Shown here piece by piece: positions 1-64,000 of a stretch of 64,000 bases of DNA. The DNA is from Oscillospiraceae bacterium (lineage in GTDB: Bacteria > Bacillota_I > Bacilli_A > Erysipelotrichales > Erysipelotrichaceae). The notes below the pieces were generated by a model, which was not told where the DNA came from, did no database searches, and saw only the letters and a list, made by a program, of their open reading frames with translations. The stretch lies in the NCBI GenBank assembly GCA_963654705.1, contig CAVKAO010000002.1, positions 16,806-80,805 on the forward strand, in the 5' to 3' direction. The position numbers and the translations under genes are program-made. How positions within the stretch are numbered: the first letter of the stretch is position 1; each line of letters begins with the position of its first letter.

Positions 1-995
1 TCGCTAGCTAACATTTCACATTCTCTTGGTGAACTTATAACCTTTAGTTCATCTCTTAGCCATTGTACTGCGGCTCCACCTATAAAAATAGAACCCTCTA
101 AAGCATATTTGATCTTCCCATTTTCACTTGCTGCAATCGTTGTAACTAAACCATGAGTTGATTTAACTAGCTTTTCACCTGTATTCATAAGAAGGAAACA
201 ACCTGTTCCATAAGTGTTTTTCATATCGCCTTCATTGAAACAACATTGGCCAAATAAAGCGCATTGTTGATCACCTGCTGCCCCACTTATTTTGATTGGT
301 TCGCCAAAAAAGCCTTTAAATGTTTCACCATACACGCAACTTGATGGTTTAACTTCAGGAAGTAAAGAACTTGGAATATCTAATAATTTCAAAAGATCTT
401 CGTCCCATTTTAAAGTATTGATGTTAAAAAGCATCGTTCTTGACGCATTTGTATAATCTGTTACATGAACTTTTCCACCCGTCAAATTATAAATAAGCCA
501 AGTATCAATAGTACCAAACAAAAGTTCACCATTATTAGCCTTTTCCCTAGCACCCTGTACATTATCTAAAATCCACTTTATCTTACTGCCTGAAAAGTAT
601 GCATCAGGAATAAGTCCGGTTTTTTCTTTAATCATGTCACTATATCCATCTTGAATTAAAGAATCGATGATATCGCTTGTCCTACGGCATTGCCAAACTA
701 TTGCATTATAAATTGGTTCCCCTGTCTTCTTGTCCCAAATTAAAGTCGTCTCTCTTTGATTGGTAATGCCAATACCTGCAATATCCTTTGGATCGATTCG
801 AGCATGTTTAATAGCCAATCTTGAAACTTCAAGAATCGAACTAAAAATTTCCTTACCATCATGTTCTACCCAAGCAGGATGAGGATAGTATTGTGTAAAC
901 TCTTTTTGTGCAACCGAAATCATATTGCCAAGTTTGTCAAAAATGATACAGCGAGAGCTAGTAGTCCCCTGATCTAGAGCCATTACATATTTCAT
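1..995 (-). CDS. glpK: glycerol kinase, N-terminal ~331 codons (C-terminus lies beyond the window edge)
   Basis: Absent from the ORF track because it runs off the window. My translation from ATG 995-993 gives [46 protein letters not shown]. Near the window edge it reads [23 protein letters not shown]. Both are typical GlpK/FGGY kinase sequence. A GGAG SD lies about 7 nt upstream. Confidence 0.9.
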
Positions 996-1034
996 ATTTT
1001 TTCTCCGTTTAATTGTTAATTAGATTATATAATT

Positions 1035-2009
1035 TTGAATATGATATATCCAAATTTTTTAAAGAAAAACGATACAATTGGCATTAGCGCCTTAAGTGCT
1101 GGTGTAGGCAAAAAACTTGATGATTATCAAAAATCACTTCATATTCTTACAAAATATTACAAGATAAAAGAAACAAATAGTGTAAGAAATAATGCTTTGG
1201 TAAGTAACGAGGCATCCATTAGAGCCAAAGAATTAGATGAATTAGTATTAGATGAAGAAGTAAAAATGATAATGTGTGCAGCCGGTGGTGATGGTCAAAT
1301 TGAAACTTTGCCTTATATTAATTATGAACATATTAAAAAACATCCAAAATGGCTAACGGGAGCCAGTGACCCCACAAATTTATTGTTTCCTGTTACTACT
1401 ATGTTAGATATCGCTACCATCTATGGTTTTAACGGTGGCTCGTATTATGGTGAAATAAGTGAAGAAGCTAACTTAAGCATTTTGAGTGGCAACATCATTA
1501 AACAATTTTCCTATCCAAAATACAAAAGTTTTATTGATGCCATAAAAGGAAACGAAATATATCACAATGTTTACTATAAAGGTGAAATAGAAACAAGAGG
1601 TCGAATAATTGGCGGCTGTATTGACTGTATAGCTAAGATAATCGGCACTAAATACGATTATGTAAACAGTTTTATTGACAAGTATCAAGAAGATGGCATC
1701 ATATGGTACTTTGATAATTTTGCCCTAAGCGCTTTTGATATGTATTTAACCTTGTTACAATTTAAAAATGCCGGCTATTTTAGAAATACTAAAGCTATCT
1801 TATTTGGTAGAATTGCCTTTGCAAATACTGAAAATAGCGAATATATAAAAGATTATAATGAGGCTTATAAAAAAGCATTGGATGATATACCTTATATAAG
1901 TGAAATGGATATTGGCCATACCCGCCCTACTTTTACTATCATAAATGGTTCTATCGCCAATATCAAAATAAAAGATGGCCACGGTGAAATAAGCCAAGAA
2001 TTAATCTAA
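1035..2009 (+). CDS. LD-carboxypeptidase (peptidase S66, LdcA/MccF-like)
   Basis: 324-aa ORF with the GASDPT serine-nucleophile motif and a C-terminal DIGHTRP histidine motif. The track start is TTG 1035. An ATG at 1041 lies 7 nt after TATAAT (1028-1033) and has no SD. Confidence 0.75.
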   Translation: MNMIYPNFLKKNDTIGISALSAGVGKKLDDYQKSLHILTKYYKIKETNSVRNNALVSNEASIRAKELDELVLDEEVKMIMCAAGGDGQIETLPYINYEHIKKHPKWLTGASDPTNLLFPVTTMLDIATIYGFNGGSYYGEISEEANLSILSGNIIKQFSYPKYKSFIDAIKGNEIYHNVYYKGEIETRGRIIGGCIDCIAKIIGTKYDYVNSFIDKYQEDGIIWYFDNFALSAFDMYLTLLQFKNAGYFRNTKAILFGRIAFANTENSEYIKDYNEAYKKALDDIPYISEMDIGHTRPTFTIINGSIANIKIKDGHGEISQELI

Positions 2010-2737
2010 TAATATATTTTTAAAAGGTACAATCCACTACCAGTGATATTGTATCTTTTTGTATTCTTATTAGGACAATCAAGCATGTTTTTGATATCAT
2101 CAAGGCTTTTTTGATTTCTGCCTAAGTCAATCAAAGTGCCAACCATGATACGCACCATGTTTCTTAAAAAGCCATCGCCTGTAACTGTTATCTTTAAGAT
2201 ATCCTTGTTTTTAGTAATCTTAAATTCATATATTGTGCGTACTTGATCAGCCTTTTCTTCATAAGGAGTAGTATTAAAAGAAGAAAAATCATGAGTACCC
2301 AAAAACAAAGAAGCCCCTTCTTTCATTTTTTCAATATCTAATTTATAAAAACATTGATAGGCAAAACCATCTAAAAAAACATCATATTCACCAATATTAA
2401 TTAAATATTCATAAGTCTTCTTTTTTACATTAAACCGACAATGAAAATCATCACTTACATGTTCCACTTTTATAATATGAATATCCTTAGGTGTTAAAGC
2501 ATTTATCGAACCCTTTAGCTTATAAGTATCCATTACTTTTTCACTATCAAAATGAATAACTTGGCCCTTGGCATGAACACCCTTATCAGTTCTTGAAGCC
2601 ATAATTATTCTAATGTTTTCTTTAAAAATTATTTTTAGAGCCTTTTCAATCACATCTTGAATGGCTAAACCATTAATCTGCGATTGAAAGCCCACGTAAT
2701 TATTGCCATTATAAGCTAAAGTAACTTTGTATCTCAT
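2006..2737 (-). CDS. truA: tRNA pseudouridine(38-40) synthase
   Basis: Contains the catalytic Asp motif SRTDKGVHA. It sits in the conserved position downstream of ecfA1-ecfA2-ecfT and overlaps ecfT by 4 nt. Confidence 0.9.
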   Translation of the reverse strand: MRYKVTLAYNGNNYVGFQSQINGLAIQDVIEKALKIIFKENIRIIMASRTDKGVHAKGQVIHFDSEKVMDTYKLKGSINALTPKDIHIIKVEHVSDDFHCRFNVKKKTYEYLINIGEYDVFLDGFAYQCFYKLDIEKMKEGASLFLGTHDFSSFNTTPYEEKADQVRTIYEFKITKNKDILKITVTGDGFLRNMVRIMVGTLIDLGRNQKSLDDIKNMLDCPNKNTKRYNITGSGLYLLKIYY

Positions 2738-3534
2738 AAATATATTTTAGATAATATCGATAGTGTAAGCATAAACATAGACCCAAAAATAAAAACAAAA
2801 TCCTTAAAGGTATACTTTAAAACATGATACCTAGTTCTTTCTTTATCAGGCACATAGCCTCTTGCTTCCATGGCATCAGCCAATTCATAAGCTCTTTGAA
2901 AGGCCACCGTAAATAAAGGAATGATTAAAGACAATATCGCATTAATCTTTTCACTAAACTTGCCTTCCTCAAAATCAACACCTCTTGATTTTTGAGAGTT
3001 CATGATTCTAATTGTTTCCTCAATAATTGTGGGAATAAATCTTAAGGCGATAGAAATCATCATCGCTACCTCATGATAAGGAAAATGAAAAACTCTAAGA
3101 GGAGATAATAATTGTTCTATCCCAAGTGTCATATCAAGCGGTTTTGTAGTAGCTGTTAAACATGTTGTAACATTTACCATCAATAATAATCTAACTACTA
3201 TGAACAAAGTATTAAATATTGCATCACTATAGATATCAAAGCCAAATAAATTAATTAAAACATAGCCTGTTTTTACCGTAAGGCAATTGACAATCAATAG
3301 AAATACCATCATGAAAATAGTTGGTTTAAATGTTTTTAGTATCAACGATAGTTTTATTTTAGCCATAAGAACCACAAATAAAATAACAATCGCCAACACT
3401 AAATACATCCACCATGAGCTAGGTACAAATATTGCAATTATCATCAAGAACATAGCTATTAATTTAGCTCTTGGATCTAGACGATGAATAATTGAATCAA
3501 CTGGCATGTATTTTCCAAAAACCATATTATTCAT
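2734..3534 (-). CDS. ecfT: ECF transporter transmembrane (T) component
   Basis: 266-aa polytopic membrane ORF immediately after two ECF-type ATPases. It has the CbiQ/EcfT-like cytoplasmic coupling region (ALRFIPT...SQKSRG). Confidence 0.85.
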   Translation of the reverse strand: MNNMVFGKYMPVDSIIHRLDPRAKLIAMFLMIIAIFVPSSWWMYLVLAIVILFVVLMAKIKLSLILKTFKPTIFMMVFLLIVNCLTVKTGYVLINLFGFDIYSDAIFNTLFIVVRLLLMVNVTTCLTATTKPLDMTLGIEQLLSPLRVFHFPYHEVAMMISIALRFIPTIIEETIRIMNSQKSRGVDFEEGKFSEKINAILSLIIPLFTVAFQRAYELADAMEARGYVPDKERTRYHVLKYTFKDFVFIFGSMFMLTLSILSKIYL

Positions 3535-4385
3535 CTTTTTAGTTCTCCTTTTACATACTTAGCCAATTGATCAATTGTTCTAACATCTCCTGGTATGTCA
3601 AAGCCCTTTTTATTTAATTCGCTTTTTAAGCTTACTAATTTTGGTTTAATCAAATGATAATCCTCAATATAATCATCATTATTAAATAACGATAAAGTTT
3701 CGCCACTATATACAACATTACCCTTTGACATCAAAACAGTATTATCACAATAGTTATAGACCATCTCATTATCATGAGAAACGATAATGATTGTCTTATT
3801 AAACTTTTTATTTAAAGTTACAAATAAATCAATTATTTCTTCACTGCCCTTAGGATCAAGCCCGGCTGTGGGTTCATCTAATACCACCATTTTAGGATCT
3901 AGTGCTAAAATACCAGCTATGGCAATTCTTCTTTTTTGCCCTCCTGATAAGTCAAAAGGAGATACATCATATTTATCTTCGCCAATGCCCACCAATTTTA
4001 ATGCTTTCTTAGCTTTTTCAGTTGCCTCTTCAATAGAAAAACCATAGTTTTTTGGTCCAAAGGCAACATCTTTTAAAATAGTTTCTTCAAAAAGCTGATA
4101 TTCAGAAAATTGAAAAACAAGTCCAACTTCTTGCCTTAATGCCTTCAAGTTCTTATTTTTCTTGCCAGCTTCAATATTAAAATCAAATACTTCTAGTGCA
4201 CCAGAGCTTGGAAGTAATAGAGCGTTTAAATGTTCAACCAAAGTTGATTTACCCGATCCTGTAGTGCCAATAATAGCAGTAATCTTACCCTCTTCCAGTT
4301 GCAAATCGATTTTATTTAAGGCACTAGAAGCATATGGCATACCTTCATCATATATATAACTTAAGCTCTTGAATTTAACTGCCAT
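3531..4385 (-). CDS. ecfA2: ECF transporter ATPase A2
   Basis: Walker A GTTGSGKST, ABC signature LSGGQKRR and Walker B VVLDEPTAGLD. It is the second ATPase of the ecf module. Confidence 0.9.
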   Translation of the reverse strand: MAVKFKSLSYIYDEGMPYASSALNKIDLQLEEGKITAIIGTTGSGKSTLVEHLNALLLPSSGALEVFDFNIEAGKKNKNLKALRQEVGLVFQFSEYQLFEETILKDVAFGPKNYGFSIEEATEKAKKALKLVGIGEDKYDVSPFDLSGGQKRRIAIAGILALDPKMVVLDEPTAGLDPKGSEEIIDLFVTLNKKFNKTIIIVSHDNEMVYNYCDNTVLMSKGNVVYSGETLSLFNNDDYIEDYHLIKPKLVSLKSELNKKGFDIPGDVRTIDQLAKYVKGELKR

Positions 4386-5191
4386 AATTCTTCCACCATC
4401 TTATCTAATTCGCTATTCTTTAATTTAATACCTTCTTTTTCAAAAGCTTCCTTAACCTTTAAATTAAAAGGAATATCTAAATCGATTTTTCTAAGTTCTT
4501 TTGCATGCTTAAATACTTCACTTGGAATATCATGCATAAAAACTTTACCCTTGTTTAAAACAATGCAATCACTAGCCTGTAAAACTTCTTCTATATCATG
4601 TGTAATAGAAATAATTGTATATTTCTTTTCTTCATGAATTTTATGCATTAAAGCTTTAATATCACTTTTACCCTTTGGATCAAGCATACTAGTTGCCTCA
4701 TCAAAGATTATAATATCAGGATGCATAGCCAAAACCCCCGCAATGGCAACTCTTTGTTTTTGGCCACCAGATAAGGCGGTAGGCTCCTTATCCAAGTATT
4801 CATCAAGTCCAACAATGCCTGCATATTTTACAATAATGTCTTCCATATCTTCACTTTTTACTTGTCTATTTTCAAGACCAAAAGCAATATCATCTCTTAC
4901 AGTTGAACCTATGAATTGATTATCAGGATTTTGAAAAACAATACCCATCTTTTTTCTTATATCATATATATTTTCTTCATTTAATTTTAATCCATCAATA
5001 TAGATATCACCGCTTTTAGCCTCCAAAAGCCCCATTAAAAGACGTGCTAAAGTTGATTTTCCAGAACCATTATGACCAATAATAGTCACATAAGATCCTT
5101 CTTCTATATTAAAGGAAATATCATCTATCACTTTTACATTTTCCGTATATGAAAAGTTTAAATTCTTTACTTCTATTAAGCTCATAACCAT
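4361..5191 (-). CDS. ecfA1: ECF transporter ATPase A1
   Basis: Walker A GHNGSGKST, signature LSGGQKQR and Walker B IIFDEATSMLD. The likely true start is the ATG at 5185 (MSLIEVKNL), 7 nt downstream of TATAAT (5198-5193), with no SD. Confidence 0.9.
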   Translation of the reverse strand: MVMSLIEVKNLNFSYTENVKVIDDISFNIEEGSYVTIIGHNGSGKSTLARLLMGLLEAKSGDIYIDGLKLNEENIYDIRKKMGIVFQNPDNQFIGSTVRDDIAFGLENRQVKSEDMEDIIVKYAGIVGLDEYLDKEPTALSGGQKQRVAIAGVLAMHPDIIIFDEATSMLDPKGKSDIKALMHKIHEEKKYTIISITHDIEEVLQASDCIVLNKGKVFMHDIPSEVFKHAKELRKIDLDIPFNLKVKEAFEKEGIKLKNSELDKMVEELWQLNSRA

Positions 5192-5280
5192 TATTATAAC
5201 AATATTTTTTGTGAATAATAAAAGTGATATTAAAAGGTGTTTTGTATTATAATTAGGAAGGTAAAAAAGGAGAATAAATT

Positions 5281-6252
5281 ATGCCATTAGTTACGACTAA
5301 AGAAATGTTTAAGAAAGCTTATGATGGCGGTTATGCAATCGGTGCTTTCAATGTAAACAACATGGAAATTATCCAAGGTATTACTGAAGCTGCAAAAGAA
5401 TGCAACGCACCAGTAATTCTACAAGTTTCAAAAGGAGCTAGAGCTTATGCTAACAGAACTTATCTTGTTAAGCTAGTTGAAGCTGCTGTAATTGAAACAG
5501 GTCTTCCAATTTGTTTACACTTAGACCATGGTGATTCATTTGAAACATGTAAAGAATGTGTTGATGATGGTTTCACTTCTGTTATGATTGACTGTTCTAG
5601 TAAACCACTTGAAGAAAACATCGCTATTACTAAAAAAGTAGTTGAATATGCTCATGCACATGGTGTAGTAGTAGAAGCTGAACTTGGTACTTTAGCTGGT
5701 GTTGAAGATGATGTAAAAGTATCTGCTGCAGATTCTAGTTACACTCGTCCTGAAGATGTTGAAAGATTTGTTAAGGAAACTGGTTGTGATTCACTTGCAA
5801 TCGCTATCGGTACTTCTCATGGTGCATACAAATTCACACCTGAACAATGCACAAGAAATGAAGAAGGTATCTTAGTACCACCTCCTCTAAGATTTGATAT
5901 CCTAGAAGAAGTATCTAAGAGACTTCCTGGTTTCCCAATTGTACTTCACGGTTCTTCTAGCGTACCTCAAGAATACGTTAAGATGATCAATGAACATGGA
6001 GGAAAGATGCCAGATGCTGTTGGTATCCCTGAATCTCAACTTCGTGAAGCTGCTAAGATGGCAGTATGCAAGATTAACATCGACTCAGATTTAAGACTTG
6101 CAATGACAGGTACAATTAGACAATTCTTTGACGAACACCCTGAAAAGTTCGACCCAAGAGAATACTTAAAGCCTGCTAGAAACAACATCAAGGAATTAGT
6201 AAAACATAAAATTACTGACGTACTTGGTTGCGATAACAAAGCTGATCTATAA
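5281..6252 (+). CDS. fba: class II fructose-1,6-bisphosphate aldolase
   Basis: 323 aa, with N-terminal PLVTTKEMFKKAYDGGYAIGAFNVNN, the metal-binding LHLDHG motif, and a strong AAGGAG SD. Confidence 0.9.
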   Translation: MPLVTTKEMFKKAYDGGYAIGAFNVNNMEIIQGITEAAKECNAPVILQVSKGARAYANRTYLVKLVEAAVIETGLPICLHLDHGDSFETCKECVDDGFTSVMIDCSSKPLEENIAITKKVVEYAHAHGVVVEAELGTLAGVEDDVKVSAADSSYTRPEDVERFVKETGCDSLAIAIGTSHGAYKFTPEQCTRNEEGILVPPPLRFDILEEVSKRLPGFPIVLHGSSSVPQEYVKMINEHGGKMPDAVGIPESQLREAAKMAVCKINIDSDLRLAMTGTIRQFFDEHPEKFDPREYLKPARNNIKELVKHKITDVLGCDNKADL

Positions 6253-6258
6253 GATACA

Positions 6259-6280
6259 AGCCACTGAAAAGTGGCTTTTC
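6259..6280. terminator. bidirectional intrinsic terminator between convergent fba and obg
   Basis: Hairpin AGCCAC-TGAAAA-GTGGCT flanked by an A-run and a T-run. Confidence 0.8.
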
Positions 6281-6301
6281 TTATACAACAAAAAAGATGA
6301 G

Positions 6302-7606
<1,305 letters not shown>

Positions 7607-7615
7607 CTAAAAATA

Positions 7616-7636
7616 AAAGGCCCAACAAAGGCCTTT
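7616..7636 (-). terminator. intrinsic terminator after rpmA
   Basis: Minus strand reads AAAGGCC-TTTGTTG-GGCCTTT followed by TATTTTT. It lies between the rpmA stop and the obg start. Confidence 0.75.
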
Positions 7637-7642
7637 ATGATC

Positions 7643-7927
7643 TTAAGCAGCAGGATAGCAAGAAACTTTCTTCTTGTCTTTGCCAAGGCGTTCGTATTTT
7701 ACGATGCCATCGCAAGTGCAGAATAATGTATCGTCGCCACCTTTTTTAACATTTGTACCTGGATGAATCTTAGTACCTCTTTGACGGTAAATGATAGAAC
7801 CAGCAGTAGCAAATTGACCATCGGCAACCTTCGCACCTAATCTCTTCGAATGAGAATCACGGCCGTTCTTAGTAGAACTAACACCCTTTTTAGAAGCGAA
7901 GTATTGAATATTTAAGATATATTTCAT
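7643..7927 (-). CDS. rpmA: 50S ribosomal protein L27 with cleavable N-terminal propeptide
   Basis: [10 protein letters not shown] then [15 protein letters not shown]. This is the Firmicutes pro-L27 cleavage motif that Prp processes. Confidence 0.95.
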
Positions 7928-7931
7928 ATAC

Positions 7932-8234
7932 TTATTTCCTTTCTACTTTGATAAATTCTCCAAAAGACTCTTCAATTGTCTTAAGTTGAATTATTGTAAG
8001 TTTAAAGAAGTTATTTACTTCACTTAACTTACTATCGTTAATAATTTCAATGTGATTATTTAAATCTCTTATCGTAATTCCTTTATATTCATCTAAACAA
8101 TTCATTAGACCAAATATAATACTAGAAACACTAGCACAAACTAAGTCTTTGCCAAACTCATCAAAGTTAGCATGGCCTTTAACACTTAGATATGTGTATT
8201 CATCATCAACAAGTTTATATGTGACCTTGATCAT
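7932..8234 (-). CDS. prp: ribosomal-processing cysteine protease Prp
   Basis: 100-aa ORF between rplU and rpmA. It carries a His/Cys dyad context ([20 protein letters not shown]). Confidence 0.85.
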
Positions 8235-8542
8235 TAAGCGATCTTAGTAACAGTTAACTTAGTATAAGGTTGACGATGACCTTGTTTACGACGAGTAGTA
8301 CCCTTCTTAGACTTGTACTTGAAGATAACAATCTTCTTTTCCTTGCCTTGTTTTTCAACATTGCAAGTAACTGTAGCACCATCTACATAAGGAGTACCAA
8401 GCTTTAACTCACCATTACTAACAGCTACAACTTTATCAAAAGTATAAGTTTCTCCTTCTTTAACGTCTAATTTTTCAACGTAAATTACAGAACCTTCTTC
8501 AACTTTAAGTTGCTTGCCGCCTGTTTCAATAATTGCGTACAT
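8234..8542 (-). CDS. rplU: 50S ribosomal protein L21
   Basis: [17 protein letters not shown] ... [14 protein letters not shown] trimmed the track start (8575) to the ATG at 8542, which follows an AAGGAG SD. This gives 102 aa, as in other bacteria. Confidence 0.95.
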
Positions 8543-8640
8543 CATATTCTCCTTTCTTTGATATAGACTCGCCATTAAGGTGCTATGCTTATAACCTTTT
8601 CTGTGCGGTTGAAACCCAATATGGGAGACAACGTATATAT
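8543..8640 (-). promoter_or_regulatory. possible L21 ribosomal-protein leader plus extended -10 promoter (TGGTACTAT)
   Basis: About 95 nt of structured-looking 5' UTR lies upstream of rplU. The assignment is positional only, and I could not verify it against the Rfam L21_leader model. Confidence 0.3.
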
Positions 8641-8719
8641 AGTACCATATTTTTTTAAAAAATTAGTACTATTTTTAAAAATAAGCCTATAAATTGCACT
8701 TTTTAGCCAATTTATAAAT

Positions 8720-8742
8720 ATGACCATCATATAGATGGCCAT
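8720..8742 (-). terminator. putative terminator after the giant surface-protein gene
   Basis: Minus strand reads ATGGCCATC-TATAT-GATGGTCAT (9 bp including one GU). The downstream T-tract is weak. Confidence 0.45.
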
Positions 8743-8749
8743 AAATTAA

Positions 8750-11700
8750 TTAAGCTTCTTCTTCCTGTTCTTCTTTATGAAATTTTCTACCAAAAATTAC
8801 CGCAACAACATTGATAAGTGTTAATACAAACATTAATAAAGTCCATCTATCAACAAGTACCATTGGATTAGTCATATTTTCGGTTAAAATGAATAGAATA
8901 ATAGACAACAATGCATCAATAACCACAACAACTTTCCATCTTCTATGACGTACTTGAGTCGTATTTTCTTCTTCATTTTCTAATTCTAGATTCTTGTTTT
9001 CTTCTTCGTCTTCTTCTTTTTCATTTTTAGACATCAACAAGAATATACCAAGAAGCATTGATATAACAACGCATATTAGATTGATTAATGCCCAATGTTT
9101 GTCTTTTGTAGCCCACTCTGGCGTTACATTATCATCAATTGTTATTTTCTCTGTTTCATTATTTGAATCATCATTAGAATCATCACTAGGATTTACGATA
9201 ATACTTGAATCTTCTTTTTTATCCTCACTTGTATCACTACTTGGACTAGGAGTTGGTGTAATATCGCTAGGCGTAGGTCTTACAGGTGTTGGTCTTACAT
9301 TTGGAGTAGGTGTAGGACTAGGAGTTGGTGTAACATCATCCTTCTTATCAGGGATAGGATTAGCTTTTTCATTAACTGTTAAAGTGCCAAGTTTTTCTTC
9401 CACCTCATAGTTGTCCTTTTTAGCTGTTCCATCCCAAGTTAATGAATAGCTATTTGTTGAACTGCCAACGCTAGTTTGACGACCAGTTGTTGTAAATGAT
9501 AGCGTTTCATCATTTACAAGACCAGTAACACTGCCACCAGCTGTTAAAGGTTCTCCATCATAATCCTTAGAAGCACTTTCTGTTATAACAGTAATAGTTT
9601 TTTTAATAACAGTTAGCTTACCAAATGATTCATTAACAATCTTATAGTTAGACTCTTTAGCACTATCCCAATTGATTGTATATGAATTATTATCTGATTG
9701 ACCAAAGTCAGTTCTTGATGAAGTAACTATCAATGTAGCTTTTTCGCCATCAACCAAGCCTTCAATTTTACCATCGCCAACTAAAGCACTACCATCATAT
9801 GTCTTCTTATCAGAATAAGTGATAATTGTTAAAGGAGCTTGGGTAATTGTTAAAGTTCCTTCCTTTACAATTTCAATATCATAGTTATTTTCATTGTATG
9901 AAGAGTTCTTATTTACAATTTCGATAGTATTTATTACATCACCCTTATCAGTAATAGAACCTGTTGCGATAGCATTTGCCTCACCTTTTACAAAGCCATC
10001 GCCACCAATTGTAACTTCTGGCTTAGTTAAAGCAGTTCCATCATATATCTTAGAATCACTATCACTGCTTAACTTAACGCTTCTTTTAGTAATGTTTAAT
10101 GATCCATCTTCAACAACAAATGTTACTTTATCAAAGTTTTCATTGTTATTTGTAAAATCATCTTCACTTAGGCCCATGTAGTAAGTTCCAGCTGCAGTTG
10201 CCTTAACTTCTAAATTGCCATTGAAAGAGAAATCGCTTTCTTTATATAAGCTTCCAGTAGTTATTTTTACATCATAACCAGATACAAGTTTTTCATTCCC
10301 ATCATATAAATAATTATCACTATGTCCTTTAATAGTAACAACTACTTCATCTACTTTGGTAATTGATAGATCGCCTTCTATTTTGGTTATTTCATAGTTA
10401 GACTCTAGAGTATTGCTATATAAATCATACGTAAAACTATTTTTTCTTGAACCAAAATCTGTAATACTACCAGTCACATCATATATAGCGCCTTCTTTAT
10501 CTGCAAAGCCATCGCCACTAACTGTAACCGTGCTATTTGTTAAAGGAGTACCATCATATACCTTTGAATCATTTGCACTAGTTAATCTAAGCTCTCTTTT
10601 TGAAATAGTTAATGCACCATCTTCAACAACAAATTTAACATTAGAGAAGTTTTGGTTAGTGTTTTCAAATTTCTTTACATCTAAACCAATATAATATGTA
10701 TCAGCATTCTTTCCAGAAACATCAGTTGAACCTTCATACTTAAAATCGTTTTCACTATAAAGATTATTACTAATACTTGTTACAACATAGCCAGAAACAG
10801 AATGATTTTGACCATCGTATTTAAAGGTATCACTATTGCCCTTAATGTTTACCACTATTTCTTCACTTAAAGGTGTGATAGTTAATAAACCATTTTCAGT
10901 CTTAATATTATAGTTATTAGCCTTCGTACCATCATTTAAAGAATAAGTAAATTCGTTTTCACTGCTACCAACAATTAATTGTTTACCACTTGTTTGATAG
11001 CTATATCCTTCGCCTTCAACAAAACTTCCTTCACTTACATAAACTTCATTCTTTGCCAAAGCACTACCATTGTATTCTCTTTCATCAGATGCACTTGTTA
11101 AAGTTACTTCTCTTTTTTTGATATTTAAAGTAGTATCATTTTCAATAATAAAGGTTACTTTATAATTTGAATTTAAATTTTCAAATTGGTCTGCCTTTAA
11201 GCCTAAATTATAGACACCTGCATCTTTACCACTTATAGTAGCGTCTTTTTTAATAAACTTAAAATCATCTACAGTATATGTACTACCTTCAGTTATTGTA
11301 TAAGTATAGCCACTAACTTCATGATTTTCACCATCATAAGTGGTTTCTAGTGTATTACCCTTAATTGTAACAACAACATCTTCTGCATTTGTTACAGTAA
11401 GCTTTCCATATTGAATAGTTATGTTGTAGTTATCAGCTAATGTATTTTCTTTTAATGTATAAGTGAAAATATTATCGCTTTCACCAACATTTGTTTGGCT
11501 ACCAATAACACTATACAAAGCGCCTTCGCCATCTACAAATCCAATAGCGTTAACTTCACTGTTTGTTAAAGCGGTTTTATCATAAACTTTTGAAGCAGAT
11601 CCACTTGTGATAGTTACATCTTTTTTAAGAATTTCTAGTTTACCCAAGACACTTTCAATATTATAGTTAGACTCTTTAGCTGTACTGTTATCCCAATCTA

Positions 11701-14128
11701 TTTTGTATGTGTTATCAGTTTTACCATAGTTTGTAATAGTACCAGTTGCATTTATTGATAATGTTTCCTCATTTACTAAACCTTTAATTTCTTTTATACC
11801 GGCAGTTAATGCTTCGCCTGTATACTCTCTTTTAGCCGACTCAGTATAAATAGTTAACTTAGCCTTATTTATTTTATAAGTTCTAGTAACAACGCCAACA
11901 TAGTTTTTGATACCTGTTATAGTAACTGTCACTGTGCCAACATTTTTAGTATCTTCACTAAAACTAATTGTATAATCAACATCCTTTGTTAAAGGAACAT
12001 TATTTTTATCAGCAACTATAGGTTCTTGTTTTTGATCTAAACCATTATAAGTAACATCATCTAAATTCCCAACAATAATTCCTTTATAATTTTCCACATC
12101 ACTAGGATTGATGGATTGAGCTTTGATTTCTAATTTTCCGATTGATTCAGTAATATTATAGTTATTACTATTAAACTTACTACCTGTTGTATAGAAAATT
12201 GTATTATCTACACTTCCTACATTAGTAATAGTACCATTAGCCTTTATATCACTTACTTCTCCATCAACAAAACCATCACCAGATACAGTAACTGTAGGTC
12301 TAGTTAAAACTGTTCCATCATATATTTTAGAAGCATTTTCACTAGTTAAGGTTACATTACGTTTTTCAATTGTAACTGTCCCTTGGCCATTAATTTCTAC
12401 TGTTTCACCACCTAATTGGATGTTTTCTTTTACATAAACTGTATATGTACCAGCATCAGTAAAAGTAGGCTTTGTTTCCATCCAAGTTTGACCATCTATG
12501 GAATATCTAATCGAAGTCTTATCTTCAGTAATTAGAGCCTTTGCTTGTTTAGCATATTCTTCTTTTAGTGTAGTGCCTTGGTTAATCGCTACATTTACAT
12601 CGCCAATTGTATAAGCATTTCCATCATACTTAGTTGTAGTATTTCCTACCGAGATATTTGCCCATAAAGCATCCAAAGTATAAGTGTCATTATCATATAA
12701 ATATGTTAATTCGACGCCACCATGAACTATTAAAGCAGATTTATTACCTCTTTCTTTGTCCAACCAGCCGATAAATGCATAGCCATCCGCAGAAGGTTTG
12801 TTATCAGTAACTGTAAATATATCGTTTTTCGCAAATTGCTTATCGTAATAATATTTAAGTTTATTATTAGATGTTTGGGAAATGCCATCTGGAATATTCC
12901 AACTAGCATTGCCTAATGTAAGATAGTAGCCAACTTTGCCACTTTTTTTCTTCCATTCCCATTTACCTGTAAAAGTAATGCCATCTTCAGCCATCGTCTT
13001 TGATGTTTTATCCCAACCTTTAAAAGTCCAATAACCATGTTCATTATCGTTATCAACATCAACTCTAGTAGTTGGTACATCTTTTGCAGTTACAGTTGTA
13101 TTAACAACATAACTATCTGTATCTTCAGGACGTAAATTATAAACCTCTAAAGGTAAATTTTTGCCCTTTGTAGCAGATTCAAATTTATAAGTTACTTGTG
13201 CTTTTTTCGCAATATCACATGTAGCTGTCGCTTCTTTGGTAATTGTAGCAGTTGTAATTGATGTTGCACCACTATTCATAGAAGCAGAAGCTTTATATCC
13301 AACCGTTCCATTAACCTTAAGTTCAATTGTTTTCTTTTCGCAATCTTCTTTTGTCGCAACATAAGTAAGAGTGCTTAGGTAAGTACCATCGCTTTGTTTT
13401 TCTAGTTCACCTATATTGCTTACATCAACCTCATTGCCATTAATCGTAATCGAATTTATTACAACGCTAGTAATTTCATCTTTTTTTGATTCTGTTTTCA
13501 CTGGCGTAATTGTTACAGTAAAAGTAATTTCCTCGCCTTCAACTACATCATTAGCCTTATTAGGCACTGCGCTAATTTTCATATCAGGAGATTGTGCAAT
13601 AATGGAAAATTTAACCCCTGTTTTGTTTGACCCTTGACAACTATATCCAAACATACCAATATAGCCTGCATCTTCAGCGGCTTTTACAACATTACTATTA
13701 ACCCAGCTAATATTTCCATAATTTCCAGATCCTACAATATAGTAGTCACCATTTCCATCTGCGTTAATCCCAGTAAACATATAATTGTCTTCAGGCTTTA
13801 CAAAAAATACCATATAGCCACACTTATCAGAAGTGTTGTATTGTTCTAAGGTGATTGTATCGCCAGAATTTTCAATTATATGTAAATCATCTTTTGTTAC
13901 ACTAGATAAATCATCACCAGACTTCCAAGCATACCAAGCAACTGTTGAATGCTCAAAAGTAGGTATAAATTCACCTATATAATAGCTTGTATTATTAGAA
14001 GCTACCGTAATATTTTCTTCATTGTCATCTTCAGCCTTGACGTTATAAATATTAAAGTTTGTAAGTAACATTAATAAAGATAACGCAATTGTAAATAATT
14101 TATTAAAAGATACTTTCTTAAAAACCAT
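8750..14128 (-). CDS. 1792-aa repeat-rich cell-surface protein (putative adhesin) with a C-terminal three-helix membrane anchor
   Basis: It has a signal peptide (..NIYNVKA/EDD). Two GW-type segments resemble Listeria-Bacteroides repeats (GYWTFKGWDK, GYAFIGWLDK). About 12 modules of 80-90 aa follow, each with K.YDG..L ... NY.I ... G.L.I signatures (MBG-like). Then come a Pro/Thr linker (TPTPSPTPTPNVRPTPVRPTP) and three hydrophobic helices in the last 115 aa. There is no LPXTG motif. Confidence 0.8.
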   Translation of the reverse strand: MVFKKVSFNKLFTIALSLLMLLTNFNIYNVKAEDDNEENITVASNNTSYYIGEFIPTFEHSTVAWYAWKSGDDLSSVTKDDLHIIENSGDTITLEQYNTSDKCGYMVFFVKPEDNYMFTGINADGNGDYYIVGSGNYGNISWVNSNVVKAAEDAGYIGMFGYSCQGSNKTGVKFSIIAQSPDMKISAVPNKANDVVEGEEITFTVTITPVKTESKKDEITSVVINSITINGNEVDVSNIGELEKQSDGTYLSTLTYVATKEDCEKKTIELKVNGTVGYKASASMNSGATSITTATITKEATATCDIAKKAQVTYKFESATKGKNLPLEVYNLRPEDTDSYVVNTTVTAKDVPTTRVDVDNDNEHGYWTFKGWDKTSKTMAEDGITFTGKWEWKKKSGKVGYYLTLGNASWNIPDGISQTSNNKLKYYYDKQFAKNDIFTVTDNKPSADGYAFIGWLDKERGNKSALIVHGGVELTYLYDNDTYTLDALWANISVGNTTTKYDGNAYTIGDVNVAINQGTTLKEEYAKQAKALITEDKTSIRYSIDGQTWMETKPTFTDAGTYTVYVKENIQLGGETVEINGQGTVTIEKRNVTLTSENASKIYDGTVLTRPTVTVSGDGFVDGEVSDIKANGTITNVGSVDNTIFYTTGSKFNSNNYNITESIGKLEIKAQSINPSDVENYKGIIVGNLDDVTYNGLDQKQEPIVADKNNVPLTKDVDYTISFSEDTKNVGTVTVTITGIKNYVGVVTRTYKINKAKLTIYTESAKREYTGEALTAGIKEIKGLVNEETLSINATGTITNYGKTDNTYKIDWDNSTAKESNYNIESVLGKLEILKKDVTITSGSASKVYDKTALTNSEVNAIGFVDGEGALYSVIGSQTNVGESDNIFTYTLKENTLADNYNITIQYGKLTVTNAEDVVVTIKGNTLETTYDGENHEVSGYTYTITEGSTYTVDDFKFIKKDATISGKDAGVYNLGLKADQFENLNSNYKVTFIIENDTTLNIKKREVTLTSASDEREYNGSALAKNEVYVSEGSFVEGEGYSYQTSGKQLIVGSSENEFTYSLNDGTKANNYNIKTENGLLTITPLSEEIVVNIKGNSDTFKYDGQNHSVSGYVVTSISNNLYSENDFKYEGSTDVSGKNADTYYIGLDVKKFENTNQNFSNVKFVVEDGALTISKRELRLTSANDSKVYDGTPLTNSTVTVSGDGFADKEGAIYDVTGSITDFGSRKNSFTYDLYSNTLESNYEITKIEGDLSITKVDEVVVTIKGHSDNYLYDGNEKLVSGYDVKITTGSLYKESDFSFNGNLEVKATAAGTYYMGLSEDDFTNNNENFDKVTFVVEDGSLNITKRSVKLSSDSDSKIYDGTALTKPEVTIGGDGFVKGEANAIATGSITDKGDVINTIEIVNKNSSYNENNYDIEIVKEGTLTITQAPLTIITYSDKKTYDGSALVGDGKIEGLVDGEKATLIVTSSRTDFGQSDNNSYTINWDSAKESNYKIVNESFGKLTVIKKTITVITESASKDYDGEPLTAGGSVTGLVNDETLSFTTTGRQTSVGSSTNSYSLTWDGTAKKDNYEVEEKLGTLTVNEKANPIPDKKDDVTPTPSPTPTPNVRPTPVRPTPSDITPTPSPSSDTSEDKKEDSSIIVNPSDDSNDDSNNETEKITIDDNVTPEWATKDKHWALINLICVVISMLLGIFLLMSKNEKEEDEEENKNLELENEEENTTQVRHRRWKVVVVIDALLSIILFILTENMTNPMVLVDRWTLLMFVLTLINVVAVIFGRKFHKEEQEEEA
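9330..12380 (-). repeat. intragenic tandem repeat region, alternating ~85-aa and ~90-aa modules (period about 520 bp for the best-conserved copies)
   Basis: Protein modules recur in the form (R/K)xLTSxxxSKxYDGTxLT...SNYxIxxxxGxLxI and VTIKGxxxxxxYDGxxxxVSGY...FxVEDGxLxIxKR. Mirror-image antisense ORFs at 9894-10181 and 10413-10694 resemble each other for the same reason. Confidence 0.7.
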
Positions 14129-14170
14129 AAAATGCCCCCACAGTCCAACTACAATATAATACAGATTATC

Positions 14171-14192
14171 GGTTATATTTTGGTTATATTTT
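14171..14192. repeat. perfect tandem 11-nt direct repeat GGTTATATTTT x2 upstream of the giant gene
   Basis: Read directly from the sequence. It lies about 45-65 nt upstream of the ATG at 14128. Confidence 0.9.
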
Positions 14193-14207
14193 ACAAATTA
14201 ATTACAA

Positions 14208-14912
14208 TTATACGTGAAAAGTTATCTCACCTGATTGTAGATTAAGAATATCATTATCTTTTTTCACTTTTAAAGAATAATCTTTATTTATGCCTAGAAC
14301 CTTTATATTGCATAGCTCATTATTTATTTCGGCATAAACTTCTTTGTTTTTTAAATAATCTAACTTAACAATTTTTTTATAAAAATCATAATTATTTTTT
14401 ACCAACTTAAAATTAGATTCTATTTGTTTGTAAACTTTTTCTTTAAGTGTTTCGATATTGATATCTTTATTTAAAATCTTACATAAAGAAGTAGGTTCTC
14501 TTTTATAGTCACCTATAAATTCTTTTTGATTAACATTGATACCAATGCCAATGATTAAACATTCTATTTTATCTGTGCTCACTCCTTCTAAAAGGATACC
14601 CACTAATTTATTGTCTTTATAGTAGACATCATTTGGCCACTTAATGCTTAAATCAGGTAAGTCAATCGCTTCAATTACAGATAAAGCGCTGATGATGGAC
14701 AAACTTTTAAACTCTTTTATCAGCGATTCATCTTTAATTAAAAGCGAAAAGAGCAAATTTTCACCCTTTTCGCTTTTCCAATTACGATTATTTCTTCCTC
14801 TACCAGCACTTTGAAAATCAGCACTCACAAAAGTAAAATTATCTAAATCTTTATAATTTTGTTTTAAATAAGTATTTGTAGAATCAATAGTTTCAAAGTG
14901 GATAGTCTTCAT
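14208..14912 (-). CDS. birA: biotin-[acetyl-CoA-carboxylase] ligase, class I (no HTH domain)
   Basis: GRGRNNRNW matches the GRGRxGRxW ligase motif. I trimmed the start to the ATG at 14912 (MKTIHFETIDSTN), which lies 1 nt after the oadB stop. Confidence 0.85.
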   Translation of the reverse strand: MKTIHFETIDSTNTYLKQNYKDLDNFTFVSADFQSAGRGRNNRNWKSEKGENLLFSLLIKDESLIKEFKSLSIISALSVIEAIDLPDLSIKWPNDVYYKDNKLVGILLEGVSTDKIECLIIGIGINVNQKEFIGDYKREPTSLCKILNKDINIETLKEKVYKQIESNFKLVKNNYDFYKKIVKLDYLKNKEVYAEINNELCNIKVLGINKDYSLKVKKDNDILNLQSGEITFHV

Positions 14913-14913
14913 A

Positions 14914-16083
14914 TTAACCAAAAATAGTAAGTAAGATACCAGCTGCGATAGCTGAACCAATAACACCCGCAACATTTGGTCCCATTGCGTGCATTAATAA
15001 GAAATTGCTAGGATCTTCTCTTTGCCCTTCTTTTTGAACAACTCTAGCAGCCATTGGAACAGCACTAACACCTGCTGCACCAATCATTGGATTAATCTTA
15101 CCATGGCTAAACTTGCACATTACCTTGCCACCTAAAATTCCAAAGGCAGCCGCAACTACAAAGGCAAAGATACCTAAGGCAAAGATTGATAGTGTTTGTA
15201 AAGTAAGGAAACTTGTTCCTTGGGCAGTAGCACCAACAGATAAGCCTAAAAGAATTGTGCAAATATATAACAGTGCATTTGATACAGTATCTGTAAGATT
15301 TGGTACAACGCCACATTCTTTAATTAAATTACCAAGCATCAAACAGCCAATAAGTGGTGTAGCACTAGGTACAATTAATGAAACAACTAATGTAATTACT
15401 ATTGGGAATAAGATCTTTTCTTTTTTAGAAACTGTTCTTAATTGTTCCATCTTAATTAATCTTTCTTCTTTAGTTGTTAAGCCCCTTATAATTGGTGGGA
15501 AAATAATTGGAACCAAAGCCATATAAGAATAAGCAGCCAAGGCAATAGGAGCCAAATATTGAGTAGACCCAGAAATTGTAAGAAGTCTATTACTTGTCAA
15601 GATTGCCGTAGGTCCATCAGCACCACCAATAATGCCAATAGATGCAGCCTCATAGAAGTTAAAGCCTAAGAATAAAGCACCAAAGAAAGCCACAAAGATA
15701 CCAATTTGAGCAGCAGCCCCCAGTAGCATTGTTTTCTTGTTGGCGATAAGTGGCCCAAAGTCAGTAGTAGCACCAATGCCCAAGAAAATTAAACAAGGAT
15801 ATAGTTCACATTCTACGCCAAGGTGTAAATAACCAAGTAGACCTCTAGAAACGATTTCACCAGCATCATTATATGTAATGTAAATTTCGGGTAATAAATT
15901 AACTAAAATGATACCAAACGAAATAGGAATTAATAGATATGGTTCAAAACCCTTTTTTAAAGCTAAATAAAGAAAGGCGCAACCAATAAGAATCATTACT
16001 AGATTCATCCAACCATTGCCAGAAAAGAAATTTGCAATGCCTGTTGAAGCTAGAAATTCTTTTAAGAATACTCCGATATCCAT
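14914..16083 (-). CDS. oadB: Na+-translocating decarboxylase beta subunit
   Basis: 389-aa polytopic membrane protein in OadB/GcdB family context, lying next to the alpha, gamma and BCCP subunit genes. Confidence 0.85.
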   Translation of the reverse strand: MDIGVFLKEFLASTGIANFFSGNGWMNLVMILIGCAFLYLALKKGFEPYLLIPISFGIILVNLLPEIYITYNDAGEIVSRGLLGYLHLGVECELYPCLIFLGIGATTDFGPLIANKKTMLLGAAAQIGIFVAFFGALFLGFNFYEAASIGIIGGADGPTAILTSNRLLTISGSTQYLAPIALAAYSYMALVPIIFPPIIRGLTTKEERLIKMEQLRTVSKKEKILFPIVITLVVSLIVPSATPLIGCLMLGNLIKECGVVPNLTDTVSNALLYICTILLGLSVGATAQGTSFLTLQTLSIFALGIFAFVVAAAFGILGGKVMCKFSHGKINPMIGAAGVSAVPMAARVVQKEGQREDPSNFLLMHAMGPNVAGVIGSAIAAGILLTIFG

Positions 16084-16086
16084 AAA

Positions 16087-16422
16087 CTAACCTAAGACGA
16101 TTAATGCATCTCCATTTGCAACTTGGCTACCCTTGTTAGCTCTTACTTCCACAACCTTGCCATCAAAACCAGATTGAATTTCATTTTCTAGTTTCATAGC
16201 CTCGATAATCGCAACAGTTTGACCTTTTTTAACAACGTCACCAACACTAACTTTTATATCTAACACCTTACCAGCAATAGGAGCCTTGATCACATTAGCA
16301 CCATCACTTGTTGGGGCACTAGCATCAGCCTTAGGTGCTTCAATATGACCTTCGCCCTCTTTTACTTCCTCAAGTTCAACTTCATAAACTTTGCCATTTA
16401 CTTTTACTTTATATGTTTTCAT
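16087..16422 (-). CDS. biotin carboxyl carrier (biotinyl-lipoyl domain) protein
   Basis: 111 aa with the biotinylation motif IEAMKLEN. Confidence 0.85.
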   Translation of the reverse strand: MKTYKVKVNGKVYEVELEEVKEGEGHIEAPKADASAPTSDGANVIKAPIAGKVLDIKVSVGDVVKKGQTVAIIEAMKLENEIQSGFDGKVVEVRANKGSQVANGDALIVLG

Positions 16423-16731
16423 TTATTTCACCTCTTTAATACTTACTACTCTAACATTACTCTTATTCTTTAAACGATAATCAATACTGGCAACAAGTGC
16501 TGCAACAGTAGCATCCTCATCATTTAAATCAAGTCTAGATATTGGATTACTTGTAACAGGAGCTACAATCTTTTCTTCTTTAATTTCTTCTTTTTCTTCA
16601 CCCTTTAAAGCTTTCGCAACAAGTTCGGTCAAGAAAATAATAAGAACCAAAATAAGAAAAACCATAATAATTGCCACTATTGCAACTATGCCACCTGTTA
16701 GGTAATCATATTTTGTAAATCCATCTAACAT
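16423..16731 (-). CDS. oadG: OadG-like decarboxylase gamma subunit
   Basis: 102 aa with a single N-terminal TM helix, a charged linker and a C-terminal DEDATVAALVASI segment typical of OadG-family proteins. The operon position also fits. Confidence 0.65.
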   Translation of the reverse strand: MLDGFTKYDYLTGGIVAIVAIIMVFLILVLIIFLTELVAKALKGEEKEEIKEEKIVAPVTSNPISRLDLNDEDATVAALVASIDYRLKNKSNVRVVSIKEVK

Positions 16732-16742
16732 CTTTAATCACC

Positions 16743-18119
16743 CTAAATAAATAATTCAAATTCTTCAGTTTCATCTTCTGGAACTAACTTATATTTCTTC
16801 TTTAAGAAATCAGTCGCAACAGATTCAAATAAAGCCAAAGACAATACATCTTCATCGCATCTTGCAATATCTTTATATTTTTCCTTCATTTGCTCAAATT
16901 CAGGTTCCAACAAATCAGCAGGACGACAAGTTATTGGTTCTTGATCACCTATGATCTTTTTCTTTATTTCTTCATTAACTGTAGCGGGAGCTTTACCATA
17001 CTTACCAAGTAAATAATCCTTAACTTCTTTTACACACATCTTGTATCTTTCGCCATTTAAAACATTTAATACAGATTGTGTACCAACCATTTGTGACATT
17101 GGTGTAACAAGAGGTGGATAACCTAAATCTTTTCTAACATTAGGAATCTCTTTTAATACTTCTTCGTATTTATCCATTGCCCCTTGATCGCTTAATTGCT
17201 TAATCATATTAGACAACATACCACCAGGTACTTGATAAGTCAAAATATTCGGATTAACCTCAAAAGACTTAGGATTCAACAAACCATTCTTAACATATTT
17301 ATTAACAATATCTGTCATAATTGGTTCAGCCTTATGAAGTACATCCATATTTAACTTAGGATCATATTCACTGCCCTTTAAAGCATATGATAATGCTTGT
17401 GTTGAAGGTTGAGCAGTACCATTTGATAAAGGTGATAAAGAAGTATCAACAATATCAACACCAGCTTTGATAGCTGCCATATAAGTCATTTCACAAATAC
17501 CAGCTGTACAATGTGAATGTAGTTCCAACGGAATCTTTATTTCCTTCTTTAAAGCCGTAAATAATTCAGTTGCATCACTTGGTGTAAGAACACCAGCCAT
17601 ATCTTTAATGCAAATTGAATCAGCTCCTAGTTTTTCAACTTCTTTAGCAAGCCCAACATAATATTTAACAGTATGCACAGGACTTGTTGTATAAGATAAA
17701 GCAATCTGGCACTCACCACCATATTTCTTAGTAGAAGTAACAGCGGTCTTTAAGTTTCTTAGATCATTAAGGGCATCAAATACTCTAATAATATCGATAC
17801 CATTTTCAATAGATTTCTTACAAAACATATCTACTACATCATCAGAATAATGACGATATCCTAAAATGTTTTGTCCTCTAAATAACATTTGTAGTTTAGT
17901 GTTTTTGCAAACTTTTCTAACCTCTCTTAATCTAACCCATGGGTCTTCATTTAGAAAACGCATACAAGAGTCGAAAGTTGCACCACCCCAAACTTCAATT
18001 GCGTAATATCCAGCATCATCATATATTTTGCATAAATCAACAACCTCTTTGGTTGTCATTCTTGTCGCAAATAACGATTGATGACCATCACGCACTGATG
18101 TTTCAACAATTCTAACCAT
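16743..18119 (-). CDS. oadA: oxaloacetate decarboxylase alpha subunit, carboxyltransferase part only (no fused biotinyl domain)
   Basis: ETSVRDGHQS, KDMAG and LELHSHCTAG are HMGL-like/PYC_OADA motifs. At 458 aa it ends before any biotinyl domain. Confidence 0.85.
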   Translation of the reverse strand: MVRIVETSVRDGHQSLFATRMTTKEVVDLCKIYDDAGYYAIEVWGGATFDSCMRFLNEDPWVRLREVRKVCKNTKLQMLFRGQNILGYRHYSDDVVDMFCKKSIENGIDIIRVFDALNDLRNLKTAVTSTKKYGGECQIALSYTTSPVHTVKYYVGLAKEVEKLGADSICIKDMAGVLTPSDATELFTALKKEIKIPLELHSHCTAGICEMTYMAAIKAGVDIVDTSLSPLSNGTAQPSTQALSYALKGSEYDPKLNMDVLHKAEPIMTDIVNKYVKNGLLNPKSFEVNPNILTYQVPGGMLSNMIKQLSDQGAMDKYEEVLKEIPNVRKDLGYPPLVTPMSQMVGTQSVLNVLNGERYKMCVKEVKDYLLGKYGKAPATVNEEIKKKIIGDQEPITCRPADLLEPEFEQMKEKYKDIARCDEDVLSLALFESVATDFLKKKYKLVPEDETEEFELFI

Positions 18120-18128
18120 ATATACCTC

Positions 18129-19733
18129 TTATAGTTTAGGTCCAGCTTCTACTAATGCTTTTCCTTCTTCATTTGTTTCATATTTCTTAAAGTTCTTGAT
18201 AAATCTAGAAGCTAAATCCTTAGCCTTTTCATCCCAAATGCTAGGGTCTGCATAAGTATCTCTAGGATCTAAGATGTTTGTATCAACACCCTTTAATTCA
18301 GTAGGCACTTCAAAGTCAAAGTAAGGAATTTTCTTTGTAGGAGCACTATCAATATCATGATTTAAAATAGCATCAATAATACCACGTGTATCCTTGATAG
18401 AAATACGCTTACCACTACCATTCCAACCAGTATTAACAAGATATGCCTTAGCGTTAGATTTTTCCATCTTCTTAACTAATTCGCTAGCATATTTAGTTGG
18501 ATGAAGTTCAAGGAATGCTTGACCAAAACATGCACTAAATGTAGGAGTTGGTTCTGTAATGCCTCTTTCTGTACCAGCAAGCTTAGCTGTAAAACCACTT
18601 AAGAAATAATATTTAGTTTGTTCAGGAGTAAGAATAGATACCGGAGGTAATACACCAAAGGCATCAGCACTTAAGAAAATTACACTCTTTGCACTAGGTG
18701 CGCTAGAAATAGGCTTTACAATATTTGTAATATGATCGATTGGATATGATACACGTGTATTTTCAGTTACACTCTTATCCGCAAAATCAATCTTGCCTTC
18801 ATCTGATACCGTTACATTTTCAAGTAAAGCATCTTTTCTAATCGCATTATAAATATCTGGTTCAGATTCTTTATCTAGATTGATAACCTTAGCATAGCAG
18901 CCACCCTCTAGATTAAACACACCATTATCATCCCATCCATGTTCATCATCACCAATTAATAAACGCTTAGGGTCTGTTGATAAAGTTGTTTTACCAGTAC
19001 CTGATAAACCAAAGAAGATAGCAGTATTCTCGCCATTTAAGTCAGTATTTGCACTACAATGCATACTAGCCATGCCCTTTAAAGGAAGATAATAGTTCAT
19101 CATTGAGAACATACCCTTCTTCATTTCGCCGCCATACCAAGTGTTAATAATAACTTGTTCCTTAGAAGTGATATTAAATGCTACACAAGTCTTAGAATTT
19201 AAACCAAGCTCTTGGTAGTTTTCAACTGTTGCCTTACTTGCATTATAAACAACAAAGTCAGGCACAAAGTTTTCAAGTTCTTCATCCGTTGGCTTAATAA
19301 ACATATTCTTGACAAAGTGTGCTTGCCAAGCAACTTCGACAATAAATCTAACAGCCATTCTAGTATCTTTGTTTGCGCCACAGAAAGCATCAACAACAAA
19401 CAATCTCTTATTGCTTAATTCCTTTTTAGCGATATCCTTAACAGCCTTCCAAGTTTCTTCACTCATAGGATGGTTATCATTTGGATATTCTTCACTAGTC
19501 CACCAAACAGTGTCCTTAGAATTTTCATCAACCACAATATATTTATCCTTAGGAGATCTACCAGTATAAATACCTGTCATAACATTAACTGCACCAAGTT
19601 CAGTTAATTTACCCTTTTCATAACCTTCAAGTTCAGGATTTGTTTCTTCCTTGAAAAGAAAATCATAACTAGGATTATAAACAATTTCGCTAGTACCGGT
19701 AATACCATACTCTTCAAGATTTATATTTTTCAT
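18129..19733 (-). CDS. pckA: phosphoenolpyruvate carboxykinase (ATP)
   Basis: 534 aa with the kinase-1a motif [11 protein letters not shown], plus IGDDEHGW. A strong AAGGAGG SD precedes it. Confidence 0.9.
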
Positions 19734-19849
19734 ATTTATTCCTCCTTGTTTTCTCTAAAGAAAACGCTTCCAAAAATATTATATTATTTTATTCACAAAT
19801 AAAAACAAATATTTGCAATTTTTGCACGAACAAAGCAAACTATCAAAAA

Positions 19850-19872
19850 AAGCCGAATAATAAACTCAGCTT
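19850..19872 (-). terminator. putative terminator overlapping the bioY stop codon
   Basis: Minus strand reads AAGCTGA-GTTTATTAT-TCGGCTT (7 bp including one GU) followed by a T-run. Confidence 0.45.
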
Positions 19873-20402
19873 TGTTTTTCTATAATCTTAATGATTCTAT
19901 TATCTAATAAAAGGCAAATAGCCATCTTTAGCGCATCGCCAATCAAAAATGGCACAACACACGCAAGCAAGGCAGCCTTTAGTTCCATATGGGTATAAAA
20001 GATAAACCAAGCTGTGCCAAAACTATATAACACCACAGTACCTAAAACCATGCCCAATATTTTATTTTTAATATCTTTTTTATAACCAAATAAGCCTGTC
20101 AAATATACCAGTGGCAAATAGCCAAAAACATAGCCACCCGTTGCCCCAAGTAGTTTGCCAGCCCCGCCACTAAAGCCAGACATTACTGGTAAGCCAACAA
20201 AAGCCAACACAATATAAACAACAACCACCAACAATCCTTTATTGCCACCAAGCACTAAGCCAATAAGCATTACCACAAAAGTGGCTAAAGAAATTGGCAC
20301 ATTACCAGCTAGTGGTATTGAAAGTGGCGCTAATACACATAGCAAAGCGGCACATAAAGCCATTATAACTAAATCTTTAGTTTTCATAAGTTCTTCGGCC
20401 AA
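19866..20402 (-). CDS. bioY: biotin transporter S component
   Basis: 178-aa, 5-6 TM protein of BioY-family appearance, lying next to a biotin-enzyme operon. An alternative start is ATG 20387. Confidence 0.75.
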   Translation of the reverse strand: MAEELMKTKDLVIMALCAALLCVLAPLSIPLAGNVPISLATFVVMLIGLVLGGNKGLLVVVVYIVLAFVGLPVMSGFSGGAGKLLGATGGYVFGYLPLVYLTGLFGYKKDIKNKILGMVLGTVVLYSFGTAWFIFYTHMELKAALLACVVPFLIGDALKMAICLLLDNRIIKIIEKQS

Positions 20403-21195
20403 TTTCCTTTAAGACAACGATTTCTCTTAAATCTTCTCTATTTTCAACACAGGTTTGTAAAGTTAAAATCTTATCATCATAATCAATGTTAACACCTGTA
20501 TCATAGAAAGCATTAGCCGCTATATTATCAATGTAATTATCAAACATAGCCTGTGTGTAATTACCAATATAGAATTCATAACCATCTTCAGTATAGTAGA
20601 ATGATTCGCCATTATATTCATCAAAAATCAATTGACAATAATATACATAAGCTACTTCATAATCTCTTACTTCATTTTCTAAATATAGTTTTACATACTT
20701 ATTATCTTCATAATTACTTTCATCAATAAGTTTTTGTAAAGGAGTAAACATATGTGTCCTTGTTGGATCTAAACTTTCATAAACAAAATGACCAATTAAA
20801 ATTAAATTTTGATCTTGCAAAGTATTAGAAGAATCAAGGAAAACACTACCCTCTTCATCATATTTCATTGTTGTCCAATTAGTACGATAGTAAGTATTGT
20901 TGTCACTACCCTGTACAAAAGGTTGTTCAATAAGACCCGAATCAAACTTAATAGTGCCTAAATAATCATCATTGATAGCACTATTTTCTTCCCAAAGTTT
21001 TTTAACTAAAGCCTTTTCTTCTTCATCGATGGTTTGGGCTGTTACATCAGTGTTTACAGTAGTAGAATCATTATTATCTTGTTTCTTAAACCAAGAAAAC
21101 GGATCAGCCAACAAGACAACCATACCAAAGACAATTAAAACAGAAAGTAATCCGATTAAAAGATACTTACCATTTTTTTTCTTATTATTTTTCAT
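20377..21195 (-). CDS. class B-like sortase
   Basis: It has an N-terminal TM anchor, a catalytic His context (LILIGH), the TLQTC active-site motif and a downstream conserved Arg. Confidence 0.7.
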   Translation of the reverse strand: MKNNKKKNGKYLLIGLLSVLIVFGMVVLLADPFSWFKKQDNNDSTTVNTDVTAQTIDEEEKALVKKLWEENSAINDDYLGTIKFDSGLIEQPFVQGSDNNTYYRTNWTTMKYDEEGSVFLDSSNTLQDQNLILIGHFVYESLDPTRTHMFTPLQKLIDESNYEDNKYVKLYLENEVRDYEVAYVYYCQLIFDEYNGESFYYTEDGYEFYIGNYTQAMFDNYIDNIAANAFYDTGVNIDYDDKILTLQTCVENREDLREIVVLKEIGRRTYEN

Positions 21196-21206
21196 AAAAT
21201 CCCTCC

Positions 21207-21887
21207 TTAAAGAAAATCCCCATTTCTAATAATAATTGGCTTTAAGACTTTTACTTTAGTCATAGGACCAATCTTAAGCTTCATTATAACCCTAGATGCA
21301 TAAGGACGCTTATCATCATGCACAAAAACCATCTTCATAATCTTCAGTTTGTATTTAAGACACATGTTATAAATTTCCGGAAATCTTTCAGCCGGATATA
21401 AAGTATATACTTCACCATTATCCTTCATATTCTTTCTAAAAGCCTTAAACATATCATCTAGTGGCAGTGTTTCCTCAAACATCGCTGTCTTATAGAATTT
21501 ATTAGCTCTTACATTGCCCATTTCAAAAAACGGTGGATTACATATAACCACATCAACTTTTTCAATATCCAAGTCTTGAATACGCGAATTGATAAGTTTG
21601 TAATCATCAGTATACTGTTTAAGATTTATATCCGCTAATTCAAGTGGCTCACTAAAAATATCAACACCAATCAAAGTTTTAGCGTTATGATAGTGTGCAT
21701 AAAGAAGTAGCGCTCCATTATTAGTGCCCAAATCAAGAACAGTTTTCCCTTTTAAGTCATCAAGAAACATTCCTAAAGCGGCTGTATCTGAGTTCACCTT
21801 AAACATTTGTGAGTCTTGCACTATTGGATAATTAATATATTTTAAATAATCATTCTGTCTCATTGTCATAGTCCTTTGAAAGTTCAA
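21207..21887 (-). CDS. SAM-dependent N6-adenine methyltransferase, tRNA1(Val) m6A37 (TrmN6/YfiC)-like
   Basis: Contains the SAM-binding VLDLGTNNG motif and the NPPFF catalytic motif. It is about 220 aa. Confidence 0.6.
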   Translation of the reverse strand: MNFQRTMTMRQNDYLKYINYPIVQDSQMFKVNSDTAALGMFLDDLKGKTVLDLGTNNGALLLYAHYHNAKTLIGVDIFSEPLELADINLKQYTDDYKLINSRIQDLDIEKVDVVICNPPFFEMGNVRANKFYKTAMFEETLPLDDMFKAFRKNMKDNGEVYTLYPAERFPEIYNMCLKYKLKIMKMVFVHDDKRPYASRVIMKLKIGPMTKVKVLKPIIIRNGDFL

Positions 21888-23307
21888 AATAGAAAGTTGA
21901 TCCCTCTTTTAGTTTGGATGTCACACCATATTTAGCTCTATGAGCCTCAAGTATCGCCTTAGCAATAGCTAATCCTAAACCAGTAGAATTCTCATTTCTT
22001 CTAAATTTCTTATCTATTTTATAATATCTATCCCATACATAAGGAAGCATTTCTTCACTTATGCCATCCCCTTCATCTTTTACTTCAAAACGAACATAAT
22101 CTTCATTATCAATAATATTGATTTCAATTAGAGTATTATCAGAAGAATATTTAATCGCATTAGATAAGAAATTATAGATTACTCTTTGAATCTTTAATTC
22201 ATCGCCATAGACAATAACACTCTTTAAATTCTTACTTAATGTAATATTTTTTTCCTTAATTAAGCCATCTAATAAATTAATAACATTATTAGTGCAAACC
22301 TGCAAATCAAAATTAATCTTATTAAGTTCAATATAACCAGCTTGCATCTTTGAATATTCTTGCATATCATTGATTAACTTAGTTAAGTACTCACTTTCTT
22401 CAATTATGACATCAAGATGCTTTTTACGCTTAATGGGATCTTCACCCGATATATCTTTTATCATCTCAGCATAAGATCTAATAAGGGTGATGGGCGTCTT
22501 TAAATCATGGGATACATTAGCCAACAAATCTTTTCTAAGTTCATTAATCTTTGATAATTTATCGGTCGCATCATCTAATGTATTAGCCAAAGCATTAATT
22601 TCAGAAAAAGAATCGTCCTCTTTAAACTTTACATCATAATCGCCTTGCGCTAATTTATTAGCCTCCTGTTGCATTTTCACAATTGGCATACTGATACGAT
22701 TAGCTAAAACAAAAGAGGCAATTAAAGCTACAATTATTACTACCAAAGCAATAAAAAGATATTGTCCCATAATAAAGTCAACATAAGAATCCAAAAGTTC
22801 AAGTGGCGTATTAATAACTAAATAATAATTAGCTAAATTAGTGCTTACTTTTTTGGCATACACCAACATTTCAATTCCTGAATAACTCGATATAGCAATC
22901 GTTTCTATTGAATTAGAATTATTAAGCATGGTAATAAATTTTTTAGGTTCTTTAGAAATATTGATATTAGTATCATTTATTTCAATATCCTCATTTAACA
23001 TACAAAGTTCACCTAAAGAATCAGCACTATATACTTTATAAGAATTGGAATTATAAATTAAAGCACAAGCATTATTGCCATTTATAAGCTTGTCAACATC
23101 TCTTACAGCCTTTTCACTTGTTTTGGTATTCAATAGTTCATCTTGAATAGTCATAACGATTGTATCAATCGTATTAATTCTATTTTCGCGATAATAGGGC
23201 TTAATAAAAGCTACTAGTAATATTCCTAGCAAGCTTAAAATAACAATGGAAAAAACAAAGAAATATATCCATGTTTTAAATTTAATTCCCTTGAAATTAA
23301 ACTTCAA
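21850..23307 (-). CDS. sensor histidine kinase
   Basis: Two TM helices flank an extracellular domain. It also has a HAMP-like region, the H-box SHDLKTPIT and the G-box GLGLAIAK. Confidence 0.9.
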   Translation of the reverse strand: MKFNFKGIKFKTWIYFFVFSIVILSLLGILLVAFIKPYYRENRINTIDTIVMTIQDELLNTKTSEKAVRDVDKLINGNNACALIYNSNSYKVYSADSLGELCMLNEDIEINDTNINISKEPKKFITMLNNSNSIETIAISSYSGIEMLVYAKKVSTNLANYYLVINTPLELLDSYVDFIMGQYLFIALVVIIVALIASFVLANRISMPIVKMQQEANKLAQGDYDVKFKEDDSFSEINALANTLDDATDKLSKINELRKDLLANVSHDLKTPITLIRSYAEMIKDISGEDPIKRKKHLDVIIEESEYLTKLINDMQEYSKMQAGYIELNKINFDLQVCTNNVINLLDGLIKEKNITLSKNLKSVIVYGDELKIQRVIYNFLSNAIKYSSDNTLIEINIIDNEDYVRFEVKDEGDGISEEMLPYVWDRYYKIDKKFRRNENSTGLGLAIAKAILEAHRAKYGVTSKLKEGSTFYFELSKDYDNETE

Positions 23308-23956
23308 ATTTATACCCCATTCCTCTTATGGTCTTAATTAGATCACGATACTGTCCAAGTGACTTTCTTAGCATCTTTATATGCGTATCAACACTGCGAT
23401 CATCGCCAAAATATTCCACCTTCCATACAGCCTTTAAAATCTTTTCTCTATCTAAGGCAATATTTTTATTCTCAATTAGATAAAATAACAATTCCTTTTC
23501 CTTAGGAGTCATATCCACAACTTCATCATCAATATAGACATTATAAGCATCAAAATCCACAGTTAGACCCTTATAAACAAATTTTTCATTAGTCTTTTTC
23601 TTATTACGTAAAGCCACTGCCTTAATTCTAGCCATTAACTCTTTTGGTGAAAATGGTTTAGTAACATAGTCATCAACACCCATGCCAAAACTAAATAGTT
23701 TATCTTCTTCTTCTGTTCTAGCTGAAAGCATAATGATAGGCACATCCTTATTTTCTTTAATCTTTTTACAAGCACTAAAGCCATCCAAATTTGGCATCAT
23801 GATATCTAAAAGGATGCAATCATAATCGTTTTTAAATGCTAAATCGATTGCTTGATAGCCATCACTTGCTTCATCACAATCAAATTCATTTACCCTAGCA
23901 TATTCTTTTACAACTTCTCTAATTCTTACTTCATCATCCACAATTAAAATCTTCAT
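23297..23956 (-). CDS. OmpR-family response regulator
   Basis: It has a receiver domain (DDE...LDIMMPNLDG, KP) and a winged-helix C-terminus (RGMGYKF). Confidence 0.9.
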   Translation of the reverse strand: MKILIVDDEVRIREVVKEYARVNEFDCDEASDGYQAIDLAFKNDYDCILLDIMMPNLDGFSACKKIKENKDVPIIMLSARTEEEDKLFSFGMGVDDYVTKPFSPKELMARIKAVALRNKKKTNEKFVYKGLTVDFDAYNVYIDDEVVDMTPKEKELLFYLIENKNIALDREKILKAVWKVEYFGDDRSVDTHIKMLRKSLGQYRDLIKTIRGMGYKFEV

Positions 23957-26900
23957 CCTAATACCTCAATCTTTTTAGCTAGTATACTGCCCACTCTATC
24001 AACATTGCCCTCAAAATAAATGTATTTGCTATTACGTAATGTTTCTTGGTTATTCTTGTATAAATTAGGCATAATCACTACCGACATATCACCACTATCA
24101 TCATAAACATCCACAAAAGCCATCATATCGCCATTTTTGGTCTTGTGTTGTTTGATTCTTTTTATCATACCAAAACCCTTTTGATAGCCAAAATTATTGC
24201 CTAATATTAAAAGAGGCAATGTATCAATGTGATATTTATTTTTAATATCTAAAAGTGGATTAAAACTAAAATAGAAACCTAATACAGCCTTTTCATATTC
24301 AGCCCTAACTTGTTTATTATCCAACACTTCTTTAATAACTGGACCATCATCTAATTGATCAATTAAGTTAATACCAATTGGCTTATTATGCACATAATCT
24401 AGCACATTTGGCAAAGAAGATGTCATTGTATTACGACTTAAAGCGAATTCATCAAAAGCTCCAGCACATATTAAATTTAAGATAACACCTTTATCAACGC
24501 CATTATTACATAATCGATAAACACAACTAATGTAGTCTTTATATGGTCCATTATCATTTCTTTCTTTTACAATCTTTTCACTGCTTGTAAAGCCAACATC
24601 CTTGCATATGGTAAAAGGCATAATGATTTTATTATCTAAAATATTATATAAAGATAGAGAATTATTAATAGAAATGCCCTCTATTTGAATATTTGTTTTC
24701 TTACACTCTTTAACATAATCATAAGTTTTACTACTAGAGCCAATTGTTCCATTTAATAAAGCTTTATAGAAATACAATGGAAAATTAGCTTTCAAATAGG
24801 CCATCTTATACGCAACTAAACCATAAGCAATGGAATGCGATTTATTAAAACCATAGTTGGCAAACTTTAGTATTAATTCATATAACTTTAGCGCAATATC
24901 TTCTTTATAGCCATTTTTAATACAACCACTTACAAATTCTGGCTTTAGCTTTTCTAGTTCACTAGCCTTCTTTTTAGACATAGCTCTTCTTAATAAATCC
25001 GCTTTACCCAAACTAAAACCAGCTAGCTTTCTAGCAATCAACATAATCTGTTCTTGATAAACAATAATGCCATAGGTCTCAGACAATATTGGTCTTAACT
25101 CTTCAACTAAGTAAGTTATTTTTTCAGGATGAGCGCGATTTTGCAAAAACACAGGAATGTTTTCCATGGGTCCTGGCCTAAATAAAGCAATCATCATACT
25201 TAATTCCTCAAAAGAATTAGGTGACATTTTCCTAGCTAAGTTCATCATGCCACTAGATTCAAGTTGAAACACTCCCAAAAGATTAACATCCTTAATAAGT
25301 TTAAAAGTCTTTTGATCATTTAAAGGAATATTATTTAAATTAAAGTCTTGATTAAGTTTAATATCATCAACAATCTCAGCAATAATACCTAAATTTCTTA
25401 ATCCTAAAAAATCCATCTTAATTAGACCCATTTCCTCTAAAAACTCAGCAGTATATTGAGTAGAATACAAGTCATTTTCAACTCTAACCGTTGGAACAAC
25501 ATCATCCAACTTCTTACTAGAAAAGACAATGCCTGCCGCATGGGTTGATAAGTGTCTTGGAAAGCCTTCAAGTTTTAGACATATATTAAATAAATCACGG
25601 AATCTTTGTTCACTATTAATCTTTTGTTTAAATAATGGTACATTATCATAAGCCTTCATTAAAGAATCACTATAGGCAAACGGAACTAGTTTACAAAGTG
25701 AATCAATTTCAATATTAGGATAATTTAAGACCCTACCTACATCTCTTATGACCTGTTTTACCTTAAGGGTACCAAAAGTAATAATATGGGCAACATGATC
25801 CATGCCATATTTTTCTTTAACATAGGCTACCACTTCATCTCTTTCATCATCTGGAAAATCCGTATCAATATCAGGCATCGATATTCTTTCTGGATTTAAA
25901 AATCTTTCAAATAATAGGCCATATTTAATTGGATCTATTTCTGTTATACCAAGACAATAAGAAACTAAAGACCCTGCTGCACTACCTCTTCCTGGGCCCA
26001 CAATGATATTTCTTTTTTTAGCATACAAAATAAAGTCATAAACAATCAAAAAGTAGTCTTCAAAGTGCATCTTTAAAATTACACTTAATTCATACTCCAG
26101 TCTTTTCTTATAAGTATCATTAATGTTATTTTTAAGTCTTCTTTTTAGCCCTTCTTTACATAAAGCAATTAAATAATCTTTGCTTGAAACATTATTAGGT
26201 GTTTGATACTTCGGCAAGCTTGTTTTAAAAGAAAATAATACATTACACAAACTAGCAAATCTATCACTATTATCCATTTCTTCTTTAGTATATAGTTCGC
26301 TTAATTCTCTTTCATTTAAAAAATGACGGCCTTTTTCAAAATAAGCATTCTTATCTAAAGTTTTCTTGTCTCTAATACACTTTAATATTTCAAATTCTTT
26401 ATAGTCTTCTTTTTCTAAATAATATATTCTAGGTAAAGCAACAGTCTTTAAATTATGCTTTTTATATGTAGCACTTAAATGTTCATCACGATTAATATTA
26501 AAAGCGATATTATGGTCCATTAAGCCCAAATAATAATCACCATATATCTTTTCTTGATAATCTAGGCATTTATCAATATCACCTTTTTGTTCATAGACAA
26601 TAGTAAGTGGACAATTATCTGAAGGAACGACCAATAAGCAATTATCACGATATTTATTAAGTATCTCTAAATTAATAAAAGAAGTATCATTGTCATTAAT
26701 ATATGAAGAAAGTTTAACTAAGTTTAGATAGCCATCATCGTTTTTTGCATATAAAAACAAAGGATACTTACGGCCATCTAATAATATTTCAAATTCAAGT
26801 CCATAAATATCTTTAAGGCCTTGGCTTTGGCATATATGATGAAAAGATGCACTGGCAAACAGTACATTTTTATCAACAATACCTAATGATGTATAGCCTA

Positions 26901-26988
26901 ATTCCTTAGCTTTTGCAACACTTTTTTTAAGCTCACACATACTGCTTAATAAGCTATAAACACTCTTAAGATATAAAGCACTTTGCAT
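23953..26988 (-). CDS. dnaE: DNA polymerase III alpha subunit (DnaE type)
   Basis: 1011 aa with an N-terminal PHP domain, the polymerase core (PDIDTDF, MDFLGLRNL) and a C-terminal OB fold. The ATG at 26988 has no SD and lies 6 nt after TATAAT (27000-26995). Confidence 0.9.
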   Translation of the reverse strand: MQSALYLKSVYSLLSSMCELKKSVAKAKELGYTSLGIVDKNVLFASASFHHICQSQGLKDIYGLEFEILLDGRKYPLFLYAKNDDGYLNLVKLSSYINDNDTSFINLEILNKYRDNCLLVVPSDNCPLTIVYEQKGDIDKCLDYQEKIYGDYYLGLMDHNIAFNINRDEHLSATYKKHNLKTVALPRIYYLEKEDYKEFEILKCIRDKKTLDKNAYFEKGRHFLNERELSELYTKEEMDNSDRFASLCNVLFSFKTSLPKYQTPNNVSSKDYLIALCKEGLKRRLKNNINDTYKKRLEYELSVILKMHFEDYFLIVYDFILYAKKRNIIVGPGRGSAAGSLVSYCLGITEIDPIKYGLLFERFLNPERISMPDIDTDFPDDERDEVVAYVKEKYGMDHVAHIITFGTLKVKQVIRDVGRVLNYPNIEIDSLCKLVPFAYSDSLMKAYDNVPLFKQKINSEQRFRDLFNICLKLEGFPRHLSTHAAGIVFSSKKLDDVVPTVRVENDLYSTQYTAEFLEEMGLIKMDFLGLRNLGIIAEIVDDIKLNQDFNLNNIPLNDQKTFKLIKDVNLLGVFQLESSGMMNLARKMSPNSFEELSMMIALFRPGPMENIPVFLQNRAHPEKITYLVEELRPILSETYGIIVYQEQIMLIARKLAGFSLGKADLLRRAMSKKKASELEKLKPEFVSGCIKNGYKEDIALKLYELILKFANYGFNKSHSIAYGLVAYKMAYLKANFPLYFYKALLNGTIGSSSKTYDYVKECKKTNIQIEGISINNSLSLYNILDNKIIMPFTICKDVGFTSSEKIVKERNDNGPYKDYISCVYRLCNNGVDKGVILNLICAGAFDEFALSRNTMTSSLPNVLDYVHNKPIGINLIDQLDDGPVIKEVLDNKQVRAEYEKAVLGFYFSFNPLLDIKNKYHIDTLPLLILGNNFGYQKGFGMIKRIKQHKTKNGDMMAFVDVYDDSGDMSVVIMPNLYKNNQETLRNSKYIYFEGNVDRVGSILAKKIEVLG

Positions 26989-27042
26989 GTCTTAATTATA
27001 GCTAAAAACATAAACATTTTTTATAAAAGCTAAAGCTTAGTC

Positions 27043-27070
27043 TTGACAACATTATTGTCTATCATATAAT
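27043..27070 (+). promoter_or_regulatory. copA promoter TTGACA-16 nt-TATAAT
   Basis: Consensus hexamers at 27043-27048 and 27065-27070. Confidence 0.7.
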
Positions 27071-27074
27071 AAAG

Positions 27075-27091
27075 ATACCCTACAGGGGTAT
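27075..27091. promoter_or_regulatory. CsoR-type operator ATACCC-TACAG-GGGTAT
   Basis: Perfect 6-bp inverted arms lie immediately downstream of the -10. They resemble the GC-rich pseudo-palindrome of Bacillus copZA CsoR operators, and a csoR homolog is encoded in the same operon. Confidence 0.65.
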
Positions 27092-27105
27092 AGTATGGAG
27101 GCTAT

Positions 27106-29472
27106 ATGGAAAAAATATATGAAGTCAAAGGCATGACCTGCGTTATTTGTAAGGCCAATGTCGAAAAAGCTTTAAATAAATGCGACGGTGTAAATAGCGC
27201 TGTTGTAAATTTGTTGGAAAATGAGGTTAATATAAATTTTGATGAAAACAAGATTAGTGAAGAAAGCCTTGTGAAAGTCGTTAGTGATGCAGGCTATAAA
27301 CTATTGCTTACAAAAGAAAAAACTATTAATTCAGATAAGATAAAACTTATTATTTCAATTATTTTATGCATTTTATTAATGTATTTTTCAATGAGTTCTA
27401 TGCATATGGAAGATGAAATAGATCACATGATGATGGTTGGTTTAAGTTATAAAGATATCATGCAACTAATTCTTGCAACAATTGTTTTATTAATCTATAA
27501 CCATATCTTTATATCGGGCTTTAAATCATTGTTTCGTTTAAGTCCTAATATGGATTCTCTTGTTGCATTATCAACCACTGTTTCCTATTTTTATTCTATT
27601 TGGGCCCTATATAAGATAAATATGGGCTTTAATAACTATAATCTATATTTTGAAACAGCTGCCATGATTGTTACTATTGTGGCCATTGGTAAATACATTG
27701 AAGGAAACACTAAAACAAAGACAACCAAGATTATTAGAGGTCTAGCTACTCTTATCCCAATGGAAGCTCATGTTTTAAAGGATGGCAAAGAAGAAGTTGT
27801 TTCTATAAATGATGTAAGAAAAAACGATATTTTGATTGTTAGACCAGGTGAATCAATTCCTCAAGATGGAATTATTATAAATGGTGTTACAAGTATTGAC
27901 GAATCAATGATTACAGGTGAATCTTTACCAGTTGAAAAAAATGTTAATGATGAAGTAATTGGAGGAACCATTAATACTACTGGCACCATTAAAATGAAAG
28001 TTAGTAAGTCATCTAATATGAGTGTTCTATCAAATATTATTAATCTTACTAAGAAAGCAACCAGTGAGAAAATCCCCATTGAAAGATTTGCTGATAAAAT
28101 ATCTAAGTACTTCGTTTTTGGAGTAATAAGCATTTCTCTTGTTACTTTAATTGTTTGGTATTTGGTAAGTAAAGATATAGAACTTAGTTTAAACTTCGCC
28201 CTATCAGTACTAGTTATAAGTTGTCCTTGTGCTCTAGGTTTAGCCACTCCAGCTGCAGTAGCAGTCGCAACAGGAAGAAGTGCAAAAGAAGGCGTTTTAA
28301 TTAAAAAGCCAGAAATATTAGAGATTGCTGGTAGCTTAAATACAATAGTCTTTGATAAAACAGGAACACTTACCAAAAATAGTTTAAATGTTGTAGAAAC
28401 AAGAAAAGAAATGGATGGCTTTATTGAGGCTCTTAGTTCAATTGAAAAGACGCAAAATCATCCTATAGCTAAGGCCATTGTTAAAAAATACCCTGATGGC
28501 AATATAAGCTTTGATAAAGTAGAATTCATTGCTGGAGAAGGTGTTAGGGCAATAAAAGATGATGATATCTATTTAGCGGGCAATGATAAATTATTAAAAG
28601 ATAGTATCAAAGAAGAATATATTAACTTTGCTACTTTAAATAATTATTCATACATCGGCCTTAGTAAAAATGGACGTTTAATGGGTGTTATTTATTTAAC
28701 TGATATCTTAAGAGATACTTCAAAAATCGCAATAAATAATCTAAAGAAAAGAAATATCACACCTATTATGTGCACTGGTGATAATCAAATTGCTGCTAGA
28801 AAAGTAGCTAACTTACTTGGTATTGAAAAATATCTAGCTAAAGTAAAGCCTGAAGATAAAAACAAATTAATTAATGAAGAAAAACAAAATGGCAAGGTAG
28901 CCATGGTAGGTGATGGGGTCAATGATTCTATCGCTTTATCTTGTGCTGATGTATCAATTTCAGTTAAATCAGGCAGTGATATAGCTAGTGCAAGTAGCGA
29001 TGTAATTTTAATGAAAAACGATTTAAACGATATTTCGTTCTTATATGATTTAAGCAAGAAAACTATTCGTATAATAAAAGAGAATCTATTTTGGGCGCTT
29101 GGTTACAATACGATTTGTATCCCTATTGCCGCAGGTGTTTTCTATACAAGCTATGGCTTAAAACTTAATCCAATGATTGGTGCAGTTGCTATGTGGGTTA
29201 GTTCAATGTTTGTCTTAACAAACGCACTTAGAATAAATAGTATAAAAAAGGAGGAAATTAAAACTATGAACAAGAAAGTATATGTGGAAGGTATGATGTG
29301 CAAAAATTGCGTTAAGCACGTAAAGGAAGCTTTAGAGGCTTTAGGATGTCAAGTAGAAGTTAGTCTAGAAGATAAGGTAGCTGTAATTACCAATACTAGC
29401 CTAGATAATGAAACAATAACTAAAGCAATTGAAGATGCTGGCTATGACGTCAAGGAAATAGTTAATGACTAA
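27106..29472 (+). CDS. copA: copper-translocating P1B-type ATPase with HMA domains at both termini
   Basis: N-terminal GMTCVICK and C-terminal [11 protein letters not shown] motifs, the CPC transmembrane motif (SCPCALG), DKTGT and GDGVNDS. Confidence 0.9.
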
Positions 29473-29722
29473 AGACCAAGAGAAAATTAAAAAATATCTA
29501 AGTATTGCCAAGGGGCAACTTGATGGCATCATAAAAATGATTGATGAAGATCGTTATTGTTTAGATGTCTCTGATCAGCTATTAGCTACTAGGTCTATTT
29601 TAAAGAAGGCTAATAATTTAATTTTGAAAAATCACATTGACTGTTGTGTAAAAGAAGGAATGTTAAATGGTGATACTAGCAAAGTTGATGAGATAATAAA
29701 GGTATTGGAGAAGCAATTATGA
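29465..29722 (+). CDS. csoR: CsoR-family copper-sensing repressor
   Basis: 85 aa with Cys (RYCLD) and His-x-x-Cys (HIDCC) ligand positions. It overlaps the copA stop by 8 nt. Confidence 0.8.
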
Positions 29723-30756
29723 TTAGAAGAGAAACAACTAGGCCCATCAAGGTGGGAAATGTCCAAATTGGTGGCCAAAATAAAGTAGTCATCCAATCAA
29801 TGACCAATACTAAAACCAAAGACGTAAACGCAACTGTTAATCAAATACATAAACTTGAAGAAGCAGGTTGTGAGGTAATTAGAGTAGCTATACTAGAAAT
29901 GGAAGATGCTAAGGCAATAAAAGAAATAAAGAAGCAAATACATATTCCTTTAGTATCAGATATTCACTTTAATCCTGATTTTGCGATTGCTGCTATAAAT
30001 AATGGAACCGATAAAATTAGATTAAATCCTGGTAATATTGAAAACGAAGACAAGATAAGGGAAATAGTAAATCTTTGTAAAGAAAGACATATTCCAATTA
30101 GAATTGGTATTAATGGCGGTTCTTTAAATAAGAAGTACAAGCATTCTGAAGAAGCTATGATTGAAAGCGCTAAGGATCATTTAAGAATACTTGAAGAAAT
30201 GGACTTTCATGATGTATGTTTATCCTTTAAATCATCAGATCCACTAGAATGCATAAAAGCCTATAATCTTGCCAGTAAAGAGTTTAATTATCCATTACAT
30301 CTAGGTGTTACTGAAGCTGGTGGTCTTTTAAATAGTGCCATTAAATCTTCATTAGCACTTGGAAATCTAATGCTAGATGGCATTGGCGATACTATTAGAA
30401 TCTCTATTAGCGATGACCCTGTTGAAGAGGTTAAGGTTGCTAAAAAATTATTGAGAGATTGTGGATTAAAAAAAGATGTTGCCAATTTGATATCTTGTCC
30501 AACATGTGGAAGAATTCAATACGATATGTTGCCGATTGTTAAGCAAATGGAAGAATATCTAGAAACAGTACATAAAGATATTAATGTAGCTATTATGGGT
30601 TGTCCAGTTAATGGCCCATTGGAAGCTAAAAGAGCTGATATTGGTGTAGCCGGTGGCAAAGATTGCGCCCTTCTTATTAAAAAAGGCGAAATTATAAGAA
30701 GTATTCCTCAAGAAGAGGTATTTGAAACTTTAAAAGCGGAGATTGAAAAGATGTAA
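29719..30756 (+). CDS. ispG: 4-hydroxy-3-methylbut-2-enyl diphosphate synthase (flavodoxin)
   Basis: 345 aa. It contains GNVQIGG, a TIM-barrel region and C-terminal 4Fe-4S ligands (SCPTCGR ... GCPVNG). It overlaps csoR by 4 nt. Confidence 0.9.
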   Translation: MIRRETTRPIKVGNVQIGGQNKVVIQSMTNTKTKDVNATVNQIHKLEEAGCEVIRVAILEMEDAKAIKEIKKQIHIPLVSDIHFNPDFAIAAINNGTDKIRLNPGNIENEDKIREIVNLCKERHIPIRIGINGGSLNKKYKHSEEAMIESAKDHLRILEEMDFHDVCLSFKSSDPLECIKAYNLASKEFNYPLHLGVTEAGGLLNSAIKSSLALGNLMLDGIGDTIRISISDDPVEEVKVAKKLLRDCGLKKDVANLISCPTCGRIQYDMLPIVKQMEEYLETVHKDINVAIMGCPVNGPLEAKRADIGVAGGKDCALLIKKGEIIRSIPQEEVFETLKAEIEKM

Positions 30757-30758
30757 AT

Positions 30759-30780
30759 AAAAGACACTAATGTGTCTTTT
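30759..30780. terminator. bidirectional terminator between ispG and the convergent C_GCAxxG gene
   Basis: AAAAGACAC-TAAT-GTGTCTTTT, a 9-bp stem. Confidence 0.7.
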
Positions 30781-31171
30781 ATTTTGCGATTATCTCATCA
30801 ATAAGTTCAATGGCTTCGCCAATCATGCCATCACAATGTATTTTCTTAACACCACCCTTTGCGCCGTTGGCTCTTAATAAATCAACGCAATTAAGCATAC
30901 CCTCGTGTTTACTTGCCATATCATTTTTAAACTTATTCAATACGTTAACATCATTAACGCCAAGTAATCCAAGAATCATATAGGCAGCTGAAATAGTGCC
31001 GCAAATGCCACCATATTTCATACCACTTCCAAAATTAAAACCTAAATCAAAACAAGTTTTTTCATCTAAGCCCAATTCTTCACTATATGCACAAAGCATA
31101 GATTGTGCACAATTGTAATGAATATTTGGGTTTTCCCTTAGTTTTAAAGCAATTTCTAAATGTTTATTCAT
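30779..31171 (-). CDS. C_GCAxxG_C_C family redox-active protein
   Basis: 130 aa with NCAQSMLCAY and GGICGTISAA motifs and a C-terminal Cys. Confidence 0.65.
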   Translation of the reverse strand: MNKHLEIALKLRENPNIHYNCAQSMLCAYSEELGLDEKTCFDLGFNFGSGMKYGGICGTISAAYMILGLLGVNDVNVLNKFKNDMASKHEGMLNCVDLLRANGAKGGVKKIHCDGMIGEAIELIDEIIAK

Positions 31172-32466
31172 TAAAATATCTTCCTTCCCCTTACATACTT
31201 ATGTTTAATGCCACCCTTTAAATCAAGCGATAAATAGATAGCTCTTTCTAATCTTTCTAAAATGCTTAAATCAAGTGTCGTTTTAAGGCTACTATCATCT
31301 AGCACTAAAGCATCAAATTCATAGCCCTCCTTAAATGTACCGACATCACCAAAGAATTTACCACCAGCCATGGTAGCCAAATAAAATGCTTCATTAAAAT
31401 TTAGAGCTTTATATTTTTGATCTACACAACGCCAATATAATTTAGATACTTCAATTGTTTTAGTGATAGTCAAAAACATCGATTCGCTAGTGCCACCAGC
31501 CACATCGCTGCCCAAGCCCATATTCATATCCAAATCAAGATATTTTCTAATTGGTGCTATACCACTAGAAACATTCATATTGCTAGAAGGGCAATGCACT
31601 ACATAGACACCATTTTTCTTCATTAGTTTAATTTCTTCATCGCTAGAATATACACAATGAGCCATTAATGTTTTATATGACTTATAAGTGCCTAATGATT
31701 CATCGTAAGTTACTCCAAATAAACCATTTTGGTTGTAGGCATCGCCATAAAATTTAGCATGAGGACAAAGCTTTTTAACATATTCTATTTCGCTTAAGTT
31801 CTCCGATAAATGTGATTGTAAAGGTACATCATAAGATAGTAACAATTGACCAAGTTTAGATAATAATACATCACTGCAACTTGGAATAAAACGTGGTGTC
31901 ATTATTGGCTTAGTATTTTCAAAACACCCATCAGTCAACTTTAACCACTTTACCGTATCCTGGAAAGAATTATCTTCAACCAAGGGTTTAGGTGCGTCTC
32001 TATCCATATTAACCTTGCCAACATAACTAACTAAGCCACTTTTTTCAAGTTGTTTCATAAGTTCAATTGTTGCCTCTACGTGTCTGCTTGCGAATATAGA
32101 AAGTCTAGTAGTAGCACTCTTTTTAAGATCGTTTACAAATATTTTATAAGCTTTTTTAGCATAATCAAGATTTTCATATTTGCTTTCTTCTTTAAAAGCA
32201 ATATTATCAAGCCAATCTAATAATTCATAGTCAAATCCAAGTCCCCTAAAAGCATATTGAGGAGCGTGGATATGTAAATCAACCATACCTGGAATTATTA
32301 ATTGATTACCATAGTTAAATAATTCTAAACTTTCAAATTTACTAGGCAAATTCTTATATACGCCAGCACACTTGTTATTAACGCAAACTAAATAGCCATC
32401 AACAGTCTCAATCTTTTCTTTATCTTTTGAAAAGCAAATATTTCCCTTTAAAACAAAATCACTCAT
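31171..32466 (-). CDS. amidohydrolase-superfamily deaminase, guanine deaminase-like
   Basis: 431 aa with the metal motif DLHIHAPQY, plus downstream HLSE and GSD motifs. The ATG at 32466 lies 6 nt after TATAAT (32478-32473) with no usable SD. Confidence 0.6.
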   Translation of the reverse strand: MSDFVLKGNICFSKDKEKIETVDGYLVCVNNKCAGVYKNLPSKFESLELFNYGNQLIIPGMVDLHIHAPQYAFRGLGFDYELLDWLDNIAFKEESKYENLDYAKKAYKIFVNDLKKSATTRLSIFASRHVEATIELMKQLEKSGLVSYVGKVNMDRDAPKPLVEDNSFQDTVKWLKLTDGCFENTKPIMTPRFIPSCSDVLLSKLGQLLLSYDVPLQSHLSENLSEIEYVKKLCPHAKFYGDAYNQNGLFGVTYDESLGTYKSYKTLMAHCVYSSDEEIKLMKKNGVYVVHCPSSNMNVSSGIAPIRKYLDLDMNMGLGSDVAGGTSESMFLTITKTIEVSKLYWRCVDQKYKALNFNEAFYLATMAGGKFFGDVGTFKEGYEFDALVLDDSSLKTTLDLSILERLERAIYLSLDLKGGIKHKYVRGRKIF

Positions 32467-32503
32467 AGCCCTATTATAAAGTATTTATTTTTAAATGCAT
32501 TAT

Positions 32504-32529
32504 AAAAGGAACGTTTTAACGTTCCTTTT
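32504..32529. terminator. palindromic intrinsic terminator after the EF-G paralog
   Basis: AAAAGGAACG-TTTTAA-CGTTCCTTTT. Confidence 0.75.
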
Positions 32530-32531
32530 AT

Positions 32532-34538
32532 CTAATCTATATCGTCATTCTTTAGATCTTTTGCAGCAGCAGCAATAACTTTTTCCGCAACATTATTAGG
32601 AGCTGGTTCATAACGATCAAAGTCCATAACATAGGTACCTCTGCCCTTACTCATACTTCTAAGTTCAGTTGCATACTTTTGCATTTCAGCCATTGGCACC
32701 TCCGCATCAATAGTTGCATAACCATCTTCTGTATGACCAGTATCCATAATCATGCCTCTACGTTTATTAAAATCACCAATCAAATCACCAACATATTTTT
32801 CAGGAGTAATTACATGTACCTTACCAATTGGTTCTAACAAAATTGGATTAGCCTTAGGAATACCATTTTTAAAGGCAATCTTAGCAGCCGCTTCAAACGA
32901 ATTAGGCTTTGAATCAACCGGATGATATGAACCATCATATAAAGTAGCTTTTACATTAACAACCTTGCATCCAGCTAAAGGACCTTTAGCCATACAAGAT
33001 CTAAGTCCTGCTTCAACAGATGGGAAGAAATTCTTTGGAACCGATCCACCAAATACTTCTTCAGCAAATACTAAGTCTTCACTATCTGGATTATATTCAA
33101 ATCTAATCCAAACATCACCAAATTGGCCAGCACCACCATTTTGTTTCTTATATTTGCCTTGAACTTCTGATTTTCCTCTGATAGTTTCACGATATTGAAT
33201 CTTTGGTTCTTTTAAATTAATTTCAACCTTATAACGATTCTTTAATTTATTAACCACAACATCTAATTGTTGATCACCAACACAATACAACACTTGTTCG
33301 CCTGTTTCAGCATTTCTAACAAGTTTAATTGATTTATCTTCAATTAAAATCTTCTTTAAGGCATCAGACATCTTATCTTCATCATCCTTAGTCTTAGGAG
33401 AAATAGCCATGCCTAGCATTGGACGAGGATATTCAATTGCAGGATATTTAACCACAAAATCCTTAGTACATAATGTATCGCAAGTTTCCGATGAAGAAAG
33501 TTTAGTTAAGGCCACAATATCGCCACAATTAGCCTTATCAATAGCTTGTTGTGCTTTGCCACACATTGTATAGATAGCGCCAGCTTTTTCATTAACTTCC
33601 TTATTTGCATTATATAAAGGAGTTTGTAAAGTTAAACTACCAGACATAACCTTTAAAAGAGAAATCTTGCCAACAAAAGGATCAACAATTGTCTTAAATA
33701 TTTTTGCCGTAAATGGTGCATCATCACTAGTCTTAACAACCTTATCGTCAACTTCTACTTCACCAGTTTCACAATATACTGGCGCAAAAGAAACGATAAA
33801 ATCTAATATTTCACCAACACCATAGCCAGAAACAGCACAACCGCCTAATATTGGCTTGATTTCGCCATTCTTTAAGGCAGCCTTTAAACCAAATTTCTTT
33901 TCTTCTTTAGTGAAAGATTCACCCGCAAAGAACTTATCCATCATCTCATCATTAGTAGAAGCTACTACTTCCATGATTTCGTTATAGTATGGATCATTTT
34001 CATCATAGATAGTCTTTCTTACGCCAACCATCTTATTGCCATCCATTTCTGGAATCAAAAACGGTACAGCGCCCTTACCATAAACATCAGTAATACTTTG
34101 CGCAATCTCATCAAACTTCATGCCTTCATCAGCATTATTGATTAAAAAGCACATTGGAATGCCCATCTTAATTGCTAAATTAGCAGCTTTTTCGGTACCT
34201 GATTGTTGTCCTTCTTTTCCACTTACAAAGATAACAGCTAAATCAGCAACACTAGCACCAGATATCTTGTCACCCTCATAATCTAAGTATCCTGGTGTAT
34301 CAATGAAATTGATTTTTCTACCCTTCCATTGAATTGGTGCAAGAGAAGAATAAACCGATAAACCTCTTTTAGCTTCTTCAGGATCAAAATCCATGGCCAA
34401 AGTGCCATCAGAACTATTGCCCATTCTATCTATTTCATTTGTTAAAAGTAGTGCATTTTCAATAAAAGTAGATTTGCCACTACCAGCATGTCCTAATAAA
34501 ACGACATTACGAATATCTTTACTGTCATATTCTTTCAT
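32532..34538 (-). CDS. EF-G-like translational GTPase paralog with degenerate G motifs
   Basis: 668 aa with five-domain EF-G-like colinearity (YKKQNGGAGQFGDV, LYDGSYHPVDS). The G motifs deviate from canonical EF-G: G1 GHAGSGKST, switch I RGLSV (not RGITI), G3 DTPGY (not DTPGH) and G4 NNAD (not NKxD). Confidence 0.8.
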   Translation of the reverse strand: MKEYDSKDIRNVVLLGHAGSGKSTFIENALLLTNEIDRMGNSSDGTLAMDFDPEEAKRGLSVYSSLAPIQWKGRKINFIDTPGYLDYEGDKISGASVADLAVIFVSGKEGQQSGTEKAANLAIKMGIPMCFLINNADEGMKFDEIAQSITDVYGKGAVPFLIPEMDGNKMVGVRKTIYDENDPYYNEIMEVVASTNDEMMDKFFAGESFTKEEKKFGLKAALKNGEIKPILGGCAVSGYGVGEILDFIVSFAPVYCETGEVEVDDKVVKTSDDAPFTAKIFKTIVDPFVGKISLLKVMSGSLTLQTPLYNANKEVNEKAGAIYTMCGKAQQAIDKANCGDIVALTKLSSSETCDTLCTKDFVVKYPAIEYPRPMLGMAISPKTKDDEDKMSDALKKILIEDKSIKLVRNAETGEQVLYCVGDQQLDVVVNKLKNRYKVEINLKEPKIQYRETIRGKSEVQGKYKKQNGGAGQFGDVWIRFEYNPDSEDLVFAEEVFGGSVPKNFFPSVEAGLRSCMAKGPLAGCKVVNVKATLYDGSYHPVDSKPNSFEAAAKIAFKNGIPKANPILLEPIGKVHVITPEKYVGDLIGDFNKRRGMIMDTGHTEDGYATIDAEVPMAEMQKYATELRSMSKGRGTYVMDFDRYEPAPNNVAEKVIAAAAKDLKNDDID

Positions 34539-34539
34539 A

Positions 34540-35208
34540 TTAGAATTCGTCCTTTAACTCTTCAGGCACACCATCCCTAAAATAATCTTTGCAAGTCTTG
34601 CCGTTATTATCTTTAGCATTCTTATCAGCGCCTTTATTGATTAAATAAACAACCTCATCAACATTTCCTTGGTAGCAAGCTCTCATCAAAGCATCACAAC
34701 CCTTATTATCTTTAGCGTTGATATCAGCACCTTTTGCAAGTAATAAATGAACTGTATCTACCTTACCAGCATTAATCGCATCAATTAAAGCTGTTCTACC
34801 TTCTTCATCTTTAATTTCAAGATCAGCTCCCTTATCAATTAAATATTCAACAACATCACTTCTACCTTCATAACTAGCTCTGATTAATGCACTTCTTTGT
34901 TTATTATCTCTAGCATTAACATTGCTTCCAGCCTCAACTAGTAACTTAACTATATCTAGTTGTCCTTTTTTAGCAGCGCCCATTAAAGGTGTCTTATTTT
35001 CAACATCTCTGCTTCTTACATCAGCACCCTTATCTAGCAAATATTTAACAATCTCTGTATAGCCTCTTTTACTAGCTCTAGCCAATGCACTTCTTCCTTC
35101 AGTATTAGTTGTCTCAACATCAGCTCCTTCTTCTACATACTTCTTTACAGCTTCAAAGTCTCCTTGTTTTACTGCAGCGTAGAAATTTTTGTTTAATTCT
35201 TGTGTCAT
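34540..35208 (-). CDS. cytoplasmic ankyrin-repeat protein (about 6 repeats)
   Basis: Contains repeated G.(S/T)AL..A...G...VV.YL(I/L).KGAD(V/I)N..D units. I trimmed the start to the ATG at 35208 (MTQELNK), which follows an AAGGAGG SD. There is no signal peptide. The stop lies 1 nt before the EF-G paralog ATG. Confidence 0.85.
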   Translation of the reverse strand: MTQELNKNFYAAVKQGDFEAVKKYVEEGADVETTNTEGRSALARASKRGYTEIVKYLLDKGADVRSRDVENKTPLMGAAKKGQLDIVKLLVEAGSNVNARDNKQRSALIRASYEGRSDVVEYLIDKGADLEIKDEEGRTALIDAINAGKVDTVHLLLAKGADINAKDNKGCDALMRACYQGNVDEVVYLINKGADKNAKDNNGKTCKDYFRDGVPEELKDEF

Positions 35209-35235
35209 GATTTTATCCTCCTTATGATAAAAAAA

Positions 35236-35255
35236 GAACGCACACAAACGCGTTC
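35236..35255 (-). terminator. intrinsic terminator inside the ankyrin/EF-G leader
   Basis: Minus strand reads GAACGCG-TTTGTG-TGCGTTC followed by seven T, ending about 10 nt before the ankyrin SD. Confidence 0.55.
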
Positions 35256-35346
35256 ATATTAAAGAATCAATTTTAAGCAAAACATCCCCTTGGGCATTTA
35301 CCCTATCGTTTTGAAATAGTAGTTTCATTATATTGTTTGCTTTCAT
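35254..35346 (-). CDS. candidate 30-codon leader ORF (MKANNIMKLLFQNDRVNAQGDVLLKIDSLI)
   Basis: My own translation of the leader. A weak AAGG SD precedes it. Its TGA stop overlaps the first two nt of the terminator stem. An open frame of this length could arise by chance. Confidence 0.35.
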   Translation of the reverse strand: MKANNIMKLLFQNDRVNAQGDVLLKIDSLI

Positions 35347-35365
35347 ATTCTTTTACCTTGACTTA

Positions 35366-35394
35366 ATTATAGTAAGTTAATTTTCCAAGTACAA
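35366..35394 (-). promoter_or_regulatory. promoter TTGTAC-17 nt-TATAAT for the ankyrin/EF-G leader
   Basis: Hexamers at 35394-35389 and 35371-35366 on the minus strand. Confidence 0.6.
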
Positions 35395-35458
35395 TAAAAT
35401 TGCTTGAAAAAAGATTGCTAAAATGTAACCGTTTTCATTTTTACTCAAAAAAATGAAA

Positions 35459-35481
35459 AATCTCTAGACAAACTAGAGATT
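35459..35481 (-). terminator. intrinsic terminator after the DUF45 gene
   Basis: Minus strand reads AATCTCTAG-TTTGT-CTAGAGATT followed by a T-rich tract. Confidence 0.75.
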
Positions 35482-35493
35482 CTGTGTTTGATT

Positions 35494-36165
35494 TTAGTAA
35501 ATGCTTTTGATTACAGTCTCATAATTGGGCATGTGATAACTTAATACTTCATGAAATCTTTTAGAATGATTTGGTATGACAAAATGCAGTATTTCATGCC
35601 ACAATACCGCCTCAAGACATTGATCAGAAAAGTGAATCAATCTTTCATTAATGGTAATTAGATTTTTTTTAGGATAGTTTATGCCCCAAGCTGATTTCAT
35701 AATCCTAAACTTGTAATCAGGATTATTATAGTAGCCATAATCTTTTATAACTTTAAGATATTTATTTTCTTTTTCCTTTATTAGTTTAAATAAAACCTTG
35801 CTTCCTTCTTTATATAAAACCTTTAAAACCTCATCTATATCGTTTTTCCTTGAATAGATTGTTAAAGTATCGTTCTCAACATTAATTCTAGGATTACCAT
35901 AAACAACATTTAGCTTATATTTTTTTCCTAAATAATAAATATAATCATTCACAACCAATTTACTAGTTTGATTTTTAATCTCTCTTTTATTATTAGCGTT
36001 AATTATCCAAGAACTCTTTGCATTAATAAAATCAAGAATCTCGTTCTTGCCTAAGTATTTAGGACAAGTAACTTCAAGCACATCGCCCTTGATTCTTAAA
36101 TAAATATTTTTAATATTTTTTCTAACTACTTTAATTTCAAAATATGTGTCACCAATTTTTATCAT
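35494..36165 (-). CDS. YgjP-like (DUF45/WLM-type) zinc metallopeptidase
   Basis: 223 aa with the HEILH zinc motif near the C-terminus and a YgjP-like length. Confidence 0.65.
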   Translation of the reverse strand: MIKIGDTYFEIKVVRKNIKNIYLRIKGDVLEVTCPKYLGKNEILDFINAKSSWIINANNKREIKNQTSKLVVNDYIYYLGKKYKLNVVYGNPRINVENDTLTIYSRKNDIDEVLKVLYKEGSKVLFKLIKEKENKYLKVIKDYGYYNNPDYKFRIMKSAWGINYPKKNLITINERLIHFSDQCLEAVLWHEILHFVIPNHSKRFHEVLSYHMPNYETVIKSIY

Positions 36166-36194
36166 GCATCTATAATTATATACGAGGTGAATTC

Positions 36195-37139
36195 ATGAAT
36201 ATAAGTCTTTTAGAACCAATAGGAATAAGTAAGGAAGAAGTTAATAAACTAGCTAAGCCAATTGTCAAGTTAGGTCATAGTTTTACTTACTATGACAATA
36301 AAACAGCCGATATAGACACACTAATTAAAAGAAGCGCAAATCAAGATATCGTAATGATCGCTAATAACCCTTATCCAAAAGAAGTAATTGAAAATTGTCC
36401 TAGATTAAAAATGATTGCCGTAGCCTTTACAGGTATTGATCATGTTGATGAAGATGCTTGTAAAGAAAGGGGTATTGAAATTGTTAATTGTGGTGGCTAC
36501 TCTGATGTAGCGGTAAGTGAACTAGTTATTGGCTTAACTATCGATTTGCTAAGAAAGGTAAAGGAAGCTGATATAGCGACTAGAAATAATAAAAACAGCA
36601 TAGGTCTTATAGGAAATGAGCTAAACGGTAAAACCGTTGGTATTATAGGCTGTGGCAAAATAGGTAAGAAAACAGCCACTTTATTTAAAGCCTTTGGATG
36701 CAAACTACTAGGCTATTCTAGAAGCCCTATTAACTTTGAATTTATTAAACAAGTCGATATTGACACCCTTCTTAAAGAAAGCGATGTGATTTCTTTACAT
36801 TTACCAAGTAATAAAGAAACTTATCATTTTATTGATGAAGAAAAGATAAACAAGATGAAAAAAGAGGCACTTTTTATAAATTGCGCAAGAGGTCCTATTG
36901 TTGATAATATTGTCTTAGCTAATGCTTTAAATAATAAAAAAATAGGTGGAGCAGGAATCGATGTTTATGACATAGAACCGCCTCTACCTATTGATTATCC
37001 TTTATTAAATGCCAAAAACACTATTCTCACTCCCCATGTAGCTTATTTAACTAAAGAGGCTATGATAAAAAGAGCGAATATTGAATTTGACAATGTTCTT
37101 AATTATTTAAACAAGATCTCTTCTAACAAATCTTGCTAA
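36195..37139 (+). CDS. D-isomer-specific 2-hydroxyacid dehydrogenase
   Basis: NAD-binding motif GIIGCGKIGKK, then CARGPIVD and the catalytic His in TPHVAY. I trimmed the start to the ATG at 36195, which follows a GAGGTG SD. Confidence 0.85.
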   Translation: MNISLLEPIGISKEEVNKLAKPIVKLGHSFTYYDNKTADIDTLIKRSANQDIVMIANNPYPKEVIENCPRLKMIAVAFTGIDHVDEDACKERGIEIVNCGGYSDVAVSELVIGLTIDLLRKVKEADIATRNNKNSIGLIGNELNGKTVGIIGCGKIGKKTATLFKAFGCKLLGYSRSPINFEFIKQVDIDTLLKESDVISLHLPSNKETYHFIDEEKINKMKKEALFINCARGPIVDNIVLANALNNKKIGGAGIDVYDIEPPLPIDYPLLNAKNTILTPHVAYLTKEAMIKRANIEFDNVLNYLNKISSNKSC

Positions 37140-37697
37140 GCCTATTACTTTTACAGGCAATGATTCAATCTCGTCTTTACTAAAGAATTTAGATTCATAA
37201 TTAGGATTGCTTGCTTCAAGTATCATAAGTTCATTCTTGTAATGAACTTTTTTAATAGTCACCTCATCGCCTACCATCACAATGCCAATTTGACCACTTT
37301 TTATATAATCACATTTTTCAACATAGACCAAATCACCATCAAAAATATTTGAGCCAATCATTGAATCACCTTTAACGCGTAAAAAGTAGTCACCCTTAAG
37401 CGCATCAGCCTCACCAAGTTCAATATAGCCTTCAATGTTTTCATCCGCTAATAAGTCATATCCTGCCTTAACAAACCCCATTATTGGTTTTAATCTTTGG
37501 CTTTCTTCAACAACTAAATCAACATTTAAACCAAGCACTTTAGACAGCCTATCAATAGTACCTTTTTTAAGCTTTAAACTTTCACCATTTATCCACCTAT
37601 AGTAAGTAGATAAAGAAACACCAACCTCAGAGGCAACATCAATATGAGACTTGTTGTTATCTGATTCATATTTTAAAAGTAATTGTTTTAGTTCCAT
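37107..37697 (-). CDS. LexA-like self-cleaving repressor (HTH-XRE plus S24 peptidase), HdiR-like
   Basis: It has an N-terminal HTH, an Ala-Gly cleavage site (VKAGY), the GDSM serine motif and a downstream Lys (TIKK). It is divergent from a Y-family polymerase gene. Confidence 0.8.
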   Translation of the reverse strand: MELKQLLLKYESDNNKSHIDVASEVGVSLSTYYRWINGESLKLKKGTIDRLSKVLGLNVDLVVEESQRLKPIMGFVKAGYDLLADENIEGYIELGEADALKGDYFLRVKGDSMIGSNIFDGDLVYVEKCDYIKSGQIGIVMVGDEVTIKKVHYKNELMILEASNPNYESKFFSKDEIESLPVKVIGLARFVRRDLV

Positions 37698-37771
37698 ATC
37701 TATATATTAACAAATTTCTATGATTTTAAAAAAATAATTTATAAAATTAGTACGATTTTCCCAAATCTATC

Positions 37772-37800
37772 TTGTTTATACGAAAAACACTTCCTATAAT
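37772..37800 (+). promoter_or_regulatory. promoter TTGTTT-17 nt-TATAAT for the Y-family polymerase gene
   Basis: The -10 ends 6 nt before ATG 37807 and there is no SD. The spacer contains ACGAAAAACACTTC, a possible operator. Confidence 0.55.
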
Positions 37801-37806
37801 AAAAAC

Positions 37807-39063
37807 ATGGAAAAAATATATATGTGTATCGATCTTAAATCCTTTTACGCTTCTGTTGAATGTGCCGAAAGAGGATTAGATCCTTTTAAAATAAATCTTG
37901 TTGTAGCCGATCCAAGCAGAGGACAAGGGGCTATCACCCTAGCAGCTAGTCCAGCAATTAAAAAATTAGGTGTTAAAAGTAGAGGCCGACTTTTTGAAAT
38001 ACCAAAGAATATTGAATATATTATCGCTAAACCAAGAATGTCTTTGTATATGGAATATTCAGCTAGAATATATAAGATTATTCTTAAATATATTAGCAGC
38101 GAAGACATCTATGTTTATTCAATTGATGAATGCTTCATTGATGCCTCTCCCTATTTAAAACTGTATAAGATGTCTGTAAAAGATTTAGCCAAGCTGATTT
38201 TAAAAGATATCTTTAATAGCACAGCTATCACAGCTACCGTTGGTATTGGGACCAATCTATTTCTTAGTAAAGTTGCTTTAGATATAACAGCTAAACATGT
38301 AGAAGATAACATTGGCTATTTAGATGAAGATGTTTTTAAACAAACACTTTGGCACCATACCCCTCTTACTGATTTTTGGATGATTGGAATAGGAACGGTG
38401 AATAGACTACAAAGACTGGGTATTAAGGATTTATATGGTGTTGCCCACTATGATAAAACGATTCTAGAAAAAGTTTTTGGTATAAATGCTAGGATTTTAT
38501 ACGATCACGCTTGGGGAAAAGAAGAAACACAAATTAGTGATATTAAACAATACGTTCCAAAAGGCAGTTCATTATCTAATTCACAAATCCTTTTTGAAGA
38601 CTACAACTGCGAAGATGCTTATTTGGTATTAAAGGAAATGGTTGAATTAAATACTTTAAATATGCGTAATAAGCATGTAGTATCAAATCACATTTCCTTG
38701 TATATTGGCTATTCAAAGGATGTTATAAAGCCTGTTAATGTATCTAAAAAAATTGATAATACTACCAATTCTAATAAGATACTATCTCAAGAATTTAAAA
38801 AGTTATATGAAAAAGCAGTAAACAAAAATTATCCAATTAGAAAAATAGGAATAAGCTTTTCTAATGTAAAAGATGAATATTTTGAACAATATAATCTATT
38901 TATTGATCAAGATAAAGTTGAAGAAGAAAGAAAAATACAGGATGCCTTTATCACTGTTCAAAAAAAGTATGGTAAAAACGCCATTCTTAAGGGATATAAC
39001 CTGCTAGATAAGGCAACAACAATGAAAAGAAATACACTTATAGGAGGTCACAATGCAAAGTAG
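37807..39063 (+). CDS. Y-family (UmuC/ImpB-type) translesion DNA polymerase
   Basis: CIDLKSFYASVE and SIDECFID catalytic motifs. 418 aa. Confidence 0.9.
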   Translation: MEKIYMCIDLKSFYASVECAERGLDPFKINLVVADPSRGQGAITLAASPAIKKLGVKSRGRLFEIPKNIEYIIAKPRMSLYMEYSARIYKIILKYISSEDIYVYSIDECFIDASPYLKLYKMSVKDLAKLILKDIFNSTAITATVGIGTNLFLSKVALDITAKHVEDNIGYLDEDVFKQTLWHHTPLTDFWMIGIGTVNRLQRLGIKDLYGVAHYDKTILEKVFGINARILYDHAWGKEETQISDIKQYVPKGSSLSNSQILFEDYNCEDAYLVLKEMVELNTLNMRNKHVVSNHISLYIGYSKDVIKPVNVSKKIDNTTNSNKILSQEFKKLYEKAVNKNYPIRKIGISFSNVKDEYFEQYNLFIDQDKVEEERKIQDAFITVQKKYGKNAILKGYNLLDKATTMKRNTLIGGHNAK

Positions 39064-39358
39064 AGCGCATATTTTCCAAGCCTTTGATGCCCTTAGTGGT
39101 CATCGTGAGCTTTTAGAAAAACAAGAGGCTATTGAAGTGCCTAAAAGATACTTATCACAAGAAGATTACGAAAGCCTAGATAGCACTATTAAAGAAGTGG
39201 AAATAGGAAACAATGTTAGAGTTGTTTATTACGATAATGGTAAATATATTGAAAGAGTTGGTAGAGTAGCTAAGCTAAATTTCGATACCAAAATAATTCA
39301 AGTAGTAAAAACTAAAATTGATTTTAAAAACTTATTTGAAATACAAATTGTGAAGTAA
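39053..39358 (+). CDS. YolD-like accessory protein
   Basis: 101 aa. It overlaps the polymerase stop by 11 nt, and its size and position match yolD/yqzH-type partners of Gram-positive UmuC homologs. Confidence 0.6.
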   Translation: MQSRAHIFQAFDALSGHRELLEKQEAIEVPKRYLSQEDYESLDSTIKEVEIGNNVRVVYYDNGKYIERVGRVAKLNFDTKIIQVVKTKIDFKNLFEIQIVK

Positions 39359-39388
39359 AAGAAAAGCTCCTATTTCTAGAAGCTTCTT
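39359..39388 (-). terminator. possible terminator downstream of the tRNA-His
   Basis: Imperfect hairpin AAGAAGCT...AGCTTTTCTT on the minus strand, followed by a T-rich tract. Confidence 0.35.
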
Positions 39389-39399
39389 AAAAACTAATT

Positions 39400-39477
39400 T
39401 GGGGCGATTGATGGGACTCGAACCCACGAATGCCAGAGCCACAATCTGGTGTGTTAACCAACTTCACCACAACCGCC
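39400..39477 (-). tRNA. tRNA-His (anticodon GTG) with encoded G-1 and CCA
   Basis: Hand-folded as G-1, acceptor GCGGTTG/CAATCGC, anticodon stem CCAGA/TCTGG with loop TTGTGGC, T-arm GTGGG-TTCGAGT-CCCAT, discriminator C and CCA. Confidence 0.9.
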
Positions 39478-39533
39478 ACATGCTTTACTATTTTACTTTA
39501 TTATTTTTTAAAAGTAAATAGTAAATACACTAG

Positions 39534-40229
39534 TTAGCCTTGCTTCTTGTCTTCAAGCTCTTTCTTTTTATAATGTAAGATGCCAAAATAGCCAATGACA
39601 GAAGTAACAAGCGCACCAATACAATCAATAATTAGATCGTCCATTGTATCTTGAAGAGCCAATCTTCCTATTAAATCAGTTCCATCTTCAAGTCTAAATT
39701 TTTGCATGTTTAATCCAAGTATGCCATCAAATGAGAATTCATATATTTCCCATAAAACGCCAATAGAAATCGCAAAGCAAAAAGCAAACAGGGCCACAAA
39801 GAATGGCGATAATTGAAGCTTAACAGTATCACTCTTGTTTAAAAAATTAACTACATCAAAACCTAATGATCCAAGCATTCCAGCTGAAAAAGCATGTAAT
39901 ACTGTATCCCAATGTTCAAAGCGATAATAAAACGATCTAACTTCGCCTAGTACTATTGCCGCATATAAAAATATCAAATAGGCAATAATTGTATTAGAAG
40001 GAATAGTTACATGAAACTTCTTGTATAAAAAACTTGGAAGGTTCATAGCTATAATACCCAATATACATTGTAGAAGCATCAAGACATAATCACTTTTTTG
40101 TCTTGTAAGTGTATTAACATCTTCGCTTGGCGCTCTTACTATCATTACAATCGAATAAATAATCGATATAATAAAGGCCGCAAGCACGAAATAATACAAA
40201 TTTTTTGTTTTAATTATTTTTTTCTTCAT
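39534..40229 (-). CDS. polytopic membrane protein, YjdF/DUF2238-like
   Basis: 231 aa with about 6 TM helices. The family assignment is from memory only. Confidence 0.4.
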   Translation of the reverse strand: MKKKIIKTKNLYYFVLAAFIISIIYSIVMIVRAPSEDVNTLTRQKSDYVLMLLQCILGIIAMNLPSFLYKKFHVTIPSNTIIAYLIFLYAAIVLGEVRSFYYRFEHWDTVLHAFSAGMLGSLGFDVVNFLNKSDTVKLQLSPFFVALFAFCFAISIGVLWEIYEFSFDGILGLNMQKFRLEDGTDLIGRLALQDTMDDLIIDCIGALVTSVIGYFGILHYKKKELEDKKQG

Positions 40230-40250
40230 AACCTTATTATAGCGGTATTT

Positions 40251-40871
40251 TTAGGAAAATATTGAATAATACTCTGCCAAAAAATCAACAATGCTTTCTT
40301 TTTCTTCGTCAGTTAAAGTTCTTTCAGTTGCATCATGTCCATCAACAGTACCAGTATGGAAGTAAACAAGTTCACCATCCTTAACAAACAATAAAATTGG
40401 AACATAAGTCACTTTATCTTCATCTAAATAATCATAAATAAAATTATAGATTGTCTCAAATTCAGGATAGTTAAAGTTGTCATCATCATCCTTATATCTT
40501 AAGTCATTTTCTTTTGTACCATCTGGTCTAACATTTAAGGCATAAGTCATATTTAAAAGATCTTCTTTATCCTTTAAATAATCACTTACAATAGGACCAA
40601 GTTCCTTACACCAAGGGCACGCATCAAAGTACATATATAAGACAAATGTTTCCTTATTTTTAATCTTAAAAGCCGCATCACTTAAACTAATTTGATTATT
40701 TGCAATTAGATAACTAGCCTTATCTTCTTCATCACAAGTTTCAAGCCCACAAGCATTTGAACCTGATTCTTCAGAGTTAGTTTTCTCATCAGTTCTATCT
40801 TCAATAATTTCTTTATTTTGACAACCCACAAACATAAACAACACAAGTAATATTAATAATATTTTTTTCAT
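40251..40871 (-). CDS. thioredoxin-fold lipoprotein with CPWC active site
   Basis: It has a lipobox (LFMFVGC) and the CxxC motif DACPWCKELGP. Confidence 0.7.
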   Translation of the reverse strand: MKKILLILLVLFMFVGCQNKEIIEDRTDEKTNSEESGSNACGLETCDEEDKASYLIANNQISLSDAAFKIKNKETFVLYMYFDACPWCKELGPIVSDYLKDKEDLLNMTYALNVRPDGTKENDLRYKDDDDNFNYPEFETIYNFIYDYLDEDKVTYVPILLFVKDGELVYFHTGTVDGHDATERTLTDEEKESIVDFLAEYYSIFS

Positions 40872-41389
40872 TATTTCTTCTCCTTAATCTTTGCTGGAAC
40901 ACCAACTGCTGTAGCAAAATTTGGCACATCCTTTAAGACAACGGCATTAGCGCCAATATTAGCACCCATACCAATTGTAATATTTCCTAGCACTTTAGCG
41001 CCACAACCAATTGTAACATTGTTCATAATTGTTGGATGCCTTTTCCCTTTTTCACTACCTACACCGCCTAGTGTAACCCCATGAAACATTTTAACATCAT
41101 CGCCAATAATACTGGTTTCGCCAATTACCACTCCCATTCCATGATCTATAAATAATCCTTTTCCGATTTTAGCACCAGGATGTATTTCGATCCCGGTGAA
41201 AAATCTAGATAATTGTGATAATAATCTTGCTAAGAAAAAGAAATGAATATTATAGAAAAAATGTGCTATTCGATATACAAAGATAGCGTGAATACTAGGA
41301 TATAAGAGAATTATACTAAGTACATTTGTACTTGCGGGATCGCTTTTCTTAATATTCTCTACTTGTCTTTTAATATCACTAAATATCAT
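40871..41389 (-). CDS. cysE: serine O-acetyltransferase
   Basis: N-terminal DPA...YPS.HAI..YRIAH region followed by left-handed beta-helix hexapeptide repeats. It lies next to cysK. Confidence 0.85.
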
Positions 41390-41390
41390 A

Positions 41391-42317
41391 TTAATTAAAT
41401 AAGTCTAATGACAAATATCTATTACCTGTATCAGGTAAAATAACTACAATAGTTTTGCCGAAGTTCTCTTCCTTTTCAGCTAATTTCTTTGCAGCATAAA
41501 TAGCTGCACCACTTGAAATACCAACTAAAATACCTTCGCTATGAGCGATTTGTTTAGTGGTCAAAAAGGCATCCTCATTACTTACAGTGATGATTTCATC
41601 ATATATCTTAGTATCTAAAGTATTAGGAACAAAACCAGCTCCAATACCTTGAATCTTATGGGCACCAGCTACACCCTTACTTAAAACTGGAGAGCTTTCA
41701 GGTTCTACACCTACAACCTTAATATCTTTAATCTTTTCTTTTAAAAATTTGCCAGTACCACTAATTGTTCCACCAGTACCAATTCCAGAAACTAAAATAT
41801 CAACCTTGCCATCACTGTCTGCATAAATTTCAGGTCCAGTAGTTTCATAATGAGCCTTAGGGTTAGCCATATTTTCAAATTGGCCAGCAATTATAGAATT
41901 GCCAATTTGTTCCTTTAGTTCATTAGCCTTAGCAATAGCCCCCTTCATGCCCTTTGCACCTTCGGTTAAAATAACTTCTGCACCATATGCCTTCATTAAA
42001 GCAATTCTTTCTTTAGACATAGTCTCAGGCATTGTAATAATTAATTTATAGCCTCGACTAGCCGCAATCATTGCCAAACCAATTCCAGTATTACCGCTAG
42101 TTGGCTCAATAATTGTAGAACCAGGCTTCAATAAACCTTTTTCTTCATAGTCATCAATAATAGCTCTAGCAATACGATCTTTTACAGAACCACCAGGATT
42201 AAAATATTCTAGTTTGCCAACAATATGAGCTTTAATATTCTCTTGATTTTCATACTTTACAAATTCAACTAGTGGAGTATGACCAACTAGCTCACTTACA
42301 TTTTGTTTAATATTCAT
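41391..42317 (-). CDS. cysK: cysteine synthase A (O-acetylserine sulfhydrylase)
   Basis: PLP-lysine motif GGSVKDR, with GNTG and GTGGT loops. I trimmed the start to an ATG after the AGGAGG SD. The adjacent ATG at 42320 is equally possible. Confidence 0.9.
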
Positions 42318-42335
42318 CATTAACCCTCCTATAAA

Positions 42336-42440
42336 CAAAAAAAGGAATCTTCTTATCGAAGATTCCTAATGTAACACAATCAAAAAGCCGACAAGAAAAT
42401 TGTTATATTCGCATACCCCTCTTACAGCAACAACAATTTC
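42336..42440 (-). promoter_or_regulatory. three-helix transcription attenuator controlling cysK-cysE
   Basis: Three mutually exclusive pairings. Helix 1:2 is 42440-42430 with 42406-42396. The antiterminator is 42401-42388 with 42359-42346. The terminator is 42367-42358 with 42352-42343, followed by a T-run. Confidence 0.75.
42343..42367 (-). terminator. attenuator terminator AGGAATCTTC-GATAA-GAAGATTCCT plus T-run
   Basis: 10 perfect bp, a 5-nt loop and a run of T. It lies in the cysK 5' UTR just upstream of the SD. Confidence 0.8.
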
Positions 42441-42459
42441 TTAATGCAAAACTTTTCAT
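42403..42459 (-). CDS. cysteine leader peptide MKSFALRNCCCCKRGMRI
   Basis: My own translation. Four consecutive Cys codons TGT TGT TGC TGT occupy 42435-42424. It is embedded in the attenuator upstream of cysK. Confidence 0.75.
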   Translation of the reverse strand: MKSFALRNCCCCKRGMRI

Positions 42460-42465
42460 ACCACT

Positions 42466-42493
42466 AATATATCACTTTCAAAATTAATGTAAA
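42466..42493 (-). promoter_or_regulatory. candidate promoter TTTACA-16 nt-TATATT for the Cys leader
   Basis: The -10 ends 6 nt before the leader ATG, which implies a leaderless leader-peptide mRNA. Confidence 0.45.
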
Positions 42494-42499
42494 CAATTA

Positions 42500-43093
42500 T
42501 TATTCATATTTTGGCGAAATCTTATCTAGTAAGCCACTCTTCTTTAATCTAGGATATAGTGCGATATAAAGCAAAGAAGCGATAATAACAGCCAAAATTG
42601 CATTTACCGCAGTAGTTACAAATTTAGCTACAGCCAAGTATTTTACTGCCTTTTCCCCATTTCCTAAAATTACTAAATAATAAACATAAGAGAATAATGG
42701 TTCGCCAATACAGTTAAATAACATGCCAGCACCACTACTTAAAAAAGCAGCCTTTCTTAAATCTTTACCTGTCTTATTATTAATTTTTAATACTTTATGA
42801 GCTACAAGACCAGTTATAATACCGATACCTAATTTCAAAATGATTGTTTTAGGCGCTATTGTGATATAAACAGGATCTAATAAATCACCTACTCCCATGC
42901 CTATAGCTCCTGCTATACCACCAGGTAAGCCACCCAATAGTAAGGCTGCAAGTACACAAAATGTGTTTCCCAAATGAAATGAAGTATAACCAACTGGAGT
43001 TGGAATCTTTATTTGTAAAAAAGTAAAGGCCACATAACATAAGGCAGCCATTAAAGCTGTTATTGATAGTTTTAATACCGTTTTATCTTTCAT
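42500..43093 (-). CDS. ECF transporter substrate-specific (S) component, substrate unknown (possibly a B6 vitamer)
   Basis: About 197 aa, 6 TM helices and Gly-rich helices typical of S components. I trimmed the start to the ATG 6 nt after GGAGGG. It is divergent from a MocR/PdxR-like regulator. Confidence 0.65.
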   Translation of the reverse strand: MKDKTVLKLSITALMAALCYVAFTFLQIKIPTPVGYTSFHLGNTFCVLAALLLGGLPGGIAGAIGMGVGDLLDPVYITIAPKTIILKLGIGIITGLVAHKVLKINNKTGKDLRKAAFLSSGAGMLFNCIGEPLFSYVYYLVILGNGEKAVKYLAVAKFVTTAVNAILAVIIASLLYIALYPRLKKSGLLDKISPKYE

Positions 43094-43168
43094 ATACATC
43101 CCTCCAAAACAAAATTAGTATATAATCATATTGGCTATATTAAAATAACCAGATTTGAATAAATTTAT

Positions 43169-44533
43169 ATGACCAGATTAAAAGATCAGATACTATATTT
43201 AAACATCTATCAAGAATATGTAAATAAGATTAAAGGCGGTCTACTTAAAGCCAATGATAAATTGCCTAGTAAGCGAAACCTTGCGGATATTAAAAATGTT
43301 TCTTTAATCACAATTGAAAAAGCCTATGAGCAATTACTTCAAGAAGGCTATATCTATTCAATCGAAAAGAAGGGCTATTTCGTATCTAAAATAGATATTA
43401 TAAAAACAAACAAGGAAAATAAAACAATATTAGAAGACAAGAGAAAAAAATATCAAATTGATTTTACTAGCACTTCTAGTGGTAGTGATGTCTTCCCTTT
43501 TTCAACGTGGTCAAAAATAACTAGAAAAGTTATTTCTAGCTATTCTAATGAATTATTATCACCATGTAACTATAAAGGACATGATTCCTTAAGAAAGGCC
43601 ATTGCCCAACATTTAAATAGCTATTTAGGAATGAATGTATCTTATAGTCAAATAATTATATCAAGTGGCTCAGAAAGCTTATATTCGCAACTCATCAATC
43701 TTTTAGGAAGAGATAAAAGCTTTGCCCTAGAAGATCCAGGGCACAAAAGTATTGCCAATACATATAAAGAATACGATGTAAATTACAACTATATCCCCCT
43801 AGATGAACAAGGTATAAGAATAGATATCCTAAATAAAGTTAAACCAAACGTTATTCATGTATCAACTAATCATCATTATCCAAGCGGCATCACTATGCCT
43901 ATTAAAAGACGATATGAACTTTTAAGATATGCCTATGATAATGATGCGATTATCATTGAGGATGACTATGACATTGAATTAAGGCTTAAGGGAAAACCTA
44001 TTTTACCGCTATATTCTTTAGATGATAGTCATGTTATATACATGAATACCTTCTCCATTACTCTAGCACCATCATTTAGAATAGCTTATATGATATTGCC
44101 AGAAAAACTACTTCAATCATATGAAAAAAGGATGGCCAATATAGCTTGTACAGTTCCTGTACTAGATCAATTAATACTAGCTGATTTTATTAAAGAAGGT
44201 TACTTTGAAAGACTGTTAAATCGCAAGAAAAAGAAATATCGTGAAATTAGAGAAGAACTTTTAAATAGTTTAAAAGAAAACAAAGATATTGAAATAAAAG
44301 AAGCTGACATGGGCTTACATTTGCTTATTAAATACCCTTATAAAATTAGCGATAAAAAAGTAGAAGAAATCGCCAAAGTAATGAATATAAAAATATATAC
44401 CTTATCTCGTTTTTTAAATAAAGAAAAAGATACTCATACTCTTTTAATCAAGTATACAAGTATCGATAAAAATAATTTAGATGAAGCAATCAAACAATTA
44501 AATAGACTATTAAATAAGATTAAAACTATTTAA
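43169..44533 (+). CDS. MocR/PdxR-type regulator (GntR wHTH fused to a fold-type I aminotransferase-like domain)
   Basis: It has an N-terminal GntR HTH (LPSKRNLADIKNVSLITIEKAYEQLLQEGYIYS) and a 350-aa aminotransferase-like C-terminus. Confidence 0.8.
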   Translation: MTRLKDQILYLNIYQEYVNKIKGGLLKANDKLPSKRNLADIKNVSLITIEKAYEQLLQEGYIYSIEKKGYFVSKIDIIKTNKENKTILEDKRKKYQIDFTSTSSGSDVFPFSTWSKITRKVISSYSNELLSPCNYKGHDSLRKAIAQHLNSYLGMNVSYSQIIISSGSESLYSQLINLLGRDKSFALEDPGHKSIANTYKEYDVNYNYIPLDEQGIRIDILNKVKPNVIHVSTNHHYPSGITMPIKRRYELLRYAYDNDAIIIEDDYDIELRLKGKPILPLYSLDDSHVIYMNTFSITLAPSFRIAYMILPEKLLQSYEKRMANIACTVPVLDQLILADFIKEGYFERLLNRKKKKYREIREELLNSLKENKDIEIKEADMGLHLLIKYPYKISDKKVEEIAKVMNIKIYTLSRFLNKEKDTHTLLIKYTSIDKNNLDEAIKQLNRLLNKIKTI

Positions 44534-44927
44534 GCTTTAATTTTTCAATTAGTGCTTCTTGTAAGACGTTAGAGAAATTCACATTATTTTTAATGGCAAC
44601 ATCATTTAGCCATTCAGGAATACTTAGTGTTTTCTTAATAGCTTTATTTTTATACTTTTTGCCATACTCAAGAGAATCATATTCTACAACTAGTACTAAA
44701 GCATCCCCATTATTTTTAATTACATCAAACACATTAGATGGTTTATTAATAACTCTATCACATATATCATCGCTTTTATCTAGATACATTCCCAATGCCT
44801 CTTTGGCATTATTAAAGGCATCTTGTAAATCATTACCTCTTGTAAAACAGCCTTCTAAATCCGGAAATTCTACCCAACAAGAACCATTTTCATCATGAAA
44901 TACTGCAGGATAATAAATCAAAGACAT
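44526..44927 (-). CDS. hicB: HicB-family antitoxin (no hicA partner present)
   Basis: It has an N-terminal HicB fold (YPAVFHDENGSCWVEFPDLEGCFTRGNDLQDAFNNAKEAL) and a C-terminal RHH-like tail. I trimmed the start to the ATG after an AAAGGAG SD. Confidence 0.7.
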   Translation of the reverse strand: MSLIYYPAVFHDENGSCWVEFPDLEGCFTRGNDLQDAFNNAKEALGMYLDKSDDICDRVINKPSNVFDVIKNNGDALVLVVEYDSLEYGKKYKNKAIKKTLSIPEWLNDVAIKNNVNFSNVLQEALIEKLKLK

Positions 44928-44992
44928 ATATACTCCTTTAATAACGCCCACATTATAATACATAATATTATGTATTGCTTAAGAATATTCTG

Positions 44993-45214
44993 CTAACCAG
45001 AGTTAACCAACCAATCAATAAAGTCCATATCTTGATAGCCTAAAACAGGAACTGTGAAATGATTTGCATCATCATATATAGTGATATTTGCCTTGGCTCC
45101 TTTTTCCTTTAAAAGTGCGATTGCCTGTTTTGTAGAATTGGGATTAATTATGGTATCCTTTTTATCTACAAAAACGCATATTTTATCATTACTTAAGGCG
45201 CTTATATAAGACAT
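44993..45214 (-). pseudogene. probable C-terminal remnant of an alpha/beta-hydrolase gene
   Basis: The 73-aa ORF resembles only the last strand-helix-His part of esterase or dienelactone-hydrolase folds (VFVDKKDTII...ITIYDDANHF). The upstream frame is broken by stops. Confidence 0.35.
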
Positions 45215-45276
45215 TTTTTATTAACATTTTTTTGATGTTATTAAAACACATGCAACATGCTTCTTCAAATAAAAAA

Positions 45277-45298
45277 AGGTTGAGCATAAACCCAACCT
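45277..45298 (-). terminator. intrinsic terminator after nfnB
   Basis: Minus strand reads AGGTTG-10-nt loop-CAACCT followed by seven T. Confidence 0.7.
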
Positions 45299-45324
45299 CT
45301 TAGAGTTTTAATATATTTTTAAGT

Positions 45325-46728
45325 TTATTTACTTAAATATTCATCAATTGATTTAGCAGCTAACTTACCAGCGCCCATAGCTGAAATAACGGTTGCAGCA
45401 CCAGTTACGGCATCACCACCAGCATATACCTTATCCTTAGTAGTCTTGCCATTATCATCAACGATGATGCCACCCTTCTTAGTAACTTCCAAACCACTTG
45501 TAGTAGATTTAATCAAAGGATTAGGCGTAGTACCAATAGAGATAACAACAGTATCAACCTCTAGTTCAAATTCAGAGCCAGGAATTTCAACTGGTCTTCT
45601 TCTACCACTCGCATCAGGTTCACCAAGTTCCATCTTGATACATCTAATACCTGTTACAAAGTTATTCTTAGGATCTCTAGGATCATCAGGATTATGATAA
45701 CCAAGGATTTCAACTGGATTATTTAATAATCTAAAGTCAATTCCTTCTTCCATTGCATGTTCAACCTCTTCTTTTCTTGCAGGAAGTTCTTCTAAAGAAC
45801 GTCTATAGATTACATAAACCTTTTCAGCACCAAGTCTTAAAGCCGTTCTAGCTGCATCCATCGCAACATTACCACCACCAACGATCGCAACCTTGCCACC
45901 TTTCATAATAGGCGTTACAGGATCTTCATTGTAGGCCTTCATAAGATTTGATCTAGTTAAGAATTCATTAGCTGAATAAACACTATTTAATGATTCACCA
46001 GGAATATTCATAAATGAAGGTAAACCTGCACCAGAACCAATATAAACAGCTTCATATTCGTCTAATAATTCATCTACGGTAATTGATTTACCAATAACAA
46101 CATTAGTATCAATAGTTACGCCTAGATTAATTAAATTATCAACTTCTTTTTGCACAATTGACTTAGGAAGTCTAAATTCTGGAATACCATAAACAAGTAC
46201 GCCACCTGCTGTATGTAAAGCCTCAAAGATTGTAACCTCATAACCCTTCTTAGCTAAATCGCCAGCACAAGTCAAACCACTTGGCCCAGATCCTACAACA
46301 GCTACTTTATGACCATTACTTTCAGGTTTAACAGCTTTGTGTTCATGTGCCAAATGATAATCTGCAACATATCTTTCAAGTCTACCAATACCTACTGGTT
46401 CGCCCTTTATGCCTCTAACACACTTAGATTCACATTGGGTTTCTTGTGGACAAACTCTACCACATACAGCAGGTAAAGAAGAAGATAAGGAAATAACATT
46501 ATAAGCACCCTCATAATCCTTTTCTTTAATCTTAGAAATAAATTCAGGAATATGAATATTAACAGGACAACCTTCTACACATCTTGGATTTCTACAATTT
46601 AAGCATCTTTCAGCTTCATCAAGAGCAATTTCTTCAGTATAACCTAAAGTAACTTCTTTAAAATTATGACCTCTTTCAATTGGATCTTGAATAGGCATTG
46701 GATTTTTTTCTAATTTCATATTAGGCAT
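45325..46728 (-). CDS. nfnB: NADH-dependent reduced ferredoxin:NADP+ oxidoreductase large subunit (GltD/NfnB-like)
   Basis: Two Cys clusters (CLNCRNPRCVEGCP and CGRVCPQETQCESKC) and two dinucleotide folds (VAVVGSGPSG and VAIVGGGNVAMD). Confidence 0.75.
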   Translation of the reverse strand: MPNMKLEKNPMPIQDPIERGHNFKEVTLGYTEEIALDEAERCLNCRNPRCVEGCPVNIHIPEFISKIKEKDYEGAYNVISLSSSLPAVCGRVCPQETQCESKCVRGIKGEPVGIGRLERYVADYHLAHEHKAVKPESNGHKVAVVGSGPSGLTCAGDLAKKGYEVTIFEALHTAGGVLVYGIPEFRLPKSIVQKEVDNLINLGVTIDTNVVIGKSITVDELLDEYEAVYIGSGAGLPSFMNIPGESLNSVYSANEFLTRSNLMKAYNEDPVTPIMKGGKVAIVGGGNVAMDAARTALRLGAEKVYVIYRRSLEELPARKEEVEHAMEEGIDFRLLNNPVEILGYHNPDDPRDPKNNFVTGIRCIKMELGEPDASGRRRPVEIPGSEFELEVDTVVISIGTTPNPLIKSTTSGLEVTKKGGIIVDDNGKTTKDKVYAGGDAVTGAATVISAMGAGKLAAKSIDEYLSK

Positions 46729-46733
46729 AACTA

Positions 46734-47585
46734 TTAAGCTCCCTTCTTAAATAAGTTACATGCTTCATCATATTTATGTCTTTCAAAAGCAGAATACATC
46801 CTACCTCTAGACATAGCCTCATCAAAGTCAACTTCATAGCCATTAAAATCAGGACCATCGACACATGCAAACTTAGTAACTTTTTTACCATCAACATTTA
46901 GTGTTAAACGACAACCGCCACACATACCAGTACCATCAATCATAATTGGGTTCATCGAAACATCAACAGGAACATTAAATTCCTTACATGTTAAAACAAC
47001 AAACTTCATCATGATAAGTGGTCCAATAGTGATTACTTTATCAAAGTGTCTGCCATTTTCTAACATTTCTTTTAAAGGAACAGTTACATTACCATGTCTA
47101 CCATATGAGCCATCATCACTCATAACGATTAATTCATCACTAGTTTCCTTAAATTCATCTTCAAGAATTAATAAATCCTTATTTCTGAAACCGATGATGC
47201 TAGTAACATTACATCCAGCTTTTTTAAGTGCCTTAGCAACCGGTAAGGCAATTGCACAACCTACACCACCACCTACAACACAAACATCTTTTAATCCTTC
47301 AACTTCTGTTGGAACACCAAGCGGGCCAACAAAGTCATGTAACTCTTCTCCTACTTTCTTTTGATCAAGCTCCAAAGTAGTAGCGCCAACAATCTGATAA
47401 ATAATTGTTACAGCACCTGTTTCAGGATTAGAATCAGCGATAGTTAAAGGGATTCTCTCGCCTGTTTCAGATACTCTTAAGATAATAAATTGGCCAGCTT
47501 TTGCTTTTCTGGCAACAAATGGTGCTTCTACCGTCATTCTTGAAACAGTAGGATTCAATGAATCTTTTGCTAAAATCTTATACAT
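46734..47585 (-). CDS. nfnA: NfnA-like FAD/NAD-binding 2Fe-2S subunit
   Basis: 283 aa with a ferredoxin-reductase-type fold and C-terminal GTGMCGGCR...ACVDGP cluster ligands. It lies immediately upstream of nfnB. Confidence 0.7.
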   Translation of the reverse strand: MYKILAKDSLNPTVSRMTVEAPFVARKAKAGQFIILRVSETGERIPLTIADSNPETGAVTIIYQIVGATTLELDQKKVGEELHDFVGPLGVPTEVEGLKDVCVVGGGVGCAIALPVAKALKKAGCNVTSIIGFRNKDLLILEDEFKETSDELIVMSDDGSYGRHGNVTVPLKEMLENGRHFDKVITIGPLIMMKFVVLTCKEFNVPVDVSMNPIMIDGTGMCGGCRLTLNVDGKKVTKFACVDGPDFNGYEVDFDEAMSRGRMYSAFERHKYDEACNLFKKGA

Positions 47586-47702
47586 TTGCTTTCTCCTTAA
47601 GTGCCAATCTTAATCTTATAAAAGTTCCCATATATTAACTTTAATAAAATCAAAATTTCACAAGTTCATTTTATCATTATCATAAAAAAATAACATAAAT
47701 AA

Positions 47703-47722
47703 AAAGTAGATTGCTCTACTTT
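47703..47722 (-). terminator. terminator overlapping the stop of the nucleosidase-like gene
   Basis: Minus strand reads AAAGTAGA-GCAA-TCTACTTT followed by a T-rich tract. Confidence 0.6.
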
Positions 47723-48393
47723 ATTTCCATTAAAATTTCGCTCAATAATTTAAAAGCCTTATCGCTTGAGTTTCTAACATTTTCCTCAAACATTGAACCA
47801 TCACCATCAAGAGTATCTGATATGCATTTGATAGATAGACATTTAACATTATTAAGAAAACATGTTCTAGCTATACCAGCTATTTCCATATCACATATTG
47901 AACAATTTAAGCTAGCTAGATTATTTTTATCACCCTTGTCTTCTACAAATCTTTCTCCACTTGCTACTAAACACTCTTTTAAATCAGGTTTAATCTTTTT
48001 TGCTAATTCAATAAGTCCCTTATCAAGTGGTATTTCGACAGTGTCTATATCATCATATTGATGAGGCAAAACATTTTCAAAACATGATATATCAAAGTCA
48101 TGATTTATCGCCCCCTTTACCACAAATAAATCCGATACTTCAATATCTTTAACCAAAGCACCAGTAACGCCATAATTCAATATTGTTTCTACATTATATT
48201 TAGTAATTAAATATTGAGTAGCACAAGCCGCATCAATTTCACCACACCCTGATTTTATGGCATATACTTCATTATTATTAATTGATGTTTTATAGACCGT
48301 TCTATTATCAATCTCTATTGTTTCAACTTCATATTTACTTTCTAAAAAGCTTTTAAGTTCGCGTTCAATCGCAATCACTATTCCAATTTTCAC
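47716..48393 (-). CDS. MTA/SAH nucleosidase-like (PNP_UDP_1 family) protein
   Basis: 225 aa with MKIGIVIAIERE, SGCGEIDAA and a C-terminal DMEIAG motif. GTG start after a GAGGTG SD. Confidence 0.6.
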   Translation of the reverse strand: MKIGIVIAIERELKSFLESKYEVETIEIDNRTVYKTSINNNEVYAIKSGCGEIDAACATQYLITKYNVETILNYGVTGALVKDIEVSDLFVVKGAINHDFDISCFENVLPHQYDDIDTVEIPLDKGLIELAKKIKPDLKECLVASGERFVEDKGDKNNLASLNCSICDMEIAGIARTCFLNNVKCLSIKCISDTLDGDGSMFEENVRNSSDKAFKLLSEILMEIK

Positions 48394-48419
48394 ATTAACA
48401 CCTCGCCCTTTAATTATAA

Positions 48420-49154
48420 GTGATAAAATTAAAAACGATGTTTGAAAATAAAAAAGAAATGTTACTAGAAGGATTTAAAGATGGCATTCCAATTGGACTT
48501 GGATATTTTGCCGTATCCTTTTCCCTGGGAGTATATGCGGCAAATGTAGGATTAACGCCAATTCAAGGAGCTATTGCCTCATTATTAACAAATGCTTCAG
48601 CGGGAGAATATGCAGGCTTTATGGTAATAGCCACTAATGCATCATATTTACAAATGATACTTATGACCATTATTGCTTCATTAAGATACCTTCTTATGTC
48701 TACTGTATTATCTTCAAGATGTGATGAAACTTTAAGTCTAAAACACCGTCTTTTGTTAAGCTTTTATATTACGGATGAATTATTCGCTATAACAATAGCC
48801 AAAAGTAAGAAAGTTAAACCTTACTATACATATGGAGCCATCTTGCCTGCTACAACCCTATGGGCTTTTGGCACAATGCTTGGTATATTGGCTGGTAATA
48901 TCCTACCTATAAGAATTGTCTCAGCTTTATCAGTTGCCTTATATGGTATGTTTATCGCAATAATTATTCCGCCCTGCAAACAAGATAAGCATGTCCTTAT
49001 TGCAATAATAATCTCTTTTGTATCAAGCTATTTGACAACCTATTACATTCCCTATTTAAAAGATATTAGCTCAGGTACTAGAACAATTATTCTTACAATG
49101 ATAATCTCAATAATTATGGCCCTATTAGCACCTAGAAAGGAAAATGATGCATAA
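48420..49154 (+). CDS. azlC: branched-chain amino-acid exporter subunit AzlC
   Basis: Polytopic membrane protein followed by an overlapping azlD. The track start is GTG, and an alternative ATG lies at 48438. Confidence 0.75.
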   Translation: MIKLKTMFENKKEMLLEGFKDGIPIGLGYFAVSFSLGVYAANVGLTPIQGAIASLLTNASAGEYAGFMVIATNASYLQMILMTIIASLRYLLMSTVLSSRCDETLSLKHRLLLSFYITDELFAITIAKSKKVKPYYTYGAILPATTLWAFGTMLGILAGNILPIRIVSALSVALYGMFIAIIIPPCKQDKHVLIAIIISFVSSYLTTYYIPYLKDISSGTRTIILTMIISIIMALLAPRKENDA

Positions 49155-49449
49155 TACTTGGATATACATATTACTAATGGCTCTTACAACCTTTCTAATA
49201 AGAGTACTTCCAATGGTATTAATTAGAAAAGAAATAAAAAGTCCTTTTATTAAATCGTTTTTATATTATGTGCCTTACATTACTCTAGCAGTAATGACCT
49301 TTCCAGCCATTATAGAAGCTACAAGCAGTCTACTTGCAGGCTATATTGCCCTAATTGTTGGTGTAATAGCAGCCTATAAGAATATGAATTTAATTGGTGT
49401 AGCAAGCCTATGCTGTCTTAGTGTTCTAATAGTTGAACTTATAGTATAA
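49144..49449 (+). CDS. azlD: AzlD-family small membrane subunit
   Basis: 101 aa, 3-4 TM helices. It overlaps azlC by 11 nt. Confidence 0.75.
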   Translation: MMHNTWIYILLMALTTFLIRVLPMVLIRKEIKSPFIKSFLYYVPYITLAVMTFPAIIEATSSLLAGYIALIVGVIAAYKNMNLIGVASLCCLSVLIVELIV

Positions 49450-49529
49450 ATACTCATATAAAAAAGCCAATTATAAGGCAATAGTTAACGATTGTTATTA
49501 GTGGCCATTATAAAAGGCTTATAGTTTGA

Positions 49530-50360
49530 TTAACGACTAGCTAAAACGACATGTCTTAATAAAATTGAAGTGGTAATAGAACCTACGCCACCTGGAACAG
49601 GGGTGATGTTTTTAACAATTGGCTCAACCTCTTCAAATAAAACATCACCACATAATTTATTCTTAGTTTCATTAAAATTAATGCCTACATCAACAATAGT
49701 TTGATGTTTATTTACATATTCTTTAGTAATAGACTCCATTTGTCCAGTTGCGCAAACTAGAATATCAGCTTTTTGACATATTTGCTTAATATCCTTAGTT
49801 TTACTATGACAAATAGTAACTGTTGCATCCTTTTTTAGAAGCAACATGCTAACAGGTTTACCAATAACTAGTGATCTGCCAAGCACAACAACATTTTTAC
49901 CTTTTACATCAATATTATAAAAATCCAATAGTTCAATAACTGCTTGAGCAGTGCATGGGGCAAAAGTATTTTTTAAGCCAATGAAAACACCAGCTAAACT
50001 TTCATCTAAACAAGCATCAACATCCTTTTTAAAGCTAATGTGTTTATTTAATAAAGATTCATCCAATTGTTTTGGTAAAGGTCTAAAGACAAGTATTCCA
50101 TGAATGTTATCATCATTATTAGCTTTATCTAATGCATCAAAAAAAGTCTTTTCATCAACATCTAATTCAAAATTATATTTAATTACGTCAATACCTAACT
50201 TTAAAGCTTTTTTATCAATACCTCTTTCATAGGCACTATCATTATCCTTATTGCCCACTTTAAAAATAGCCAAGCAAGGAGTTAAACCACTACTTATATC
50301 ATTTATGCTTAAATTATCAATATGATCTGCAACATCTTTCCCCTTTAAAATATTTGCCAT
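49530..50360 (-). CDS. folD: bifunctional methylene-THF dehydrogenase / methenyl-THF cyclohydrolase
   Basis: 276 aa with VVLGRSLVIGKP and TPVPGGVG motifs. Confidence 0.9.
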   Translation of the reverse strand: MANILKGKDVADHIDNLSINDISSGLTPCLAIFKVGNKDNDSAYERGIDKKALKLGIDVIKYNFELDVDEKTFFDALDKANNDDNIHGILVFRPLPKQLDESLLNKHISFKKDVDACLDESLAGVFIGLKNTFAPCTAQAVIELLDFYNIDVKGKNVVVLGRSLVIGKPVSMLLLKKDATVTICHSKTKDIKQICQKADILVCATGQMESITKEYVNKHQTIVDVGINFNETKNKLCGDVLFEEVEPIVKNITPVPGGVGSITTSILLRHVVLASR

Positions 50361-50361
50361 A

Positions 50362-50970
50362 TTATATCCTTTCTAGCACCACTTTATAGGCATCAGAAGC
50401 GATTGCGCTATATTTATCAAGTATCTTATTAGCCATGTTTTCTAAATTGGTTGCATATTCCTTATCCTTCATAAGTTTAGTATTAACAAGCACATTTAAA
50501 TACGCACCCTTTAAAGCACCACTGGCCAAAGCCAAAGAAGTTCCTACATCCGATATCATAATCTTTGTTGTAATATCCTTTAGACGATTATCAATTTCAA
50601 TCACTTTAGCACAATATTTCATAATAGATAAAGGAGGCATGGAAGCATCTTGCAAACACTTCTCTAGAATCATGATATATTCAGGATTATTTTTATCCAT
50701 TGAATAAGCTTTACTTAAAGGATAAAAAGCTTTTGCATCTTCATTTATACAATTTAATAATTTATCATCCAATTCCTTTAATTGATTAGATATATTTTTA
50801 AGCTCATCTTCATATTCCAAATATTTCTTTTTGCCATAAGTTAGTTCAATTGCCATATTACCAAGGCAACTACTTAAAGCTCCAACTAAAGCACTAGTTG
50901 ACCCACCACCAGGAACAGCTTCTTTAGAAAATAAGACATCATTAAATTCTTTAATCGTTTTGTTATACAT
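50362..50970 (-). CDS. fchA: cyclodeaminase/cyclohydrolase-family protein (FchA-like)
   Basis: 202-aa all-helical protein with PGGGSTSALVGAL near the N-terminus. It lies between fhs and folD. Confidence 0.7.
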   Translation of the reverse strand: MYNKTIKEFNDVLFSKEAVPGGGSTSALVGALSSCLGNMAIELTYGKKKYLEYEDELKNISNQLKELDDKLLNCINEDAKAFYPLSKAYSMDKNNPEYIMILEKCLQDASMPPLSIMKYCAKVIEIDNRLKDITTKIMISDVGTSLALASGALKGAYLNVLVNTKLMKDKEYATNLENMANKILDKYSAIASDAYKVVLERI

Positions 50971-50971
50971 A

Positions 50972-52642
50972 TTAGAAAAGTCCTACTATTTCACCATTTT
51001 CATCAATATCAATATTTTCACTAGCTGGCATTTTAGGAAGACCTGGCATCGTCATAATATCACCTGTATAGACAACAATAAAACCAGCCCCAGATGCAAG
51101 CTTTACATTTTTAACGGTAATCTTAAAATCTTCTGGTGCATTTAATTTTTTAGCATCATCTGAAAAAGAATATTGGGTTTTGGCCATACAAATTGGTAGA
51201 TTAGCATAACCAAGTTCCTCAATCTTCTTTATCATCTTATTTGCTTTGCTTTCATAGTTTACACCACTACCATGATATATTTTTTTAACAATAGCCTCTA
51301 TTTTATCTTTAATACTTAAATTTAAATCATAGGCATAAGTAAAATCATTATCATCCTTAATCGAGTCTAAAACACTATTAGCTAAGCCAATTGCGCCATT
51401 TCCACCTTTTTTATATACTTCACATTTTTCAATCTTAATATTTTTTTCATTACACTTATTAAGTACTAATGAAATCTCTTTTTCGCTGTCTGATTCAAAT
51501 ATATTCAACGCTACCACACAAGGAAGTTTATAAACAGTTTTAATATTATCAACATGTCTATATAAATTAGCTAAACCTTTTTCTAAAGTTAACAAATCTT
51601 CTTGTTTAAGATCATCTTTATTACTACCACCATGTAGCTTTAAGGCCCTAATACTTGCAACTAAAACCACACAACTTGGCTTTAAATTACCTTTGCGGCA
51701 TTTAATATCCAAAAATTTCTCAGCCCCCAAATCAGCCCCAAAACCAGCTTCGCTAACCACATAATCACCTAATTTTAAAGCTAATTTTGTAGCTTGTATA
51801 GAGTTACATCCATGAGCAATATTGGCAAATGGTCCACCATGAATTAAAGCAGGATTACCAGCAAGGGTTTGGACTAAATTTGGCTTAAAGCTATCTTTTA
51901 ATAGAACACTCATTGCCCCATTAGCCTTTAAATCTCTAGCTGTAACCTTTTCACCAGCATAGTTATAAGCAACAATAATATCGCCTAATTTTTCTTTTAA
52001 ATCGCTTAAGCTATTAGCTAAACAAAATACCGCCATAACCTCACTAGCAACCGTTATTTCAAAGCCATCTTGTCTAACATTGCCATCAGTTTTATTGCCT
52101 AGTCCATCTACAACATTTCTTAATTGTCTATCATTCATATCCACAACTCTTTTAATTGTGATAGTCTTAGGATCAATATCCAATTTATTACCTTGGTAGA
52201 TATGATTATCAAGTAAAGCGCATAGCAAATTATTGGCTGCCCCTATCGCATGAAAATCTCCAGTAAAATGTAAATTGATATCTTCCATTGGGCAAACTTG
52301 AGCATATCCCCCTCCTGTAGCCCCACCTTTTATTCCAAATACTGGTCCCAAAGAAGGTTCTCTTAATGCCACAATTGTCTTTTTATTCAACAAGTTTAAG
52401 CCATCAGCCAAACCAATAGTAACGGTCGTCTTGCCCTCACCAGCACTAGTTGGACTAATAGCACTAACAAGTATTAGCTTGCCATCTTTTCTATCCTTTA
52501 AATCATCTAAAAGCTTATTATCTATCTTCGCTTTATATTTACCATAACATTCAAGATAATCATCTTTTAAATCAATCTTCCTTGCGATATCAACAATATT
52601 CTCCATCTTATGTTGTTTACTAATCTCAATATCACTAAGCAT
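50972..52642 (-). CDS. fhs: formate-tetrahydrofolate ligase
   Basis: 556 aa with the P-loop [10 protein letters not shown]. Confidence 0.95.
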
Positions 52643-52681
52643 AAATTATTCCCCCATGTAAATTAACACTATTGTACCAAA

Positions 52682-52705
52682 AAAGGAGATATATAAATCT
52701 CCTTT
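52682..52705 (-). terminator. intrinsic terminator ending the PASTA/ytr-like operon
   Basis: Minus strand reads AAAGGAGAT-TTATAT-ATCTCCTTT followed by a T-run. An extended -10 for fhs (TGGTACAAT) follows. Confidence 0.8.
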
Positions 52706-52708
52706 AGA

Positions 52709-54304
52709 TTAATTACCATTGCCAATGGACTTTGTAGCCTCATAGCCAAAGTTTTCATATAAATCATAATAATCACTTGTTAAAGCTACATATTCACCAT
52801 CTTCATAAATAATGTAATATCGCTCACCACTATCCCAATCATCAATAAGTATATATGCATCATCATCTTCCATTAAGATTGTTTTAACATCATCCATGTT
52901 GATTAAGTCACATGCATAAGTAGAAAGATTGATTTTATCACCATCAATATAAGAAACATCAAGTGTATTACTCATTATTTCGTCGTTATGATTATAATAA
53001 TCGTCAATGGCTTTTTTACGATAAGCTTCCATTAAATCCGTAACCGTTCTTGAGCCATTTCCTGTTTTTAAGGTGAAATAATTACCATATTCACTATTTG
53101 GCAAAGTCGTGTCCTCTATTCCCTTTACCTCACTTAAGAAATCATAGAAGCCAATAGTCTCCTCATCTTTAAATAAAGTTTGTGAATAATAAGTATAAGA
53201 CATGTTGCCATATTCAAATTGATAATTATAAGATAAACCAAAGCCATGCGTTCTATCACATACCACATTAAATAATAGTGATAAAGTTACACCAATACAG
53301 AATAGTATTATTTGTAACTTAGATAATATAAATGTACGCTTATAAACAAAGTTACCAATAAGATATGCCAAGAATAATAGTATATAAAGAATAATGAAAC
53401 TAAAATCACCTAGCATATCCTTGGATAAACAAGCTATTACAAATAAGAAGATAATTGTATATGCACCTATTACAAAGGGATAGGCAAAGAAAGCATCAGA
53501 ATAATTACCAGCTCTTTCAACCTTACGGGTATTAAAACTTTTAAATAGTAAAATACCAAATAAAACGATGTAAACTAGGCTTGCCAATAGATAGCCAATA
53601 TACTCATTAGTATTAATAATCATGGCATAAAAAGCACTTAATACCGTTAAGGCAACAGGCGAAAAATAAACCAAGATATTTTCTAGTGCAAGGCTAATAT
53701 CTACACCAACTAAGAAAGTACTTTGAAAAAATATAGCCATCAAATATAAAGCAATCGGAAATAAATCATAGGCAATTATCATGATAGTGCCATCCAACAC
53801 TGTATTAGCTAAAAGATAGATAAAAGTGTTAAAGACAATTAGCATTGCATAACTAATTAGTGCAACAAGCAACATCAACAAGATTGAACCGATTCGTTTT
53901 ACTAATAGGCCCATGGTTAAATAACTAACTATATTGATGATATTAGCTAATAGATATGGTATAAAACAAGCTAATAGGCAAAATACTAAGCCAGTAAACA
54001 GCATTGATTTTCTTGATACATTTAATGAATAGAATGTATCAACAGCCTTTTTATTATGTACATAAGAAAATATAACAAGAGGTAATATGAAAGCAATCAT
54101 CATACCAATACCATAGGAAAAGGCCATGGTATTGGATAACAGTGAATATTCATTAAAATCTTTGCCGAAATTGGAAAAGGCAACAATACTTTGAACAATA
54201 CAGATAGCTACTAAAAAATACTTTTTAGATTTAATTAAATAATTAAAATAATTCTTATTTAACATTATTTCCTCCTGTATGTTCATAGATAAACAATTCT
54301 TCAA
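52709..54304 (-). CDS. large polytopic membrane protein with a C-terminal soluble domain (YtrC/YtrD-like ABC-2 permease candidate)
   Basis: About 10 predicted TM helices followed by a roughly 170-aa hydrophilic acidic domain. It overlaps the preceding ATPase gene, and its start is uncertain. Confidence 0.5.
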   Translation of the reverse strand: MKNCLSMNIQEEIMLNKNYFNYLIKSKKYFLVAICIVQSIVAFSNFGKDFNEYSLLSNTMAFSYGIGMMIAFILPLVIFSYVHNKKAVDTFYSLNVSRKSMLFTGLVFCLLACFIPYLLANIINIVSYLTMGLLVKRIGSILLMLLVALISYAMLIVFNTFIYLLANTVLDGTIMIIAYDLFPIALYLMAIFFQSTFLVGVDISLALENILVYFSPVALTVLSAFYAMIINTNEYIGYLLASLVYIVLFGILLFKSFNTRKVERAGNYSDAFFAYPFVIGAYTIIFLFVIACLSKDMLGDFSFIILYILLFLAYLIGNFVYKRTFILSKLQIILFCIGVTLSLLFNVVCDRTHGFGLSYNYQFEYGNMSYTYYSQTLFKDEETIGFYDFLSEVKGIEDTTLPNSEYGNYFTLKTGNGSRTVTDLMEAYRKKAIDDYYNHNDEIMSNTLDVSYIDGDKINLSTYACDLINMDDVKTILMEDDDAYILIDDWDSGERYYIIYEDGEYVALTSDYYDLYENFGYEATKSIGNGN

Positions 54305-55136
54305 AGTTTACATTAAGCACATCAAGTAAAAGTGGCTTAAGTTCTTGTAAACCATCCACAACCTCTTGTTTATCACCCTTTATAACTAAAGTAATAATGC
54401 GACCCTCTTTATTCTTATATAAGACATTAAAGTTATCAAAAATGCTTAAATCAACATCTTCACTAAAAGCCAATTGGTACTTATTTACATTAGCCTTAGA
54501 CTCTAATAAATCACCATAAGTTTCAATGTTTCCATCCTCTAAAATACCATAAGAATCGCATATATCTTCTAGTTCCTTTAAGTTGTGTGAAGAAATAATA
54601 ATCAAAGAATGATTATCTTCAATCAAGTCACTTAAAGCATTTTTAATATGTACCCTAACCATGGGATCAAGTCCATCAAAAGCCTCATCCAAAAGCAATA
54701 ATTTAGGCTTACATGCTAAAGCAAGAAGTAACATTGTTTGCCTTTTCATACCCTTAGAAAACTTAGAAATATTATTTTTTGGATTTAAACCAAATAGTTT
54801 TAAGTACTTATTATAAGTATCGTTATCAAAATCATAAAAGCTCATATAAAAGCTTTTTAAGCTTTCAATAGTTGAACCATAAGGGAAATATGGATCATCC
54901 GAAACAAGAAAGATATCTTTTCTAATTTCATTGTCATCATAAGTATCAAGACTATCAAAAAGGATACACCCCTCATCTAATTGATAAATACCAGCAATAC
55001 ACCTTAATAAAGTTGATTTACCAGCACCATTAATACCAACTAAACCAAAAATAGATCCATATTCAATATTTAAAGAAACTCCATTTAAAACCTTCTGATT
55101 ATCAAAGGCTTTATATACATTTTTTATTTCTAGCAT
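54255..55136 (-). CDS. ABC transporter ATP-binding protein (YtrB-like)
   Basis: Walker A GINGAGKST, signature FSKGMKRQ and Walker B LLLDEAFDGLD, with a C-terminal extra domain. Confidence 0.85.
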   Translation of the reverse strand: MLEIKNVYKAFDNQKVLNGVSLNIEYGSIFGLVGINGAGKSTLLRCIAGIYQLDEGCILFDSLDTYDDNEIRKDIFLVSDDPYFPYGSTIESLKSFYMSFYDFDNDTYNKYLKLFGLNPKNNISKFSKGMKRQTMLLLALACKPKLLLLDEAFDGLDPMVRVHIKNALSDLIEDNHSLIIISSHNLKELEDICDSYGILEDGNIETYGDLLESKANVNKYQLAFSEDVDLSIFDNFNVLYKNKEGRIITLVIKGDKQEVVDGLQELKPLLLDVLNVNFEELFIYEHTGGNNVK

Positions 55137-55487
55137 CTAATTCTCCATATATATTCTATTAACTACGCCTATAACTTCCTCATGTTTATAGCCATTCTCT
55201 TTTAGTTGGCGTATAAGAAAATCCACCTCATCAAGATTCTTTTTTTGCGATTTAAGATCAGCTACAAAATTACCCTTTTTAAGCACAGAATAAATATAGC
55301 CTTCTTTTTCCAATTCTTGATAAGCCTTTTGCACAGTATTGGGATTAATGCCCAAATCACTCGCTAATTCTCTTACACTAGGAAGTTTATCATTTGGCCT
55401 TAAGACGCCAGCATTTATAAATTTTATAATTTGAGCCTTGATTTGTTCGAAGATTGTTTCCTTACCCTGTAAATTAATAAGAAACAT
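55137..55487 (-). CDS. YtrA-subfamily GntR transcriptional regulator
   Basis: 116 aa, consisting of a wHTH (LPSVRELASDLGINPNTVQKAYQELEKEGYIYS) and a very short effector tail. Confidence 0.85.
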   Translation of the reverse strand: MFLINLQGKETIFEQIKAQIIKFINAGVLRPNDKLPSVRELASDLGINPNTVQKAYQELEKEGYIYSVLKKGNFVADLKSQKKNLDEVDFLIRQLKENGYKHEEVIGVVNRIYMEN

Positions 55488-55495
55488 TCTACCTC

Positions 55496-56173
55496 CTAAT
55501 CAAGTTTGTTTAATTTTCCATCTTTTAAAAGTAAACACTTATCAGACATTCTTGCAACTTCATCTGAGTGGGTAACAACGATAATTGTCTTACCATATTC
55601 ATGAGCAAGCTCTTTAAATATGTTAATAATTTCTTTTTCAGTAGCCGTATCCAAGTTACCTGTAGGCTCATCCGCAAAAATTAAATTAACATTACAAGCC
55701 AAAGATCTTGCAATGGCAACACGTTGTTGTTCACCACCAGAAAGTTGACCAACAATACGATCAGCCTTACTTCTAACAATACCAAACTTTTCAAGTAAGT
55801 TATAGGCAACAGTCTTCTTATCCTTTGGAACCTTATTATCTGTCTCTTCCATGGCCACCATAACATTTTCTACAGCTGTTAAATAACCAATTAAGTTATA
55901 TTGTTGGAAAACGATAGAAATAGCATTTCTTCTATACTTAGCCAAACCCATTTTTTCAACATCAGTTCCCTCAAAGTAGATTTTTCCACTTTTCGCCTCA
56001 TCTAGTCCAGCAACAAGTGACAAGAAAGTTGTTTTACCAGAACCAGAAGGACCAAGTATAGTATAGAAATTGCCAGATTCAAAGGTATAACTTAAATCCT
56101 TCAAAATTTGTCTTTCATAACCACCATCAATATATGAATAGTTAATATTTTCTAATTTTAAAATTTCTGACAT
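55496..56173 (-). CDS. ABC transporter ATP-binding protein (MacB/FtsE/YtrE-like)
   Basis: Walker [10 protein letters not shown], signature LSGGEQQR and Walker [12 protein letters not shown]. Confidence 0.9.
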
Positions 56174-56183
56174 ACCATCCTCC

Positions 56184-57803
56184 TTAGTTTTGGTTCATTA
56201 AAATTTTCTTAGGATTAAAACGCATAATCATCATTGAAGGAATTAAAATTGAAATCAATACAATTACAAGACCTACAATATAAATTTCCGCGATAATAAG
56301 TGGTGAAATAGAAACATGATAGTTGCCCACAATATCTTCTAAAGAAACTTCAGAAGTATAATCATTATTCCATACATCATCAACATAGAAATTGTCATTA
56401 CTACTATCTTCATCATCTAAACCACTTGATGCGATTTGATATTGAAGTACCGTTTGTCCTACTTTATCAGCGATAAGACTGCCTGTACCAATTGATAGTG
56501 TAAAGCCAAGTAATGCAACTAAAGCTAGTTCAACAAAGAATTGTGACACAACCTTAAATTTACTTGCACCAAGTGAAAGCAACACACCAATTTCATATTC
56601 TCTTGTCTTTAATGTAAGGGCGGTAATTAAAGTGATAATCACTACAGCATTAATTACAACCAACCATACAATAAAGTTTGCATACATAGTTAATGTATCT
56701 AATGGCTTAGCCAATTTATTAAATTCTGAGTTATCGACATTAATAGTCTTATAATCGCCCAAATTATCTTTATAATCTGCCACAAAATCATCTACTTCAA
56801 GCGGATCATTTAATAATAAAGTAACTGAGTTTAAAGAAACTTGACTTAAATTATCAATTGAAGGACGATTGCTATCATCTTGATAATACTCATCATCTGG
56901 ATTCTTAGTTTTATAATAATCAAATACCTTTTGTTGAAGAGGAATATTAATACTCTTATAAGTAGTACCTGGCATTAAAAACATGTTATCGGCATTTTGA
57001 TAAGGAGATAAATAATCATAACCCTGAGTATCAGGAGTAATGGTTGAATTATGCTCAAATATACCAATTATTTGAAGCTCACAAGTATAATCCTCACTAG
57101 TAATACCCATATCCTCACCATACATAACAGAAATATCAGAAGCGCTATTAGTTAAAAAAGAAATAGTATCGCCAACTTTTAAATTATTATGTTCAGCGAA
57201 AGCCTTAGAAACTAAACATACTTTTGAAGCATTATCAATTTCTTCTTGAGTATAAAATCGACCTTCACTAATCTTATAATCACCATCTTCAATTTCAATC
57301 ATATTAGGGAAGTAGTTAGTCTTAAGAAGATATGTAGGTTCTACATACTCAACACACTTGTTATTGCCATTTTCATCCATATAACAAGATTGTCCACCAC
57401 CACTATTTTCCTCAGCACTATTATTTAAATGCACATAATCAAGTCCTGAATCATCAGGATAAGCAAACATTGTTTCAAGCGCATTAGCTGTTTTAACTCT
57501 GCTATCTTTTAAGATATCCTGCACTTCAGCTAAAGTAACTGAAGGATAATTTGAAGCAGCCTTGCTTCTCTCATCCTCATCTTGAATTGTTTCAATATAG
57601 TTATACCAAGCCGTATAATCAACATCCAATGTTGCAACAGCCCTCATCTTTTGACGAGTAAGTGTCTTAGCTTGAGTCGAAGCATTTGATACACCAAGGC
57701 CAACAATAACCAATGTACCTACAAGTAAGAATGTAAGTATAAGTAAAATAGTCTTAGATAATTTTCTAGTAACATTTTTAACTGCTCTATTAAAGAAATT
57801 CAT
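56184..57803 (-). CDS. FtsX/MacB-type ABC permease with a large extracytoplasmic domain (YtrF-like)
   Basis: TM1, then about 335 extracellular aa, then three C-terminal TM helices (FtsX domain). Confidence 0.8.
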   Translation of the reverse strand: MNFFNRAVKNVTRKLSKTILLILTFLLVGTLVIVGLGVSNASTQAKTLTRQKMRAVATLDVDYTAWYNYIETIQDEDERSKAASNYPSVTLAEVQDILKDSRVKTANALETMFAYPDDSGLDYVHLNNSAEENSGGGQSCYMDENGNNKCVEYVEPTYLLKTNYFPNMIEIEDGDYKISEGRFYTQEEIDNASKVCLVSKAFAEHNNLKVGDTISFLTNSASDISVMYGEDMGITSEDYTCELQIIGIFEHNSTITPDTQGYDYLSPYQNADNMFLMPGTTYKSINIPLQQKVFDYYKTKNPDDEYYQDDSNRPSIDNLSQVSLNSVTLLLNDPLEVDDFVADYKDNLGDYKTINVDNSEFNKLAKPLDTLTMYANFIVWLVVINAVVIITLITALTLKTREYEIGVLLSLGASKFKVVSQFFVELALVALLGFTLSIGTGSLIADKVGQTVLQYQIASSGLDDEDSSNDNFYVDDVWNNDYTSEVSLEDIVGNYHVSISPLIIAEIYIVGLVIVLISILIPSMMIMRFNPKKILMNQN

Positions 57804-57817
57804 GTAATCTCCCTTCT

Positions 57818-59386
57818 TTATTCACTATCAGTACTTTCAGAAGTTTTAGATGTAGTATGTTTCACCTTATAGCCTTCTTCTTTTTTACAAACTTCAATAG
57901 TATATGAACAATCATCATATAATTTGTCTTCATTGCCAACACCGACAATTCGACCAGGTTCGCCATAATCAAGTGTACCCACATTATTCGCAAGAGTGTA
58001 AGTGATACCATTAGTAGATAATGCATCCATGATTTCGCTGATTGTGGCTACGTCTTCACTATTTTCATCTATTTTAAGTATTGTTTTTAATGGATAGTAT
58101 TTGCCCTTAGATACCACTATAGAAAATCTTGCATCAAGTGGAAGTCTATCGCCAATATCATATGTTTCACCTGTTGAATATGAAGAAATTTCATAAGAAA
58201 CGATTTGACCCTTTGCATATGTATCAGAATAAACTTGCGAAGACTCACTCCAGTTACCACAATATGCATCAATACCTTTATGACGTTTTTCATTACACCA
58301 GTCTTCTAGTTTGAAGGCATTTACGCCTTCATCTAATACTTTGTCTAAGCCCTCGCTATCCGCATAGAAGTACTTCCCTAGGTTAAAGGTAATCTTGACT
58401 TCATCGCTTGTAGAAATGGTTTGTCCAGAGCTTACATTGCAAGATAAGACTTTCTTATCACTATCTGAATATTGTTCATCAGTTGTTATATTAGTAATGC
58501 CATTCTTGCTTGCCCAAGATTCAACTTGTGTTTTAGACATAGAAGTTAAATCAGGAACCTTAATACCTTTTCCCTTTGATACGGTAATAGTTAAAGTATC
58601 AGTAGTCTTCATCGTTTCATTGGCTTTTACTGATTGGGAAATAACCTTACCAGAATCAACCTTTTCCGAATATGCTTCAACCTTATTTAAAGTAACCTTA
58701 TTAGTCTTAGCCCAAGTCTCAACTTCCGCATATTCCTTGCCAACAAAATCAGTAACTGTAACCGTACCAGCTGGTTGAGGGCCCTTGGAAATAGAAATAT
58801 TCAAAGTAGAAGATCTAGTGAAGTCTTCCTCATCTACGCCCTTTATTTCATAAGAAATTACCGCGTCCTTATCATATGTATCGTTATATGAAGTAGTAAT
58901 CTTAACTTTTGTTAGCTTGTTTGTAGAAATCCAAGATTCAATTTCTGATTTTGTCATATTCTTTAAATCAGGAACAGTCACCTTTTCATCTGGATCAGCA
59001 CCAAGTGAAATAGTGAAAGTAATCTTTACATCTTTCTTTACTTTTTTGCCAGCTTTTACATCTTGGCTTAAAATTACGTTAGCGTCATTATCAAAGTTAT
59101 ATTCTTCTTTAAAAACAATGCCACTTGTAGTAATACCTTGTTGTTTTACCCAAGAAGCGACATCATCCTTTGTTTTACCTAAGAAATCAGGCATTTCAAT
59201 CTTTGGCGCAAAAAATAAAAAATAAGATAATACACCAACCGCTACAACTATAACGGTCGCAATAATTAATCCCTTTGGATTAAACTCCTTCTTTGGTTTT
59301 TCAATCTTAACTCTTTCTTCTTCTTTAAAACTATCTGGTGTCTTACCATCAGAAGAAAATTGGCTTAAAAAATCTTTTTCTGACAT
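57818..59386 (-). CDS. membrane-anchored protein with four PASTA domains and an unknown Cys-containing C-terminal domain, without a kinase or transpeptidase domain
   Basis: A short cytoplasmic tail and one TM helix are followed by four units of about 68 aa. Their signatures are (V/I)xVPD(L/F)xGxT...A..W...xxI...VxxxxSDxVxxGxVISQ...G..V....xITxxxSxG. A domain of about 180 aa follows (EDWCNEKRHKGIDAYCGNW). Confidence 0.7.
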   Translation of the reverse strand: MSEKDFLSQFSSDGKTPDSFKEEERVKIEKPKKEFNPKGLIIATVIVVAVGVLSYFLFFAPKIEMPDFLGKTKDDVASWVKQQGITTSGIVFKEEYNFDNDANVILSQDVKAGKKVKKDVKITFTISLGADPDEKVTVPDLKNMTKSEIESWISTNKLTKVKITTSYNDTYDKDAVISYEIKGVDEEDFTRSSTLNISISKGPQPAGTVTVTDFVGKEYAEVETWAKTNKVTLNKVEAYSEKVDSGKVISQSVKANETMKTTDTLTITVSKGKGIKVPDLTSMSKTQVESWASKNGITNITTDEQYSDSDKKVLSCNVSSGQTISTSDEVKITFNLGKYFYADSEGLDKVLDEGVNAFKLEDWCNEKRHKGIDAYCGNWSESSQVYSDTYAKGQIVSYEISSYSTGETYDIGDRLPLDARFSIVVSKGKYYPLKTILKIDENSEDVATISEIMDALSTNGITYTLANNVGTLDYGEPGRIVGVGNEDKLYDDCSYTIEVCKKEEGYKVKHTTSKTSESTDSE

Positions 59387-59388
59387 AA

Positions 59389-59490
59389 TTAATCTTCCTT
59401 ATTCTTCCTTTTCTTACCATAACGGTTAGTTGATACAAGAAGTGCTAAGAAAGCAAGTGCAGCACCTATTAGAACGAATAATTTCTTCAT
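59389..59490 (-). CDS. 33-aa single-TM peptide MKKLFVLIGAALAFLALLVSTNRYGKKRKNKED
   Basis: I trimmed the track ORF to the ATG after an AAGGAG SD. Its stop lies 2 nt before the PASTA gene ATG. Confidence 0.5.
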   Translation of the reverse strand: MKKLFVLIGAALAFLALLVSTNRYGKKRKNKED

Positions 59491-59507
59491 AATAAAAATC
59501 TCCTTAT

Positions 59508-59525
59508 CTGTATTAACTGTATTAA
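59508..59525. repeat. perfect tandem 9-nt repeat (minus strand TTAATACAG x2) abutting the operon -10
   Basis: Read directly from the sequence. A 14-nt copy TAATACAGTTAATA recurs at 59673-59660. Confidence 0.9.
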
Positions 59526-59553
59526 TTGTACTATTCACTTTCACTATAGTCAA
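59525..59553 (-). promoter_or_regulatory. promoter TTGACT-17 nt-TACAAT of the small-peptide/PASTA/ABC operon
   Basis: Hexamers at 59553-59548 and 59530-59525 on the minus strand. Confidence 0.6.
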
Positions 59554-59874
59554 CAAAATGATTTTAGCTTTTAAAAAACACATTAATAAGCCTTAAAAAG
59601 GGCTTTTCTACAGTATTTAAGGGAACAAGACATAAATCTTTTTTGATTAATACAAAAGATATTAACTGTATTAGTCATAAATATCTTAATTAACATGAAT
59701 GCTGTAAGCATATAAATAGCTATTTTAAACTAAATACAAGTATTGCTAAATTAGATTAATTTAAATATTTGACCAATAAAAAAGTCATTATTTATCATGT
59801 TATTTGATAATAATGGCAGATTTTTAGCGTCTTTAATTAGTAGATAAAAAATGATATACCTAATTCTTTTCAAT

Positions 59875-60735
59875 CTATTTAATTTCACTTTTATTATTTA
59901 ATAGTTCGCTTACAATAGCTGAACCTAGTATTAATATAGCTCCTAGGATAGTATAAATATCCATGCTTTCTTTTAAAAATAAGGCACCAATCAATACCGA
60001 CATAACTGGTTCTACATAACCAATAATCGCAATCTTTATAGGGCTTAATGTCTTAATGGAATCAAAGTATAAACAATAGGCATAGCCAGTATGAATTATT
60101 CCTAACATCAATAGGATTGATATTGTTTTTAAGTCATAGGAAATTAAATAGCTCTTATTAATCAAAACAAGAGGAAGACATGTACAAGATGATACAAACA
60201 ATTGCACCAATGTCTTATCATAGGCCCCAATATTATCTAGTTTCTTATTCATAAACACTAATGTAATAAAACCAATTGATCCTAAAAGTCCAAATATTAG
60301 TCCTCTTATGTCATTACTAGTTCCTGTTAATACACCAGATAAAAAGATTATGCCCACAAAAGAGGCAACTATACACATCAATTGTTTAAAAGGAATCTTT
60401 TGTTTATATAAAATGGCCGAAATAACAATTATGGAAATAGGTGCTGTGTAGTTACCCAAAGAGGCAAGAGATACAGCATATTTATAACCAATAAATAAAA
60501 AAGTTTCATTCAAACCAAGCGCCAAGCCAGAGATAATTAAGTACTTCAAATTGCGTCTAATGCCTTCTATATCTAGTTTTTGTTTTCTAATAGCTAATAA
60601 GCACAAAATAAACAAAGAGCCAAACAAACCTCTACAAAAGACTACAAACTCACTATTAACATTTATAAAAGCTAAAAAGAACCCTAAGGTTCCATATAAA
60701 AAGACAGAAATAAAATACTTTAAAGAATCACTCAT
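59875..60735 (-). CDS. EamA/DMT-family transporter
   Basis: 286 aa with 10 TM helices in two EamA-like halves. The start lies 2 nt after the PII-like gene stop. Confidence 0.75.
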   Translation of the reverse strand: MSDSLKYFISVFLYGTLGFFLAFINVNSEFVVFCRGLFGSLFILCLLAIRKQKLDIEGIRRNLKYLIISGLALGLNETFLFIGYKYAVSLASLGNYTAPISIIVISAILYKQKIPFKQLMCIVASFVGIIFLSGVLTGTSNDIRGLIFGLLGSIGFITLVFMNKKLDNIGAYDKTLVQLFVSSCTCLPLVLINKSYLISYDLKTISILLMLGIIHTGYAYCLYFDSIKTLSPIKIAIIGYVEPVMSVLIGALFLKESMDIYTILGAILILGSAIVSELLNNKSEIK

Positions 60736-60737
60736 AA

Positions 60738-61403
60738 TTATTCATCGTGAAGCTTAAAGCCTGCCACATCATCTACTGGCATAGAGAAACATACAACGCC
60801 CGCTTCTTTTCTTGTAGCCATAATTGAACTCATGATATTATCTTTTTCCTTGTTTGTACAAACAATCAAAATAATCTCTTTTTCCGAAACTAGTGTCATT
60901 CCCATAAATTGTTGAGCATCTCTTTTACCCATGCCCTTACCATGAAGGACCGTGCCACCACGAGCACCAGCTTTTTTAGCAGCAGCCACGATTTCTGCAT
61001 TATAACCATAATTGGCAACTGTAACGATTAATTCATGTTTAGTTTCCTTCATATTTGTATCCTTTTCTCTTTCATATTCTTGACCACTAATTAAAAAGTT
61101 TAAAGCTTTTTTGCCACCCACACTATTCAAAGGAACTGTATAACAAATTCCGCTACCGGGTCTATCAACATGCAATTCTTTTTCTAGACCCTTTTTTACT
61201 TTTTTCCATGTACTTTCGGTAACAATTGTGCAATGGATGGTTTTTTCATCGTCCTCTAAGCCTAAATAATCAAGCACATTATAAGCAGCAGTACCTCTTC
61301 CATAATTGATAGTACCAACAATCAGATTATGTTCCTTATAGAAATCTAGGTACATTTTTAATTTCTTACGAGAACAAATGGTAAATAATAAATACGTTTC
61401 CAT
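60738..61403 (-). CDS. tandem PII-like (GlnB-fold) signalling protein
   Basis: 221 aa in two ferredoxin-like halves. The second half (ELIVTVANYGYNAEIVAAAKKAGARGGTVLHGKGMG...) looks like PII-family proteins that accompany DUF1538 genes. Confidence 0.6.
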   Translation of the reverse strand: METYLLFTICSRKKLKMYLDFYKEHNLIVGTINYGRGTAAYNVLDYLGLEDDEKTIHCTIVTESTWKKVKKGLEKELHVDRPGSGICYTVPLNSVGGKKALNFLISGQEYEREKDTNMKETKHELIVTVANYGYNAEIVAAAKKAGARGGTVLHGKGMGKRDAQQFMGMTLVSEKEIILIVCTNKEKDNIMSSIMATRKEAGVVCFSMPVDDVAGFKLHDE

Positions 61404-61411
61404 AAAGACTC

Positions 61412-62971
61412 CTATAGTTTTACAATATCATCATCACTTAAGTCAGCGAACATCTCAAGAATAGTTTGGGTAGTTTGTTCATTACCTTTTTTAAGCTTAA
61501 TCTTATAAATTACGCCAAGTATTTGAATCGCAATAAGCGGTGTCATCGCAACCAAAGCCACCACACCAAAGCCATCTGAAGCATTCTTACCCAAAGCCAA
61601 ACAAGCACCTTGGGCTAAAGGAAGCAAGAATGTGGCCGTCATTGGACCAGAAGCTACACCACCAGAGTCAAAGGCAATTGCTGTAAAGATATTTGGTACA
61701 AAAAAGCTTAACCCAATAGCCAAGGCATAGCCAGGGATTAAAATATAGAAAATTGGAATATTATATAAAAGTCTAAGCATTGCCAAAGCAATAGAACCTG
61801 CAACACCAAATGATAAGCTTGTAAGCATAGCATTGCCAGAAATATTGCCATTTGTAAGTGATTCAACTTGTTTCATTAAAACATATACAGCTGGTTCTGC
61901 CCTAACAATCATATAGCCCATAACAGCACCAACTACCACTAATAATTCTTTAAATTGTAGTGATGCCAAGGCATGACCTATATAATTACCAGTTCTAATA
62001 AAACCAACATTAGCGCCTGTCATAAAAATAACCAAACCAACATAGGTATATAGTAGACCAATCGCAATCTTTACATGCGCTGCCTTATTTATCTTTAAGA
62101 AAATAAGTTGTGATATTTCAAAGAAAATAAGGATTGGAAGTAAAGAAATAGCCATATCCTTTATATATTCAGGAAGTGAATGTAAAAACAATCTGCTAAG
62201 TTCAATAGAATTTGTAACATCTGATTCCATAGCTACTTCAACAGTTGAACTTGTATTAAATATTAAGCCTAAAATCAATACAGCTAAAACTGGCCCAACT
62301 GAACATAAGGCTACAAGGCCAAAGCTATCATCATCGGCAGCCGCATCATTTCTTATTGAAGAAATACCAACACCAAGTGCCATGATAAATGGAACAGTCA
62401 TAGGCCCAGTTGTAACACCACCTGAATCAAAGGCTACACCAATAAAATCACTAGGCACAAAGAAAGCTACCGCAAATAATCCAACATAACAAATTATTAA
62501 TAGTTTTCTAAGAGAAATACCAAGAATTATTCTAAGTAAAGCCACAACCAAGAAAATGCCTACACCAATACCCACTGTAACAATAAGCGTTACGCTAGGA
62601 ATTGAAGAAACTTGGGTCGCAAGAACTTGTAAATCTGGCTCCGATACCGTTACAAGTAAGCCTAATATGAAACCACAAATAATGATAAGTGGCATCTTTT
62701 TAGTTTTAACAAGACTTGCACCAATAGTCTCACCCATCTTAGACATCGACATATCAGCACCAATGTTAAACAAAATCATTCCAACTATTACAAAAATAGA
62801 TCCAACCACAAACTCCAACAATATACCAGAGGGGATAGGAATGATTGTAAATCCTAATAACAACACTAATAGCACAATAGGCAACACCGCATTTAGCGAT
62901 TCCCTATTTTTTTCAGCGATTTTTTCAAAAAGTAAATCTTTTTGTTGTAAAAATTGTCTTTTAAGTTCCAA
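61412..62971 (-). CDS. DUF1538-family membrane protein (internally duplicated)
   Basis: 519 aa. The two homologous halves each carry FDSGGV(T/A)(T/S)GPMT (GVAFDSGGVTTGPMTVPF and AIAFDSGGVASGPMTATF). TTG start after a TAGGAG SD. Confidence 0.6.
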   Translation of the reverse strand: MELKRQFLQQKDLLFEKIAEKNRESLNAVLPIVLLVLLLGFTIIPIPSGILLEFVVGSIFVIVGMILFNIGADMSMSKMGETIGASLVKTKKMPLIIICGFILGLLVTVSEPDLQVLATQVSSIPSVTLIVTVGIGVGIFLVVALLRIILGISLRKLLIICYVGLFAVAFFVPSDFIGVAFDSGGVTTGPMTVPFIMALGVGISSIRNDAAADDDSFGLVALCSVGPVLAVLILGLIFNTSSTVEVAMESDVTNSIELSRLFLHSLPEYIKDMAISLLPILIFFEISQLIFLKINKAAHVKIAIGLLYTYVGLVIFMTGANVGFIRTGNYIGHALASLQFKELLVVVGAVMGYMIVRAEPAVYVLMKQVESLTNGNISGNAMLTSLSFGVAGSIALAMLRLLYNIPIFYILIPGYALAIGLSFFVPNIFTAIAFDSGGVASGPMTATFLLPLAQGACLALGKNASDGFGVVALVAMTPLIAIQILGVIYKIKLKKGNEQTTQTILEMFADLSDDDIVKL

Positions 62972-63029
62972 AATAAGCTCCTATAGTGAAGATTATAACT
63001 TGTTAAAAGAATTATTTTCAAGCTAAAAA

Positions 63030-63053
63030 AACCAGAATTACATCATTCTGGTT
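63030..63053 (-). terminator. intrinsic terminator after udp
   Basis: Minus strand reads AACCAGAAT-GATGTA-ATTCTGGTT followed by a T-run. Confidence 0.8.
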
Positions 63054-63077
63054 ATATTGTCTAAATTTAGTTTAAAT

Positions 63078-63854
63078 CTACTTTTTATCAGCTTCAATCA
63101 ATATTTTAAGAGCCTCAATGCCAACACAAATTGCACCCTCAGTATCGTGAACTTGCGGATTATCTAGTCCAGCTAAAGCTCTTTCTTGATTAGCAACCGT
63201 CAAGAAGCAACTTCCACATCTTACCTTTCTTGCGGCAGCACAAACAAATAAGGCAGCTGACTCCATTTCACTAGCCAAAGTATGAAGCATTTTCCAAGCA
63301 TTCCACTTATTAATTAGTTCATAGCTAACAGGCATCTTTTCAGGCTCATGTTGACCAAAGAAAGCATCTTTACATTGCACTACACCAACATGTTTTGTAT
63401 AACCAAGATTATCTGCAGCCTTAGATAAGGCATTTGTTACATCAAAATCCGCTACAGCTGGAAATTCAATAGGAGCATACTCTTTAGAAGTTCCCTCCAT
63501 TCTTATTGCGCCAGAGGCAATAACAATATCGCCACCTTTAACATCAAGTTCAATACCACCACAAGTACCAACTCTTATAAAAGTATCAGCTCCACATTTT
63601 ACAAGTTCTTCCATCGCAATTGAAGCACTAGCACCACCAATGCCTGTCGAAGTAACTGAAACCTTTTCACCATTTAAATAACCAGTATAAGTTACATATT
63701 CTCTAGAATCCGCAATAAGTTTTGCATCATCAAAGTGTTTAGCAATCTTGGCACATCTTTTTGGATCGCCTGGCAAAATTACATACCTACCTACATCACC
63801 AGGGCCAACGGCTGTATGATATTGTTTTCCTGAACCTTCTGTGTAATCAATCAT
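63078..63854 (-). CDS. udp: uridine phosphorylase (PNP_UDP_1 family)
   Basis: 258 aa with [23 protein letters not shown] and EMESAAL motifs. Confidence 0.8.
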
Positions 63855-63884
63855 ATTGTTTTTAATTCTCCTTTTAATACACTC

Positions 63885-64000
63885 TTATTTTACATTATTG
63901 TTATGCTCATCACCCATGTTCTTATCATCATTATGAGCAAACAGGTTAGTTATGATAAACCAAATAATGGTTGCTACAATAGCCAAAGGCCAACCAGATG
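63885..64000 (-). CDS. C-terminal end of an unidentified membrane protein (5' part outside the window)
   Basis: My own translation gives ..SGWPLAIVATIIWFIITNLFAHNDDKNMGDEHNNNVK then a stop. It lies directly upstream of udp and may be a transporter. Confidence 0.4.
   Translation of the reverse strand, partial: SGWPLAIVATIIWFIITNLFAHNDDKNMGDEHNNNVK

Follow-up and report, generated by a model that had tools for sequence, protein, structure and literature searches.

An EF-G-like GTPase gene that starts directly behind a gene for a small ankyrin-repeat protein raises two questions, namely whether the two products act together on the ribosome and what the unusual G motifs of the GTPase mean. The original prediction described a 222-aa ankyrin gene ending 1 nt ahead of the ATG of a 668-aa EF-G-like GTPase, and our ORF reading of the window (the whole 64-kb stretch of DNA analysed) gave the same ORFs with the same 1-nt spacing. 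The two genes, hereafter ank and EF-G2, and their immediate signals are as follows:

35208-34540, minus strand: ank gene, 222 aa, ATG at 35208, TAA stop at 34542-34540
35223-35217, minus strand: ribosome-binding site of ank, AAGGAGG
34538-32532, minus strand: gene of an EF-G2-type paralogue, 668 aa, ATG at 34538
32529-32504, minus strand: predicted operon terminator hairpin AAAGGAACG-TTAAAA-CGTTCCTTT, 3 nt past the EF-G2 stop

The hairpin at 32529-32504 has a folding energy of -15.8 kcal/mol (z -6.2); the pattern scanner omits it because part of the T-run lies inside the stem. The preceding gene ends at a separate terminator hairpin at 35483-35457. The neighbours of EF-G2 in the window are YgjP-like, amidohydrolase and dehydrogenase genes and not rpsL, rpsG or tuf, and no canonical fusA was found within the 64 kb. 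By its surroundings the locus appears to be chromosomal: metabolic and regulatory genes flank it on either side, and the scanned flanks (about 6 kb downstream and 4 kb upstream) contain no mobile-element genes.

The 668-aa protein contains all five EF-G domains above the Pfam cut-offs (GTP_EFTU, EF-G_D2, EFG_III, EFG_IV and EFG_C). All the motifs that had been quoted for it were found in the sequence, including YKKQNGGAGQFGDV and LYDGSYHPVDS. The four G motifs are located as follows:

34493-34467, minus strand: G1, GHAGSGKST, residues 16-24
34367-34353, minus strand: G2/switch I, RGLSV, residues 58-62
34301-34287, minus strand: G3, DTPGY, residues 80-84, with Tyr84 encoded by TAC at 34289-34287
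34139-34128, minus strand: G4, NNAD, residues 134-137

The original prediction took the Tyr in G3 for a mutated catalytic histidine peculiar to this gene. However, Tyr or Phe is the norm at this position in EFG II/EF-G2 (bioRxiv 10.64898/2026.05.25.727771). The solved EF-G2 proteins 1WDT and 9K0Z carry DAPGY and DTPGY, Tyr follows DxPG in 119 of the 120 close homologs listed, and the same position in the 150 nearest 50%-cluster representatives is occupied by Tyr in 65, Phe in 25 and His in 4. The other motifs point the same way. EFG II is distinguished by a Gly at the start of the P-loop (GHxxxGKT, not AHxDAGKT) and a Gly replacing the cation-binding Asp (PMC3150367; PMC4342817), and in G2 by a Ser replacing the Thr of RGITI, with RxxSI in the clostridial subgroup (PMC3150367). 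The canonical EFG I motifs AHxDAGKT, RGITI and DTPGH all differ in the window protein; GHAGSGKST has both Gly residues, and RGLSV has the Ser. A P-loop starting with GH[AS]G was found in the 10 checked clade members and close homologs, and [KR]GxS[IV] is matched by 119 of the 120 listed homologs. One character departs from the family: the last P-loop residue is Phe (GKSTF), which is still hydrophobic, versus Leu in 99% of EFG II, and some clade members do have Leu there (GKSAL). Compared with these homologs, the Gly in G1, the Ser in G2 and the Tyr in G3 are the signature of the EFG II/EF-G2 family and not a local mutation.

The deviation of every G motif from canonical EF-G, on which the original prediction rested its case, is thus real, but for G1, G2 and G3 it is the EFG II norm. 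As to whether the G3 Tyr and NNAD are family-wide, Tyr proved typical of EF-G2, whereas among the 120 listed homologs NNAD is confined to the 11 that are most closely related (at least 80% identity among those examined), the rest having NKxD. The window protein also misses about 24 aa of the G' subdomain after residue 178. This extra deletion is shared by a wider subclade of 663-670 aa, and NNAD marks the window's own group; as far as the alignments tell, these two features are the lineage-specific ones.

In the classification by profile HMM that the original prediction proposed, the best and only passing NCBIfam model was NF009381 (PRK12740.1-5), with 733 bits versus a cut-off of 583, whereas the EF-G2 equivalog NF009377 (PRK12740.1-1) of the same PRK12740 series stayed below its cut-off (494 versus 890 bits). 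The canonical EF-G models TIGR00484 (519 versus 659) and NF009891 (537 versus 597) also stayed below, as did the Tet models, both NF012153 tet_protect (278 versus 775 bits) and the specific ones (150-200 versus 900-1425). The AlphaFold model of EF-G2 (pLDDT 81.5) has TM-scores of 0.77-0.87 to EF-G and EF-G2 structures, and the fold searches confirm the EF-G fold and do not separate EF-G from EF-G2. By raw score the canonical EF-G structures even lie above the solved EF-G2s (436 versus 343-368 bits), so the assignment of the GTPase to the EFG II/EF-G2 subfamily, to which on present evidence it belongs, rests on the diagnostic characters, the nearest neighbours and the NCBIfam sub-model and not on a full reference phylogeny.

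The studied members of EFG II/EF-G2 are accessory ribosome-binding factors of starvation or stress, with slow translocation or little GTP hydrolysis. EFG II is able to replace EF-G at a slower rate (PMC4342817), EF-G2 of M. smegmatis is described as a stress-specific factor without ribosome-dependent GTPase (bioRxiv 10.64898/2026.05.25.727771), and fusA2 of B. thetaiotaomicron is induced 238-fold on carbon limitation (PMC6989115). T. thermophilus EF-G-2, the protein of structure 1WDT, is reported to retain ribosome-dependent GTPase and translocation (work cited in bioRxiv 10.64898/2026.05.25.727771). Since this Tyr-bearing factor is reported to be active, the Tyr substitution alone is no proof of a dead GTPase.

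The ank product matches the Pfam families Ank_2, Ank_4 and Ank (E about 1e-44; Ank_2 152.7 bits; five matched stretches for Ank) and consists of six repeats with no signal peptide. Its AlphaFold model (pLDDT 84) has six helix pairs, which bears out the expectation of a small protein of about six ankyrin repeats. The top fold matches were generic ankyrins and DARPins, indicating no specific ankyrin relative. A homolog search likewise returned generic multi-repeat ankyrins only (at most 47% identity, and longer), with no true orthologs among the matches. Pfam and the fold search gave ankyrin families only, with no similarity to FusB-type proteins.

Surveying genomes for ankyrin and EF-G-like neighbours, as had been proposed, revealed that the pair is not a one-off. 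In an EF-G2 clade of Erysipelotrichia (100/100 neighbour-joining bootstrap), whose members include Anaerorhabdus furcosa, Erysipelothrix and Solobacterium, each of the 17 loci has an Ank ortholog directly upstream of EF-G2. EF-G2 protein identity within the clade spans 46-92%; every one of the 17 loci has intact ORFs, and many positions are invariant. The outgroup consisted of 76 clostridial EF-G2 loci among the matches listed in a genome-collection scan, while most Erysipelotrichaceae loci were gathered individually; none of the 76 has an Ank ortholog upstream, and they have no conserved same-strand neighbour whatsoever. Within the clade only ank and EF-G2 are common to all contexts and the other flanking genes vary, a YgjP-like gene often being syntenic upstream of the pair. 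The gap between the two genes is 1-28 nt, and the shared leader lies before ank and not between the genes. Fifteen Ank orthologs gave an essentially gap-free alignment (47-88% identity), in which the conserved repeat-specific residues are mostly basic and occupy the concave-face positions 5, 10, 13 and 14. The concave face is net basic and more conserved than the outer face (p = 0.04, a weak test with 15 related sequences); EF-G2 has a pI of 5.1.

Two ideas about the pair were rejected. A programmed frameshift fusing Ank to EF-G2, for which the TAA-T-ATG junction was considered, does not agree with the other loci, which have gaps of 5-28 nt and their own Shine-Dalgarno sequences. Gain of Ank as the cause of the G' deletion does not agree with the 690-aa members (L006-L008 and L092-L095), which keep both Ank and a full G'. 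We also note that the pairing is confined to one class, and vertical inheritance of a fortuitous gene order could have the same outcome.

The region upstream of ank contains the following elements:

35394-35389 and 35371-35366, minus strand: promoter-like site read from the sequence, -35 TTGTAC and -10 TATAAT with a 17-nt spacer
35346-35254, minus strand: leader ORF, 30 codons plus TGA, MKANNIMKLLFQNDRVNAQGDVLLKIDSLI, with AAGGT 8 nt before its ATG
35255-35236, minus strand: predicted attenuator hairpin GAACGCG-TTTGTG-TGCGTTC, followed by TTTTTTT at 35235-35229, 21 nt before the ank ATG

The -35 box of the window falls under the threshold of the consensus scanner, and relatives of the P0019 group have aligned TTGAAA and TAAAAT boxes at the same place. 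The terminator scan found the hairpin at 35255-35236 (-8.6 kcal/mol, z -2.8), and the leader stop codon at 35256-35254 overlaps the first bases of its stem. The original prediction bounded the unit by two terminators. Both hairpins exist, but the upstream one has the promoter-like site and the leader ORF on its 5' side and, judged by this context, is not a unit boundary but a predicted attenuator within the leader.

The leader is conserved in the related loci. An ATG-started leader ORF of 18-35 codons is present in 16 of 17, ending between 9 nt before the stem and the inside of the hairpin loop, and a hairpin with a T-run is found at the same position in 16 of 17, with differing stem sequences; locus L095 of the clade is without a clear terminator. 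Gene callers called the leader ORF in L087, L091 and L092, and all three indels of the leader ORF in a six-locus alignment are multiples of 3. A shuffle test of the leader-stop placement in the first nine loci gave a per-locus chance of 0.055-0.17 and a product over seven lineages of about 6e-8, which shows that the placement is non-random. The comparison shows clade-wide conservation of the leader ORF and terminator, ank and EF-G2, and in these genomes the predicted leader-controlled operon appears as a conserved feature of the class Erysipelotrichia that is apparently restricted to it. No description of an ankyrin gene paired with a translational GTPase was found in the searchable literature, in line with the original prediction, and the clade-wide pairing of EF-G2 with a putative ankyrin partner gene and a predicted leader/terminator switch seems to be undescribed before.

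A short leader ORF with a Shine-Dalgarno sequence, placed between a promoter-like site and an intrinsic terminator ahead of the regulated gene, fits a leader-peptide transcription attenuator. Masking of the terminator by the ribosome is a plausible geometry, given stop codons situated 0-9 nt ahead of the stem or within the hairpin. At 35150-35550, neither the Rfam gathering scan of the window nor a permissive leader scan gave a known riboswitch or leader family; no antiterminator pairing with the 5' arm of the terminator was seen in the full or truncated leader folds, and no stalling motif was identified. A structured-RNA leader was considered and rejected: most folds have a long hairpin joining the start region and the 3' end, but its z is only -0.2 to -2.3 against shuffles, so we do not claim it as a structure. 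The predicted attenuator adds independent evidence tying the expression of the pair to translation.

We infer co-transcription, the direction of attenuation, an Ank-EF-G2 contact and the physiological role along the following lines. Transcription would start near 35360 and stop by default at the hairpin at 35255-35229. A ribosome on the leader ORF, at or near its stop codon, would mask the 5' arm and let the polymerase read through into ank and EF-G2. Expression would then reflect how efficiently the first ribosome translates, or how short a distance it keeps to the polymerase ahead. Both proteins would be made from one mRNA, on which their genes are 1-28 nt apart, and the basic, conserved concave face of Ank would bind the acidic EF-G2, either free or on the ribosome, with Ank as its dedicated adaptor, chaperone or regulator. 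Since the pairing holds in 17 of 17 clade loci with differing flanks elsewhere, it is reasonable to read the pair as two proteins of one module associated with the ribosome, and Ank is likely a protein partner of EF-G2. As a whole, we consider it probable, though far from certain, that promoter, leader ORF, attenuator, ank and EF-G2 form an operon gated by translation, which supplies an accessory ribosomal factor together with its dedicated ankyrin partner. A stronger version is a tentative idea: Ank might be a dedicated regulatory subunit that gates ribosome binding or release of EF-G2 or replaces part of the GTPase switch, with leader and terminator as a feedback sensor of the first ribosome. 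If so, the clade EF-G2 would be a two-subunit factor and Ank the first ankyrin protein to partner a translational GTPase in bacteria, and EF-G2 expression would have an input of a new kind.

The partnership has to be weighed against ank being a co-transcribed passenger, inserted once in an ancestor of Erysipelotrichia and kept vertically, with another target and no link to EF-G2. The restriction of the pairing to one monophyletic clade and the weak concave-face signal agree with this, as does the partly conserved YgjP-like synteny, which indicates that genes in these genomes tend to keep their local order. However, neither a complete turnover of the other neighbours nor EF-G2 identities as low as 46% have broken up the pair, its intergenic distance is always 1-28 nt with the shared leader ahead of ank, none of the 17 loci has lost ank, and the repeat number is exactly fixed with no indels. 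We therefore regard a mere passenger as possible but rather doubtful. A decaying copy or a second housekeeping translocase, with motif changes of no special meaning, would be compatible with the slower substitution of EFG II for EF-G (PMC4342817), and NNAD and the G' deletion could reflect a loosened constraint on the G domain. Such a reading is very unlikely given the intact ORFs in all 17 loci at 46-92% identity with many invariant positions, NNAD being stable across 11 related clusters among those listed, and the dedicated regulation and neighbour.

Another possible function is an inducible module of intrinsic antibiotic resistance or ribosome protection, in which drug-stalled leader ribosomes would relieve termination and EF-G2 and Ank would dislodge or bypass a translocation inhibitor. 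A leader ORF with a terminator is typical control of Gram-positive genes for resistance to ribosome-targeting drugs, including the EF-G paralogue tet(M), and FusB is a precedent for a small protein binding EF-G on the ribosome (PMC12008383). This function is nevertheless unlikely: the Tet protection model scored 278 versus 775 bits, the scanned flanks of the apparently chromosomal locus are free of mobile-element genes, Ank is unlike FusB-type proteins, and no stalling motif or antiterminator was identified. Anti-phage defence with an ankyrin sensor was raised by PADLOC, where Ank matched the candidate PDC-M72A (222 bits) and, through the repeats, also MzaA. The PDC-M72A match takes in just the repeats, at profile positions 208-373 of 392, and these are generic ankyrin sequence. 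With neither EF-G2 nor the YgjP-like neighbour matched in PADLOC, the PDC-M72 identity was rejected, and a defence role is extremely improbable at a conserved core-genome position where other defence genes are absent.

Few bacterial translation-factor paralogues are as widespread as EFG II/EF-G2, whose role has been called unknown or organism-specific (PMC4342817); in Bacteroides it is required for gut colonisation and turned on by carbon starvation (PMC6989115). The clade offers a candidate EF-G2 interactor that looks obligatory, and a cis-element, the leader, whose inducing condition would reveal when EF-G2 is needed. Erysipelotrichaceae are common in gut and rumen, so Bacillota may have their own form of the starvation-translation theme known from Bacteroides. 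The operon is present in cultured Erysipelotrichia (Anaerorhabdus furcosa; also Erysipelothrix and Solobacterium genomes), which makes ordinary experiments feasible. If the partner idea is wrong, the annotation correction remains, with the His change as a family norm and the upstream hairpin as a predicted attenuator.

Among known systems, the closest are the EF-G2 proteins themselves (1WDT; M. smegmatis 9K0Z; B. thetaiotaomicron 8DMF), which share with the window protein the five domains, Gly in place of Ala and Asp in G1, Ser in G2, Tyr in G3, a shortened G' subdomain, a gene outside the str operon and the predicted fold (TM 0.77-0.86 to these structures). They have no reported partner gene, whereas the clade has a dedicated ank and a predicted leader-ORF attenuator, and in domain IV it has GGAGQ instead of GGHGQ and DSKPNSFEAAA instead of DSSEMAFK. 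Tet(M)/Tet(O), with the Tn916 orf12 leader, also place an EF-G paralogue behind a short leader ORF and an intrinsic terminator, an arrangement read as transcription attenuation; experiments have cast doubt on the role of the leader peptide of tet(M) (bioRxiv 10.1101/2021.03.24.436905). In contrast to them, the window EF-G2 is not Tet by score, appears to be chromosomal and vertically inherited, and has an extra ankyrin gene. In E. coli pyrBI-type attenuators, a translating ribosome physically masks the terminator. The leader ORF described here similarly reaches the 5' arm of the terminator or enters it, and ribosome occupancy, not an alternative hairpin, would prevent termination; unlike pyrBI, it shows no evident pause context for nucleotide sensing, and the genes under its putative control encode translation factors. 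For the putative action of Ank, a parallel is FusB, which binds canonical EF-G on the ribosome and rescues it from fusidic acid (PMC12008383). Ank would resemble FusB as a small accessory protein acting by direct binding to an EF-G family member, whereas FusB has an unrelated fold and a canonical EF-G target and is in most cases an acquired protein rather than a partner conserved in the same operon. In eukaryotes, Yar1 is a small ankyrin-repeat escort of the ribosomal protein uS3. Although Yar1 has no sequence relation to Ank beyond the repeat, the two are alike in being proteins of about 200 aa made of ankyrin repeats only, with a single dedicated client from the translation apparatus, which for Ank would putatively be EF-G2.

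The leader ORF, the terminator, ank and the EF-G2 gene form one compact same-strand unit in the window, with all parts kept clade-wide. The following features were located, with a metallopeptidase gene as the upstream neighbor.

35494-36165, minus strand: YgjP-like/SprT-like metallopeptidase gene with a HEILH motif and its own terminator at 35483-35457
35394-35366, minus strand: promoter-like TTGTAC-17-TATAAT, predicted from sequence
35346 (ATG) to 35256-35254 (TGA), minus strand: leader ORF of 30 codons, with AAGGT ahead of the ATG
35255-35236, minus strand: candidate attenuator hairpin followed by seven T (to 35229), -8.6 kcal/mol, z -2.8
35208 (ATG) to 34542-34540 (TAA), minus strand: ank ORF of 222 codons, with AAGGAGG at 35223-35217 ahead of the start
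34538 (ATG) to 32532, minus strand: EF-G2 ORF of 668 codons, with its ATG 1 base past the ank stop
32529-32504, minus strand: strong downstream hairpin, -15.8 kcal/mol, z -6.2

By Pfam, the small protein matches ankyrin families strongly (Ank_2, E = 4e-45), and the large protein has all of GTP_EFTU, EF-G_D2, EFG_III, EFG_IV and EFG_C. The ORF pair, its spacing and the motifs quoted in the original prediction were all found as described, including the TAC codon of Tyr84 at 34289-34287. With the ORFs, domains, motifs and both hairpins verified, the observation is therefore correct.

By the source names of its homologs, the window belongs to Erysipelotrichaceae. EF-G2 loci were taken from a scan with one genome per species (at least 80 loci) and from the contigs of 12 further proteins picked to span the clade, and every ORF of each locus was searched with the window Ank protein. 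The gene next upstream of the EF-G2 gene encodes an Ank ortholog (222-227 aa), on the same strand and with a gap of 1-28 nt, in all 17 distinct loci of the clade (the window, L001/L088, L005-L008, L085-L087 and L089-L095), whose EF-G2 proteins are 46-92% identical to that of the window. These loci include Anaerorhabdus furcosa, Erysipelothrix sp., Solobacterium sp. and a 1.96-Mb contig. By comparison, no Ank ortholog was found at the 76 clostridial EF-G2 loci among the matches listed (41-46% identity to the window EF-G2), nor any conserved same-strand neighbor, the biggest neighbor family having 3 members. In a neighbor-joining tree of 141 sequences, the ank-linked EF-G2 proteins form a single clade with 100/100 bootstrap support, and Ank was also present beside P0121, a clade representative whose context was looked up after the tree. 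No genes other than ank and that of EF-G2 are common to all clade contexts; the downstream genes differ. The adjacency is thus not unique to the window genome. A literature search for an ankyrin link to EF-G turned up no relevant work; the unit is real and, apparently, not yet described. One locus, L005 (CAVEWG010000189.1, a 2.9-kb contig), is labelled "Oscillospiraceae bacterium" and carries a pair 88-92% identical to that of the window; this contig is probably mis-binned, the pair being otherwise an Erysipelotrichaceae trait.

The 285 nt upstream of ank are not empty. The TGA of the leader ORF overlaps the opening bases of the hairpin at 35255-35236, and the ank ribosome-binding site is the last element of the leader, after the seven T. 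This layout of ORF and hairpin is repeated in 16 of the 17 clade loci; at the exception, L095, the leader ORF is present and a clear terminator was not found. Across the loci the leader ORFs have 18-35 codons, most with a Shine-Dalgarno sequence, and their stops range from 9 nt ahead of the stem to inside the loop, while the hairpins differ in stem sequence and end (3') 24-43 nt ahead of the ank ATG. In dinucleotide shuffles, an ORF of this kind ended beside the hairpin at a rate of 5.5-17% per locus, a chance product of ~6e-8 over seven lineages. In the six alignable leaders, all three indels within the ORF are multiples of three and a peptide core, ENTVLGV..SLLVF, is retained. No Rfam match was found in the ank leader region, and most clostridial EF-G2 genes have no terminator in the 120 nt upstream. 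The original prediction took the two hairpins as terminators bounding the gene pair. Both exist; however, because the hairpin at 35255-35229 lies between the leader ORF and ank, in a layout kept at nearly all loci, it is best read from its sequence context as an attenuator within the transcript rather than as the upstream boundary. The operon is therefore larger than first stated, since the leader-ORF attenuator belongs to it.

In five loci (L007, L008, L092, L093 and L094) the attenuator stem is nearly identical (AAGATGG...CCATCTT, then TTTT), lies about 40-70 nt ahead of the ank ATG and is preceded by TTTTAAG, with EF-G2 proteins diverged to roughly 65-70% identity from that of L008. Such conservation exceeds the need of a plain terminator.

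The YgjP-like gene is directly upstream of the operon in roughly ten of the 17 loci (the window, L001/L088, L085, L086, L089-L092 and L007). It is absent at L006 and L093-L095, an unrelated upstream ORF takes its place at L087, and the contigs of L005 and L008 do not extend far enough to tell. The position may be a matter of synteny alone, or the gene may have a looser functional tie to the pair. Further upstream, a LexA/UmuD-like gene (37107-37697, minus strand; HTH and S24 peptidase) diverges from a Y-family DNA polymerase gene (37807-39063, plus strand; IMS and IMS_C), a pair that looks like an SOS-type mutagenesis cassette. Elsewhere the window holds ordinary chromosomal markers on the minus strand, namely tRNA-His (39400-39476), an Obg GTPase gene (6302-7600) and a DnaE-type Pol III alpha gene (23953-26988) adjoining a two-component system (21850-23956). 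An ORF of 1792 aa (8750-14128, minus strand), with SHIRT and MBG as its sole recognized domains, probably encodes a large surface protein; at 8555-8620, a short way downstream, is an L21-leader RNA (Rfam RF00559). No mobile-element genes were seen near the operon.

The window EF-G2 passes a single NCBIfam model, NF009381 (PRK12740.1-5, "elongation factor G" subfamily), with 733 bits against a cut-off of 583. It falls under the cut-offs of the canonical EF-G model TIGR00484 (519 vs 659), the EF-G2 equivalog NF009377 (494 vs 890), the Bacteroides EF-G2 model and every Tet protection model (278 vs 775 or worse). Reported EFG II traits are a Ser in place of the RGITI Thr (the clostridial subgroup having RxxSI), frequent deletions within G' and a gene outside the str operon (PMC3150367; PMC4342817). 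In the window protein the motifs are GHAGSGKST and RGLSV, G' is shortened and the neighbor genes are non-ribosomal; on these features, and despite a Phe at the position of the diagnostic P-loop Leu, we file it, with caveats, as EFG II/EF-G2-type. Its AlphaFold model (pLDDT 81.5, with low confidence limited to switch I and switch II) fits ribosome-bound EF-G and EF-G2 structures equally (TM 0.77-0.87), so structure does not discriminate the subfamily.

The original prediction singled out the replacement of the catalytic His in G3, yet Tyr is the family norm. It is found in 119 of the 120 close homologs listed, and the 150 nearest representatives, drawn from 1.8 billion proteins clustered at 50% identity, have Tyr in 65, Phe in 25, another non-His residue in 33 and His in 4, with 23 undetected. 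The two best-studied solved EF-G2 proteins, from Thermus thermophilus (1WDT; GHAGSGKTT and DAPGY) and Mycobacterium smegmatis (9K0Z; DTPGY), both have Tyr. In the latter, according to a 2026 preprint (10.64898/2026.05.25.727771), Tyr98 takes the place of the catalytic His and is directed away from the gamma-phosphate; the same source reports that T. thermophilus EF-G2 still has ribosome-dependent GTPase and translocation activity. Tyr alone is therefore no predictor of a dead enzyme.

Other changes are lineage-specific. Among the 120 homologs listed, NNAD (34128-34139) is confined to 11, the group closest to the window (at least 80% identical among those examined), and the rest have NKxD. A loss of ~24 aa in the G' beta-hairpin, after residue 178 (34005-34007), occurs only in the 663-670-aa subclade, and 690-aa clade members retain full G' and NKxD. 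The G domain erodes stepwise in the clade, from full G' and NKxD through partial loss of G' to the further change to NNAD. In domain IV, the window protein differs from clostridial EF-G2 in having GGAGQ for GGHGQ and DSKPNSFEAAA for DSSEMAFK.

The AlphaFold model of Ank (pLDDT 84, pTM 0.80) has six helix pairs, and its closest folds are DARPins and ankyrins. The alignment of fifteen orthologs is essentially indel-free (47-88% identity for nine listed). Concave-face repeat positions 5, 10, 13 and 14 carry repeat-specific, nearly invariant and mostly basic residues, such as R39, R44, K47 and R48 (repeat 2), K72, K80 and K81 (repeat 3) and C171, R176 and Y179 (repeat 6), and conservation is somewhat higher on the binding face than on the outer face (Mann-Whitney p = 0.04). 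The concave face has 13 Lys/Arg vs 6 Asp/Glu in a protein that is mildly acidic as a whole; the pI of EF-G2 is 5.1. A conserved acidic protein or RNA might, tentatively, be its ligand. Ank (34543-35208) also matches the PADLOC candidate defense family PDC-M72A (222 bits), MzaA and models of Legionella Ank effectors. Each of these matches involves generic repeats only, and a defense-system reading was rejected.

The presence of ank in a single clade, together with partly conserved upstream synteny, leaves room for a passenger gene; however, ank is kept at every clade locus, with constant architecture and tight spacing though the contexts changed. Control resembling that of tet(M) hints at an inducible resistance or ribosome-protection module, but no Tet model reaches its cut-off, the locus appears to be chromosomal and inherited vertically, and Ank has no relation to FusB. 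A redundant or decaying EF-G is contradicted by ORFs that are intact and conserved. The interpretation originally proposed, a ribosome-associated two-component module, is partly supported; its most striking feature, the Tyr for His, is ordinary in the family.

We infer that transcription from ~35360 would stop at the attenuator unless a leader-translating ribosome sits at the leader stop region, where it would mask the 5' arm of the hairpin (8-12 nt), as in ribosome-masking attenuators. The operon could thereby report the translation state relative to transcription. After its synthesis, Ank would most likely bind EF-G2 and serve as an adaptor, chaperone or regulator. For EF-G2, a widespread and enigmatic factor, this offers a candidate partner and a regulatory input that can both be tested in culturable organisms. 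By analogy with studied relatives, EF-G2 itself may be a slow or GTPase-poor ribosome factor for starvation or stress: in Bacteroides thetaiotaomicron, carbon limitation induces fusA2 238-fold, and the gene is needed for gut colonization (PMC6989115), while the EF-G2 of M. smegmatis has been described as a stress-specific factor (10.64898/2026.05.25.727771).

Follow-up and report, generated by a model that had tools for sequence, protein, structure and literature searches.

Leader-peptide attenuation serves as the textbook illustration of coupled transcription and translation. The classical attenuators of E. coli (trpL, hisL, leuL, thrL and pheL) consist of a short upstream open reading frame (uORF) with a run of end-product codons and three overlapping helices, namely helix 1:2, the antiterminator, and the terminator with its U-run. 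The uORF stop codon is placed such that a terminating ribosome blocks segment 2, and an untranslated uORF is expected to lead to termination. Bacillota rely mostly on T-boxes, riboswitches or repressors, and CymR (Rrf2), Cys T-boxes and S-boxes serve to couple cysK/cysE expression to the supply of cysteine or sulfur. Leader-peptide attenuators are present but rare in Firmicutes (PMC2965389, PMC5864092).

Cysteine leaders have been described in other lineages. Mycobacteria possess polycysteine attenuators encoded by leaderless short ORFs, the 'Cys ribulon' (Canestrari et al., 10.1101/834739), which had been predicted earlier (PMC1262725). The characterised mycobacterial case is translational, with a sequestered downstream ribosome binding site (RBS), and the study found no conserved terminator hairpins (10.1101/834739). 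The cysS leader peptide of Deinococcus deserti is leaderless, with the transcription start site (TSS) mapped at the AUG (PMC4007540), and the Rhodobacterales uORFC-8-2 motif upstream of cysS has Cys codons in its first stem and a terminal U-run (PMC8632094).

Here we analysed the leader of a cysK-cysE operon located in a 64-kb stretch of DNA from an uncultured gut bacterium of the Erysipelotrichaceae (the window). Obg homologues, labelled Erysipelotrichaceae or Solobacterium sp., served to infer the taxonomy. This leader has the same uORF organization, overlapping helices and stop codon placement as the E. coli attenuators, from which it differs in its amino acid (cysteine), its host (Bacillota, Erysipelotrichaceae) and its uORF, which is without a Shine-Dalgarno sequence (SD) and apparently leaderless. 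It shows no sequence similarity to the classical leader families and no Rfam match. Judging from its sequence and modelled folds, we consider it likely that the leader senses Cys-tRNA through a ribosome on a probably leaderless uORF and thereby attenuates transcription of an operon encoding CysK, CysE, a thioredoxin-like lipoprotein and a DUF2238 protein.

Organization of the operon and its leader

The operon and its leader are on the minus strand. The first gene under the proposed control is cysK, encoding cysteine synthase A (41391..42320; a TIGR01139 match of 437 bits, above the cutoff of 351), with the SD AGGAGG at 42325..42330. The second ATG, at 42317, is probably the conserved start of cysK; the proteins of relatives start with MNIKQ and have 308 amino acids. 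cysK is followed by cysE, encoding serine O-acetyltransferase (40871..41389; a TIGR01172 match of 240 bits, above the cutoff of 211), and by an operon tail (39534..40871) comprising the genes of a lipoprotein with a weak thioredoxin-like / PedC-BrcD match (40251-40871) and of a DUF2238 membrane protein (39534-40229). Neighbouring genes either abut or are separated by 21 nt, and their order is the same in four related loci (L001, L002, L205 and L208). These assignments bear out the suggestion of an earlier note on this DNA that the regulatory amino acid matches the product of the operon. Upstream of the leader, the gene of an ECF S-component ends with a stop codon at 42500, 40 nt from the uORF.

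A promoter scan identified a promoter at 42466..42493 with a 10/12 match and a TG extension; it has the -35 element TTTACA (42493-42488), a 16-nt spacer and the extended -10 element TG-a-TATATT (42474-42466). The uORF (42403..42459) begins 6 nt past the end of the -10 element and lacks an SD, as already described in the earlier note. It has 18 codons from the ATG (42459-42457) to the TAA (42405-42403) and encodes the peptide MKSFALRNCCCCKRGMRI, with four consecutive Cys codons, TGT TGT TGC TGT, at 42424..42435 as the putative sensor; both the coordinates and the peptide given previously were reproduced. The TSS is predicted at, or adjoining, the A of the uORF ATG. Within the window, a run of four Cys codons in a short ORF is unique to this uORF on both strands, and none of the other short ORFs with Cys runs, considered as members of a possible 'Cys ribulon', has a promoter and terminator context. 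Leader positions are numbered below along the minus strand from the A of the uORF ATG (n1 = 42459), which gives a leader of 117 nt (about 120 nt).

Three helices can be drawn in this leader. Segment 1 (42430..42440, n20-30, GAAATTGTTGT) overlaps Cys codons 1 and 2 and provides the 5' strand of the anti-antiterminator helix 1:2. Segment 2 (42379..42406) has two pairing options: n54-64, which lies across the TAA, can pair with segment 1, or n59-72 together with the U-run n74-81 can form the 5' strand of the antiterminator. The 3' strand of the antiterminator (42346..42370) offers n90-97, the terminator 5' arm, to the U-run n74-81 and n101-114 to n59-72; n101-114 runs from the top of the terminator 5' arm through the GAUAA loop into the 3' arm. 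The antiterminator, n59-81 with n90-114, shares bases with both terminator arms, and the two structures are mutually exclusive. The intrinsic terminator found by a terminator scan (42336..42367) consists of AGGAATCTTC-GATAA-GAAGATTCCT (42367-42343) followed by a T-run, and stands after the uORF and ahead of cysK, the first structural gene. It has a 10-bp stem, a 5-nt loop and T6 (T7 with the last T of the stem), ending 6 nt before the cysK AGGAGG.

Conservation of the leader in related genomes

The leader is present in ten distinct sequences, the window and nine relatives with CysK identity of 70-92%; all ten come from a single narrow clade and do not count as independent. In an unbiased set of 80 cysK loci drawn from GTDB species genomes, the leader occurs just twice, in the loci closest to the window (CysK identity 85% and 81%), each time with a Cys-Cys-Cys-Cys run. 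Look-ups of CysK homologues at 75-92% identity added six leaders, and a scan of metagenome DNA one more (L103). The pattern used in the metagenome scan, AGAAAYTGYTGYTGYTGYAAR, returned at least 120 loci, nearly all of them chance or out-of-frame matches, and only L103 is a true homologue among the matches listed; the pattern lacks specificity, as it can equally be read in frames rich in Leu or Val. Besides the window and L103, the carriers are L205, L001, L002 (with a GTG start), L207, L212, L208, L209 and L213. A covariance model of the leader (R1), applied to the window and 83 loci including 81 cysK loci from outside the clade, matched only the window copy, revealing neither distant homologues in those loci nor a second copy in the window; its weak matches (E ≥ 0.002) were all located downstream of cysK.

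All ten sequences have retained the uORF in the same frame at 17-18 codons, a run of three or four Cys codons with synonymous TGT/TGC changes, and a stop codon within segment 2. In all of them the extended -10 element lies 6-7 nt ahead of the ATG or GTG and an SD is absent. This constant gap predicts a TSS at the start codon, so the uORF is probably leaderless, in line with the earlier suggestion of a leaderless leader peptide. Identity of the leaders to the window copy is 62-93%, compared to 53-64% at synonymous third positions of cysK, suggesting that the leader is under selection.

Selection could in principle act on the peptide itself, if the uORF encoded a functional Cys-rich micropeptide (for example, metal-binding or redox-active) co-expressed with cysK, with the RNA structures being incidental or a plain terminator. 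Small Cys-rich peptides do exist, and RNCCCCK is kept in most of the sequences. However, the peptide has only 17-18 amino acids with no signal or other recognisable features, the number of Cys residues is three or four, and the residues beyond the Cys run vary freely at both the N- and C-terminal sides (KSFAL, KSLRL, KSLET, NYMLT, KYMST and others). Moreover, the most strongly conserved nucleotides are those of segment 2 (UUUUCUUGUCG), which is non-coding, and of the terminator loop. Variable flanks around a preserved Cys run fit a sensor rather than a functional peptide, and we regard the micropeptide explanation as highly improbable, although the uORF may have a dual function as peptide and regulator.

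Alternative structures of the leader

The whole leader folds with a z-score of -2.3. Its minimum free energy (MFE) structure includes helix 1:2, n20-30 paired with n54-64 over 11 bp including 2 GU, exactly as first drawn. Both strands hardly vary, leaving covariation uninformative: 94-100% of cells are paired in the ten sequences, and there are almost no double compensatory changes.

The terminator shows strong covariation. Seven of its ten base pairs show compensatory changes in the ten-sequence alignment, and 99% of its cells are paired, compared to 51-61% when the partner strand is slid. Both its covariation score and its number of pairs changed on both sides were reached by none of 500 shuffles.

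The antiterminator core, n59-72 with n101-114 (14 bp including 3 GU), becomes the MFE structure once the Cys codons are masked, in agreement with the earlier note. Its extent had been underestimated: the structure continues into an inner helix, n74-81 with n90-97, which also sequesters the 5' arm of the terminator. Antiterminator cells are paired in 94% of cases over the ten sequences, against 43-68% in slid-partner controls. Double compensatory changes are almost absent, with one compensatory pair (U-A to C-G) in the inner helix, and covariation is no better than chance in the shuffle control, because any purine can pair with the U-rich strand. The case for this helix is accordingly made by its energetics and by the comparison with slid partners. 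In the columns shared with the terminator 3' arm, all changes are A-to-G or G-to-A transitions that keep pairing to the U-rich strand, and the GAUAA loop of the terminator is nearly invariant, as expected if the loop pairs in the antiterminator. An alignment of related leaders, as called for in the earlier note, yielded a preserved Cys run and a covarying terminator, and next to no double compensatory changes in the other two helices.

Ribosome positions were simulated by masking. When the modelled ribosome occupied the Cys codons, seven of the ten sequences had the antiterminator as their MFE structure. The terminator was still the thermodynamic MFE in the remaining three (L001, L208 and L209), where read-through would have to be kinetic according to these models. 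The energy difference between the two folds in this state (ddG, antiterminator minus terminator) ranged from -7.5 to +3.3 kcal/mol over all ten sequences. With shuffled upstream sequence it was +5 to +10, and the observed value was reached by at most 1% of the shuffles. With the ribosome modelled at the uORF stop codon, the terminator formed in all ten. These switches between folds agree with the leader-peptide logic proposed in the earlier note.

A simpler explanation assigns no regulation to this region: the hairpin would just terminate the ECF S-component gene, cysK would have a separate constitutive promoter, and the Cys-run uORF would be a non-functional chance occurrence. The proximity of the S-component stop codon (42500), only 40 nt from the uORF, speaks for it, as does the lack of any other terminator after that gene; transcripts reading through from the S-component gene would indeed end at this hairpin. 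Yet the promoter lies upstream of the terminator, which means that all cysK transcripts from that promoter must cross it. Chance also accounts poorly for a Cys run, frame, length and stop position kept through synonymous changes in ten diverged sequences, for a competitive antiterminator in every one of them, and for a leader more conserved than the synonymous sites of cysK. We therefore give very little credence to this explanation.

Another reading keeps the stalled ribosome and moves its target. As in the mycobacterial attenuators, stalling on the polycysteine run would expose the cysK RBS, and termination would not be the regulated step; a leaderless polycysteine short ORF before cysteine genes has its precedent in M. 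smegmatis Ms5788A (10.1101/834739). Against it, the cysK AGGAGG is unpaired in both the MFE and centroid folds, the alternative fold hits the terminator and not the SD, and a covarying canonical hairpin with a U-run lies between the uORF and the SD. This makes a translational switch very unlikely, and transcription attenuation remains the preferred reading.

Known RNA families and CymR-type control

The earlier note had proposed scanning the leader with Rfam models. At positions 41800-43300, with E ≤ 10 and permissive filters, no T-box, SAM or other family was detected for the leader, and nothing was found for it at gathering thresholds in the window and 20 related loci (including L001 and L002). 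Having no covariance-model match, a known riboswitch, T-box (RF00230) or SAM-I S-box (RF00162) was rejected. Otherwise, Rfam returned only spurious snoRNA matches (E 0.3-1.4), tRNAs and an L21 leader elsewhere.

The leader might also be a switch of another kind, such as a riboswitch of unknown type, an element that binds tRNA or an antiterminator that depends on a protein, and no ribosome would then read the Cys codons. Such systems, which Bacillota usually employ, all share an alternative terminator/antiterminator architecture. This candidate faces the absence of an Rfam match, a leader of 117 nt that is too short for a T-box, and a structure of simple helices with no conserved complex aptamer-like fold. 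It also leaves the conserved in-frame start, Cys run, stop and -10-to-AUG spacing unexplained, and we regard it as very unlikely.

Control by CymR was evaluated at the promoter. No TAGG-containing palindrome is present in 42460-42530, and no Rrf2 gene is located nearby. In contrast, TAGGA-type palindromes at the promoter together with an Rrf2 gene occur at cysK loci outside the clade (L214-216, L053, L012 and others), the nearest ones included. The leader of the window, which has neither an operator palindrome and adjacent Rrf2 gene nor a T-box or SAM-I match, thus differs from the CymR, T-box and S-box systems with the same purpose, and it appears to take the place of the Rrf2/CymR-type operators found outside the clade.

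Proposed mechanism and comparison with known attenuators

The analysis establishes the anatomy of the sequence, its conservation, the covariation of the terminator and the energetic competitiveness of the two folds. The position of the TSS, the leaderless mode of translation, stalling and pausing, and the response of the operon are inferred, as follows. Transcription from the extended -10 promoter would begin with the A of the uORF AUG or immediately beside it, allowing leaderless translation of the 18 codons. When cysteine is plentiful, ample Cys-tRNA(Cys) would let the ribosome pass the four Cys codons and reach the UAA inside segment 2. Segment 2 would then be blocked by the ribosome at the UAA, or by helix 1:2 re-formed after its exit, so that the terminator and its U-run could form and RNA polymerase would halt 6 nt ahead of the cysK SD. 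When cysteine is scarce, the ribosome would stall on the Cys codons in segment 1, leaving segment 2 (n59-81) free to zip with n90-114. The U-run would take the terminator 5' arm first, and UUUUCUUGUCGG would next pair from the top of the 5' arm through the loop into the 3' arm. Formation of this antiterminator would preclude the terminator and permit transcription of cysK-cysE. If the uORF were not translated, helix 1:2 and the terminator would be expected to form, resulting in termination.

Compared with the textbook drawing, where the antiterminator occupies only the 5' arm of the terminator, the predicted antiterminator is a long interrupted hairpin on the 5' arm, the loop and the 3' arm. 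The leader resembles the Cys ribulon in its RUG start (leaderless there, predicted to be so here), its consecutive Cys codons, its location upstream of a cysteine-metabolism operon and the proposed sensing of Cys-tRNA by stalling. It differs in phylum, shows no homology and has a covarying intrinsic terminator as the likely target; RBS sequestration relieved by a stalled ribosome, a trait of the Cys ribulon, was not observed, since the SD is unpaired in the predicted folds and the switchable structure is the terminator. With the Deinococcus and Rhodobacterales leaders it shares Cys codons in a short leader ORF before a terminator-like structure. Those leaders control cysteinyl-tRNA synthetase and contain two Cys codons, whereas the leader described here precedes cysK-cysE and has three to four; the lineages are unrelated and the sequences dissimilar. 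The earlier note had called the element unexpected, which is only partly right: Actinobacteria, Deinococcus and Rhodobacterales have leader peptides with Cys codons (10.1101/834739, PMC1262725, PMC4007540, PMC8632094), and leader-peptide attenuators exist, if rarely, in Firmicutes.

Every ingredient thus has a precedent elsewhere, and no new principle is involved. Our literature search, which had most subscription journals outside its reach and is weak evidence, found no earlier Cys leader upstream of cysK in Firmicutes. If the proposal is correct, this would be the first leader-peptide transcription attenuator of cysteine biosynthesis in Bacillota. Bacillota have been classed as organisms with runaway transcription, in which RNA polymerase outpaces the ribosomes (PMC13323073), making ribosome-polymerase synchrony over about 120 nt non-trivial. 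The leader would then be a natural case of a 70S ribosome loaded on a 5' AUG that has to match the pace of RNA polymerase. As a conserved Cys-specific attenuator, it could be used to test whether ribosomes govern termination in Bacillota, and could also show whether leaderless initiation makes such control possible.

On balance, we favour the view that uncultured gut and rumen Erysipelotrichaceae of one clade have swapped CymR-type repression of cysK-cysE for a leaderless four-Cys leader peptide with a terminator/antiterminator switch. The control of one and the same operon would then have changed from a CymR operator to a leader peptide over short evolutionary distances, and the element would aid the annotation of cysteine regulons in uncultured gut and rumen bacteria.

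Architecture of the leader upstream of cysK-cysE

On the minus strand, a promoter, TTTACA-16 nt-TG-a-TATATT (42493-42466, score 10/12 plus the TG extension), ends 6 nt before the ATG of a short uORF (A at 42459, hereafter n1; TAA at 42405-42403) encoding the peptide MKSFALRNCCCCKRGMRI. Four Cys codons, TGT TGT TGC TGT, are located at 42435-42424, and a scan of both strands of the 64-kb window found no other run of four Cys codons within a short ORF. Farther downstream come a terminator (10-bp stem with 5-nt loop, 42367-42343, then a T-run) and the cysK SD AGGAGG (42330-42325). The uORF, Cys codons, stem-loop with T-run and SD described in the earlier note all match this reading of the strand. 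Searching 41800-43300 permissively (E ≤ 10) with the Rfam T-box, SAM-I and other models, a check suggested in that note, gave two spurious snoRNA matches only. At Rfam gathering thresholds, no T-box, SAM or leader family was detected at cysK in the window and 20 related loci, and these scans ruled out a known RNA family as the identity of the leader.

Distribution and conservation

Scanning GTDB for cysK with each species represented by one genome, and with the Cys run playing no part in selection, yielded 80 loci. A run of at least three Cys codons at the matching distance upstream of cysK was present in two of them, L001 and L002, which are also the two closest to the window in CysK identity (85% and 81%, respectively), and the whole leader is alignable in both. 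Further leaders came from contigs whose CysK homologues spanned graded levels of identity, and one locus, L103, was the one useful match among those listed from a metagenome pattern scan. A conserved frame of 51 codons, QCYFFQIFRYLIQEQLTKFNRIAYFRNCCCCKITLCTINHSKNKNSKDWTD, recurs among the listed Cys-run matches from human-gut metagenome contigs (L101, L109, L120, L127, L142, L163, L178, L184 and L186) and probably reflects a conserved gene read out of frame or on the antisense strand.

The final alignment contains ten distinct leaders including that of the window, the other peptides being MKSLALRNCCCCKEDMRI (L205), MKSLRLRNCCCCKEYMHI (L001), KSLETRNCCCCKEYMQI (L002, GTG start), MNYMLTRNCCCCKEYMQI (L103), MKSFKLRNCCCRRGIYI (L207), MKSFKLRNCCCRRGIRI (L212), MKSLTLRKDCCCCTGGTL (L208), MKSFDLRKDCCCCTGGTL (L209) and MKYMSTRNCCCCKVYTLI (L213). 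All ten retain a length of 17-18 codons, the reading frame, a run of 3-4 Cys codons with synonymous TGT/TGC variation, and the stop position inside segment 2 (the n54-72 region), while the residues flanking the Cys run drift. Such a pattern is expected of a sensor ORF and argues against a functional peptide; conservation of the Cys run in relatives, on which the earlier note had made its reading depend, is borne out. The other leaders are 62-93% identical to that of the window, compared to 71-84% for cysK overall and 53-64% for its synonymous third positions; most leaders exceed the latter range, with those of L208 and L209 (62-63%) only marginally above it.

The absence of an SD and the 6-nt distance from the -10 hexamer, pointed out previously for the window, are general: in 10/10 leaders an extended -10 (TGnTATATT-like) ends 6-7 nt 5' of the ATG or GTG, and the intervening bases contain no SD. 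This spacing puts the predicted transcription start on or adjoining the start-codon purine, and the promoter geometry makes it likely that the uORF is leaderless.

The leader is absent from cysK loci at ≤74% CysK identity, and a search of the window and 81 non-clade cysK loci with its covariance model detected no additional copy. The L001 (CAVDDT010000003.1) and L002 (CAVBAX010000017.1) contigs were deposited under Paratractidigestivibacter sp. and a Methanomethylophilaceae archaeon, respectively. Both have a GC content of 31-32% and match the Erysipelotrichaceae window in gene order and leader, and they are probably mis-binned in their MAGs.

Outside the clade, some cysK genes lie directly behind another gene. 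In the nearest cysK relatives beyond the clade, TAGGA...TCCTA-type palindromes occur at or just after the -10 (L214-216, L012, L018, L019, L053, L058 and L065), and an Rrf2-family gene directly precedes cysK in L214-216, which points to CymR-type repression. Closely related lineages thus appear to control the cysK operon in different ways. A seemingly independent Cys leader precedes cysK in a 36% GC MAG contig labelled Alphaproteobacteria (JAFUSH010000049.1, L045:2858-3000). Its uORF, MTNLFMNIVCCPSAVNRRQVRICD, has an SD and two tandem Cys codons and is followed by a GC-rich hairpin and U8 immediately 5' of cysK; this leader folds with z = -5.0 and has no sequence similarity to the window leader.

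Alternative RNA structures

The unconstrained MFE structure of the leader (z = -2.3 against dinucleotide shuffles) combines the terminator with helix 1:2 (n20-30 with n54-64), as proposed earlier. The terminator is paired in 99% of cells across the ten leaders (51-61% in slid controls) and has compensatory double changes in 7 of its 10 pairs; none of 500 shuffles reached its covariation score or its number of pairs changed on both sides. Helix 1:2 is 94-100% paired and almost invariant, so that covariation neither adds nor removes support.

With a ribosome modelled at the stop codon, the terminator formed in 10/10 leaders, and placing it on the Cys codons instead made an antiterminator the MFE in 7/10, in agreement with the outcome of masking predicted from the sequence. 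This antiterminator (n59-81 : n90-114) is a long hairpin with interruptions: the U-run n74-81 pairs with n90-97 of the terminator 5' arm, and segment 2 binds the top of that arm together with the loop and the 3' arm. The antiterminator of the earlier note, n59-72 : n101-114, is part of the stalled-state fold, but the inner helix had been missed. This helix is 94% paired with one U-A to C-G compensatory pair and, because it can nucleate while the 3' arm is still untranscribed, it removes the kinetic worry over an antiterminator relying on that arm only. Subtracting the terminator energy from that of the antiterminator gives -7.5 to +3.3 kcal/mol for the ten leaders; when the upstream segment is shuffled the difference becomes +5 to +10, with 0-1% of shuffles attaining the observed value.

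The n59-72 : n101-114 pairing is maintained in 94% of cells versus 43-62% in slid controls. Its changes are one-sided only (U-A to U.G or the reverse), and its covariation is no better than a column shuffle because the 5' strand is U-rich. Terminator 3'-arm columns common to the antiterminator show only A-G transitions, and outer pairs outside it show transversions too. Plain terminators do not usually have a loop as close to invariant as the GAUAA seen here. The cysK SD is unpaired in the predicted folds, arguing against RBS sequestration.

Operon and genomic neighbourhood

Both downstream genes are genuine: cysK matches TIGR01139 (437 bits, cutoff 351) and cysE TIGR01172 (240 bits, cutoff 211). 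The same cysK protein is encoded on contig CAVDGD010000066.1 of GCA_963608025.1. Genes for a lipoprotein (weak PedC/BrcD thiol-disulfide isomerase/thioredoxin-like match) and a DUF2238 membrane protein (39534-40871, minus strand) follow and are apparently co-transcribed with cysK-cysE; this order also occurs in L001, L002, L205, L208 and L209. Immediately downstream of the operon is a tRNA (39403-39476, minus strand), and a Y-family DNA polymerase with a YolD-like partner is found at 37807-39358 (plus strand).

Upstream, an ECF S-component gene (42500-43099, minus strand) ends 6 nt before the leader -35 and 40 nt before the uORF ATG. It has no terminator of its own, and the attenuator hairpin would thus also end its transcripts. 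It is divergent to a PdxR-like MocR regulator (43169-44533, plus strand; NF052282, 468 bits), and the two probably form a vitamin B6 uptake module beside the PLP-dependent CysK. L103, L205 and L081 have the same arrangement, and L208 also retains the S component. The window further contains a HicB-like antitoxin gene (44526-44963, minus strand), an L21 leader (RF00559, 8555-8620, minus strand, 40.5 bits) and an Obg protein 82-85% identical to Erysipelotrichaceae bacterium and Solobacterium sp. proteins. The last two features identify the host as an uncultured member of the Erysipelotrichaceae, within the low-GC Bacillota.

Proposed mechanism and precedents

The leader feature is real and conserved, and very probably acts as a Cys-sensing, ribosome-mediated transcription attenuator. 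When Cys-tRNA is ample, translation would proceed to the UAA within segment 2, allowing the terminator to form. A ribosome stalled on the Cys run would mask segment 1 (n20-30) and leave segment 2 free for the antiterminator, allowing transcription of cysK-cysE. Without translation, helix 1:2 and the terminator would lead to termination. A conserved GRCUUUUU-G about 10 nt past helix 1:2 might, speculatively, also be a pause site.

This logic is that of a classical attenuator, and Cys codons and a leaderless start each have precedent in other phyla. In M. smegmatis, leaderless poly-Cys sORFs are translational attenuators that unmask a downstream RBS (10.1101/834739), a leaderless 10-aa leader with two Cys precedes cysS in Deinococcus deserti (PMC4007540), and the uORFC-8-2 motif with a terminator precedes cysS in Rhodobacterales (PMC8632094). 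Firmicutes were long believed to have no leader peptides, a view that changed with the prediction of a His leader in bacilli (PMC2965389), and an ILV leader is known in Listeria (PMC5864092). Bacillota have been classed among runaway-transcription bacteria (PMC13323073). In the incompletely covered literature, no account turned up of a Cys leader peptide that switches a terminator ahead of cysK-cysE in Bacillota, which is weak evidence of novelty; the combination, target operon and host lineage appear to be new. The main interest of the leader is as a case for testing whether ribosomes control termination in Bacillota, and as an apparent instance of a CymR operator giving way to a leader peptide.
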